Assembly: GCA_964057225.1 (NCBI GenBank)
Contig: OZ059899.1
Coordinates: 12,524,001-12,588,000 of the forward strand
Reading direction: 5' to 3'
Origin: Auanema rhodensis
Lineage: Eukaryota > Animalia > Nematoda
DNA length: 64,000 bases
This document shows, in pieces, positions 1 to 64,000 of this stretch. Under the pieces are notes generated by a model. It did no database searches, had not been told where the DNA came from, and saw only the letters and a program-made list of their open reading frames with translations. The first letter of the stretch is position 1; each line of letters starts with the position of its first letter. The position numbers and the translations under genes were made by a program.

Positions 1-85
1 GCTCGTTCTCGTTGTCGCCCATCTGATCACTTTCACCTCGTCATAGCAATGTGCACCGGACTTCTGAATTCTTATTCGACTTTAC

Positions 86-91
86 TTTCAG
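86..91 (+). promoter_or_regulatory. Probable trans-splice (outron) or 5'UTR splice acceptor of paramyosin
   Basis: TTTCAG 44 nt upstream of the ATG, matching the nematode 3' splice consensus. Confidence 0.55.
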
Positions 92-135
92 AGTCTCGAC
101 GCACGCGGCAGCAGTATCACCACTAGAAGAGAAAG

Positions 136-3100
136 ATGTCCTTGTACAGAAGTCCGTCACAGGCTAACAACGTCTACAAGTCACCGTCGATGAGCGCCTT
201 TGGAGCTCCATTCGGCTCAATGTCTGTTGCCGATCTCGGCAGCTTGACCAGACTTGAGGTACGGCTTCATCCAAATATTTCCGGCTTAATCATCTTAGTC
301 ATCAACAATATCAGCAACTAATATATATCTATATACATATAATCATTTTAGGATAAGATCCGTCTTCTCCAGGAGGACCTCGAATCCGAGAGAGAACTCA
401 GAAACCGTGTAAGTACTATAACCTAATATTAAAAACAAATATACTTAAAAATTGAGAGTTACTCGATAGCTTATTCAAGATACAAGTACTATGAAGTTGA
501 TGTTTTTTTTACTTTCAAGCTAAGTGTGCCAATCAGTTAACTATCATGTATATACATATGTCTGTTCTCTCTCTCATTCTAACACATACACTCAATCTCT
601 CTCTCTCTCTCTGTATCTATCTATCTAAAACTCTTAATAGAAGTAATCAATTCAAATATATTTTGTCACAAACTATACTATATGGTTAATTAATTCATAA
701 TACATTGATTGAAGTTCATATATTCTTAAAACTATTCAATCATCACATCGTTTCTTTACCTATGCCCAGAAATTTTTTATTGGCTTTTTCTTCAGTTTCT
801 TGTTTATCCAATCGATATCAAGTTGCTACCGCCATTTCGCGACATCTGACTGGCATACAGTCACGAGGAAGCAAAAGCTTCTCGTCAACGAACGACAAAA
901 ATCTCGACTCTCACGTCAAACTGAACAAAAGATAAAATGCTTCCACTCGCTTAGCTTGAAACAATGAAAAACAAAAAAAAACTTATCAACTTCATTTGAA
1001 ACTTGGTGCAGCAAATGCTTGATCATGTTGTCAACATACACAAGATAATTCAATTCCATTTACAGATTGAGCGCGAGCGTGCCGATCTTTCAGTTCAGCT
1101 TATTGCTTTGACTGACCGTCTCGAAGATGCTGAGGGTACCACTGACAGCCAGGTTAGCTTGCCTTGAATGGTATAACACTGGGTATCATACTATTCAGAT
1201 TGAATCCAACCGCAAGAGAGAGGGAGAGCTGCTCAAGCTTCGCAAACTCCTTGAGGAGTCTCAGATGGAGTCTGAGGTAAGCTATCTGCCATCAGATGAC
1301 ATCATTCAACATTCACTATCCATTACAGGATGCTATGAATGTTCTCCGCAAGAAACATCAGGACTCTTGCCTCGACTACCAGGAGCAGACTGAGGCTCTT
1401 CAGAAGAAGAACGCCAAGTACGGCTAGTTGAAACCAACATTCCGATCCCCCTCAAATCGTTCTTCTACCCTTCACCATCATCAACACTTCACTTGAATAT
1501 CCTCTTCTCTTATCCGCTATTCAAACCTTCAATTCCTATAATAGACTTGGATAGATCTCAGCAACGTTTTCTCATTTTCAAAATGTCTTCTGAAGATATT
1601 CGATTGGCTCTTGAACTATTCCTATCTAGAGTTTCAACTATTCGTTCTGCTATCTGTAACATGGCACAGAGAAGAAGAAGAAGAAGCCTATTCGATTCAA
1701 AGTTGATGTCTTGAATGAGAATGCTGAGATCGATTTGCGCATTATGATTTCAAGTTGTTGAGGTTGATATTCATTGTTAAGCATCATCGTTGCTAACAAG
1801 AATAATTACAGCTTATCGAAGCTCAATTGATCGTTTTTCCTCCTCTTCTTCTCAGTTTTTTTTCTTTTTCCCTCAATCTCTTATAGTTCTTGGTAGTTGA
1901 GATAAGATAGAAAATTGAAAAGATAGGGAGAAAGGACGAAGGGAATTCCACCATGCCAACAGCACTACCAACAGCTTTCCTTCACCATTCTCTCTTGCCT
2001 CTTCCTCTCCCACCACAAAACCTCTTTTCAATCTTTTTTATTATCTTATTTACGTGGGATAACCTGATGTTTCTGTGGCCGTGTAGTTGGCTGAATGATA
2101 ACTATTCGTGGAAAATGAATAGAAACACAGACAGTTAGAGAGAGCTGTTCAGAGTAGATTGAAGGTGATGAAGATAATGCCAAAGAAATTGCCCCCAAGG
2201 CAGGATGAAATGGAGAGCTCAGAGAACATTAGATCTCATTCTCTTCTTTGTATTTTCTCTCATCACTACGTATTTTGGCTCTCTCTCTCTCTCTTCCTCC
2301 CTCCATATCATCCAAGTGTTTTTACTTCAGTTCTGCCTAATTCTCTTTCATTTCTGACTCATTTTGCTATGACTATGGCATTCATCTCTTTTCAATTCTC
2401 CAATTGCTACCTGAGCTAGAACATCTTTCTCACTTGTATATTTATTAAGAGAAAGAGAGAAACGACAGAACTGATAGACTAGACATAGTAGCATCTGATA
2501 GAGATGAATAGAGATAAGGAAAAAGAGATAGCATTGGAAGAATGACAATGTTACAGCATCTTCCTCCTTTGTGCCACAACTGAGAAGCTCATCGCCCAAC
2601 GGTCAATGCTTCATCTCCCTTCATCCTCCCCCTCGCTCATCTCTCTGAAGTTTCTCGTCCAGCTACTGCTTTTTCTCTACCTTCTTTTTCCCTTTCTTCT
2701 TCTCCTTCTTTTCCATCTAGCTTCTCATCCCATCTTGTTCTAGCTTAACAGTGGCCCGACAGTTGTAATTTGTTGGATTGCTAGCTAGGGATCTCAGGAC
2801 TACGATTCCATCAAGACAATCTGCCGTTTCACAGAATAAGTCGGAATATCTTGAATGACTTCTACTGAACTCAGATTTAATGCTCAAGGGAGTATGTATA
2901 AAACACTAGTTGCCATCTGATTCATGACTCATATAAAAAGAAAAGAATGAAAGAGAGAAAGAAGAAATGAAGAGGATGCACTGAAACGGTGCATGTATCC
3001 TAGAAATTCAAACAAGATTGGACATCGGATAGAATGATGTTGAGAAGGAAGTAAGATGCTAAATAGACAAACACACATACAAGTTCAATATCATTACTGA

Positions 3101-6100
3101 TACTGAGAAGTTTGAGTTGAAGCCTTTGAAACTGCCATATCAACAACAAAACAGTACGGTAATATCATTGGAATTTACCACTTGTTTCTTGGTGTTTTTG
3201 AAAGTTTTCAATTGTTGATTGAAAAATCATTGAAGTTCCGTAATGAAGCTGTTGATAGCATTGGTATATCTGCTGATAAACACATCACAAATCCATTGCT
3301 TATCAATGGAATTCATTTGAAAAATGATTTCAATACCATCGGCTACATTGCCTCTATCAATGCTTGTCTTAGCCTTCTGTCTGTGTTTGCTGTCTCTCAC
3401 CAATCGACCTCTACTACGATAGTTGATCAATTGTTCAGCCAAATCGCTGACTTTTTCTTTTCTTTTTTTTTTCAAATTTCCTTCGAGCATTCAAAAAGAT
3501 TCGTGAAAGCTAAAATGACAGAATATCAGCCTTAAACGAATTGAATGATCTGAAGATCAAAGAGGAAGAGGAATCTTTGCCGTTTTTTTGGGTGAAAAAA
3601 CGGATTCGAAAGAGAGTTGTAGGAGATTCGCAGAAACGACTTAACGCAATCTTCACGAGGCTTTCTCCGAAACAATACAAGCTTCTAGCTTTAGTTAAGT
3701 AAATGGCAATTATTCAATAATGCTCTTGACAATCTCTTTTTCATCATTATATGAAGCTTGATTGTAAGCTTATTGAATAAGCTATTATGCTTAAGATGAT
3801 GCTTTCAGGCAATAGAGCGATATATATGTATTTCGTTCTCATCCTGTTGCTTAAACTCTGATTTCGTATGAGCATTTCACATCACAAAATCAATTTGAGA
3901 CTATGGTGAATCAAATTTTGTCGTATTATTGCTCGTAATTTTCTTGAAATAGCATATGATATATGAGCTGAAGGAGTGTGAGATGGGAAGAAGGGCGAGA
4001 GGCCTGAAGAAGGGTAGAAAGGCAGGAAAGCTTGTAGTAGTAGTTCGGTATGATGGCTCTATGGATATAGCATAGGTGTGCAAATGCTCAGAGACACAGA
4101 ATGAGAGAGATATGAGGTGAACGAGAAAGATATAGAAGAGATTGAGATGAGAAAAGCTAGCTTTACACAATTCTTTTTTCTGTTTCTAGCTATCTTCTTC
4201 TTCTTTTGCTTCTTCTATCCAGATTGCATCAGAAGTTCTTTTTCTATCTCTCTTATCTCATAACGTTGTCATTCTCTCTCTTGCTCTCTCCCTCTCTCTC
4301 TCTCTTAAACCTAAACAGACTGTACTGAATGATAGGAGATGCCAGTTGAGCAAAGAGGAAAACGGCGAAATCTCGGAGAGATTAGAGACAATGTTGAAGA
4401 AAGATACATTGAGCTTTCTCTTTCATCCAACATCGCGGGGGTTGTGCCAAGAGAAAAAGTTACTGAGGACAAGCTCAGAAACCGACACAGAGTGAGAGAC
4501 TAAGAGAAGAAGGTGAGAGATGACGGAGGGAAGATTTCGGTGTGTATGTATATGTGGCGGTAGTATGGTGTAATAGAAGATGAGAGAGAAAACGATGATG
4601 ATGAAGATGATGAAGCCAAGCTGATCCAACGAAGCTTGAAGGCCAAAGAAACAGATGAAAAAGAATCAAAAAGAAGACGAAATATCAGGATGACTGAGCA
4701 AAATCTTGATTCTCATCTGCCGTCCGTACATCTGTCTTCTCTTATTGTATCAGCAACAGCAATAGCTACAGCAAGAGCGGAGCAGCAACAGCACTAGCAT
4801 CATTATCTGATCAGGCTAGAAATTCTCAGGGGCTTCATTATCAAATCCGATAAATGATTTGGATCATGCTATATAGATAAGATATAGTATACATACACAG
4901 GTGTTTCGTAATTCGAAATGTTTAAATACATTTGTTTATTACAAATTTTTATCCGGATAAAACTGGCTTCTGATCGTCGTCCTCTCCCTCTCTCTCTCTC
5001 TATCTCTCTCTCTCTCTATTTTGAATGAAAAAAAAAGAGAAATAGAATGGATTATATGAAGAATATCTAAATATCAAATCGTATAAACTAATAATTCGAA
5101 ACATTTGGGTACAAGAATATCTTGATATAGATTTGATTTACAAGTACTTATTGTATGTTTCATCAAGTTTAAAAGGTTCATCCTCTTAAGAAAAGATTAT
5201 AGTTGAATCTGAATACTTAACACACAAGTATTACCTTATCTTCCTTCTTCTCTTTCATTTCCCCAGTTTTTCAATATTCAATCATCTCATAGCTCTATAT
5301 ACAGTTCTTCTATTTCAGGATCGACCGTGAGCGTCAGCGTTTACAACACGAGGTTATTGAGCTTACCGCTACCATCGACCAAGTCCAGAAAGATAAGGTT
5401 TGTAGTTTGTTGATCATTTCATGAGAAAAACTTCAAGTTTACTGATGTTTTAATGGGGTTTCACAACAATTTCTTTCAAAATCCAAACAGATTATCTTCG
5501 GATACGGTTTCACTTCGTATTCAGTTATGTGAACTGAGGTGATAGGATGTGAAAAGATGCAGCAAAAGCTTAAATAGATAAGAAAATAAGAATTCCTGAT
5601 GAGAGATAAAAAGAAAAGGAGAGAAAGAGGAAAAAATTGGATTTGAGAGAATAATAAGAAGGTAAACCTATTTTGGGAACAAAATATGGGACCAAGTTGA
5701 TCATTTGATTGAAATAAGATTGAAAGGCTTTGAGAAAGGTAAAAAGATTCCTCTCAATATTACATTAGAAGATAAAGAAATAAGCTTATCTTCTTATTAT
5801 TTTTTCGTTTTCTTTCTACATTTTCTGTCTTTTCTTCGTTTGATTATATGAAAAAAGGATTAAGAGGGAAGGAGAAAGTGGTAAACGACATAGAAAGATA
5901 ATCATTTTCTTGTTGATGATGATGATGATGATGATGATTATGCGTCGTCGTCATCATCATCAGAAATGTCGTCCTCGTCGTCCTCATAGTCGTCGTTGAT
6001 GGCTTGCCAAACCACCAAAAAATGTATTATGTTTTCTGTTGTTTTGCTTAAAACAACATACTACTCACATCTAGATGAGTGAATAAGGAGTGAGATTGTA

Positions 6101-9100
6101 AGGAAATGAGAAAAGTAAAGAAGATAATACATACAAGGGATTTATAACTCCTATAGAGGAAATAATCATTGATTCTCCTTTTTCTTTGGTTTTTTTATTT
6201 GAAAAAGAGAGGAGGAAACGAGGGAATTGAGTCATGATTTGCAGGGTTTTATTTTGATTTTGATTTGGAACGTCGAGAAAAACAAATATTTCTTTTCTTT
6301 GCTGTGTTTCTGAAATATTTTTGTAAAAAAGTAATTAAAGTAATTCATTGAATTGACTTAAATTTGTTTTCTGGTTGATGATATTTGAGTTTGTCGATCT
6401 GTTTTACACCTTTTCATCGTCAGAAATACATTCAGTCTGATCAGTATCGATGAGGATAGTGACAGACTTAACAGTGAAGATATGGCAGAGAAGGACAGAG
6501 AGAGAGAGAGAGAGAGAGATTGATAAGGAGGAGAGGTGAAAGACGCCGAATGGCATGTCAAAGGATGTGATGATCATGGGCGATATTCGATTTCTTAGTA
6601 TACAAACAGCTTCCAGCTTCATACTAACCTTATGAACGATGTTGACTACGTTCACAAGAGATAGTTGAGAATGTATATTGCTATAGAGGGAGGAAGATAA
6701 GGATGTAAGGGTGGAGGGAAAGAGAAGGAAGAATTGAGAAGAAGAGGAGATATCCTGGTATCTCTCTCACTTCTACTTCAAACTAACCATTGTTTATCTC
6801 CTACAATCTCTCATTTGCCAATAATCTCTGTCGGAATTTGTGTTGTAATGCGTGGGGGGAGGAAGGCAGATGATGATGAAGAAGCAACACAGCAATAGAA
6901 GAAGAAGTTCTGAATGAAGTAAGATTGAACTGCTTCATCATCTATGAGAGGGAGAAGAAGAAGGCGATCAAGCTCTATCGACTATACAGATTGCTTAAAC
7001 TTCGGTATCTATTAGTTCTCTGATCAAAAGACACCTTTCTTAACAATCACTGGTGATTTCTGATCGTCAGAATGTGTGGCAATGATGAACTTTATCTCAG
7101 AAATCAACTTCTATTCATAGAAATGCTTCATCAAATACCTATCATAATACCAATTATAACAAGTTTTCATCATCTTCATCATAAGCGTTTAGAGTAATCA
7201 ACATGTTTCTCTTACTCTCTCTCTCTTTCTTTCTCCCTCTCTCTAAGCATATACGATGAATATGAGTGAAAATGAAGATTTCAAGATATTTATACATAAC
7301 TATATAACTTATATTTGAATATATAGTTATAAAATATTTATCTGATTAAATGATAATTCACTAATTCAATTGAATATACTTGAATTGATGAAAGAAATGA
7401 TAACATCATGCATATATGTATCAACATATAGTTAGCATGAATAACTAACTAGTAAATGAACTTTCAACTTATGATTGTACTTGTTGCTTCTTTATCTTCT
7501 AAATAACAAAAATTATTTCCTGTCTTCATCATCTTTTTCGATGATATTACTAGAGAGAGAAAGAAAGATAGAGAGAGACAGAGAGACGAAGAAAGAGAGA
7601 CTTAGAGAAGAAACCTTGTGTCTAGTATCATACACACAAATCACCCGAGGGACAAGTTTTAAGAAAAAAGAAAAACTTTTGAGCTTTCAAAGTTTTTGCG
7701 AGGGAGTTGCTCGATGCTCGAGTGACAACTAACTTTCTACGTTATGATCACAAGCGTGAAAGTTGCTGTATTCGAGCCTTTTATATGATATATTGTCATG
7801 AAAAATCATGTTTTTTAATGGAAATATGAAAGAAATTGTTGGTAATCTTGAAATATTTTGGGATATCAGTATATAGCATATAAGTTTATAAGTTTATAAT
7901 CATTTTTGTATTTTAGCACCAAGCTGAGAAGGCTGCTGAACGCTTCGAAGCTCAAACCGTCGAACTCTCCAACAAGGTTTGTACTAGTAAATTACATAAT
8001 ATAACTTTGTAAAGATTGATAGTATCAATCAATGCTTTTTCAAATGAAATTATATAAAACATAATAGTTAGTATAGTTATAATGGTTATTATAGGTTGAG
8101 GACCTCAACAAGCACGTTAATGACTTGGCTCAACAACGCCAACGTCTTCAAGCCGAAAACAACGATCTCCTTAAGGTATATTATCAATGTAGTTAACTCT
8201 AATACTAATTTTCCTTCATCTTATTCGTTTTCTGAAACATACGTCAACTGACATCATGATTCAATGATTTTGCACCATGAATTGAACATAATTCATCATT
8301 GAATTCGAATATTTTTTACCGACATGATGTTTAATTTCATGATATCAATGTTTGAATTAACTAATTGACTTCTAATTGTTAATTATACTAACTATTCAAT
8401 AACTATATACATATTATCAATATGATATCATCATAGATAGATAATTAGATAAAGATTATGATGAATGAGACTTTCATTATGAAAATCTCACTCATTCAAA
8501 CATCAACTAACAAACTAATTCAACCAGAGGTCCTTTAGTTTTTTTCTTTTTTCAACAAACGAAATGAAATATGTACTCCGGGGATTGTGATAATATTCAC
8601 ATGAGATAGAGATACAGCATAAGATCTCAAGAGTTTAAAAGCATGAACATTCAAGCTTCCCAACTAATGCTACTGGCTGATAGTTCAGTTTACTGCTAAT
8701 GCTGTTCACCCTGAAACTCCATAATAGCTGTTGGCATATGAATTGTTCCACAAAAAAAGCTCAGACCATCATAAAGCAATTTTTGACATATTTGTTAAAA
8801 ATCTTCTTTAAACTCTTCTTCATATATCACGTGATGTGTCAGAAGAAAAGTTATTTCTTTCAACTTTTTGAGAATAAAAAGAAGATTCCGTTATCGAACT
8901 CTCATAAGTGACTTTCGGCAACTCCAATCTGAACATCTGAACAAATAGAAAGCAGTATGAAGTCTCATGCCTTCATGCTGTCAACTAATAGCTAGTTTTC
9001 TTCGTTTTTGTTTCTTCAAAAATAATATAATGAAAGGAAATTAAAGAAAATATAAAAAATTAACAGAATATCATGAAAAGTATCTAAAAAACCATATTAA

Positions 9101-12100
9101 CTATATTCTTTTAAGTACTAACTAGACTGATTATTAACTGTAAGTTTTGTTGACATTGTGTTGTGTTGTTTTGTTTTTTTTTGTTTGTTTATTACTAGAA
9201 ATCTTCATAAAAATTATGTTTTCAGGAGGTCCATGACCAAAAGGTCCAATTAGACAACCTCCAACACGTCAAGTATACCCTTGCTCAACAACTCGAGGAG
9301 GCTCGTCGTCGTTTGGAAGATGCTGAGCGTGTAAGTTGTGCTCCTACATACTACTTTTGCATTTATCATATACGGTATTCAATGCTTTTACGTACTCAAT
9401 TACTTCTTTTCCTCTTCTGAGGAAGTTCAAGACGACGAAAGAAGGAAGTAGAAGCAATCACATCCATAGCTTCCCTACTACTGAGTAGACGACAATGATC
9501 TCAGGAATAGCGGACATGCTGACGACGATTTTGTCGTCAGCTAATCTCTTGAATACAAGATTGTCGACGTCGTTGGCTAAAGAATCCATATAGCATAACG
9601 ATGAAAAGTTCAAGAAAAATGAGATTTTCGCATGAAAGAAGTAGAAAAATATGTTTTGTTCAAAAGATTATTCGATTTCTAAGATGCTATTTTAATAAGA
9701 ATTATATGGTATTGGAAATGAATGAAAGAGAGAGAGAGAGAGAGAAAGGAGATGAATTCATTCATTTTCAGATAAAAATAGTTTGTCTGATCTAATCATC
9801 TAATCATCTAATGATATTTCCTGTTTTTGGTCATAAAAAATAGAAAAAAATGAACAAAAAACTTGCCAACCAACATATAATAGAGAATATTCAAGAAAGA
9901 AAGCGATTCAAAAGTTTTCTTTTACTTTGTTTTTGACCAAATTATCAGCTCACAGTATTTATTTGTGTTGAGACTGGTAAAGCTTGCAATGTCAGACGAA
10001 GAAGTATAAATAAGTAATGAAAAACATTAGATAATTGGATAATAATATAAGAAAAAAAAGCTTTTCTTATAATTAATTATTTAAAAAAAAAACAAATATT
10101 GTTCAATTATTAGCAGAAAAATGTATTTTCGTTGCAACTTTGATTTGACGTAGCAACCTGATGATGAATCTAGTTCGTGCAAAAGCACAGAGATACCTAA
10201 GAAGGGGGAGGCTTGAAACATTTAAACTTTTTCTTATATTTGATGTTTTATTCTGATTAGAAACTATATCAACAAGTATAAGCATTGTAACAGCTTTAGT
10301 TGGCTACTTCCTATCCATATCCGTAGTTGTTACGCTCTACTTGACATCTACTTGACAAAGATCAAGAAAGTTGTAGTTCTATTCAAGTTTTAACAAGAAG
10401 CATTACCTCATAGTAAATTGGTCTGAAAACTAGGCAATTCTACGTATCTCCTTCTTCAAGAGGGTATCATTATGCTTAAAATAGACGGAAATCAGCAATT
10501 TAGAAATCTTTAAGTCACACACAATCTTTACTTTTCTTGGATAAGGAAACGTAGAGAAGAGAACCCATGTCATCGTATATGCGCAGAAAAGATATTTGCG
10601 AGGGGAAATTTAATTTTTCGAATAAAAACTTGAAGAATGAGCTTAAGTTCAGCTTGAGCATTGTACCTCAACCTCTGTAGATTCAATCAAATCTGATTAA
10701 TATACTATTAAAATGAATCTTGTGTGAGAAAGTTCCAACGAATAAAAGAATTTTGAGGGACTCTGTGTCCGGTATAAACCTAAATTTACTCATTTTTTTG
10801 AGCTTAACCCTTGAGCTGGAAGCCATTTCTTCTAAATTTTACAACCATAGCAATTATTTTAAGACTTATTTTCATTTTATCCTAATTTAACTTATTTATT
10901 CGATTTTTGTTTCTATAAAGCCCTCTATATATGACACTATCTCTATTTGGCTTTTTGGCACAACTCGTATTCTATTACACGAATTGACGTAATCAGTCAG
11001 AGTGCTTCAGCATATTCTGGTGGCAATTCGAGTCGTCAACCAGTTAAGTTGAATGACTTGACAGGCTATTATTTCTCGATTTAGGCTATATCTAACGTTT
11101 GAAGTAATTTCATATATGAGGGACTTCACACATTTATGTTTAGGCGTGAAACTGAAAATATTAAAATTAACTTAAAGCATTGAAATACCGTATATGGATT
11201 CTGGATTATCTTAATCATTTAATTGATGATTTTTATGGTTTTTTCCTTTTTCAGGAACGCTCTCAGCTCCAATCTCAACTTCACCAAGTTCAGCTTGAGC
11301 TCGACTCCGTCCGCACCGCTTTGGACGAGGAGTCTGCTGCTCGCTCTGATGCTGAGCACAAGCTCAACCTTGCCAACACTGAGATCACTCAGTGGAAGAG
11401 CAAGTTCGATGCTGAAGTTGCCCTTCATCACGAAGAAGTTGAGGATCTTCGCAAGAAGATGCTCCAGAAGCAGGCTGAATATGAAGAGCAGATCGAGATC
11501 ATGCTCCAAAAGATCAGTCAGTTGGAGAAGGCCAAGAGTCGTCTCCAATCCGAGGTCGAAGTTCTCATCGTTGACCTTGAGAAGGCTCAAAACACCATCG
11601 CTATTCTCGAGCGTGCCAAGGAACAACTCGAGAGACAAGTTATGGAACTCAAGGTACTATCAAATAGCTTTACTAAATTAACGTTCACGTCTATCTAGAC
11701 CCGCATCGACGAGCTCAATGTGGAATTGGAGGCTGCTCAACGCGAGCTCCGTGCTGTTACTGCCGAGCTCCAGAAGATGAAGCACCTCTACGAAAAGGCC
11801 GTGGAACAGAAGGAAGCTCTCGCTCGCGAGAACAAGAAGCTCCACGGTATGCATTACAGGTTCATGGTTGAAACTAACTCAGAATATTACAGACGAGCTG
11901 CACGAGGCCAAGGAGGCTCTTGCCGATGCCAATCGCAAACTGCACGAGCTCGACCTCGAAAACGCCCGTCTTGCCGGAGAGATCAGAGAACTCCAAACCG
12001 CTCTCAAGGTATAACAGTCAACTTTTTATAGTATTAAATATTCTGTTTAGGAAGCCGATGCTCAACGCCGCGAGGCCGAAAACCGCGCTCAACGCGCTTT

Positions 12101-14478
12101 GGCTGAGCTTCAAGCTCTTCGTATCGAGATGGAACGCCGTCTCCAAGAGAAGGTAACAACAAACTTATCAGTTAAACAATCTTCATCCACAATCTTTTCC
12201 AGGAAGAAGAAATGGAATCTCTCCGCAAGAACATGCAATTCGAGATCGACAGACTCACCGCTGCTTTGGCTGATGCTGAGGCTCGCATGAAGGCCGAGAT
12301 CTCTCGTCTGAAGAAGAAATACCAAGCCGAAATCGCCGAACTCGAGATGACCGTCGACAACCTCAACCGTGCCAACATCGAAGCCCAAAAGACCATCAAG
12401 AAGCAATCCGAACAACTCAAGGTTCTCCAAGCTTCCCTCGAAGATACTCAACGTCAACTCCAACAAGTCCTCGACCAATATGCTCTTGCTCAACGCAAGG
12501 TAAGCTCACCATCTAACCTTTTACGTTCAACCTGTTTCCTTTTAAGGTATCTGCTCTCTCCGCCGAACTCGAAGAGGCTAAGACCGCTCTCGACAACGCC
12601 GTACGTGCCCGTAAGCAAGCCGAAGTCGATCTTGAGGAAGCCAACGGACGCATCAACGACCTCCAATCCATCAACAACAACCTTACCGCCATCAAGAACA
12701 AGCTCGAGACTGAACTCTCCACCGCTCAAGCCGATCTCGATGAGGTCACCAAGGAACTCCATGCTGCTGATGAGCGTGCCAACCGTGCTTTGGCCGATGC
12801 TGCTCGCGCCTTGGAACAACTCCACGAGGAACAAGAACACTCCATGAAGATTGATGCTCTTCGCAAGTCCCTCGAAGAACAAGTCAAGCAACTCCAGGTC
12901 CAAATCCAAGAAGCCGAAGCCGCTGCCCTTCTCGGAGGAAAGCGTGTTATTGCCAAGCTCGAGACCCGCATTCGCGATCTCGAAACCGCTTTGGATGAGG
13001 AAACCCGCAGGTAAGCCTTCAATTCATAACTTCATTTCAACTTTCGTGTACTTCCAGACACAAGGAAACCCAGAATGCTCTCCGCAAGAAGGATCGCCGC
13101 ATCAAGGAAGTCCAACAATTGGTCGACGAAGAGCACAAGAACTTCGTTATGGCTCAAGATACTGCCGACCGTCTTCTCGAAAAGCTCAACATTCAAAAGA
13201 GACAGCTTGCCGAAGCCGTATGTTTCAGTAATACCTCAAGACAAGCTAAATCATATATATTCCAGGAAGCCGTTACCATGCAAAACCTTCAACGAGTCAG
13301 ACGGTACCAACACGAGTTGGAGGATGCTGAGGGTCGTGCTGATCAGGCTGAGTCTAGCCTTCACTTGATCCGTGCCAAGCACCGTGGATCCGTTGTCACC
13401 GGAAAGGCTGGTTCAAGCAAGGTCAGTTAGGCATTCGATTCATGCTTCTCTCTATGTTATTTCTCTTTCTTCTGATTCTATCAGCTACTTCTATCTATCT
13501 AGAACATAGTTACAGCATTAATAGCACATAGATGTTATTCCTTACATCACCAGTATCAAAAACTTTTCCTCTTTTCAATCTTTCTCTCTATCCCTTTCAC
13601 CATTTCCTCTATACACATAGAATTAGAATTTCCTTCTAGAAACCTATATAGTAGTCTGAAACGTATACACATTTCTTTGCACGATAACCTTCTTATCAAG
13701 CATATTTCAAGCATTTTTTGCAACTTAATTTCAGGATCTATCCATGTTCTAAACAACTGGATATGTACTACTATATCTCTTTCTCTTAATCGCAGTTATA
13801 CACCGATACATATGTACATCGCTAGTGTATATGATACCATGTTCTCCTATATATCCATTATAGATTTCAATTTTATATGGTAAAATATTATTTATTATAT
13901 AATATATAGTTAACTATACATATATAGTATAATATAGTATAGTATAACCAAAATGTTTTGATTTTCTAATTTATTTTCCAAAATTAAATGATAAAAATCA
14001 AAATTTTATTTAAAAACAACTGGTTTAACTATTAATTTATAAGAAATATTGTTGAAATATCAAATCAGCAACATGTTTTCCAATGTTTTAACTTACCTAG
14101 AAGCCTAACTATCCTTATAGAATAGAAGTAGCTTGATATAGTCTCTAGTCTTAATCCCTTTGTTCTTAAAAAACAAATCACCATAATGATACATATAGTT
14201 ATGATTTGAGTTTAATATAGTTAGTTCTCTTATGTTCTACTTACTCATTCAACTATTAAGTTTTAAAGTTTAAAGTGATCGTCTTAATCTAATGTGATCT
14301 ATGACTTTCGTACTCACCTTCACTCATAAAATCAAATTTTTCAATCACAAACATAGAGAAGAACAATAGCATATTCTTAAAATATTCATATAATTACTAT
14401 AATCACATATGATTTGTCTGCTAACTGTCTATGAGACTTGTCTGCTTTCAGGTTTACGTAATGGAGGACGACTACTAA
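136..14478 (+). CDS. unc-15: Paramyosin (thick-filament coiled-coil core protein), 18 exons
   Basis: Exons 136-258, 352-408, 1066-1152, 1199-1276, 1329-1417, 5319-5397, 7917-7976, 8095-8175, 9226-9330, 11255-11653, 11699-11846, 11893-12008, 12051-12152, 12203-12499, 12547-13010, 13058-13217, 13266-13421, 14452-14478; all GT-AG and in frame. Protein MSLYRSPS...[40 protein letters not shown]...[27 protein letters not shown] is typical nematode paramyosin, with strong C-ending codon bias. Confidence 0.97.
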
Positions 14479-16900
14479 ACGACATCCCACCGGTTGCCAT
14501 CTTCCATCTCCATATATGTCTCCATAATCGCACTCTCTCTCTCTCTCTCTTTGTTTATTTTCCCAGAAAAAAAAGAAATGACGATATGACTCGATGATAA
14601 ATGATATATAATAATTCTCTTTAAACTTATATAATGCTATATATACTATATACTATATACTTAGATATATCTATATCTAGTTTGACAATTTGACTTAGTA
14701 GTATTCTCTGATTTCGTTGTGTTTGTTCTGTGTGCTTCATCGACGAGACAAACGCCTAGTTGCTAGAAAGCTAGAAAGCTATAAAACTTAGAATTAAAAC
14801 CTAATACTACTACTATTGCTATTACTACTACTACTACTGCTACTACTACTACTGGCACTGTTACTGATACTGAGATAATACCAGTTACCACAACTTCTGC
14901 TTCTCATTTTCAGTGTGTCTCACAAACATCTACTGCAATGAATGAAGTATCAGATGTCATTCGCTAAGTTTAACGTTTGGCTTCAAATCATGATACTTCA
15001 AGCATGCTCTCATCCCTCTCCCTCTTTTTATCTTTAACCTATTCAGAGGCTTTACTTGTTAAGCCTCATGCTGTATCAAGTTTCTAGAATTGTTTTTTCT
15101 TTTTTGTTTTATTTTTTGTCTTCAAGCTTCTTGAATTCCGCGCTTTCCATCTCTTACCGTTTGAGCGAACAAGTCCAAACGTGCGCGGTTCATCTTCAGC
15201 TTTAACTTTGCCTTCCCTTCCCTGAAGCCTCGACACGTCATCGTTTTGCGATTGTCTTCACGTCATCGTCTTGCGATTGTCGTTATTATCGTTGTCCATG
15301 TCGTCATTGTTCATTCATCTTATGTATGTGTGTTCCCTATCTATCCCAGAATACTGTTTTTAAGCGCGAATTTCTTTATATTAAGCTATGCATATAGTTA
15401 CTTATATAGGTATACTTATCAGAAAAATTTGAAAGAAAACTTTTTTCTTCACTCCTTCTACTTCTCGTCTCTTGCTTCCCATCTTGTCCTGTCCCGTATG
15501 ACATCTTACATCTTCTCTGACTTTATTTTCTTTTTTTCCTTCATCTTCTATATCTTTTTCGTTCGATCGAATGTCTCCTGCGTAGAAGTTCCTGATGAGA
15601 CATCCTCAAAATCAAAAAAACGATTGTTTTCCCAAAAAAAAAAAATAATCCGAAGATGATATTGATGAAGAAATTATGAGAAAATATGTCTAAGAAGTTG
15701 ATGAAGAAGTAGAAGAAGACGACGAACCTAGTTGTACGAGAACGCCTAATCATCTAGTGTGTTTTCAACTTTCATTCAAGCTTCTCGCTACTACTCTACT
15801 GTATATTGTTTGGAGCACGTGAGCGACACGTGAGAACGATTTTTCTTTTTATTTGAGAGCAAAGATAGAATTAAAATTTTTCTTAGCAAAAAAAAGCTGT
15901 GAATTTGTGGTTTGTGTTGCGAAAAGTCTAGCTGAACGCCGCGAAACAATTCCGATTTTTTCTTTTTTTCTTCTTCAACCCCAGTCTCTTCGTCTCTCAA
16001 TTTAAAATTTAATAAAAACTGTTTTAATTGCGTAGCACACAGACACACGTTTAACATTCACAAGATCACACATACACATACACATATACAACATATATAG
16101 TTAAAATTATTATTATACAAAGAAAATAATATTGTTTACATACACACACACACACACATATATACACACATATAGATATAGATATCATCAACTAACTATA
16201 CGTATAATATATTTTTAAATAATTTAGATTTTAACAGCGTTTTCTTCAATATAGTCACCTCTGATAATTGCTTGATTGAACACAGCTGCCTTACGTGACC
16301 TTTCACGCGAAAGTTCACGTGAATTATCAAAGTTCACGTATGCTTCATACGCACGAGTTTAAATTAAAGAATTTCTTTCCCAATTTGGATAGCCTAATGG
16401 TGTAAAGCAAGCTTTAGAAGATTTCCTTCTACTCAGACTCATCCTTCACCGTATCCCTGATACGTCCTGATGATCGGTATAGCTCTCGTGAACCTGCTTA
16501 TGATCATTATAACCAATATTATTTTAACTTTATAATTTTGTGTGTATGTGTTTATGTGTTTGTACCTCAAATTCTTATTGTTTAACGTGTTTCATGGTCG
16601 AGAGACGCGAATTGAAAAGGAAAAGCACAACCATTCATCTTAACAGCTTTCATTCTACAACATCATCCTACAATATAATCGTCTTTAACTATATCTATAT
16701 ATAGTTAAATCCTATAACATTTCTATTTTTTATGCAGCTCACCGTCGTCGTTACATGTTATATTCCACCAAATCATTGATGAGTTTTCCATCTTTTCTGA
16801 TTTTTTCTATTTCATAAAATGCATTTTTTTAGTGAAATCTAGCCACTTTTTCTACAATCTATCATCTGTAAACAATGTTTTTTCTTCAAATTATTAGCTC

Positions 16901-16906
16901 AATAAA
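16901..16906 (+). terminator. Candidate distal polyadenylation signal for paramyosin
   Basis: AATAAA followed by a T-rich tract, between the paramyosin stop (14478) and the convergent Ly-6 gene stop (17862). Other AATAAA hexamers exist in the interval. Confidence 0.3.
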
Positions 16907-17669
16907 GCAGTTTTTTTGTTATTTTTCTCTGATTGATTTCAATTTTTAACACAAAAAATCTTTTCTCTTTACTTTTGGCTCTTGGTTTTATTAAAATAAT
17001 TGTTGTTTAGCTATCACATATCTGTTTTCTTCTAATCATTCTCATTGTTTTCAAGGAATTTATTTAAGATATCCACGAACTTTCATTGTAAAATAGCTTG
17101 GAACAACATCTGTTTTATGACTAGAAAGCCGAAAAAAAAAGTTTAAGAAGTACAAAAGATTTTCAGAGGGAAATAGCAGATTTTGACATTAGCATCACAT
17201 ACATACTTGCATACATACATATGTCTGTATGTGTATACTATTCTTTATAAATATTTAATTATATTATATATATAGATAAATAAATTATACTATATATATA
17301 TATATATAGTATATATTATATAATAGTTGAGGTTGAAAGATTTATTAACCGGTACCTGAGTCATGGGGATAAATTTTACATGAACAAATATATTTTAAAC
17401 AAATTGCCGAAAAAATAAAAAGTAACCACGTACATGGAGGAACAAAAAAACAATTGTAAAGCAGAAAAATATAATATGCTAAACATATCATATAGCTAAA
17501 TTCAATTTCTTAACTTAATTTTCAAAAAATTTTGCATCTGATCACGATCATATCAAAAAGTAAAATTTGTTTTTTCATCGGTTATTATGAAAATGATTAA
17601 GGTCTTAAGTTCGAAGAAGGAAAAGGAAAAGGATAGTATATAATTATTATAAATAACTAGATAGAAAAT

Positions 17670-17705
<36 letters not shown>

Positions 17706-17861
17706 GGGATGGAAGTGTGGGAGGATGATTAACGGAAAAGACAAAATAAGCCTAAAATTTCAATCACATTATTACTCAATGAGGTATAATTTAATCAAAT
17801 AAAAAAAAGAAAAAAAGAATATAAACAAAGCATATGAAATAAATTATTATATATTATATAG

Positions 17862-19000
17862 TTAAATCAAATATATAGCTAAGAGAATTGCCAGTAAAAT
17901 TTGAAAATTTCGAACAAGATCTCCATTCACATTTGATGTACGGAAATTGCATCCATTATCGGTACAGGAACATACCTAAAATTGCTCAAGATGTTCCTAT
18001 AATTCTTTGCAAAAAATTAAAGAAACAAGTGAAGAAAAAAGATTTCTTCCATGAAAATGTTTGTAAAATAAAACTTAAAACTTACTTTAACTACTTCATT
18101 AGCTTGAACTTGAGGATAGATATCTGACATATGTAACGATACACATAATGGTTCTTTATGTAATACATCAATCTGTAACAAATTAATATTTTTGTTTAAA
18201 GCTTTAAGGTTGTATCTCCAAGTTCTATGATTTAAGGTTCTATCTTCAAGTTCTAAGCTTCAAGCATATGTTTAAATAAAAAATATATTCTTGATAATGA
18301 TAGTTAATATTCAAAATTTTAAGTTTAATTGCTAACAAACCTCACGAGGACGTAATGACATTGATTCAAATATTCTATCAGCACATCCTCTAATGAATAG
18401 AAAAGGCTTGTTAATTGATTGTAAACCTATAATATTCTGATTATATTAGAACTAATAATTAAAATAAAAGTATATAACTATAATCATATAGTTATTATAG
18501 TTAATCAATTGTTTTTACCTCCAAAAAACTGGGGTTCATAGACTGTTATACAGGTACTCATACATGTCTCCATAGGAGCAATTGCTCTAATTGAATCTTC
18601 TGAATCACAAAATCGATCAAAATGTGGTGGAGTTCTGAATATGAAGACGTATGGTTACGATCATAGCCGTAGATATACCTAGCTGTTCTTCCAAAATTTG
18701 AGCTACGTTCTAACAACATGCGATATTCTGCTGAAGCACAAGAGTAGCATCTGAAGAGATTTTATATATTTTATGATTTCAAAGATATTTTTTTTCTTTT
18801 TTTGATCAGATTTTACACATTTTAATGAATTTTATATTGTATCGTGGTATAGTTAAGTTGAAGTTTTCAGACGAAAAACTATGAAACTCCCTAGAATTGT
18901 TTTGTCTGTTTCAATTGACATGCTAGCTACTTTTCAAAGAAAAAAGAACAATCTTTTCTACGTTAAGAAGTTCATCATGAATACAATTCTTTCTTTCTCT

Positions 19001-19053
<53 letters not shown>

Positions 19054-21411
19054 CCCTCCCCTCTCTCTCTCTCTTTCTTTCTCTCTTTCTCTCTCTCTTC
19101 ATTCACCTCCTATTCTCTCTAATCCAACTCTTGCAAGACAATCCATTTATGGGGACGAAAAGAAGAAATACAACCAATAGGCAACCGGATAGCGAGCAAC
19201 CTCATCACATCCATTATCTCATTCCAACTACTTCTATTCGTTGTCATCATCTTACTTATTCTACTTCTCATTCTGCTCCTCCCTCAAGGTCTTCGAACTT
19301 CAATGCTCTCATCGTCTTTCTTTGCTCTCCATCAGCCAATCTCTCTCTCTATCTCTTTCCACTATAAGTTAGGAATAGTATCATTCACTTCTACTCATAT
19401 CCATTCCTTAAAGTCTTCCGTGTTTCAATCGGTCAACTTCTTTCAATCTCCTTTGTCTTTTCAATTCATCCAGCCAATCCAAGCTACAGGATGGATTAGC
19501 AGCACATCTAACGAGAAACTGATGATACAACACAAACGAAAGAATTGAACAGACAAAATGACTCAAAAGGCATTTTGTTCATTTGCAAAGCAAAAAATCA
19601 GCAGAAGTTATCAAACAATGAATTCCCAAAAGATTAAGGTATTCTTCTCTCTAAACACTCCTTATCAATCGGCTCTCTTCCTTCCGTATTTTCTCTCCCT
19701 CTAACTACTCTCTCTCTCTCTGTTACTCTCATACACACACAGAATATATTTTTCTCGTTTAGCCTCTGGCAGAATTTTTTTTTATATTTTTGAACAAAAA
19801 AATAAAATAATTTAACTATTTTCTAAATATTATATCATATATCTATAAAATATAACAGAAAATAGATTATAGTAATATAGTATATCTACATATATTATAA
19901 TAAATAATAATAAAAATTTAAAAAAAAAAAAAAAATAAAATAAGAAATAAATCAAAAATATATAATTAAATAGAATATGATGATAAGATTAAGATTAAAT
20001 GAATATTATTTATATAAAGATCATTAGGTTTCAAACTTGAGAGATCATTGAAGATTACGAAACCCATATTATTACTTCTCAAGAACTATTCATAATTCCA
20101 ATATAATTACATTTTTGATTTAGACCTTTAAAAATGTTTATAATTTATAAATAATATATTCTCATGTGTATAGAAATATGTTCTAAACACGTGAATAATT
20201 ATCATAAAAACTTTAAAAACATGAAAAATATTTCTTTTTTTTTTTAAATTGAAATTCAAGGTTCGGTTGCATTTGCGTGTGTTCGCTCTTTTTCTTTTAT
20301 TTCTTCTTTTTGTTTTATTTTTATTCAGTAACTTCTACTAAACATGATTTATACCAATTACATTATATTTACTCATCTGGAAGAGAAGGATGATACAACA
20401 TCATCTACATCATCTTAGATTTTCGATCAGAAAAAAAAAAGCTAATAGAGCATCTGTGTCAATGTTCTTGTTATCGGCTTATGCTCAATCTCATTCGTTT
20501 TTCTTTTCTTTTATTTTTTTTTTGATTCAGTTCAACAGCGGCAATAGCCCTTCAGTTAGCAACCAAGACACACTACCAGCAGCACCAGCAAAAGCAGAAG
20601 CAGAAGCTATGCAATAGCAGCAAGTTGCTGTAGCAGCAGATTGTTGTGTATTTTTTTTCTTTAAAATAAACAATCATGACTTAATTCTGCTTTTTAGTCA
20701 AATTGATATCTTCAACTGTTGTTAGTGTTCCGATATCATTTGTGAAGATGGTAGACAAGCGAGTCGAGCGGCTGACTAAAGTTAGTGAAGTAACAACTTC
20801 ATTGAATAGCCAGCACATGATGAGAAAAGCTCTACTACTTAGAATTACAACAAATATTGAAATCAACAGAAAGATAATGATAGACCATTCCTAGATGTCT
20901 GGCTCTTGTCTTGACTTCTTGTCCCTCAAAAGGATTTCTTGAAAATGAGAACAATTGATGTCTAATGAACAACTATCATCTCAACCACATTTCAACACAA
21001 AATTTCAATTGAAAGCTTAATCGTGTATGTATTCAGTTGAAAAATCACAAAAAGAATAAGTTCATGTGGTCAAGAACAAAAAAAAAGATGAAAAAGAGCT
21101 TAAGAGTGAAGAGAAAACGAGAGATGAATCGAGAGAGAGGGAGAGAGAGAGAGAATGAGCTATGTATATCGTATATGATTGGGAAAGAAAACGGGAAAAA
21201 AAGAATTAGAAAGCTGAAAAGGAAGCTGGATTTGACTTGAAAAAAAGTTATATAAACCTTAAAACCTTCGTGGGTTTCTTGTTCAAAAGAGAAAAAAAAT
21301 GGAGGAAATGAGAGTTTTCATATGCTACCGCAGGATATCCGTCTAATACAAAATGTAATCTGCTGTTTTGAATTACCGGATTAAAATGGTTCACTAAAGT
21401 ATAAAAGTGAA

Positions 21412-21459
<48 letters not shown>

Positions 21460-21460
21460 A

Positions 21461-21492
<32 letters not shown>

Positions 21493-21840
21493 AAGAGAGA
21501 GAATATACTTTTGCAAGCCAATATAGGTACATAACTCAGACATACAGGAAACCAAACAACAGGCAAGTATGTTCACAAGAACTTTCATTAAAAAGAAAAA
21601 AAATATTTTATGTGATTATTGATTTTTCTTTTTATTTGTAAAATAAATCGATATTTCCATAAAGTTTTTGTCCATAACATTCTTATTGGGACAAAGAATT
21701 TTGAAGAAAAATGAAGGAAAAAGAACGAATATTAGATAGTTTATAAAGAGAAAGGATTTGAAATGTATAAGAAGGAAACAGAGATTATGTAAAGAGTCAA
21801 CAAGTAAGTTGAATGAAATAGAGAGAGAAATGGACGTTAA

Positions 21841-21897
<57 letters not shown>

Positions 21898-22284
21898 GAG
21901 AGAGAGAGAATGAATGAATATGAGAGGTGAAAAAAGAAATGATTTGTTTATAAAAACCGAAAAGAAGATGACAAAAGTATGGATAATGTGTAAGAAATGA
22001 ATAACTATTTGTAATATAATTTGATGGAAAAGCTGTGAAAAACGAAGTTTTTCTGCCGTTTAATCGCTTGTAAACTGCTAGTTGATTGAGTAAAAGAGTC
22101 TGTTGTGTTTTGAAGATTTGATCTTGTTAGCTACGACTATCATCAGATTCACACGTCAGATCAAATGAAATGGCATAGCTCATACTCACACTACATATGC
22201 ATACATATAGTTAAAATGTACAAACCTGAGAGCTTGAACGGCTGGCTGATAGAGGAATACAAGTATTAGATGCCAAAGAAACAT
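17862..22284 (-). CDS. HOT/ODR-2 family Ly-6-related, predicted GPI-anchored protein
   Basis: Minus-strand exons 22226-22284, 18679-18750, 18519-18634, 18341-18426, 18086-18172, 17862-17975 give MFLWHLILVFLYQPAVQALRCYSCASAEYRMLLERSSNFGRTARTPPHFDRFCDSEDSIRAIAPMETCMSTCITVYEPQFFGGLQSINKPFLFIRGCADRIFESMSLRPREIDVLHKEPLCVSLHMSDIYPQVQANEVVKVCSCTDNGCNFRTSNVNGDLVRNFQILLAILLAIYLI*. It has a signal peptide, 10 Cys, the CYSC...RGC...CSCxxxxCN pattern and a hydrophobic tail. Confidence 0.9.
21411..21502. repeat. Interrupted (GA)n microsatellite
   Basis: Seen directly; abuts the candidate alternative exon donor. Confidence 0.95.
21509..21588 (-). CDS. Candidate alternative first coding exon of the HOT/Ly-6 gene
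   Basis: ATG...MKVLVNILACCLVSCMSELCTYIGLQ plus AA|gtatat donor. Phase 2, so it joins exon 18679-18750 in frame as ...GLQKCYSC. Confidence 0.45.
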
Positions 22285-22425
22285 ATTACTCCTACGAAAA
22301 GGCTGTAGAAGACGTTTGGATGAGCCCGAAATTCAATTCTGAAGACGTAAATGAAGGGACGTGACGTCGTCTGATTATCCTCTACGATGAGGAGTTCTTA
22401 TAGCTGTGAGAGAGAGAAAGATAGA

Positions 22426-22456
<31 letters not shown>

Positions 22457-23057
22457 GGAGGAGGAGGAATAACGTGCCAGAATCTGTATTATTGATATAA
22501 GATGTGAGAAATTGTATGAAACTAGGTAATTGAATGCAGTGAAGACGTTCAACGAGCACGTTGAAGCGTGAGCTGGCTGGGCGGAGTCAGAGAGTTTGGA
22601 GCGACTGCAGACTATTTCAAGACGGTGAAAATACCAAGTCCCGCCTTCTGGGTCTCTCTATATTCTATCTTTCTCCCTTTCCTAGCTTCATGCAGTATGT
22701 GTCTATGTGTCTAGACTCTCTCAGCTTGCAATGCTCTATGCGATATCTCTAGCTTCTCGTTCACTTACATCTCTATCTATTGCTCTCTTTCTTTCTTTTC
22801 TCTCTCTCTCTCTCTCTCTCTCTCCCTCTCTCTTTCTCGCTCTCTTTTTCTTTCTCTCTTGTTCTTTTTCTAATTCTCATTCTCCCAACAAGCTCATCCT
22901 TGTTACTATCTATTTCAATCTTCCCCTTCTTCGTTTAAGAAGGAAAAGGCTCTGAATGAGAGACAAAAGCTCAGTTTGGCCTACAGACTCGATGAAGTGT
23001 GTGTGTGTGTGTGTGTTTAGGATGTAAGAAACAAGTAGAAGAAGATGGAAGATGAGG

Positions 23058-23276
23058 TTAGAAGACGACGAAAGAGTCTGAATTGAAAACTTTCACATCT
23101 GGATCTGTTTCCGTTCCATCATCTAATAGAAGCATCTTCAACAAACCTTCTCGTTCATAGAGAATTTCCGAACAATTTTCCTGACCGTTTACACATATCT
23201 TTTCCATCGGAATACAACACGTGTGGATTATATTCCATTTGTATAATATCATTGAAATTATACGATCACAAAGCAT
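23058..23276 (-). CDS. Putative small single-exon protein (72 aa), unknown function
   Basis: MLCDRIISMILYKWNIIHTCCIPMEKICVNGQENCSEILYEREGLLKMLLLDDGTETDPDVKVFNSDSFVVF*. Non-repetitive, with an AG acceptor (ttatatag) 7 nt before the ATG. No family recognised. Confidence 0.35.
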   Translation of the reverse strand: MLCDRIISMILYKWNIIHTCCIPMEKICVNGQENCSEILYEREGLLKMLLLDDGTETDPDVKVFNSDSFVVF

Positions 23277-24280
23277 AGTTAATCTATATAATAGCATAAA
23301 TCTTATTTTCAGTAAAAACGAAGAAGGAAATAATTTTTTTCGAACAAAAAATACTGAGCGTATCCTTACAACTTGATTACAACATTGAAACATGAAGAAC
23401 TTTTTCTAAAATATTTGTATAAGAATGAATTTCATAGTTGAATTTCCAGTATATGCTATATATGTACTAGAAATATAAGCATAATATACATATAATGATG
23501 ATGATATGTATATATTCAAGATACAAAAATTTATTTTTCTTTCAAGAGAACTATGAATGAAGTTGCTTAAAAGCTTCAAGCTTATTATGTTCATCTGAAT
23601 AAACTTTATATTAATAGCATCCGGATGATGATGATGACGATGTGAACGTGTAGTTAGTATAGTATAAACTATGTAAGAATTTTCTAAAAGAACAATACTA
23701 ATACTGTATATTTCATAAGAAGGTTAACGAATTTAAGTCAATATAACAAATTTATTAACAATTTTGGACTCAGACTCTTTATTTTAAAAAAAATTAAAAA
23801 TTCCAAAAAAAAACTTTTTTTGGTATAAATAAATGTTTTTTATATGTACATAATATATATTTGTTCTAACTGTTTCTTCTAAAACATTTTTTTTCAAAAC
23901 AAACTTGAAATATTTGAATGAAACACCTGTTAACTATGGATTAATGATTAGCTAGTCCACTCTTTACAATAGCTAATCTTCACAAATTCATACTTCAGTC
24001 TAAATTAAGTTTTAAATTTTAATATTTGTAGTTTCTTAGTTCATTATATATAATGACTTCATACGTCTTATTATGTTTTCTTTCAAAAAATAAAATGTTG
24101 ATGGTGTTTTGTACCATAAACATTCTTTTCAATTTTCGTGTCGAGCAACATCTAAGAGACCAAAAAAACTATTTTCATACACAACGGTGATTCGCTAATC
24201 AGATACAGAGTTATAAGCATGTGAAGAAGAAAAACCAGAACAAAAAAAAAGATAAATTGTCGAATATCTTGACTTGAGAC

Positions 24281-24617
24281 CTCTCTATATAATATTCATC
24301 TTGACTGCACCGTATATCGTATAGGTTACCTTTTTTTTTCTTGTTTTTACCAGTTTTCAAATCTCTCTATATAATATTCATCTTGACTTCACCGTATATC
24401 GTATAGGTTACCTTTTTTTTTCTAGTTTTTACCAGTTTTCAAATCTCTCTATATAACATTTATCTTGACTTCACCGTATATCGTATAGGTTACCTTTTTT
24501 TTTCTAGTTTTTACCAGTTTTCAAATCTCTCTATATAACATTTATCTTGACTTCACCGTATATCGTATAGGTTACCTTTTTTTTTCTAGTTTTTACCAGT
24601 TTTCAAATCTCTCTATA
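24281..24617. repeat. 82-bp tandem repeat, 4 full copies plus a partial copy
   Basis: Unit ctctctatataaYattYatcttgactKcaccgtatatcgtataggttacctttttttttctWgtttttaccagttttcaaat starts at 24281, 24363, 24445, 24527 and (partial) 24609. Confidence 0.95.
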
Positions 24618-25051
24618 ATATTTAGAATATTGAAATTAAATATTTTTTCATTTAAACATATAACATGATTGTAAAACTTTATATAATTATTTCTTTGAAA
24701 TATGAAAAACAACCGCATCGCACATATGCAACGAAATAAATGAAAAATCACGTAATTCACGTGACTTCGTCTTGTAGAACTACATTGCAAACCCATCTCA
24801 TATACCGTACCATGGGGAAACTAATAATAATTTGAACTTTTCGTAAATAATACGGGGTGAAGGGCATGAAAAAATAAATATGTACAAAAATAATGAATAT
24901 AGTACCCGAGGATATACAAATATATGAAATTTTTCAATTCTAATATACAGATAACTGGAACATGGCGAGTTACAGAAGACCCGAAGGCCTTTTTGAGAAT
25001 CATGAATGCATTTCTTAGCCTATAAGTTAAGTGTACAGCGCATCACACAAC

Positions 25052-28000
25052 TTATTTCTTATTTCGAATTCCCAACAAACTTGCTAATGAATATTCCGTA
25101 ACTATGCTAGCTATACTTTCCAATGGCCTATGCGCATCCCTTAAATCAGGCTTTGCTTATATGCGTCAAGTTAATAAGAATAGTTTACCTGATTTTCGGC
25201 ACAATATTTAAAATGAACTTTTCAACTGTATCCACTCCACCAGATCCACCAGATCCACCAGAACCACCACCAGTTTGACCTCTGAAGCCTCGGTTCTCCT
25301 GTCCAGGTACCCAGTTAGGTGGTGGAGGCTTAGGCAATGGTAAGCCGGAATCTTCAAAAAGAAATTATATGGTTACATGCTAATGAAGCTTATTCGTGCC
25401 TTTGATGAATCGTATCGTGAAACCAGTTTCGTAATCCAAAATAGTTGGATCAGTGAAGATTAAGATTTCGGATTGATCAGATGTGACGGTGTATTCTTGT
25501 TCAGGACAGCTGAAACCATATAGTTAAGAAATTGTATTTCAATTTTGGCGTCTTTAGTGAAGCTCACGCTTCAACGTGCTCTTTGAGCCTCTTCACAGCG
25601 ATATAGTAGTAACAACATACCATACACGGAATCCTGTCTGTTGGAAATCAGAATTATGCTTAATCTCAACATATGCTTTACAAGTTGATTCACAACGATA
25701 TGTTACATTACTTAATATAAACTTGATTCGAGCGTTATCAGTCTGTAATCCAAGAAAATGTTTCACTTTATAGTACAAAAATCATTATTGAATAACCTTA
25801 ATTCGCCAATAGCAACGTTTCTTTCCACGATGTGCAAGCTCTTGCCACATTGGTGCTGCAAGAAGATCACCACCACAAGCACCTTCACCTGAATCAAGAT
25901 AACAATGTAGATGAGAAGGAAAAATTGTTTTAGAAAAAGAAAAAATTCTTTCGTCTTCTTCTCGAAGAAGCAAGGAAAAGAAAAATTGATTACTTTGAGG
26001 TACAGCATCGCAGTGAATTCCACCTAAACCTGGAGGGCATTTGCATCTCCTGCAGTTATTTGGATCTGGATATCCACCATTTCTACATTTCAGAGCATTC
26101 TTTGGACAAACATCTGAATAACAATGAAATTCATAGATTTCATGCTTTCATTTCAAACCAACCATTACAGTATAGACGATTAACTTGTTTCACATCAATG
26201 AATGATGGTTGTACACGTTGTCCAATAGTTCTTTGATAGTTCTTATCTCTTGTTTGAATTGTGATTTCATCCCAATCTTTAGTGAAAGCCTGTTAAATTA
26301 AATTTTAAACTTTAAAGCATATGTTCAGCTAAGGTTGTATACCGATGGGCCATAATGCATAACACTTCCAAGATCATATGGTAGACCCATGTCTTCAATC
26401 TCATCTTTCGTACGTCGCTCAAAGTTTCCGTTAGTTCCCTTGATAATCCAATCTTTTCTATAAAATGTTTTGTTGAAATTAGATGAAAGCTAAAGCATTG
26501 TGAATGAAGTACTTTATATAGATGTAGTCGTCACGATCTGGACGTGATTGTTCATGCCAGAACCCAAGAGAATGACCAACTTCATGAGTCACAATACCTT
26601 TCTAAACATTTTCAATTGATTATTGACTGATTGATCATCATCAAACTCACGTCTTCACAACCATAGCCGATAGAGATGAGTTGAGAGCCTCCTGTACGTC
26701 CAACACTGGAATAGCAGCCACCACCGCGGAAAAACACGACGTAATCCTTGCCAGCAGCATTTTCTTTCCAGCGGACACATGTTTCACTTTCCCAGTGGTT
26801 AAGAGCTGACTGGATGAGTTTCTTCCATTTATCTTCAAATTATTTTGTTGAATGAAGTTGGTATCATATGCTGTATACCATCTCCTCCCTTGAATCTATA
26901 AGGAATTGGTCCTTTTGGCCAACGATAGACAGAACCAGTGATGACTTTACGCTTTCCACGTCGTAAGCCTCCGCGACGAACTTGCTCAGCAGCCATTATA
27001 ACTCTAAGAAATATGATTATTTAGAAAGAAATAATAGATAAACTGATGATGTTACCCTTGCATTTGATCCATTGTTAGAACCATATCACTTTCGAATAGC
27101 TTATTCGTTAATGGCCGATTAGCTCCAAGTTCAGTTCCATCATATTGAGGAGAAAGCAACTGTGGAGAATCCTGAAGCACATACCTAACTAGAAAGAAAC
27201 ATACAGAGAGACTTACGAATGCTGGTGCTCCAACACTTGAAACTTGATTAGGTGGAGCCATTGCTTCAAAGAAATGTTCCATCAATGATTGAACAGCAGA
27301 ATAATCGTGTTGGCCTCTATGACTATCCGAAAATGAAACAATTTCTCTGATCATCTACAAAGAAATTCTCAATTTTATTCAAAAGTTCTAAGTTAAACTT
27401 ACGCTTGCAGCATTATGCGCTAATAGTTTGTTGTCACCTTTAGGAACATATGGTGCCAATGTTGGTCCTGGCAAATGGGGTGCAGCTATAGTTGGTGGAG
27501 GAAGTGTTGGGAAAAACGTTGGAAAAGTTGGAAATACAGCTGGTGTAGGAGCTGGTGGAGGTGCATGCTGGACAACGAATGGCTGTATTGGAGCATACTG
27601 GACAGGTGCTACTGGAGCCATACTGTACGGAAGAGCAGGAGCACCTTGTTGCTGCTGGTACATATACATCGATGGAGCATCCTGAGCAACAAACTGTTGC
27701 TGTTGTTGTTGTGGATAAACAACAGGCTGAATATGTTGACTGAAATGAAAATATCTAAATCTAAACAAACAGAGGAAAGTTGACAGTTATAGGATGAAAA
27801 TTATTTTTGTAACAACTTTTAAGCTTGAAAATATTTATTTTTTACAAAAAAAAATGGTAGAATATAAGAAATATGTAATTAGATTCTTTCTAATTCTAAA
27901 AAATATTTTAAAATTTTTAGACATTGCGACCATTTTTCTAATTTTTTTGCTTCTTTTTTAAAGAATTTTTATAAAAAAAAAACAAAAAATAAGAGGAATT

Positions 28001-31000
28001 CTCTAAAATCATTACTACTTCATTAGTCAAAAAATAAATTAATAAAGCTACATATTATGTTTTTTCAAACTTTTCTCTTAACTTTATCTGAAAATTCAGT
28101 TGAAGTTATGACTAGACTAACCCTATTGGTGGTCCGGTTGCGTCATTGCGAACCCAGGTCCGAGCATTAGGTCGATGATAGATAGGATTAGGAGCATTTG
28201 GTACACTTCCTATAATGATATTAATAAAATTTAATAAAATATTAATTCCAAAAATTGACTAAATTTTTTTATTTTTAGCCAATTTTTGTAATTAAAGTTG
28301 TAAAATAAGCGCGAAAGTTGTTTCATCAAGCTGGTCAGCAATACTAACACCATCTATACTACAGTGTTTTGCGAAGATGAACATTCGCAAACTATAAGAT
28401 AATAATGCAAAATAGAGCTTCTTTTCACTTTGTTTCAACTATGATTTGAATATGCTATAGCTTATGCTAGGGCTCTTACCACTACAGCATAGTTAGGCTC
28501 AAGTTGGTCAATCAAAACATAGATTGTAATTCAAGTGTAATAATGCTCATAAAATATTTGAAATTATGGTATATGTTATATAAAGGAACTACTAAATACA
28601 ACTTCGTGGCCTACGTCCGATGGCTTGAGGAGCGTCGATGTTTTCGGCAATAACAGATGGACCAGCACTAGCTACACGGCGAGGGTTACGTGGTACCGCT
28701 TTAGCACCTGTCAATCTCAGATCAATGTTATCGTCATAATAATCTGCAAAAATGAATATGAATATGAGTAAGAATTCTATGAATCTCATGAATTACCTGA
28801 GTTTTCTTCGAGCCATGTTAGCGTGTCAGGAGGCTTAGGAGCAGCTGGCTTGTGCTTAGCCTGGAATAACCTCACTACCACTATCAATATCATATTATGA
28901 AAAAAAATTTTAATTTATTTACGATTTGAAAAAAAGCATTAGCAGCTTGAGCGTTAAGTTCTATTCAAGTTTAAAGAAAAAATTATTTTTTGAAGTTGTT
29001 GAGTTGTTGTGTTGAAGTTGAATTGATGTTGGATGTTATCTAATAGACTACGGTATACCTTATCTACTTTGTATTTTGATAAATCTGATGATGGAATGAG
29101 ATGATCTTCAACGTCTGTGTATCTTTGTCGATTAGCCTGAAACTCTTAAATGGTCCCAGCAAGAAAAAAAAATATTAGTGAAAGGATGGATGTGTAGAAG
29201 GATAGAATGGTATAGAAACTTAAAACACACAAATGAATAACTACAAGAAGCAAGTAGCAAGAGACGAAGCAGCAGATTTGAATTTTCTTTTGGAATTTTG
29301 CCAAAATTAATAAAAATTAATTGTTTAATGGAATACCGCCGCATTTGAACGACGTTGCTGTTGCTTCTGATTCTGCTTATTACGTCTTGCACGCTCACGT
29401 TGACGTTTCAATTGAGCTTTACGTTGCTGTTCTTGTCGTTTGAGATCTGGTAAAGCCTGTAAAGCATTTACAACTGTTTGATGGCAGGCTATTGTCTAGA
29501 CAGTTAATTGACTTTAGAAGATTCTGTTTCAAGTAATTCGTATGCAATATAAATTTCAAAAAGATAGAAGAAGATAAGATACAGAGAAAGCTTGGAGAAA
29601 GGGAAAAAGTCATAAAATAAAAACCTTAGCCAGAGGCTCATCGTAGTCAGATGCATCAGGAACTGGAGGTACGCCTGGAGCTGGTTGAGGAATATGTGGT
29701 CCTTGATTAGCCCCACGACCACGATTTCCGCGATTGCCACCGTGATTACCACCGTGATTGCCATTTGGCTTCCATGGCTTCTGGGTTGGCGCTGGAGTTT
29801 GAGGTGGCTGTTTCTACAAACAAAATGGTTTTTATCTAATATGGTATATGTGTATATTCTATTTACATTCAATAATCCGGCTCCTAGATTGAATAAATCT
29901 CCAAATGGCAGATTAGATCCAGGTCCCGCATTGTTATTACCTATTCCGGACAGCAGTGCCTATAAAATTTAGTGAATTGAGAGCATTTTTGTGTTAATCT
30001 TCTATCAAGCCAAATATCTTTGATGCTACGTAATTCTAATCCTCCTCCCTACCCTGTCGTCTAACCTTCTTTGTCTATGTCATTAAGCCCCCCCCCCCTG
30101 AACTACCACTTGAATAGAATCAATTACCGTACCGCTATTCCGCCGCCTCCTGGAGAACCGCCACCTGCACCTCCACCTAGACCACCAAGTCCGCCTCCTG
30201 CTCCTCCTGCACTTCCGAGACCACTGCCAAGGAATGGTGCTATTAGTGACATAAAATCTTGGGCCTATAAACAGATATAGTTAAAAGCTAGCTATGTTGT
30301 ATGAAATAAAACATAAAATCAGGTTTGAATGTGTGATGTAAGCGATATTATCTGGTGTTGTGATGTCATCATCAATCAAATTTCCCGTTATTTTATCTTT
30401 TAAGGATGAGTCAGCGAACGCTTGTTCATACTCACGCAGCTTCATCTTTTTCCCGTTTTTCCTTTTTATTTATTTTTTTTGCAAATTCTCTCACATTTCC
30501 ATATAATAAGTTAAAATATTGAATTCAAGCATAAGGTATATCAAGATGTGACCTTTCCAATTCAACTGAACGCTTCTCCCCTTTCTTACCTGTCTCACTT
30601 GATTTCATGCTTCTCACAATCATGAACCATACTCTTCTTCTCATTCTCTTTTGCTTAAGTATCTGCCAGGGGAGAAGTTTTGTACTATTAGGTTGTCAAG
30701 ATTTTCAGTTTTTGTCTCTGAGTTTCCAAAAAAAAAAACGATTAGCGCATCTTCGTTTTGCAACACATCATCTTCATTTATTTCTCGTTCTACTCTCATG
30801 TCTCATTCAGCTTCAAATATCCCAGTTTTCTCTCCTGTTGTTGTGTCCTTGAAAGGCTATACCCCTGAGGCAATCTCACATTCTAACTGGTGAACGAACA
30901 GGTATGGCGTTTCAATCTCATTCTCACACATCAACAAGAGAATGTGTTTAAGATGAAATACATACCAGCAAAAATCAAATTAACGTCATCTTGTAACTTT

Positions 31001-31518
31001 AATTCAAACTTGAAACCAGCATAGGTTTAAAATGATTTTCTATCATGAGTTTTATATATTTAAAAGATGAAAAACATGAAAAATCATCTATATATGGAAA
31101 GATATACTCGTTTTTCAAACATCTACATATGTTGTAAACAGCTAAAGAAGCAGCAAATATAAGCTGCCAACCAGTTTTGCACAGTGAAATGCCCTCAATG
31201 CTTATCCTTACTACCCTTTTTCCTCTTCTCTCTCTATTTCAGTCTCTCTCAACAGCTTTTTTTACCTCTTTCTTTATCTTTGAACATAATAAAAGTGCTT
31301 TTGAAATTAATTTCTTTAGCTTTTCTCTTCTTATTTCCATCTCTTCTAGCTCACTAACATCAAAATACTAATTCCAAGAGAATTAAATGAAAGGAAAATT
31401 TGAAAATCTTGGAAAATCGCGAAATCAAAGTTCAAAAAGATCAAAAAATGGATTTCTTCTCAATGTTTACCTGTGCATAGTTGATGACCAGAAGTAGGAT
31501 TAGACTATGCCACTTCAT
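25052..31518 (-). CDS. nas-30: Astacin-family zinc metalloprotease (NAS-30-like): signal peptide, long low-complexity pro-region, astacin, EGF, CUB-like
   Basis: 23 minus-strand exons from 31471-31518 ([16 protein letters not shown]) to 25052-25139 ([28 protein letters not shown]). Furin-type site RGKR|[10 protein letters not shown]; zinc motif [19 protein letters not shown] (26513-26601); Met-turn SVMHY (26343-26457); [29 protein letters not shown] (25994-26113). The tail [19 protein letters not shown]...[21 protein letters not shown] resembles C. elegans NAS-30 as I recall it; the symbol is less certain than the family. Confidence 0.9.
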
Positions 31519-32392
31519 CGTTCGCTTGGCTTAACGAACCTCGTTTTCAGAGGATCTTGAGCTAAGCGATGAATATATAGATTATCTGAAAAAAAAAGAA
31601 AAAATAAGGAAAAAAACATCAAAAGTTTGAAAGAACATGAAGTATAAATGAAGTTTTACGTGAAAACACGAGATAAAAAGGAAAAGAAGTACAGTTGAAA
31701 ATGAAGAAAAGGTAAAGTTTCAGACGATTTTTTGAAAGGAAAAAAAGAAAATTAGATGAAAAGATTGAAAAACGAAAGAAAAAGTTTGAAATATGAATCT
31801 GTATGTACCTCATGCCGGTTTTATCCGCCACATGGACTGTCAGAAGAATGAATCAGCATTCATGATTATTGGTAAAGAAAAATGGTAGATTGTATGAAAA
31901 GAATAGGGGGAAGTTATGAAATCAAAGAAAATTCTGAAAAGTTTTTAAGAAAAGCTTAACCAAGGTGGTGATGAGCTGACAGTAGGAGAACGGAGGAAAG
32001 AAAGAGAGAGAAATGCTATATTCGAATTTCTGAACTGAAAAAGAAATGAAGAAGTGAGAAAGGTAAGAGATTGAAAGATATGAAAAGGAACACAGAAGTG
32101 AAATTACTTTCTCTTCTTGTGGATTAAAGAAAGAGTAACATGTGATAATGATGTTAACAGCAATGACAGTGAATGTGCTGAACGGCGACGGCAGACAGTG
32201 GGCATCAGAAGCTATGTTGGGGAGGAAGAAGCACTTCTAGCCAATAGGAAACCGGTTCATCATGGAGCGAGTGAGTGAATTACCAAATACAAATACATAT
32301 AACTACATGTATCTATGCTTCTTCCGAGTGTATAAATGACATTGAAACAGATGAAGGGAGGATTGGAAGAGATTGGAAGAGTTAAGAGAGAG

Positions 32393-32463
<71 letters not shown>

Positions 32464-33127
32464 ACTGAATGAGAAGAGATGGGTTGAGTGAAAGAGCTTA
32501 CTGATGTACGTCATCTCAGACGTCCATCTGATAAATCTGTTGTGATGGTATATGCTAATCAACAAGTAGACCGTGTTTCATATCGTGGATTACAGCGAAT
32601 CGTACAACAATAAATTGAATTTCATCAGTAAATCCTAAAGATTCTGGATTCATTTAAGAAGAAGAGAGTCCAGATATGAATGACTAACTTGGTCAAAGTG
32701 TGACTGAGTGGCATAAAAGTATGGAAAATCTAAGAAAGAGATAGAGAGAGGGAAAAAGAGAGAGAGAGGAGGGGGAGCTAGATGATCCAATGGATTTAAA
32801 CCATTATTTTTATATTTCCTAACTATACTATATACTTATACCTGCTGGACAAGCAACTGGAAGAGATTTTATGGTGGTTACAGGCTGGCTACAAGTCGTC
32901 CCTAGACAACAATGAGGACAACGAAACGATATAAGCGATGCATAACGATTAAGAAATTCAGAAGTTTGACTTAAAGAAAATAAAATAATTAAAATAAGTT
33001 AAAAAAGATGTTTAGAAGCAACACACAAAGAAAAACTGAAGGTTGTAACGCAGGAAGAAGAGTAAAGGAAGTTAAAAGATTTGAGGATTGAAGAGTCGGA
33101 GTAGGAATGGTAGATGTTGGTAATCAC

Positions 33128-33205
<78 letters not shown>
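33128..33205. repeat. (GA)n microsatellite
   Basis: Seen directly. Confidence 0.95.
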
Positions 33206-33743
33206 GGGGGAAGAAAAGCGAGAAGGATCTACAGAGAGATCATTTGGAATATTCTCGTGTGAAATAGCTTTATAAGGAAAAATTGAAGGTTAATAAGAGG
33301 AATGATGTATGAAGGTGTGGTGGTACATCGTTAAGAGAAACAGACAAGAGAGGACGAATGAAATCTATAAGAGAATTAAGAAAGTTGCTAGTTTGATTAA
33401 GCATCATCATCATCATCGTCACGTGTTTAGTGTTGTTGCATAGAATGTCAAATGAAGTTTGATATAAATCTAAATGAATAAAAACAAACAAAACTGGATT
33501 AAATAGTGAAAATACGAGATAAGTATGCCAATCATCATCTATGTATATACATGTCTTCTATTTTTTTTTCTTCTAAATCATACATATATTGGCCTTCAGA
33601 TTTTATAAGAAAAACATATAAATATATAATTAAAGATTAAAATTGTATAGTATATAGTTAAGATATTGAAGTGGCCTCATTTTTACGTCAAGGTGAGACG
33701 AAAAGCCTGTTAAGTTGGAGAAAGCTATGACTCCACCTTTTCA

Positions 33744-33784
<41 letters not shown>

Positions 33785-34536
33785 CCAACTTCTTCCCCCC
33801 CATTAACGTCGTACTTCTTTCTCTAAACATGCTAATGAGATACAAACGAGACAATTTCAAAAAAACTATCAAATGTATTCAATGCTCTTTCAAACAAACT
33901 TTCACTTTTAACAAAAATTTTAGCATAGCTTGCAGCTTACCGCTTATGCTGTTGGAGGATATTCAAATACGAGTTTTTAATTTTTAAAAATATCAAGAAA
34001 AATTAATTAGAATTTGAAAAAATAATTAATTCAAAGTAAAGTTTTAGAAAATTCAGCTTAATGCTATAAGCTGGGAAAAGTACAATAGGTTATACAGTTA
34101 ATATGTTTAAATAATATCAAAAGCATATGTACATATGGAAGAAGAAACAGTGGTTCTATGCCTTCAACCTGATGCCGAATGAACAAGCTGATCAACTGAC
34201 ACCTTCATTGAACCTAAGCTTTACAACCATTTTTTCATAAAAATTCTTGTTTTTGATATGAAAATACGTGTCTTTATCAGGAAATGGCAAAAAACTTTAA
34301 CATTTGCCAGTCGAGATAAAGATTGGATAATACTAGATTGAGAGAGAATAAGAAATAGAGAGAGAGAGGTAGAGAAACAATTTTAAATCAAGGATACAAG
34401 ACTAAAACCTTGACGCTTATGAAGTCATCCGCCAAGGTTTCAGAAGGTGAAGGTAGACGGGTAGCAGCTTCAACTTCTCTTTTTTTACGCCTTAACGTCG
34501 ACTTTCACACAAAATCTCTGATGTGTCATATCGCGT

Positions 34537-34589
<53 letters not shown>

Positions 34590-34624
34590 CTCTCTCTTTC
34601 TCTCTCTTTCTTTCTCTCTCTTTC

Positions 34625-34683
<59 letters not shown>

Positions 34684-34690
34684 CTCTCTT
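34537..34690. repeat. Long (CT)n/(CTTT) polypyrimidine microsatellite
   Basis: About 150 nt of C and T only. Confidence 0.95.
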
Positions 34691-35481
34691 TCATTTACAT
34701 GTTTCTCTCTTAATTTCTCTTTCCCTTCATACTTGCTCTATCTATTTCTATTAATGTGCATAATATCCTTTTCCTTGTAAAGTTCATGTTAAAACATATT
34801 ATCAATAGTTCGAAACTATGATGATTCATTTATATTTTTTCTTATAAGCTAGTATCATTATAATTTTTCTTAAAAAAGACATTTGCAACTATACAACTGC
34901 TTTATGGTCATCGTAAAATATAATTAGTAATAACATTCGTGATGAAATAATTAGCAAAAGTATATTATTATCCTAATATCACTAAATAAATATAATTTTA
35001 AATAATAATTAATCAATAATTTAATAATATTTTTATATTTAAGAAAAATTGTTTTTGAATATTTATTTAAAAACTTCTATTATGCCGCCAACATATGTTG
35101 AAGTTTTAATAATAGGTGATGAAATAATTTTGAATTTAAATTTAAATTTCCGACAATATTTAATATTTTACAAAATTCTTCTTTTTTTTTAATTTTACAG
35201 TACCAATAGAGTATATTGTTCAAAAAAGCTTATCAATTGAATTATAAAAAACAATAACCACCACATTCAATATCTTTCGGACCCACAATCTTTGTTCTTA
35301 AATTCAAACATTTCTAGAACTTTCTAGAATGCAATTCTTCTTATCTTTTCGTGTACTTTTAGCTTTCTTCTATTTATTTCTTTTTCCGGATAACAACAAA
35401 AAAAAAATCTTTTGCGACAACTGTTTCAAATTATTTGAAATGAACGCAGTTTGCAAGTTTATTCAGTCAAAATGACGAATA

Positions 35482-35551
<70 letters not shown>

Positions 35552-36722
35552 GGGGGGGGAAGATTTATATTTTCATTTCACATCATTGTATGTATTATGA
35601 TCGAAAAAACTTTAAAAATCATAGTACGGTGCCATGCTCTATTCATTTCTCATACTCATATCTATCAATATATGAACCTTTTCTGGTTGGTTTGTTGTAC
35701 AACAGCATTATTAGTTGTCGGCCTCCCAGTCATTTAACTCTTCTAGCTCCATTCTCTCTTGTAATTATCTTCTCTACATACTCTATTTCTCTAAATCACT
35801 TCCTGAAGCTCCGCCCCTTCTCTATCTTTTCACATGTCACATGCATATGCATTATGTGTGTCAGCTTTGCTCCGTTACTGTCTTTCTTTGAATCTTCTTT
35901 ACTTATCTGCCTTTCAATTAGTCAATAGTTAGGCTCAGTTAAGCTCTAGCTGTATGAATGAGGATGATGCTCAAGTGGTAATATATGATCTCATGTTACT
36001 GCTCCCAGCTGTACCTCACTATATGCATGCATGTGTGTGTCCTATCCCATAATCCTCTTTGTTTTGCTTTTCTTTAATAATGGATGTCATAAACCAAAAA
36101 ACATTGCTGTCATTATCTTCATTTTGGACTTATCCTATGGGTGTGCTGCGATGACCTGCCCTCTCACATTTCCTCTCTCTTCTGACATTTCTCAGTAATG
36201 TATGCAACCAAGTGCCATATGCCTGACCACTCTGTCCTGTAGATAAATCATTATATTCTCAAAGCAAATCATTTTTCCATCTCCTATACGTTACAACCAA
36301 ATTGTACGTTGCAAACTTGAATTATTGATGGATTCTCTCAGCACTTTTCAGGCGGAAAACGTTTGTTATTTGATTACTTTTGCTGATATTTCTTCTTTCG
36401 TTGTTTTATTTTTTGAATTTTAGAAATTCTCATAGCATCTGTTGGTATACGTTTTCCTTTTTGAAAATTCAAATAACTAACAAAGTGCTAATCAAGTCTT
36501 TTTTTTTTTAATTTTTCAGATTCTCACGTCAATCATTGCTTTTATTCTCGCTATATCATGGACAATCATTGATTTTTTTTTGTTTTTTTTTAAGCGTCGG
36601 TATTGTAAGAAAAAAACGATAGCGTCATTCAAACTCATCTCCTTTTCAGTATTTGTATTTGATGTTTTCTTATCATGTTCTGATTACTATTTCATGTTTT
36701 GCTACTTCAGAGTTTTGAAAGC

Positions 36723-38000
36723 ATGTATCGTGGACAGTCTGATCGAGGTGGTCGCGGGGGTGGTGGAGAATTCAGAGGTCGCGGAGGTGGTGGAGAATTC
36801 AGAGGTCGAGGAGCTGGTGGCGGAGGATTCAGAGGTCGAGGAGCTGGTGGCGGAGGATTCAGAGGTCGAGGAGGCGGCCCTGGTGGTCGCGGAGCACCTG
36901 GCGTAAGTTCTTTGCTGTTACCATTTCTGAGATTAGACATATTGGAGCATAAGGCTTTTATTTATAATTATGCAAATATATAATTAATAATATTAAAATT
37001 CTTATTATTATTAGATGTAGGTAGAGAAATTAATTGCTTTTGTTTCAGTCTTCTTTTAGTGCTGAAGATGCTCATTCAGAGGTATGGATATGCTCATTAA
37101 TTCAAGTTTTAAACTCCAATGTTTCAGCTTTTCATTGATCTTACTCAGCTTAACTTGAAACTTAACAAAGATCAATCTGATAGTATATTCGCACCTCGTA
37201 AACCATCTGCTAGCCGTCAAGGCGTAAAAGTAAGTTTTATAATAAACAAAGATACACATGTTGTGATATTTGACCAAACAATGCTAATGATTTTCAGCAA
37301 GTTATGCTTTTAACTAATGCTTATGAAGTTGAAGTAGCGCCATCTAACTTTTATTTATATGATGTTCGCTTCGTAACCTATTTAGAAGATGGAACTGAAG
37401 CCGAATTAATCCGTGACAATTATGATGAGTAAGTTGTTCAAGTTGTTCAAGTTGTAAACAAATAAGTTTTTTTCTTTTTCAGTCATTGTACTCGTGAACT
37501 TTATGAAGCTCGTTTTTCTTTGTTAATGAAGTTCTTCAATGATAATGGCTTATGTGATCAAGGAAAATCATTTGCTTATGATGGAAACAAGCTGCTATAT
37601 ACGTACAAAGATATAACGCCTGTACTTCCACAGGTAAAACTAACAGCCTTTTCTTAGTTCAAACTTAAAACTTTAATTTTTATATTACAGAAAGGACGTT
37701 ATGTAATTCCCATTGAAGACATTCCTAAAGATATTCGTCCATATATTCGTATTCCCAAATTAAGAACGCTCGAGATTATACTTAATAAATGTGATGGAAA
37801 TCATATCATTAAATCAACTGGCTATAAGGAGGCTCAAGTATGTTTTTATTATTTTAATGATTATGACTCAAATCTATATTAAGACTTCTGGAAATTTCAA
37901 AAATTTGGATTCATCTCATAGTCAGGCCATAGAGGTGATCACTAGCATGCAGGCGGGATCAAGGTACGCGATATTTCACGCATTTAAAATAATTTCTCTT

Positions 38001-38057
<57 letters not shown>

Positions 38058-41000
38058 ATATCTATCTATCTCTCTCTCTTTCTTAACACATTTTCGAATT
38101 TTCAGTGGAAAGTATGTTTCATTTGGAAATGGAGTACTTTATCCAAAAAATCAAAATTATCAGAAAACGGACTGTATGCAAGTTAAATATGAAGGAATAA
38201 CTAAATCACTCAGGTGTTTCCTTTTCACTGTTTCTGAAATATAATGAATTCTTCAGATATGTTGAAGGAAAAAATCGTGATCGTGTGCAGCCTGTTCTTC
38301 TCATCGATGGTTTGTCTATATCTTAGCAGATACAAGTGTTCTTAATTTCGATGCTTCAGCTCGTATGGGACAATTCTATGATTATGCTCCTGTTCTGAGC
38401 TTTGTCAACTATCTTGCCAGCAGAAAATTCCGTGTTCCAAATATTAGTGGAGGAATTCCTCCAGATATTGCAAGAAGAATTTCTGCCTACCTTAAAGGCC
38501 TTCGTCTAGAGGCAAAAGAAAAGAAACTCACATTCACTAGTCGTGGTTTTACAAAAGAATCAGTTGCGGAGATCATAGTTAACGTTAACACGTGAGTTTG
38601 TTCTTTATCCAGCTTATTTCAGCATGTTTGTACACTATTATAGACCCACAGGAAAGATTGAAAAGAAACTTCCTGAGTTATATCAGGGACTTCGAATTAA
38701 CACGAAGCTTCCAGCAGTTATGTCAGCAAGGGAGAAGAATGGGTAAGTTGCTTTATAGCTTTTCAAATGACATATGGATGATTGTTTTCAGAGGTTTTGT
38801 TCCTTTCAAGAATGTTATGGAAGATTTATATATTGCTCCACATCAGCGTGTTAAAAATCAAAAACATCAATTGGCTCCACCTGTATGTTTTCCGATTTTC
38901 AAGATTTTTTTTCAAACTTCTGTATTTTTAGCCTCGAGCTGATAGGGTTCAACAGCGACATGACAAAACCGAAAAATTGAGAGCTGATCTAGGACTTGAT
39001 GGAAGTTCAAATACTGTCTTGGATAGGTTTGACAACATATTGATTATACATCAAAGTAACAACGTACTATTTCAGTTTCCAACTTAAAGTTGCAAGAAAG
39101 CCTATGCTTGTACAAGCTTTCTACAGACAGAATCCTCAAATTCTTTATGGAAACGGCAAAATTTGTTATGCTGGTGATAACGTAAGTTCAGAACAAGTTG
39201 CTGTTTTCTCATATGCTGTTTTAAAGGGATCATGGCAATCGCGTGAGAAATTCGTCCTTCCAGCTGAAGGATTCAGAGTAGTTTGTATTGTATTAGCACA
39301 TAATGACGATGTTGATAGTAATATTCAGTAATATTTCCAGTTATTAAAGGAACTAATTTTGAATTTTAGTAAATTCGGTCAAGACTTCAAAATGGAAATG
39401 AAACGTCGTGGTTGTAACAATAGCTTTACTGATTTCCAGGTGCGCAAAGTAACTGCCGCTGGGATAGAAAAGGTAAGTTAGTAGATTCACAAAGCGTTAA
39501 AGAATATTGAAAATTGCTGATATCAATGAATATTATAGGAATTTGAAAAGATTGCTTCAGAAGGAAAGAAGACGTTAGTTTACCTTATAAGTGATCGTGA
39601 AGATGGACATAGTAGGAGAAGATTTCATGTTTTCGATTAGTTATCAAGCATTTTCAGCTGAATTAAAGTTCTTGGAACGAAAATATTCACTTCCGACACA
39701 GCACTTAATGTTGTCAACTATTTTTCCATCGACTAAACCGTAAGATTTATTCATATAAACAACTTGTCTAAACAATGTTTATTTCAGTCGAACTCTTTCA
39801 AATATTTGTTTCAAAGCGAATCTCAAAACAGGTGGACTTAACCATTTGGTACTTCCTGATGCTATCAGGTAATTAGATGAAGGAAGTTCATTTAATAGAA
39901 ATAATCTATTTTCAGTGAGAAATATTGGATTTCTAGTGGAAAGACACTTGTTGTTTCATTTGTTTCCAATAGAGGTAGAAGCTCTAAAGATGTCGTAGGA
40001 AATACCCCAACAGTTATTGGCGTACGTTCTCACATCATGTTATTCGTTAATTTTTTAAATTTTATTTTACAGTTTTCTTACAATTCTGCTAAGCATCCTG
40101 AGAACTTCATTGGCGATTTTCATTTCCATGATCCTTCTGAAGAACAGGTTTTACAACCTATAAGTCTTATCTCATCTGTTCAATAAGTTTAGATCAGTGC
40201 TGATATCATTGATATTCGCATGAAGCATATTCTCAAGCTTTTCCATTCGAACCGTAAAGCTCTTCCTGAAAATATTATTATTCTTCGGGATGGAATTGTG
40301 GAAACTCAATATTATCAGGCAAGCTAAATCTATCAGATCAAGCTTTAATGGCTGTGTTTATTCTATAGGCTGTAACGCATGAGCTTGCTCAAATCCGAAA
40401 TACATGCACATCGTATGGAACGCTTGTCAACTCACCGAAATGGAAGCCGAAGTTCCAGATGGCCGTCGTTACGAAGCGGCACAATTTAAGATTTTACCGC
40501 TACAGAGAGCGCTCACAATCTGTTCCATCGCGTTATGGCGGTGCTGAAGTTGAAAATCTCAACATTGCTGCTGTGATAGATTGTCAGATTGTTAGACCAA
40601 ATCTGACCGAGTTCTACATGCAAGCACATCACATCATCCAGGTAAACTACACAGTATGAACTTATTAGCAATTTGGATGAATTTCAGGGTTCAGGAAAGG
40701 TGCCATTGTATACAATTCTGGTAGATGAGCTTAATTGTACTATGGATCAAATTCAATCATTCATGCTTGGTCTCTGTTTCAGTCATCAGGTTTGAATTCA
40801 TCGTCTTACAATCCAGTAGCTTTTACCCATATTCTAGATCACTGAACAACCTATCTCTCTTCCGGAACCAGTGTATCAAGCTGAAGAATGGGCAAAACGT
40901 GGTGTAGCTATGTATTCTCAATTCAGGTAATAATGAAGTTTGAATATGTTATATAACTATATTAAAATATTTCAGAGATACATATGGCTATGAGCTTTAT

Positions 41001-41078
41001 CATAATGAGTTTGAAAAACTTACAAAGGAAATGTCATACATGAATACGAGGCTGGAAACATACCGAGTTAACGCTTAA
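36723..41078 (+). CDS. Worm-specific Argonaute (WAGO), CSR-1-clade-like, RGG N-terminus, predicted non-slicer; 26 exons
   Basis: Exons run from 36723-36902 (RGG repeats) to 40976-41078 (...RLETYRVNA*) in frame. Motifs: LLTNAY, FAYDGNKLLY, GITKSLRYVEG, APHQRV, LKFLERKYSLPTQH, NICFKANLKTGGLNH, PTVIGFSYNSAKHPENFIGDF, IIILRDG, VVTKRHNLRF, EFYMQAH, PISLPEPVYQAEEWAKRG and the WAGO-type C-terminal RVNA. Confidence 0.95.
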
Positions 41079-41243
41079 GCTTTAATTAACAATTATCTCC
41101 ATAATAACTTAATTATCAATGTTTTGCATGTTTTAGCATGAGAAATTAAAAAATGTATTCACTTATTAGTCCAGGAGACTCCGATATTTATTCATTTTAC
41201 TTACAAAAAAGCTCAAATTATCTTCAAGTTGTCATTGAAATGT

Positions 41244-41249
41244 AATAAA
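41244..41249 (+). terminator. Probable polyadenylation signal of the Argonaute gene
   Basis: AATAAA about 165 nt after the stop, followed by T-rich sequence. Confidence 0.55.
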
Positions 41250-41733
41250 ACTGGTTTTATTTAAATTTGTTTTAACTAATTTTATATGAAAAAACGTCAA
41301 TTTTTCAAATGAGCAGTGGTGAACACTTAGTCATGTATCTCTACTTTGAACAGCAAATTGAGTTCACTTTGGTATTTTCTCCGAGTTTTTCCAAAATATT
41401 GAAATTGTTTGAAGTTTGTCTGGAAATGTCAATGAATCTTCAAAGTTTAAAAGAAGAAGAAAAAGAAGAAAAAGAAGAAAAAGATGAAAAGAGAAGGAAA
41501 ATGGGTTTGAATTTGCATGAGTCAACGGTGTTCTTAACATGAAGTAAGTGCCAATATTACGATGACTATGTCATAAGAACATCTCTTCTTACTTTACTTA
41601 CTTACTATAAACGGAATTGTTGTTTGATGTATGAAGTGGTCACGCTGCATAAGTTTAAACGTTGAGAGAGAGAGAGAGAGGGGGGAAGGTATCATCATGA
41701 TGTAGTTATTTGATACACAAACATACTACGAAT

Positions 41734-42240
41734 ATGAAAATTCTAGTGTTCAGCTTATTTCTTCCTTTATGTAAGTTTCTAATTATAATTATTATAATGT
41801 ATAATCTAATATTTTAAAACAGTTGTTTCATCATTAAAATGCCATTTGTGCGATACATTTGACGGTTATTGTAGTTTTGATGATCGAAAATGTGTAGGAA
41901 GTCGATGTGCTAAACGATCTGTAATACTTGATAGTAAGCTATTTCATCATCATATATGCATATGTATATTAGAATCATTTTCTTATTCTTGTTCAGATGG
42001 CATGATACGAGTTCAGAAGTTCTGTCAATCATCAGATACACCACCTGGTTGTCGTGCTGCCATCTTATGGCAAGGTCTACCGGTACGCAGTAACAGCTCT
42101 ATCTGAATTCAGAATTTCTATAACATTTACTACAAGTTTAGGGAGAAGAATGTGTATGTGATGATGGTGATTTCTGTAATAATTCAAATTCTACTATATA
42201 TTCAGTTATATATTTAATAATTCTAATTTATATGATATAG
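41734..42240 (+). CDS. Small Ly-6/uPAR (three-finger) protein, 110 aa, predicted GPI-anchored
   Basis: Exons 41734-41770, 41823-41933, 41997-42082, 42142-42240 give MKILVFSLFLPLFVSSLKCHLCDTFDGYCSFDDRKCVGSRCAKRSVILDNGMIRVQKFCQSSDTPPGCRAAILWQGLPGEECVCDDGDFCNNSNSTIYSVIYLIILIYMI*. It has a signal peptide, LKCxxC start, 10 Cys, CxCxxxxxCN and a hydrophobic C-terminus. Confidence 0.88.
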
Positions 42241-42588
42241 TATATAATTTATGTTATTTAATTAAGAAAAAAATATTTGAATAAGATCTTTTATGTATAA
42301 CTTCATGAATAATTAGAAATCAATTGATTGTACTCATAAAGAAATCAAAAAACATCAATGTTGTATGAGAGAAAAAGAAGAAAAAAACACATTTTTGAGC
42401 TGAATAAAGAAGAATATAGAAAATCTTTTGAATGTATAAACCCGTTTACATAATTGTCACAGAAAGTTGGAAATATAAATGTTTAAATTTTGAATTTGAC
42501 ATGAAATAAAGAAATAAAATAAGAGAAGAAGTTAAATTGAGAGAGAGTTGACCAGACAGACAGGTAAGCAGAGAGAGGACGAGAAAGG

Positions 42589-42591
<3 letters not shown>

Positions 42592-42667
<76 letters not shown>

Positions 42668-42680
42668 CGAGAGAGAGAGA
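42592..42680. repeat. (GA)n microsatellite
   Basis: Seen directly. Confidence 0.95.
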
Positions 42681-43056
42681 TAGCGAGATACAATTGAAGA
42701 TGAGAGATTTCTGATTACAATATGAGATCATTATATAGATTATAAATCATTTTTAACTATATGTATACATATATTATGAGAAAAAGAAGAGTTATTTAAT
42801 AATTAAATAAACAAAGCAGGCCGTTATCACATTGATTTCACCTTTTTTTAGGAAAAAACTGGGCTGAATAACAAGCTGACTGTATTTTGGAAACAAAAAA
42901 AATAAATTAAGCTGGCACTTTTGGGGCACTTTTGAAAAACTTTTTGACAAAAATAGGTTTCTGTTTGTTTAAATGAAAATTTGTATATTAAATGAATGAA
43001 GATGCTATCAAAGGAAAAACATTTGAATATCACAAACAAGCCTAGCAGATGCTAAG

Positions 43057-46000
43057 TTAGGGATTTAGAGTTGCTGTACTGATAGCAACTGCATTTGTTG
43101 TCCCATTTGAAGCTGGACCATCCTTATTTTCTTTACTCTCCTTCGTGTTCCAGAGTGTTCGATAGGTTAAGACAAGGTTGTGTCCGAGGTTCGTAAAGCT
43201 GTTTGGCCGGGCTGGTGTGTGACGACCATCTAAGTCGCCGTTTGGAGATCGTGTTCGTGCACGACGCTCACTGCATCGACTCGTTGCTCCACCAACTCCA
43301 ATGCGTTTAGAGCTGCAAAACAGTAATGAGTATTAGGCTGCTGTTAAGCTGCTCATAATGTTGTACCTTGCATTACGTTCAAGTTGTCTAGCCATGGAAT
43401 TAGCTACGGCAGCAGTTGATGTTTCCAAAAGGGTAGAAGTCTGCTGTTCTAAAGATACACTATGACCGTAGCTATCGAGCCAAGACTGTCGTCGTCCACG
43501 AGCAGATGTACCCGAATGAGCTGAATCATCGGATATATCGCTTCCTCCTAAAAAATCTTTGAATAATGAAGTTATACGATATGAATAGTTATACTGACCA
43601 ATCCGAATGCTCATATCGCTTTCCAAGGATCCTCGACTATCTCGTGATTCACGTCGCCCACGATCCTCTAGACGACCATCAGCTGACAGGAAGGACATTT
43701 TCCTGAACGAATTCCTATAACGATAGTAAAGATTGATTGAATTTTCAGTTTTCACTCTTCAAACTAATATAAACGCACGTCAACGCTAACTTAAATGTGG
43801 ATAAAACTCAAAGATATGATAAGAAAATCAAAGCCATTCGAATGAATGCACGTGCTTAATGTGCTAAAATCTATCTATTTATCTGAAAAATTGATTTACA
43901 CATCGTCCAAGTTTAGAATGTTTATAACGTCTGTATATCGACATGCTAACGAAGAAAACAGTAAGAAGAATTACTAAGATAATGAGAAGGAGGTTGTGAT
44001 GACGACGACGGTGACGATGATGATGACGATGATGGCGACGACGATGAAGATGATGATGAGAATCATCGGCTATGGAGAATTCTAAACTGACTACGACATG
44101 CAGGGGGATACAATGATGAATGTAAACGTCATTCATCTCTCGAATATCACTCAAATAAAAATCTGATTGTAGCTCAAGCTTCATGAAACAAACAGATGAG
44201 ATTGTCGTTGTAAATCCACAATCAGATTTTTGTAATTTAACAGTAAAACAACCAAAGGCTGAGAAGTGAATTTGAAATATGTACCTTGAATCACTACTGA
44301 AAGATGGTCGAGCAGCACTAATCATGACTCGAGGTAAGTTAGTGCTCGACATAGAGACTAAACGGCTTCCCAGTCGTCTAGAAAATCGACATAATCAATT
44401 TGAAATAGGGGATTATCGATGAGATAAGTGATAGGATAAGAATTGAAGAGAGAGAGAGAGAGATCAAGATAGACTTGACCGCTTAGTCCGTTTCCACCAT
44501 ATATTGAAATTCGAAGCTTGAGCTTTCGTCAGACTTTTGGAAATGACAAAGCTGAGGCAGCAGAGCAAGCAAACAAAGCTTTAAAGCTAAGTTTTAAAGC
44601 CCAGGTAAAGCATAGCTAAGTTATTGCAATGGGTATGGCAGAAATGGATTAAGCAGGCAAGTCGGTTATGCATATTTGGTTTATAAGCTTCCGATGAAGA
44701 TTGATAATATCCAATGAATGATCTATGTTCAGGTGACTTACCCTTGACCTAACTGATTATGAAGAGCATGACGATCATCCTCTTCATATCGAATCTGCTC
44801 CACAATATCCAGAAGTATCCTAACACTAGACATTACGTCATCGAATTGTGCTGATCTGCAAAACAATTGATGAAGAAAATACAAATGGAAAAAAAAGCTT
44901 TGAGCTCATATCAGCAGACATACGTTAGCTCTTTCTGTGATATGCCTATACATAGAGGATTCAGAAGATGTATGCAGATTTGTTGTGGATCACGTAGACG
45001 AACAGGGTCGCGAGTCACAATACGTTGTACAAGCCCTGAATGATGTAGATTGAATACGAATACTTGCACAAAGCTTCAACATACGTGATTTAGCATGAAC
45101 AATTGCATGATGGTGTGAGTTACAGAGCGAAGCACACTGTAACAGATCATGTAAAGCTGCTGCATCACAGCGATCTGATATGGAGACAAGTGACACGAGC
45201 AAGTCCAGCTGACGCTGCAAAATAGAACAAAACGTGAAATAAAAGCGATCCAAAAGCCAAATCGAATTACCGGAACGTTGTCGTGCAGGAATGGTGGCAG
45301 GCACATGATTGTCGGCAGAAGACGTCGACAGATGAATGTCAACGGCAGAAATTCTGCTACATGATTCAGTGATCGTACGGCCGATGACTGCAAGCAAATC
45401 ACTCAAGCATTATTTAGTCATATTCAAAATATCATTTTTGGCATTTTTCTTCTTCCACACAGCAAAAAGATTGGAAATTGAGTAGAAAAAGTAATTTTCT
45501 TTGCAATTTGGAGGAAGGAAAGGAGGGAGGGGGTGCAGGAAAGACAAATACATTGGAAGCTGTTGTGTGAGTGTAGTACGTGGCAAACGAATGCAACCAA
45601 ACCATTATCTCACTTCAATGATGGAGGTGAAGGAGGTGAAGAAAGACAAAAGGAAGACAAGAGATAATCTTGAAATACCTGTAAGCTGGTGTCTTCGGAT
45701 TTGAGTGAATGAACTATGATTTCCATGCATTTGTCTTCGACTTTCTCATCGGATAACCTGCGGAACATAGAACTCATGTTTTCCAGAACAACAGATCGAA
45801 GCTGAAAAGTGATATAAAGCAAACTGATTATGTAATAGACAGAAAGAAATGTAGAGTGGGGATAGATAAACTGAGATGCAAAAGACGGAAGGCGGAAGGA
45901 AAAAGCTGATGTTGTTGTCTGTATGTTCAGTCGGCTTCAACTTCCAATTTAATGCGGTAGATAAGAAAGGAAAAGATATATGAGTTTGTAGTAGTCGTAT

Positions 46001-46070
46001 TAGTAGAGACAAGACAAGCAGTTAGCCTACCCTGAACTATAAAGCCATGTTATCCCCCTCCCTCTCTCTC

Positions 46071-46114
<44 letters not shown>

Positions 46115-46120
46115 TCTCTC

Positions 46121-46170
<50 letters not shown>

Positions 46171-46371
46171 ATGTTCTATTCAACTAATTCTCTGTTCCGC
46201 TTTCCTTACTTTTTTTTGGTGAGGCAACTCCACTTTCCGTCTATTTAGCCTAATTTAAGAAGTGAGGGGTGAGCCATTTTTCCAAATTGCAATCTAGAGC
46301 AACTTGAACTTTTAAATTCGCTCCATTTCTCTTTGCCTATATCACTACCATTTCTTCACTCACATCCCTCC

Positions 46372-46414
<43 letters not shown>

Positions 46415-49309
46415 ACCTTAAACACAGATGAACGTCATGGATATAAAATAGACAAAAACATTGAATACAAGATGAAATCGAAAAACGTTAGCCCAAAAAA
46501 TGGAAAAAAGAACAATTAAAGCAGGAATACGTCTAGTGAAATATGTATAACGAATTCAAGAATTTTCAATAAAAATGAAATTGTCCGAAAACAAAACATG
46601 AAAAATGAGAATGAAGGATTAGATATACCGAGAAAGGATAATAGAAAAGACAGATACTACTAGCATGACGAAGATGAGACTGCTGCTGTAGCTGAAGCTA
46701 ATGCTGATGCTGATGCTAATGCTGATGCTGATGCTGATGATGAAGGTGAAACTGATAATGATTCTAATGCTACTCGATGTTTCAGCAGTAGCAGTACTAT
46801 GCAGTACGTTGAAGATGAGCCTTATGTTGCTGAATGCCAAGCAAAGTTGGAAGAAGAGAGAGCAGAAAACAGACAAATAGATGAAGAAATCCAGTAGCAA
46901 CGAAGACGAAATTATGAGAAAAAATGATTTAAGATGGAAAAAGATTGGACGAATAATGAGAAGAAAATGGAATAGAGCAGTATGAAAGAGAAACAAGAGC
47001 AAGCCGCCAGGCAGAGAGTTGAAGAGCAAGAAGGAGAGAGAGAGAGAGAAAGAGAAAAAAGAGAAAAAGAAAGAGAGGGAGAGATAGAGAGCGCGCGAAA
47101 GCGATATAGAGATAGGAATAGATATTGAGATATCAGGGCTGAAAGAGAATCATAATATACTAACCGACGACTTTTGTGCTTGAGCCTGATCAACAATTTT
47201 TCTCATCCAAGGACGTAATTTGTGGAAATTATGACTTTCACAGTGCTCGAGTATGTAGAATAACGGCTTTGCAACTGAAGGACAGAATTCTGGTCGCTCA
47301 TAGAATTGATCATTTAGCCGCGGCAGCACACGGGAGAACCACAATGTCTGAAATGAGAATCAGATGAAGTTTTGCTGGAATCGAAATTAATGAAAGACTA
47401 ATCATACACAACATCAACGATGAGGAAGTTCCTCCTTTATAGAAAACTATAACAGAGGATGATAAAGTGAACCTCACACATACTCCCGGCAATTATGATA
47501 TTGATGATGCAGATGGATTTAAAGGGAAAAATGGTTACCAAAAACTTTTTGTATAGGAATTGTGTCGGAAAAACTTCAAAAACTTGTGCAAGGACAATAC
47601 GTGAGAATGAAGAAATCTAAACGTTACCTCAGGAATATTCGGTAATGCTGCTACAAACGTATGAGAAAGGAAGTGCACAACGTTTGATGGATCAAACACC
47701 TGTCCTATATCATCAAGTTGACGCAAAGCTGATAATGCTGGATCGTTGAAATGCGGTATCTGTAAACAGATGCGTATGATTACGCATGTAATCTGTATGA
47801 ACTGACCAAAGCCAATAGTTGGACTGTGGGCCGAACACGAACATCTTGGCTTAGTACTAGTTGCATAGATTCCTTCAAATGAACACCTAGCTCATCAGCT
47901 ATGCATGTAAGAGCAACATCAAGCTGCAAGTTGAAAGTCATAATTAAACAAATTTAATTAAATTCATAAGAAAATGATAGATATCAAGTTCAAACCTGAT
48001 CAATTATGATTGCATGTGTGTCTAAATTATTTTTTGCATCAATCAGCCGTTTACCGCCTGAAACACATACACATTCATTTCAAAAACTGAGGGGGGAGAA
48101 ACTGAATAACATGTCTTGTCATCATGTGTTCACCGACCTGCATATATCCAACAAATGACCAAACCCAAAGAGAATACATCAGCTGCTGACGTCACATGCG
48201 TCTGATTAGCTCTCAGATATTCAGGAGCCAAAAAATCCAGATCAGGCTGAAGACTAGCCGGAAGCTTTTTCGTCCATGGATAACAGGGATAAACATTCTG
48301 AATATACGTAACGTAAGCATTCACACTATTTCAATTTTCAAATTAAGTTCTTCGAATATGATATGAATATCAGATTTTCATATAAAGACTTCATAATCAA
48401 TATGAACAAAAAACGTATATTTTGTCTCATAAGGCGTCATTTTCACATGCTCAGTCGTAGAGCTTAGAGCTTATTAACTGTGTCATCGAAAAGCCCTTCT
48501 TGAAATATATTCTGGGAGTTTATGATTTTTACATATGTGGTTTTCATCAGCTATCCGAACTTCATAATACTAATAAGTAAAATATGAAACATACGGGCTC
48601 TCGTGCAGCTACAGCAAATGATAATCCAGCTATTTTCCATTGTCTAGACGACGTTACATAGATTGCGGCTGGAGTCAAATTTCCATGAAGGATTTTGGCT
48701 GAATTATGTAAAAAAGCTAATCCATCAATAATCTATAATGATTAATAAATATATTTATTCCGAAGAAAATGATTAAAATTACTTGTAAAATTCCCAATTT
48801 CATTTCCAAACATTCAATTCCATCTTCTATAACCAAATTTTCTAATGTTGTATGGATTGGCTCTGTTGCAAATGCCATCATATCTCTATAAAAATACAAA
48901 ACATTCATAAAGAATCAGCCTTAATACACATAATTAGGTTGTTAATTTCAACTTAATTTATACTTTTCCATATTAAATAATAAAAAAACACGTACTTATT
49001 ATCTTCTAAGGCATGAAGTGAATGCAGAATCCGTGGGTGTGCTAATTGGCACAACTGAGTTACTTCATATCTGCAACATGTCGCATCAGAAACTTGACCG
49101 AGTAGATAAGAAAAACGTCAAGAACATATGATTTCTGATCTTTTTGCCCTTTTGAAAAAACAAAAAAAAGACACAAAGAAAACCGTACTTGAGCAGATCG
49201 ACCAGAGCAAACTTGTTGACACGTCCAATGCGAGGAGGAGCTTTAATATTATTTTTACGTTCAAACACAAACACTGATGCTTCCTGTAAATATGGATAAT
49301 TTACATATA

Positions 49310-49347
<38 letters not shown>

Positions 49348-50204
49348 TTATCATAATTATAATCATAATAATATTATAAATATAATAATAATTATAATTA
49401 ATATTATGTACTTTGAATTATGAATTTGTATAATATCTAATAGATTTGTTTATGTTACTCATTAATCTTTGGACATCATCATTTGATTTTGATGAATATA
49501 TGCATGTTGTATATATGACAACGATGTATAAAGCATATGAAAAGAGGTTTATCAAGAGGTTTTAAGCACAAATATTATGTTTTTTGAATTATTTACTAAC
49601 TATATAGTATATAATAATTATTATATAATATATGTATATTGGAATAAAAAAATTTGAATTATGCTAAAATATTTTAAAATATACATACATATAGTTATGC
49701 AACTATTATAAAGGGTATTGCTTGAATATAAGGACAACACACACACACTCTCCCTCTCTTTCTCTCTCTCACCATACACAACCGCTTTTTGCATCATTTT
49801 TTTCAAAAATAAACTTTTTTTACGTGAATAGATGAATATAATGATTCACGTGATTATTCTAATTTTATAAAATATATAAATTAAACAGTCATTAAATGAA
49901 AATATGTATGAAAATGAATCAATTACGAGAGAGAATTGATAGCCTACGGCAGTTAAGCTGAAGTCTCATGCATCAGCATCATTTTTAGCTTAATCTATGC
50001 AAATTCTTTCATTTTGTATTGAATATTTGTGATTTGTAAACTATTTAAAAACAAATTAACCTTTTCACTAACTAGACTTTTTGCTGCATAAACCTTCCAA
50101 TGAGCTGCTTGAAATCGGTACTCTAGTTGGCCAAATGACTTATCTAATGGCGTCATTCCGCCGGTGGCCGGTGGAGGGCTAACGGCCACCCGGTTCGGAA
50201 CCAT
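43057..50204 (-). CDS. SCY1-like pseudokinase (SCYL2-like): kinase-like domain, HEAT-like helices, Ser/Arg-rich tail
   Basis: 19 minus-strand exons: 50061-50213, 49189-49283, 48996-49070, 48783-48885, 48595-48732, 48138-48297, 47996-48057, 47807-47923, 47628-47759, 47165-47347, 45679-45801, 45271-45387, 45085-45214, 44924-45035, 44742-44855, 44285-44377, 43599-43702, 43367-43547, 43057-43312. Motifs [47 protein letters not shown] (HGN in place of HRD), WKIAGLSF (no DFG) and [10 protein letters not shown] are the SCYL signature. Confidence 0.9.
46063..46165. repeat. (CT)n microsatellite
   Basis: Seen directly. Confidence 0.95.
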
Positions 50205-50773
50205 CGTCAGTTCCTGAAATAAAAATAATATTAAATGAATAGACATAGTAAAAAAGAAGAGATGGTTGCTGAAATTGATGTGTGAATATAAAGCTCGAAA
50301 AGCTTGATGAAAGACCTTTTTCAGTGTCAATTATGATTTGATCTAGTTAAAAGTTCACTTTTTTATCTTTTTTCTTTCTTTTTTTCAAATGAAAAATAGA
50401 AAGATGAAGAGAGAAATGAGTACAAGGTGAATAAGTGAGTATGAGCAATGAGCATAGAGAGATAGTAATATGATTTACAAGAGGAAAAAGTTGCAAAGAA
50501 AATATAAAAACTTGAATGTATGAGGTATAATTTTGACGAAAACGGATGGAAAGTCTGCTTCATTGCAATGAGACAAGCCATTCAAATGAGGGAGGGAGGG
50601 AGGCTAAGATGAAATGTGAGAAAGTGTAAGAGGTAGAGGTATGATATTGAAGTTCTACTTGTGGGGCAAAGTCATAAAAATAGAAAAAACCCAGAAGTCA
50701 TAGTTCAGAGAGTAATGAAGTATGAGAGATAGAGAGAGAGTAAGAGAGAGTATGAGAAAGAAAGAGAGAGCAA

Positions 50774-50819
<46 letters not shown>

Positions 50820-52348
50820 AATTATGGATAGAAAAAAAGAGAGAAAGGAAGATGAAGAAATGCGAAAGAGGTTGATTGGAAATGAAATCTCAGATTCCGA
50901 GTTCTAATCTATCTTACTCTTCCTAGTTTTGTCCCTTTTTTCTTTCTTTCTCCGATCTCACATTCTCAGCTCATGTAGTAGTATCCTTAATTAAAATTGC
51001 TGTCTCGATGGCTCGTTTAATTTTAGTTTCGCGTGACTTTTCTAGGTTCTCTCTCTCTGTTTTCTCTCTCTCTATACTCATCAGATCATCTAGCAGTCGT
51101 CTCTCTTTTCATTTATCTCTTCCTTTTACTATTTTTTTCTTATTTTTTTTCCTTTTCTTTCATTAACTAATTCATTATTCATTCTATTCTAGTAATTAAC
51201 TTCAAAATGTCTTTGATTTCATTCAACAAACGAAAACTTCTTTTTTGATTTGTGAGCTCATAGTCTGAGTAGATTCATGACAAGCATCAAGTAGCAGCCT
51301 ATTAATGTTCATTCATGATCATCATCTTCATAACGTTTTCGCAACACGAACCACCATCCAAACTGTTATTTTCCATTTGATATTTCTTTTCCTTTCCCTC
51401 TTTCCCCCTCTCTATGAATACATTCAAATCAACCTTTAACAGCACAAAAATCTAAAAAAAAAGTTTTTTTTTCAGCTTTCTAACCTTCTCTATGCTATTC
51501 CTATAGCTTATATATGCTGTTTTCTCTATTCTATTCATTCATAGAAACATTTGAAATTTAAAAACAAAATAATTGAAAATTTGAAAGAAAGAAAGAAAAA
51601 TGAATAAAGTAAATATTACTATTACGTATATATTTGATGAAAATTGAAATAGATGGAAGAAAAATGAAATATGCTGATGATAAAGTGCATCAAGATGAAA
51701 AATTACATAAAGAATCTTATATATATAATTAGAAGATTTTTTCAATAGGCTATGAATAGTTTCAGGTCTAATAGTTAATTAGTTCGCAGCGGAACATCTT
51801 CTACTTCATCAAAATGCTCTCTCTCTCTTTTTCTCTCCCTTCTCTCTCTCTCTTCCTCTCTCTCTCTCTCTATTTTCTATGGGTTAGAAATACATTAAAC
51901 TTCATTTTCTATATGTGGCTTTCTTTTGATTTCTCTACTCATTTCATTCATCTTATTCTGTTCATTCATTTTCTCGTTGCTCAAATACTCCATATAAAGA
52001 TATTTAGATATACATAGTATATAATATATAATATATTAGAAACTGAGATCATAGATTTAGTTATGAAATTCTCTTTTCTTTTCTCAAAGAATACTTCACT
52101 TTCTCTCTCTCTCTCTCTTTCTCTCTCTTTCTTACCCTCCTTCTATAGTTTATACGTATGTTTCACTTTCGTCTCTTGTATTCTCAATAACCATTATACT
52201 CTATAGTATTGAGGTATGAAAGTGTAGGCGTGGTTCATATGAATGATGCTTGTCACAATGATAATCAAATAAAATTGATTGTGTTATTTCAAAATTCATA
52301 AATACAAAACGGATAGACAATATATACTTAAATATATATAAATATATA

Positions 52349-52384
<36 letters not shown>

Positions 52385-52757
52385 TATATGTCTATATATC
52401 TGAGGTCATGTTGCAGGCTAGCAAGCTTGCTGATTATCTCACAAGGCTGTTAGTTCAATACAAATACAACTTGGAATTATTCGAACAAAAACAATACATT
52501 TTACTAGTCAAAACACAGCTATCTTATCGACGAAACAGATTATTCATATAAGTATATTATACTATTGGTATTGCTAATTTGCAAAAGAAACAGAGAACGC
52601 TTGTTCAAGTTCAAACATGTGTTTATCAGAGTTCAGAACAATACTGTGACGTCGTCAGCTTATGATGTAAGTTTTATGTAAAAAAAGTTTGAAAAATAAT
52701 AAATAAATAAATAAAGTCAAAGTATGTTATAACTATTATATGAAGTAATTATTTATA

Positions 52758-52850
52758 TTCACGTAATCTGCGTGAAAAATTATGCATAATCACGTGGATT
52801 ACGTGATAATAATTATGTGTATTCACGTGATCTACGTGTAACATGTACAT
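52758..52850. promoter_or_regulatory. Cluster of E-box-like (T)CACGTG(A)/TTACGTGA motifs
   Basis: ttcacgtaa...gcgtgaa...tcacgtgg.ttacgtga...ttcacgtga.ctacgtgt within about 90 bp of the large SCYL intron. Confidence 0.4.
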
Positions 52851-53556
52851 GTGTAGATAAAGATAAATTTCAATCTCATTTAATAATTTGTTAGACGATA
52901 AACGGCTTGATTGAAAAATGAACGAGAAAAGCTTTCAAAATTTTAAATTAAAGGAAATGAGGTGTTAGAAATTTTGATTTGAAAATATAAAGATAGTTAC
53001 TGAAAATAAAATATTATATATATATATATATATATATAATATGTATAATATATATATTAACGTAATATCCTGATTAGAATATATATAGATATATATATAG
53101 ATATATAGATATTTGTTGTTGTTGTTGTTATTTATTATATAGAATAAATAGTAACGAATTGGAATACACAAATAAACAAATAAAATCATTAGTATATACA
53201 TATAAATATATCGTATATCATATAGTTTCAACATATACATATGTATGTATACATACATACATGGATGTGATGCGCTGATGCTGGTGATATGTTGATTTGC
53301 AGGAAAAATAAAGATTTCGATGCCGAGAGATAATACTATAGACATGTACATTAACATATATTGTATATAGATAAGTGAAAAAAAAAGAAAAAAATACATT
53401 ATTATGAAGAAACATTTGAAGAAAGATGTATGTTATGGATGAATGAATAGATGACAATACTGATTAAAGGACAGAAGATATTATATAAGAGTTGGTGATA
53501 AGTGAGCAAAATGTGTTATAGTAAATAAATGAAATAAGTCAATGAGCAGATGAGGT

Positions 53557-53627
<71 letters not shown>

Positions 53628-54415
53628 GAGAGAGAAAAAAAAAGAGAGAGAGCTAGTATAGAGATTACTATTCGGAATAAGATGAAAAGCTGAAGATAAA
53701 CCTAGATGAATTAAATTCAATTACTATAAATCAGCAGGTATATATACATGAGTTGATGCCATATAATAGAAGCTGTTATAGACGTTGAAATAGTTTGATT
53801 GAAATTACTAAATAGAGTTTTGCAACATATTCGACATATTCATGCACATGTACGTATGTTTCGATGTATGTGCTATGTGCGATTATGAAGTTTGTGCTTT
53901 CGAAGCGTTGACTAGCAGGTGTTCATATGGCAAAAAAAAAAAAGATAAATAGAGAAGAAAAGCAAAAGTAATAATAACTATATAATCAAAAATTAGAAGG
54001 TGAAAGAGAAGAAAGAGCAAAGAAAAACAAGAAAGAGAAGGGAGGGGGGAAGATGAAGAAGTGATAATTCTAAACTGAGAATAGTATAATAGAACTAATA
54101 ATTGGAGCTTATGAACGAAGAGATAAACAGAGAGAGAAAAGGAAACAGCTTAACATACATAGCTCTCTCTTTCAATCTCCCCTCTCTCTCACTTTTATCT
54201 CTTTCTTATTTTTTATGCACATATGTTTCAGATATTGTGACTAAACTTTGAGAAAAAGTTATAAAATCTATGATTAAATAGATGTTCGCGTAATAAAAAA
54301 AATTTAAAAATAAATAAGAGCATTAGGAGATAACAAAGAAGGATTATGATGAATGAGAAATCAGAAATATCATGATTGACGTCGATTGACTAAGAAGAAG
54401 AGTATGGGACTTTAT

Positions 54416-54466
<51 letters not shown>

Positions 54467-55200
54467 GGTAGAAAGATACGAACACGCTTATGGATAAGAG
54501 CTATATTCATTAAGTTCATACATACATATGTATATTTGATATGTATAGATATACATATAGATGTTTCAAAATATCATTTCCGTCAAGAAAAATCAGTTGT
54601 ATTCTATAAAAAGTTTTGGAAACAAAGCGAAAATCACAAAAAATCAAAATGTTTGACTGTAGCATCATCCAGCTGTTTGAGCACATCATGAACATCATGA
54701 ACATCATAAGAAGAAGAAGAAAAAGAGGAAGAAGCAGCTATGTTTTTTCTTAAAAAAAAACGAAAAAACCATTTTTTTTTTGAAAATTAGTTATGCGAGT
54801 TTGGCCATGATGTAGATAGTCTAGCTCACAGATAGCACTCTTTGGAATTCATAATTCTATTCAGGCTGCACTCTCTCTAGCTCTAACTGTCATCTATTAT
54901 CTCTCTTCCCTCTATCTCTCACTCTCTCTCACTCTCTTTCTGTCTTTCACTGACTCCCACCCTCGTATTTCATTCGTTTTGTCTGTTCCTGTATACGTCA
55001 TTTCCAGATGAACTTTGCTGTCCGGCTTCAAAAACGGAAAAGTAAGCTCTTTGTCGTGTAACTGTGTACTACTGTTTGTTTTGAAGTCAATTCATATACA
55101 TTATTCAAGTCTCAAACGGCTAATTGTTACTGGACTGGAGATTGGAGCTTTGGTGGGAGAACAGGGGAAGTTGGAAAAATGGCTTTTAAGTTGAAACAGG

Positions 55201-55238
<38 letters not shown>

Positions 55239-56871
55239 AGCTATTTAAAGAGTTTTGTACAGAACATCCTCCTTTCCAATTACTTGTTTTGAATACAGAA
55301 ACAGATAAATGTGATGAAATATATTTGAAAGCACAACGACGTTCTTCTCTCTTATAAGGTTTGTGATCAAAATAAATTCTAATTAGTTCAAAACCAATGC
55401 TATGCCTTGTGATTATATCCACAAAGAACATGACACATATAGTATGTCACGCGGTACTCAAAACACATTTTCTCTTTTCACTTCAGATCCCTATTGAGAG
55501 AAAAAGAAGCTGCTCAAAATCCTTATTCACATTACATGAACTTAGATTTCTTAAAGTTCAAAAAAAAGCTTCTAATTCTTTTAACTTTACTCTAATCAAG
55601 TTTTAAGTTAATTCATATGTGTTTTTTTTTCTTGGATTCATTTATGACTTGTGTATATTTGGAGCATGATGTGATGAGTGTGATTGGCTAGGGGGCACAA
55701 ATTGCAGAAACGAGCAACGGCAACGGCAGCAGCAGCAGCAGCAGCAGCAGAAGCAGAAACAGAAGCATAAGCAGAAGCAATAGCAATAGCAATAGCATTA
55801 ATATCGAAGCAACAGATGAAAAATTCCAAAAAAAAGCAAAAAAAAAAAAATTTCTATATATAGTTTATAAGTATAGTCATATATTTATAAACAATATGTA
55901 TAACTATATATATATATAGTTAGATATATTTATACATGTATGCTTATAATATAATTGGAAAAATTAAACTTGGAAACAAAAAAAAAAGATAAAAAAATCA
56001 TGAAAATAGGGTACATTTCAACAAATTTTAAGATGAGATTATGATGAAATATGCTATTAGAGGACTAGAAATACTGAATTCAGAAGAAGTTGTGACAGTT
56101 AAAACATCAAAGATTTTTCTACACAAAATATACAGAAGTTTCAGACAATAATGATGACGTAAAGTCTGTAGAAAGCTGATAGAAGAGCTGTTGCTCCGGG
56201 TCATCAGCTTCATCAAATGTAGTCGAAAGGATGAGAAGCTGGGAGTCTATGAGCTGTAGATGAGAAGAAAGACAACACAAATGAGTAACAAGTATGGAAG
56301 AAAAAACTTTTTTTTGTCACAAAACTGGCTACTAACTTCATCCCAAACTCAATAATAGTATATAAAATGAATTGAAATAGCTTAGCAACGAGTTAGAAAA
56401 CAAAAAATTACGGTTTAGCTAAATGATTGGAAAACTTTCCAAAGACACAGACAGAGAGAGAGAGAGAAAGATATAGAAAGATATAGAGAGAGAGAGATAG
56501 AGAGAGATGGTTAGAGAGAGTGTGAATTAGAAAGAGAGAGAAGGTTAGAGAGAGAGTGAATTAGAGAGAAAGAGATGGCTAGAGAGAGAGAGAGAGACTT
56601 CATCAGCCATATAGTATATATACATATATAGAAGCAGAAGTTTTATCGAAATTAGAACAATACAATCAAAAATAAACTAAAAATTGAATGAGAAAACAGC
56701 ATGATCTTGACTAGACAGAGGTAAACTATCTCAGGATTTGTAGCTTGATTTGAAATTTTTGTTTTTTGTACTTAAATCTTGATCTTGTATGATCTATACG
56801 TTGTTTCTTGAGGTAAATAACATAAATAGTAGTCGCTTATAGAAGTTGTTAGCGGGAAAGAGGGTGGAGAC

Positions 56872-56920
<49 letters not shown>

Positions 56921-57687
56921 AGGGAGAGAAAATGAAAGAGGTAAAATGATAGTATGATGGGAGGGGGCAAAGAGACAAAAACTGAAAAGGCGAGAGACTA
57001 CATCCAATTAAAATTTCAATTAATGACATGAGAAAAAGTAAAAGATGATATAAACTGAGAAGAGATGAAGTGAGAATGGCAGGAACGGATGGAGCTTAGG
57101 AGAGAAAAATCAGAAGAAGCTTCTGATGTCTATGAAGTTGATGATAATGATGTGAAGTTGAAGAAAGAAGTGAAATACATGAAAAGAGAATATGCATGAA
57201 AGAATCATCATTTGATTTATCATCATTTACAAGGAAAAATGAAACTGGAAAGACCAAAATGAGAAAAAAGAAAGTCGAAGAGGAGGGGTGAGGAGGAGGT
57301 TGTATGGAGTTGTACAGGAAAGGCTGTGTAGCTCGTCTGAAATTTCATACGACAACGACGACGACAACTACGACGACGACGACGACGACGACGACTAGAA
57401 TTCTTGACGTAGCATTTCCGATTTCTAGTGTCTTGCACAATTTGAAGACGAAGAAGAAGTAAGATTATGATGAGAAAGTGTGGAGGAGGATGACGATGAA
57501 GATCTGCTCTTATACTGGCCTTCAACTGGCTCTAGCCGGCAATACTAACGGAGGGCAGTATATCTCTCATTTCGTATTGTCTATATATAGAATATAAATT
57601 ATTTAAAAAAGGATATATATCATATTCTGTTCATGTGTTTTTGGAAGAGAAACTGAAGAAGAAGAAGAAGGAGACGTTTACGAATCT

Positions 57688-57746
<59 letters not shown>

Positions 57747-58112
57747 TCTCTGCTTTTGGCATTCCGTCTTGAAGTCAGTCAACAAAAAAAGGAATGTGAT
57801 ATTTGTACCTGTGATGATGGCTGATACATTGACATTTCATTCATTTGGACTTCTTTTTTTTTGGGATTTTTCGATATGCCAGTTTCAGCATAAGTGGAAA
57901 GGAGAAACTCTAGATAACAAGAGCGTTGTATGAGCTTTCTCTCTCTTTTTTTTTCTCTCTCTCTCTCTTAAGCTATTAAGAATTGTTAATATTAACTGAA
58001 CTCGTTAATAAAAAGACAATTAACTCATTCATCAATTCAGTCATCTTGATATGCACATGAACTTGTTATAAATGAAAAATAAGTTTAATACAAAAGAATT
58101 TGGGCGACAAAT

Positions 58113-58113
<1 letters not shown>

Positions 58114-58187
<74 letters not shown>
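58114..58187. repeat. (GA)n microsatellite
   Basis: Seen directly. Confidence 0.95.
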
Positions 58188-58190
<3 letters not shown>

Positions 58191-58582
58191 AAGAAAAAGA
58201 GATAATGAGAAAAATCTCTCATATGGTGAAGAAGTTCATGTAGTACCTGTATTCGAGCATTTTGAATAAGAAAACCTTAATACTGGTTTACAGTTATTAG
58301 TAATTTTCTTATTTTGTTTTTCAAAAATATAAACAAAGAAAAGACAAAATGGATGTTTTTGTCTGCTCGTTAACAGTCGTACTGATTTTCGTCTCTGATT
58401 TCAACTGCATGGAATGAAAGGAAATGGAACAGCTCATTCCTTAGATATTGAAACGAAATAGAAGATAAAGCTAGAGAATGAGAAGGAGAGAGTGGAAACA
58501 GAAGATTTTGAAATGAAAAGATTCTTAGACTATTTTCCTTTTTCCTGCAGCTTTCTAGTCTATTTTGGCTTCCTTTCTCCAT

Positions 58583-58657
<75 letters not shown>

Positions 58658-59100
58658 CCCTCCCCTCTCTCTCTCTGTTACCTTTATCATTTTTGTTTCT
58701 TCTTCTTATTTCTGTTGCCATTTAAGTCTTTTTGTCTTCAAATTTCTCATTTTTTTCAGCCCGGGAGGAATGACCAATCGGAAGAAGATCTATTTACTTA
58801 GTGTCTCTTTTATAAATGAATATAGTTACTAAAACGAAACACACACACACACAAACACATACACACGCATAACTAGTCGAGGCCAAATGAGAGGAATCGA
58901 GAACGACTACGACGCCGGCATCCCAACATCATGTGGCCGTAGGGCCTCAGGGTAGTTAGTCGAAGGCAATACTTGAATAAGCGACGACGACGTCGGTGAT
59001 GGAAGAGACGGCGTGTAGGACAGAGTTCAGTTCACTTTCTTCCTTTCATCTAATAGTTGCTTTTTTATTTCAAACATGGATTTATATGAACCGGGTCGAT

Positions 59101-59104
<4 letters not shown>

Positions 59105-59165
<61 letters not shown>

Positions 59166-59220
59166 GAGAGAGAGAGAGAAACAGAGAGAGAAACAGAGAG
59201 AGAGAGAAACAGAGAGAGAG
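59105..59220. repeat. (GA)n with GAGAAACA interruptions
   Basis: Seen directly. Confidence 0.95.
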
Positions 59221-60164
59221 AAAGATTTGTATGTATATATCTTTTGAAGAAGAAATGAAGGTGTTTGTTAGAGAAAGTGGAACGAAGAAAAAATACAGAT
59301 GAAAATATGAGGATATGAGGAAAGAGTTGATAGGAAATAGAGAGAGAGAGAGAGAAATTAAACAATTTAAAAGAAAAAGAAGACGATGAGATTTCTCAAT
59401 AAACAACACATTATAATGGAAATAGACAGTTAGAGAATATGAAAGAATACATGAAAATTGGAGAACAAATGAGATCTAGAGAGATCCGTAAAAGGTACAG
59501 AAAACAGAGGGAAAACTATGAACAACGGATTTGCTCCACAGCGATTACTTCAAGCTGTTACTGCATCGATAATGAGCTTAATCATATTGCTTCAGGCTTT
59601 TTATGTACATGAGTCGATGTAAAGAGACTTCGAGTAAGAAGGGAATATGAATAAGAGAGAGAGAGAGAGAGAGCAAAAGAGAAGAGAAAGCGAGAGAGAT
59701 AGACAGAAGGCGGGGGGGGGGGCTGGTAAAATTTTAGAACATATGCCTTGTATTATCTTAAACTCCTTCTGTTATCAGGGAGAACCTGTTAATACGGACA
59801 GCTGGAAAAGTTTCTCTTTCTCTCTCGTTCTCATTTCTCTTCACCTTTCTCTTCATATACAAGTCTCACTTTTCATCATCTTTCTATTAAAGGGATTGAG
59901 CTAAGCTCGACTGAGAGCGTCGTTGTCGTCGTCGTCGTCAACGAACTTTGGTGACGGCTGTTAACATCGAAGTATAAAATAATTAGACAAGTAACATATC
60001 AATTTTGGAAGAGAAAATAATCTAACTATACGAAGTAAAATCTAATAATTATCAGAAGAAAATACGAGATAACTTTGTTTTTTTTATTCAATTTTTGATG
60101 TTAAAAATTATCAAAAAAGAAAGAGAAAGAAAAAGAAGGAGAGAGAGAGAGAGAGAGAAAGAGG

Positions 60165-60200
<36 letters not shown>

Positions 60201-60681
60201 GAAACTGAATATATATATATATATAGAAACTTTCAAGAAGAATACTATAGATTTAGAAAAAAAAAAGATGCAAATAGTTTGATTGATTGAGAAAAACAAT
60301 TACAAATATCTCTATTTTGATTATTTTTCTAGGACATTGTTAAAAGAAAAATGAAAAAAAAACGAATATCAAAAGAATAAATAGTAAAATTGTTGAAAAA
60401 AAATAAAATAATGAGAGCAAACCTGTGAGTATCGTCTGATCGCTTCGAACATTATCAGCTTTTATGTGTGTTTGAAATAAAATTCTATCTATTTGTCATT
60501 ATGTATCTCATAAACAGATACTTCGATATTCAGAATATACGTATATGATTCTGAGATTTGTAAGCGACGACAATGACGACGATGATAAAGCTGATTAACT
60601 GATTCAATCAGATAATTTAGTATTTGAGAAGCAAATGGTTTCGATGACGTTGAAATTTGAGAAAAAAGCTGAAAACTGTAC

Positions 60682-60816
60682 CTTTATACGACTAGCTGAA
60701 CGAATTTTTGGCAACAGGCCGACGACAGTCATTGAGCTACTTTGAGAGGATGTTGTACGTGTTCGATTTGGACTAGAAGCTGCTGCTCTGTGATGTGGCT
60801 TCAGCAGTGCCGACAT
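60682..60816 (-). CDS. Probable distal first coding exon of the SCYL2-like gene
   Basis: ATG MSALLKPHHRAAASSPNRTRTTSSQSSSMTVVGLLPKIRSASRIK|gtacag is phase 0 and joins the acceptor at 50213 (ELTMVPNR...) in frame. A CTTCAG acceptor lies about 50 nt upstream. Confidence 0.55.
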
Positions 60817-62326
60817 CGACGGATTATAGGGCAGTAAATTTTCGAATAAGTTGTGGAATAGAAGCTGAAGTAGCTAGACAGGTATTTAAATCCACGGCAA
60901 TAATAAGAGTAAGAAGTAAAAGAAATCAGGAGATGGGGTGGACACCCAGAAAAGAGGGGAGGAAATAGGCCAAGAAAAGGGTTTTTGGAGGAGAGTATGT
61001 GTGTGAGTTTGAGTATAACACGACAGAGTCAGTTGAATAGACAATATGCCCCCGATAGGAAGCAGCTTTTTCACAGATACGTTCTCCACTTCTAATTTCA
61101 GTAACGACGACGACAACGACGACGTGGTAGAGCTCCTTCTCTGCGTGTGTGTATGCGTCTCAGTAGCTGTGTAGTGTGACTCGGGTTGCTACTAGCACGA
61201 CGACTGATGGTTCTTCACTCTATTCAGCTTGCCTTGTCGCCTTCTGCTTCTCGCCTCTACTGCTCTGAATGCTCCTCCCTCTCTTTTAGGGGTCTCATAG
61301 CACCCTCACCCCCCTCCTCCTTTCCTCCGTTTCCTGCCTGCTCTTGCTTACCCTCCTTTATGACTTTGCTTGCCCCTGTTTCTCTTGCTCTTTTCATGCT
61401 TTTCCCTCTATCCATCTTTCTATATTTCTTTTTTTTCTTTTGGCTCATTACCTTATGACTCTTCTTCATTTGTCTTTCGTCTGTGTGTCCTACAAACCAT
61501 ACACATACATCCTGAGCCTATGGTCAAATGGAAAAACGCTTAGAGAAGAGTATAAGAAGGAGAATGTGAGATGAAAATAGGCAAAGAGATAGAGTAGGTA
61601 AATGAGTGTTAAGGGGCGAAAAGAAGAAAAATGAAAAACGGAAAGCAAGTGAGAAATAGCTGATGTAATGGAGAGAGCAATTAGATAGCATGAAGCATGC
61701 ACCAAAAGTCTTCTGCCAATCAGTCAAGTACCAGACCTTCTCTCCCTCTCTCTCTCTCAAAGACACACAGTTTTTTGTACCTTTCATTATCCTTATATTC
61801 TCTCAATTCATATAATATATGGTTTTCTATTTTCTCATTTTCTTAACAGTCTATTCCCTTGTTTTCAACTTATAATAGCTAACTATATCATATAGTTAAA
61901 ACTACTCTATTATCTACAAAATTCAAACTAATAAAAGTTCAAATTCTCTTGCCATTTGCACCAACCTATATATTTGAATGCAAACATTTTTTTTTCTCTT
62001 CTTCCGTAAAATGAAAAGTTCGACTTTTTAAATCTAAATGTGAGATGAATACGGAACTTGTTCAGGCACAATGGACAGATCATGTATGCGTGGTTGACCG
62101 TGGTTTTGTGTGAAACCAAATATAGCTGTTTCACTCAAAGAAATGAAATGAAATAATAGCAAAAAAAATAATCAAAAAAAAGAAGAAGAAAGCTATGATG
62201 AAGACGAAGCTGAAGACAACATCGCAGATGAGGAACAAGCAACTGAATTCTATTTTCCTTTACCACTCTACTTGCGCAACACTTTTACATTTACATGGCG
62301 GAGCATTGGTTTGGAAATTATGAATT

Positions 62327-62373
<47 letters not shown>

Positions 62374-63888
62374 CTATTTTCTGATACTTTTGACTCTCTT
62401 ACCACATAATATAACACATATTCATGCGATATGTCACACTGTGTTATACATGTTATATAAGAATTTTGTTAATTTTTGCCCTTTTTTCGCTTCATAAACT
62501 CCATGTTCTAATGTATTTTGTTGATATTTACTTGGCTATAATTGACTTTTAAAATTCGATTATCCAGCCGATTGTAGTCGAACGATAAAATGAAAGAACA
62601 ACGTAAAAGCGGAATTGGATTTGGAAGAGCAATGTATCTTAACTCCCACCATTTCACGGTCCCTCCCCACCTTAACTCTTCTCCAACTTCCTTTCTCCTT
62701 TTCAGCTTTTCTTTTCAATTAAACTTTTCTCCTATATCTTTATCTCTATATGTATCGGTGCTGATGATGTAGAGTACGAAGAACAATCAGACTTACAGAC
62801 ACACATACACACTATATTGCGATTTCTGATCATCTGGGTTATGAAAACTGCATTCATGCGAGCATGGTTTCATCATTTTTCGAGCATTTTCCCGTTTTTT
62901 TATGAAAAAAAGCGGAATATGTGGTCGAGAGAATGCTTTGTTGTGCTAGGAAGTAACATAAAGTCTATATGAATCTTGATAGTTTGGCAATAATTGGTTA
63001 GAGGATAGGACTAGATAGTTAAATGTGAAATTCAGCAGCAAGAAGTGAATTAGCAGTTATGAAACAGATCTCTCAACTCAAAATAACTATTAAATCTCTT
63101 GAATATATGATCAAAAGAATACAGAAAATAAGGTAAAAACTGTATGAAAACATATGTAAAAACATATTTAGTATCTTCACATCACTAGGGAAAAATATTC
63201 ATAAACAGAACATAATATTATAGATTATGGGGTATATATATGCGAAAAATTGATGATAACTATACAAGTCTTCTGCCATTTCTCGAAAAATAACTATATG
63301 GTTAAAGAGAGAGAAAGAGAAAGAGAGAGAGAGAGCGAGAAAGAGGGACGGACGGACGGGCCAATCAGCTGTTTTACTGTTAACTGCAGCACTTTGCGAT
63401 TTAAAGAAAAAAAAAGTAAAAATATATTTTTATAAAATAAAATAAAGAAGCAGTGAAGGACTTGTTCACCTTAAAGATGCTGTTAAGATCTTTCAATTTT
63501 TTTTCTTTTTTTCCCATAAAGAAATGTTGTTAGTAGAACTTGTTGTAAATCGTAATTTTCAAGAAATTGTTCAAATTAATTGATTTAATGTTTGTCGAAT
63601 AGTTCTGGAAGGAGTACAAACTTCTAAACTTTTTCAGCTTTCTGAATTCTAAAGGTCGACGAGAAACTTTATTCTTCTCTTTTCTCTTTCTCTTCCTTTC
63701 TCTCTCTCTCTCTCTCTGGAAATCTAACTCTCTCTTGTTCAATTTTCTAAATTTCTCTCTTTCTTTTTGTTTCTCTTTGTTCAGAAATTTTCAATGTAAA
63801 ACTCAGATATTCAGCTACGTATGGATTTCAAGAATCTTCATTTTCCTTTGAACAAATTGGAGGAGATAGAGATGAAGAAAACGAATAA

Positions 63889-63942
<54 letters not shown>

Positions 63943-64000
63943 GTAGAGAGAGATAGTGAGATAGAGAGAGAGAGGTAGAGAGAGATAGTGAGATAGAGAG
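63889..64000. repeat. Compound (GA)n/GATA satellite with a duplicated higher-order unit, running off the window end
   Basis: agatagagagag units, then gagaggtagagagagatagtgagatagagag occurring twice. Confidence 0.9.

What the first reader, a model, noticed from the sequence alone, without database searches (positions are those of the whole stretch)
36723..41078. CSR-1-like Argonaute that has apparently lost slicer activity
Seen: the reading frame is intact over 26 exons. The first catalytic position reads KTLVVSFVSNRG (Val where GYD/SYD-type Asp is expected; exon 39916-40021). The Glu-finger region (PSEEQ) and RDG are retained, and the last position is YQAEEWAKRG (Glu for Asp/His). Recalled knowledge: the EPVYQADEWAKRG-type and HPExFIGD-type motifs are characteristic of the CSR-1/C04F12.1 (VSRA-1) branch of WAGOs, and CSR-1 is the slicing WAGO. 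The PAZ region looks compact and divergent. Inference: a lineage-specific, non-slicing CSR-1 paralogue with an RGG tail, which may define an undescribed 22G-RNA pathway. This is the best candidate for a new system in the window.
Basis: partly seen in the sequence, partly recalled or inferred. Interest (0 to 1): 0.72.

Follow-up and report, generated by a model that had tools for sequence, protein, structure and literature searches.

The report
Slicer-dead VSRA-1-type worm Argonaute gene
This is a real, expressed 26-exon nematode Argonaute gene of the C04F12.1/VSRA-1 (CSR-1-related) family that has lost the first catalytic aspartate, as has its counterpart in Auanema sp. JU1783, so it most likely binds small RNAs without cutting targets, as most worm-specific Argonautes do.

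Summary
A 26-exon gene on the + strand (36723-41078) encodes a 973-aa Argonaute. It has an RGG-rich first exon and the catalytic positions read V699 / E742 / D776 / E926. Spliced RNA contigs from four runs of one study match it without mismatch and confirm the introns; they corrected one exon boundary.

- The gene belongs to the slicer-type WAGO branch. The nearest named C. elegans protein I could retrieve is C04F12.1/VSRA-1, not CSR-1. All other relatives retrieved read D-E-D-D with PEPxYQADEWAKRG.
- It is not a species-specific paralogue. It is the positional orthologue of an Auanema sp. JU1783 gene that reads V/Q/E/K, so the loss of the first Asp predates the split of the two species.
- It evolves about ten times faster than its neighbours: 47% amino-acid identity against 85-97%.
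- It is still constrained. Both frames are intact, dN is about 0.5 while dS is saturated, and the MID 5'-end pocket is kept.

Most likely it is a non-cleaving, 22G-RNA-guided WAGO. Non-slicing WAGOs are the rule and the VSRA-1 subfamily is known to evolve fast, so no new pathway is implied.

Main gap: C. elegans CSR-1, WAGO-1, HRDE-1 and NRDE-3 could not be fetched for the tree. Whether the genome also holds an intact paralogue was not tested.

The parts
36723..41078 (+). Whole coding region of the Argonaute gene: 26 exons, 973 codons plus stop. Exons: 36723-36902, 37049-37081, 37128-37229, 37298-37428, 37483-37633, 37691-37837, 37884-37963, 38106-38213, 38257-38309, 38360-38591, 38644-38742, 38792-38882, 38932-39026, 39076-39181, 39227-39327, 39370-39472, 39539-39611, 39658-39739, 39788-39868, 39916-40021, 40073-40147, 40193-40318, 40369-40641, 40688-40789, 40838-40926, 40976-41078.
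   Evidence: Manual and scripted model. GT..AG joints in spliced RNA contigs of 4 runs with 0 mismatches. End-to-end alignment to P0001.
36723..36902 (+). Exon 1: N-terminal RGG/RG-rich tract (aa 1-60, 12 RG dipeptides), built from about four tandem 30-nt units.
   Evidence: The Auanema orthologue also has an RG-rich N-terminus; the Caenorhabditis VSRA-1 proteins do not.
37128..38309 (+). Exons 3-9: N domain and linker L1.
   Evidence: Weak Pfam ArgoN hits on exons 4 and 5. Alignment to P0001 and family members.
38360..38882 (+). Exons 10-12: PAZ-equivalent region (aa about 329-469), divergent.
   Evidence: Position in the alignment to family members whose whole proteins carry Pfam PAZ. No PAZ hit on exon 10 alone.
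39370..39868 (+). Exons 16-19: MID domain and start of PIWI. The guide 5'-end pocket residues H628, K632, T642-Q643, K665 and K669 are kept.
   Evidence: Family-invariant H..LK..E..TQ and K.N.K.GG columns. Correspondence to AGO2 Y529/K533/Q545/K566/K570 through. Codons.
39916..40021 (+). Exon 20: first catalytic motif, ...KTLVVSFVSNRG... . V699 (39962-39964, GTT) stands where relatives have the Asp of G-Y-D-V-x-H-P.
40073..40147 (+). Exon 21: FIGD motif and glutamate finger; E742 (40142-40144) is kept.
40193..40318 (+). Exon 22: RDG motif; D776 (40289-40291) is kept. The following intron 22 (40319-40368) has a GC donor.
   Evidence: RNA contig pieces 40191-40316 and 40367-40638.
40369..40641 (+). 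Exon 23: central PIWI (KRH...). This was the query for the exhaustive protein search.
   Evidence: Pfam Piwi E 1.2e-07. phmmer against 1.84 billion representatives.
40838..40926 (+). Exon 25: ...SLPEPVYQAEEWAKRG... . E926 (40883-40885, GAA) stands where relatives have Asp and AGO2 has His807.

Best explanation
The gene encodes an expressed, fast-evolving, catalytically inactive member of the C04F12.1/VSRA-1-type WAGO family, the sister group of CSR-1. It comes from a rhabditid close to Auanema.

Shown:
- The gene is intact and is spliced into mRNA.
- It is the positional orthologue of Auanema sp. JU1783 CAI4225813.1.
- Both orthologues lack the first catalytic Asp. Every other retrieved relative from nematode clades III, IV and V keeps a D-E-D-D tetrad.
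- The residues of the guide 5'-end pocket and 80% of the family's near-invariant residues are kept.
- The residues that were lost cluster around the active site.

Inferred:
- The protein still loads RdRP-made 5'-triphosphate 22G-type small RNAs and finds complementary transcripts, but cannot cleave them. It would act by binding and by recruiting partners, as the non-slicing WAGOs do.
- The RGG tract in exon 1 probably serves as an arginine-methylation, Tudor-protein or germ-granule handle, as proposed for CSR-1a.
- Loss of Asp1 came first, before the two species split. It relaxed selection on the remaining catalytic residues, which then drifted: D to E here, and Q/E/K in Auanema.
For: Gene model and expression:
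- 973-codon open frame over 26 exons.
- Spliced contigs of 2934-2974 nt in four runs, with no differing letters and GT..AG joints.

Family assignment:
- The exhaustive phmmer search with exon 23 gave Auanema P0001 as best hit (55% over the exon). The remaining hits were strongylid, ascarid, Mesorhabditis and Steinernema proteins of one family.
- The whole model aligns end to end with P0001 at 46-47% identity.
- Word searches from P0001 and from its C. remanei hit lead to C. elegans C04F12.1/VSRA-1, NP_492573.1.
- In the trees, MODEL+Auanema has 100/100 support. It sits inside the rhabditine C04F12.1-type clade (86/90), next to Caenorhabditis VSRA-1 (90/83). An AU test disfavours a strongylid-sister placement (p 0.022).
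- C. bovis P0070 and C. briggsae CBG03703 both lie just downstream of hsr-9, which ties the slower-evolving members to VSRA-1 by position.

Tetrad and constraint:
- The window and the Auanema contig L001 are collinear. Ly-6-related and astacin exons are 85-97% identical, the Argonaute 47%.
- The Auanema gene has 27 exons with nearly the same structure.
- dN is 0.48-0.51 and dS is saturated.
- 52 of 65 near-invariant family residues are kept.

Literature:
- C04F12.1 is closely related to CSR-1 and more widely kept across clades III-V (PMC4288196, PMC3110158).
- The VSRA-1 subfamily has the lowest conservation, variable copy number and pseudogene alleles in Caenorhabditis (PMC12152482).
- VSRA-1 binds 22G-RNAs (PMC10101689).
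Against: - C. elegans CSR-1, WAGO-1, HRDE-1 and NRDE-3 could not be retrieved. The tree therefore cannot separate 'VSRA-1 orthologue' from 'CSR-1 orthologue', and cannot formally exclude other WAGO clades.
- The grouping with Caenorhabditis VSRA-1 joins two long branches and may be partly long-branch attraction. Support is moderate and not starred.
- There is no synteny with the Caenorhabditis vsra-1 locus; no hsr-9 is seen in the window.
- Small-RNA binding, loss of cleavage, and the tissue and stage of expression are all inferred, not measured.
- The four RNA runs come from one study. They are labelled RNA only by the tool's guess, although spliced contigs can hardly be DNA.
- Pfam does not detect the PAZ domain, so 3'-end binding is not assured.
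Confidence: 0.72

Rival explanations
1. It is this lineage's true CSR-1 orthologue, the single essential germline 'licensing' Argonaute, and it has lost slicing. CSR-1 functions would then run without cleavage in the Auanema group.
For: - It has an RGG-rich first exon, like CSR-1a (PMC8421154).
- It belongs to the CSR-1/C04F12.1 super-branch.
- CSR-1 itself was not in my tree, so this is not excluded.
- Notes on this genome list no CSR-1 so far, though that coverage is partial.
Against: - All retrieved relatives read D at site 4, as VSRA-1 does, while CSR-1 is DEDH (PMC8421154).
- E926 (GAA) is one step from Asp and two from His.
- Searches starting from the Auanema orthologue reach VSRA-1-family proteins in Caenorhabditis.
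- CSR-1 is a conserved, mostly single-copy gene, whereas this gene evolves very fast, as VSRA-1 does (PMC12152482).
Confidence: 0.13
2. It is a decaying gene, a transcribed pseudogene in the making, whose function was lost together with the catalytic site.
For: - It evolves about ten times faster than its neighbours.
- 13 of 65 family-invariant residues are lost.
- VSRA-1 pseudogene alleles are common in Caenorhabditis populations (PMC12152482).
Against: - Two orthologues, diverged to saturation at silent sites, both keep open frames of more than 940 codons across 26-27 exons with conserved splice structure.
- dN of about 0.5 is far below the saturated dS.
- The MID pocket and most PIWI core residues are kept.
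- The mRNA is present and fully spliced.
Confidence: 0.06
3. It still slices, using a non-canonical set of acidic residues: E742, D776 and E926, plus another residue in place of Asp1.
For: Three of the four positions are acidic in the window protein. Glu at site 4 is a conservative change from Asp.
Against: - No acidic residue lies at or next to site 1 (…VVSFVSNRG…).
- From established knowledge, not tested here: mutating the first Asp alone (D597A) inactivates human AGO2.
- The orthologue has lost all four positions (V/Q/E/K), which argues that catalysis is no longer under selection in this lineage.
Confidence: 0.04

Closest known systems
C. elegans C04F12.1 / VSRA-1 (NP_492573.1; P0042) and its orthologues across nematode clades III-V
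   Same: - It is the nearest named relative retrieved.
- Both share the family motifs (…FIGD…, …PEPxYQA[D/E]EWAKRG…, the H-x3-K MID pocket), the overall length and the domain order.
- The subfamily is fast-evolving.
- The trees place the window protein inside the rhabditine part of this family.
   Different: - VSRA-1 and all other relatives read D-E-D-D. The window protein reads V-E-D-E and its Auanema orthologue V-Q-E-K.
- The window protein has an RGG-rich N-terminal exon that Caenorhabditis VSRA-1 lacks.
- There is no synteny with the hsr-9/vsra-1 locus.
C. elegans CSR-1 (F20D12.1), the slicing, essential germline WAGO
   Same: It belongs to the same super-branch according to the literature (PMC4288196). 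Like CSR-1a, it has an RGG/RG-rich tract encoded by the first exon (PMC8421154).
   Different: - CSR-1 has DEDH and cleaves (PMC8421154). Here Asp1 is missing, and site 4 derives from Asp rather than His.
- CSR-1 is conserved and mostly single-copy, while this gene is very fast-evolving.
Auanema sp. JU1783 CAI4225813.1 (P0001), an unnamed protein product
   Same: It is the positional orthologue. The flanking Ly-6-related and astacin genes are the same and the exon structure is nearly the same. It also has an RG-rich N-terminus and Val at catalytic site 1.
   Different: Identity is only 47%. The Auanema protein has also lost sites 2-4 (Q/E/K). It has one extra intron.
Non-slicing WAGOs of C. 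elegans (WAGO-1, HRDE-1, NRDE-3 and others)
   Same: The predicted mode of action is the same: 22G-RNA-guided binding without cleavage, with effects exerted through partner proteins (established knowledge; PMC10101689).
   Different: These belong to different WAGO subfamilies according to the literature. None appeared among the hits of the exhaustive exon search. They could not be placed in my tree.

Membership tests
Eukaryotic Argonaute (N-PAZ-MID-PIWI) | PIWI (RNase H-like) domain | tested here: met
   Pfam Piwi on exons 22, 23, 24 and 25; exon 23 alone scores E 1.2e-07, above the curated cut-off. The orthologue aligns to human AGO2 residues 395-814 with E 1.9e-24.
Eukaryotic Argonaute (N-PAZ-MID-PIWI) | N, PAZ and MID domains in the canonical order | tested here: inconclusive
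   ArgoN hits on exons 4 and 5 are weak. No PAZ hit on exon 10 alone. The end-to-end alignment to full-length family members, some of which carry Pfam PAZ, suggests the architecture is complete. The joined protein was not scanned.
Eukaryotic Argonaute (N-PAZ-MID-PIWI) | Guide 5'-end binding pocket in MID | tested here: met
   H628, K632, Q643, K665 and K669 occupy the family-invariant columns that correspond to AGO2 Y529, K533, Q545, K566 and K570.
Slicer-competent Argonaute | Complete DEDD/H catalytic tetrad | tested here: not met
   V699 / E742 / D776 / E926; Asp1 is absent under both gapped and ungapped alignments.
C04F12.1 / VSRA-1 orthogroup of WAGOs | Groups with VSRA-1 and its positional orthologues in searches and trees | tested here: met
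   (clade support 86/90 and 90/83; moderate, and long branches are involved). The tree lacks CSR-1 and the other WAGO clades.
C04F12.1 / VSRA-1 orthogroup of WAGOs | Family sequence motifs (FIGD…PRxE, RDGVSEGQ, SLPEPxYQADEWAKRG) | tested here: met
   The motifs are present in recognisable but eroded form: FIGDFHFHDPSEE, RDGIVETQ and SLPEPVYQAEEWAKRG.
C04F12.1 / VSRA-1 orthogroup of WAGOs | D-E-D-D tetrad, kept in nearly all full-length members retrieved (the C. remanei paralogues P0047/P0052 read Glu at site 4, and C. sp. 36 P0039 reads His there) | tested here: not met
   The loss is shared with the Auanema orthologue.
C04F12.1 / VSRA-1 orthogroup of WAGOs | Genomic position next to hsr-9, as in C. 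briggsae and C. bovis | tested here: not met
   tblastx of the Caenorhabditis loci against the window matches only the Argonaute itself. Synteny is not expected to survive at this evolutionary distance, so this weighs little.
C04F12.1 / VSRA-1 orthogroup of WAGOs | Binds 22G-RNAs | not testable with these tools
   This needs immunoprecipitation followed by small-RNA sequencing.
CSR-1 proper | DEDH tetrad and slicer activity | tested here: not met
   The DEDH state is taken from PMC8421154. The window protein reads V/E/D/E, and site 4 derives from Asp in all relatives.
CSR-1 proper | Clusters with C. elegans CSR-1 in a phylogeny | not tested
   No CSR-1 sequence could be fetched.
CSR-1 proper | RGG/RG-rich N-terminal exon (CSR-1a isoform) | tested here: met
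   12 RG dipeptides in the 60 aa of exon 1. This is a resemblance only; RG tracts occur in several Argonautes.

The most novel reading that the evidence does not exclude
In the Auanema lineage the only CSR-1/VSRA-1-type Argonaute may have become a non-cutting protein. The slicer-dependent jobs of this branch, such as tuning germline mRNAs, clearing maternal transcripts and triggering 22G-RNA synthesis, would then be done without cleavage or by another Argonaute. That would be a natural experiment on what slicing is needed for in the licensing-type pathway, in a genus with unusual three-sexed reproduction.
Probability: 0.1. Interest if true: 0.6.

Novelty: new member of a known kind. Interest (0 to 1): 0.3.

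Why it matters
The CSR-1/C04F12.1 branch is the one group of worm-specific Argonautes that generally keeps a working cutting site. Here is a natural, expressed and still-constrained member that lost this site before two species split. It offers a modest but clean comparative case for asking which functions of this branch need cleavage. It also shows how the other catalytic residues decay once the first is gone. It does not point to a new kind of system: non-cutting WAGOs are the norm, and the VSRA-1 subfamily is already known to evolve fast and turn over.

Tried and rejected
1. An automatic splice-site dynamic-programming model merged introns and was discarded in favour of a hand-curated model. 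My first guess for intron 15 (30 nt, 39311-39340) was wrong. The RNA contigs show 39328-39369.
2. Three word-based protein searches never returned C. elegans CSR-1, WAGO-1, HRDE-1 or NRDE-3. The profile search mostly added plant and fungal AGOs, which I used as outgroups.
3. I tried to label Caenorhabditis sp. 36 P0039 (DEDH) as CSR-1 by synteny. Its neighbours gave no recognisable csr-1 neighbourhood, so its identity stays open.
4. The look-up of the C. elegans vsra-1 locus returned only a transcript contig. I used C. briggsae instead.
5. Supplementary Table 1 of the Ascaris paper, as machine-read, contradicts the paper's main text on AsWAGO-3. I did not rely on the table.
6. The 30-letter loose end at 36989 is not found in the window, so the idea of an alternative first exon inside the window is dropped.
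7. Pairwise dN/dS could not be estimated because dS is saturated.
8. Pfam on long ORFs elsewhere in the window gave only a myosin-tail-like coiled coil.

Left out by rule: the joined (spliced) protein was never sent to any search, family-scan or structure tool. Only single exons were sent, by reference. The joined sequence was used only in local scripts for alignment, trees and dN. As a result there was no whole-protein database search, Pfam scan or structure prediction of the window's own protein.
Full report
**What is there**

The region 36723-41078 (+) holds a nematode-style gene of 26 short exons separated by introns of 42-146 nt. I read the sequence and built the model by hand and by script. 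It encodes 973 aa with no internal stop.

Scanned exon by exon by reference, Pfam finds Piwi on exons 22-25. Exon 23 alone scores E 1.2e-07, above the curated cut-off. ArgoN hits on exons 4-5 are weak.

Exon 1 encodes 60 aa with 12 RG dipeptides and is built from about four tandem 30-nt units. Intron 22 has a GC donor.

**Expression and model check**

One search for sequencing runs found four runs of one 2019 study, all from the same coded organism, holding about 46% of the stretch's sampled words. That share is what exon-only sequence would give.

Laid on the window, each run contributes one contig of 2934-2974 nt. The contigs skip every intron at GT..AG and show no differing letter. Contigs in which all introns are removed can hardly be DNA, so the gene is transcribed and correctly spliced.

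The contigs corrected my intron 15 to 39328-39369. Exon 15 is therefore 39227-39327 and exon 16 is 39370-39472.

The contigs do not reach the 5' part of the repetitive exon 1. Two runs have a contig that starts matching at 36989 inside intron 1, after 255 unrelated letters. The adjoining 30-mer is not in the window, and this remains unexplained.

**Catalytic positions**

The closest relative is P0001 (Auanema sp. JU1783, CAI4225813.1, 945 aa). HMMER aligned it to human AGO2 as D597<->V673, E637<->Q716, D669<->E750 and H807<->K900.

The window protein aligns to P0001 without gaps at these motifs: KTLVVSFVSNRG against KTLVISYVLHRG, and so on. This gives V699, E742, D776 and E926. The codons are GTT at 39962-39964 and GAA at 40883-40885.

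In the multiple alignment the family's invariant G-Y-D-V-x-H-P Asp falls on a one-residue gap in both species. Either way there is no Asp.

**Relatives**

- An exhaustive phmmer search of exon 23 against 1.84 billion representatives gave only 26 hits. P0001 was first at 55% identity. The rest were fragments and full-length proteins from strongylids, Toxocara, Mesorhabditis and Steinernema.
- Word searches from P0001 and from its C. remanei hit led to C. elegans C04F12.1/VSRA-1, NP_492573.1, 'Versatile Small RNAs Argonaute'.
- In a local alignment, nearly all retrieved full-length relatives read D-E-D-D with the motif PEPxYQADEWAKRG. These came from clade III (Toxocara, Syphacia), clade IV (Steinernema, Meloidogyne, Globodera, Heterodera schachtii) and clade V (strongylids, Mesorhabditis, Diploscapter, Caenorhabditis VSRA-1).
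- The exceptions are two C. remanei paralogues with Glu at site 4, Heterodera trifolii P0055, and Caenorhabditis sp. 36 P0039, which reads DEDH.
- C. bovis P0070 and C. briggsae CBG03703 both lie immediately downstream of hsr-9 on the same strand. The slowly evolving C. bovis protein is therefore the positional VSRA-1 orthologue, and the whole group is best called the C04F12.1/VSRA-1 orthogroup.
- This fits the literature. C04F12.1 is 'closely related to CSR-1' and more widely kept in clades III-V than CSR-1 (PMC4288196; table in PMC3110158). CSR-1 is DEDH (PMC8421154).

**Trees**

In a quick tree and a careful tree, the window protein and P0001 pair at 100/100. They sit inside the rhabditine part of the family (86/90) as sister to the Caenorhabditis VSRA-1 clade (90/83).

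Forcing them to the strongylids costs 14.4 log-likelihood units (AU p 0.022). Long branches meet here, so the exact sister group is uncertain.

The tree therefore cannot formally separate a VSRA-1 orthologue from a CSR-1 orthologue.

Indirect evidence favours VSRA-1:
- The ancestral Asp at site 4. E926 (GAA) is one step from Asp and two from His.
- The search paths from the Auanema orthologue.
- The fast rate of evolution.

**Orthology and rate**

The Auanema contig around P0001 (L001) is collinear with the window. A Ly-6-related gene matches window 17.9-22.3 kb and an astacin gene matches window 25.06-31.2 kb, with exon matches of 85-97% amino-acid identity. The Argonaute follows at 47%.

The Auanema gene has 27 exons with almost the same structure. 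The two genes are therefore positional orthologues. The source organism is a rhabditid fairly close to Auanema sp. JU1783, and the Argonaute evolves roughly ten times faster than its neighbours.

Pairwise dN is 0.48-0.51 and dS is saturated. Silent sites are randomised, yet both frames stay open for more than 940 codons.

Of 65 columns that are (near-)invariant in 18 intact relatives, 52 are kept in each of the two proteins; other family members keep 82-100%. The 19 columns changed in at least one of the two proteins cluster around the active site: the GYDVxHP motif, RDGVSEGQ, KR, and site 4. The MID pocket (H628, K632, Q643, K665, K669) is intact.

This is the pattern of a functional protein that has given up catalysis, not of a pseudogene. 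Because Val at site 1 is shared, that loss predates the split of the two species. Sites 2-4 then drifted independently: E/D/E here and Q/E/K in Auanema.

**Mechanism (inferred)**

By analogy with VSRA-1 and the other WAGOs (PMC10101689), the protein should load RdRP-made 22G-type RNAs and bind complementary transcripts without cutting them. It would act through partner proteins.

The RGG exon is a plausible site of arginine methylation and of Tudor-protein or germ-granule interaction, as discussed for CSR-1a (PMC8421154). None of this was measured.

**Comparison and novelty**

The gene is a new, catalytically dead member of a known family. Three facts argue against a 'new system':
- Non-slicing WAGOs are the rule.
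- The VSRA-1 subfamily is already described as the least conserved Argonaute subfamily in Caenorhabditis, with variable copy number and segregating pseudogene alleles (PMC12152482).
- An annotated, though unnamed, orthologue exists in a public Auanema assembly.

The point of modest interest is that a branch otherwise faithful to its tetrad across three nematode clades lost it here while the gene stayed under constraint.

**Earlier notes of this scan**

Notes on the same genome list several other Argonaute-like genes and none described as CSR-1. They were not tested here and did not change my reading.

The joined protein was never sent to a remote search, family scan or fold tool. Exons were sent singly by reference. 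The joined sequence was used only in local scripts. A whole-protein search, a whole-protein Pfam scan and a structure model of the window's own protein were therefore left out.

Noticed in passing
window 36989 (inside intron 1, 36903-37048): Contigs of runs X2 and X4 begin to match at 36989 after 255 unrelated letters, and the adjoining 30-mer is absent from the window. This could be an alternative 5' exon located elsewhere (an isoform without the RGG exon, as with CSR-1a/b) or a chimeric contig.
   Followed up: partly
window 40319-40368: Intron 22 has a GC-AG boundary instead of GT-AG. The spliced RNA contigs show it is removed.
   Followed up: yes
window 37995-38083: A (TC)n microsatellite of about 89 nt lies inside intron 7. 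The reads tool skipped it as a repeat.
   Followed up: no
window 17900-31200 (- strand): A Ly-6-related gene and an astacin metalloprotease gene lie upstream. They are collinear with Auanema sp. JU1783 contig CALQYR020007279.1 at 85-97% amino-acid identity per exon match. This identifies the source as a close relative of that species.
   Followed up: partly
window 11180-12844 (+): Long ORFs here give myosin-tail-type coiled-coil Pfam hits (E 2.7e-11). They probably belong to a myosin heavy chain or paramyosin-like gene.
   Followed up: no
L001 10001-13994 (Auanema sp. JU1783): The orthologue has 27 exons, with one extra intron splitting the equivalent of window exon 10. It has lost all four catalytic positions (V/Q/E/K).
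   Followed up: yes
P0047 and P0052 (C. remanei CRE_15396 and GCK72_025643); P0055 (Heterodera trifolii): These family members also show eroded active-site motifs: the two C. remanei proteins have Glu at site 4 and read RDEIS, and P0055 reads RNG. Partial loss of the tetrad has therefore happened more than once in this branch.
   Followed up: no
PMC8837657, main text versus Supplementary Table 1: The main text says AsCSR-1 and AsWAGO-3 keep the tetrad. The machine-read table row for AsWAGO-3 reads 'NO (S/T/G/S)'. The stored table is probably misaligned.
   Followed up: partly
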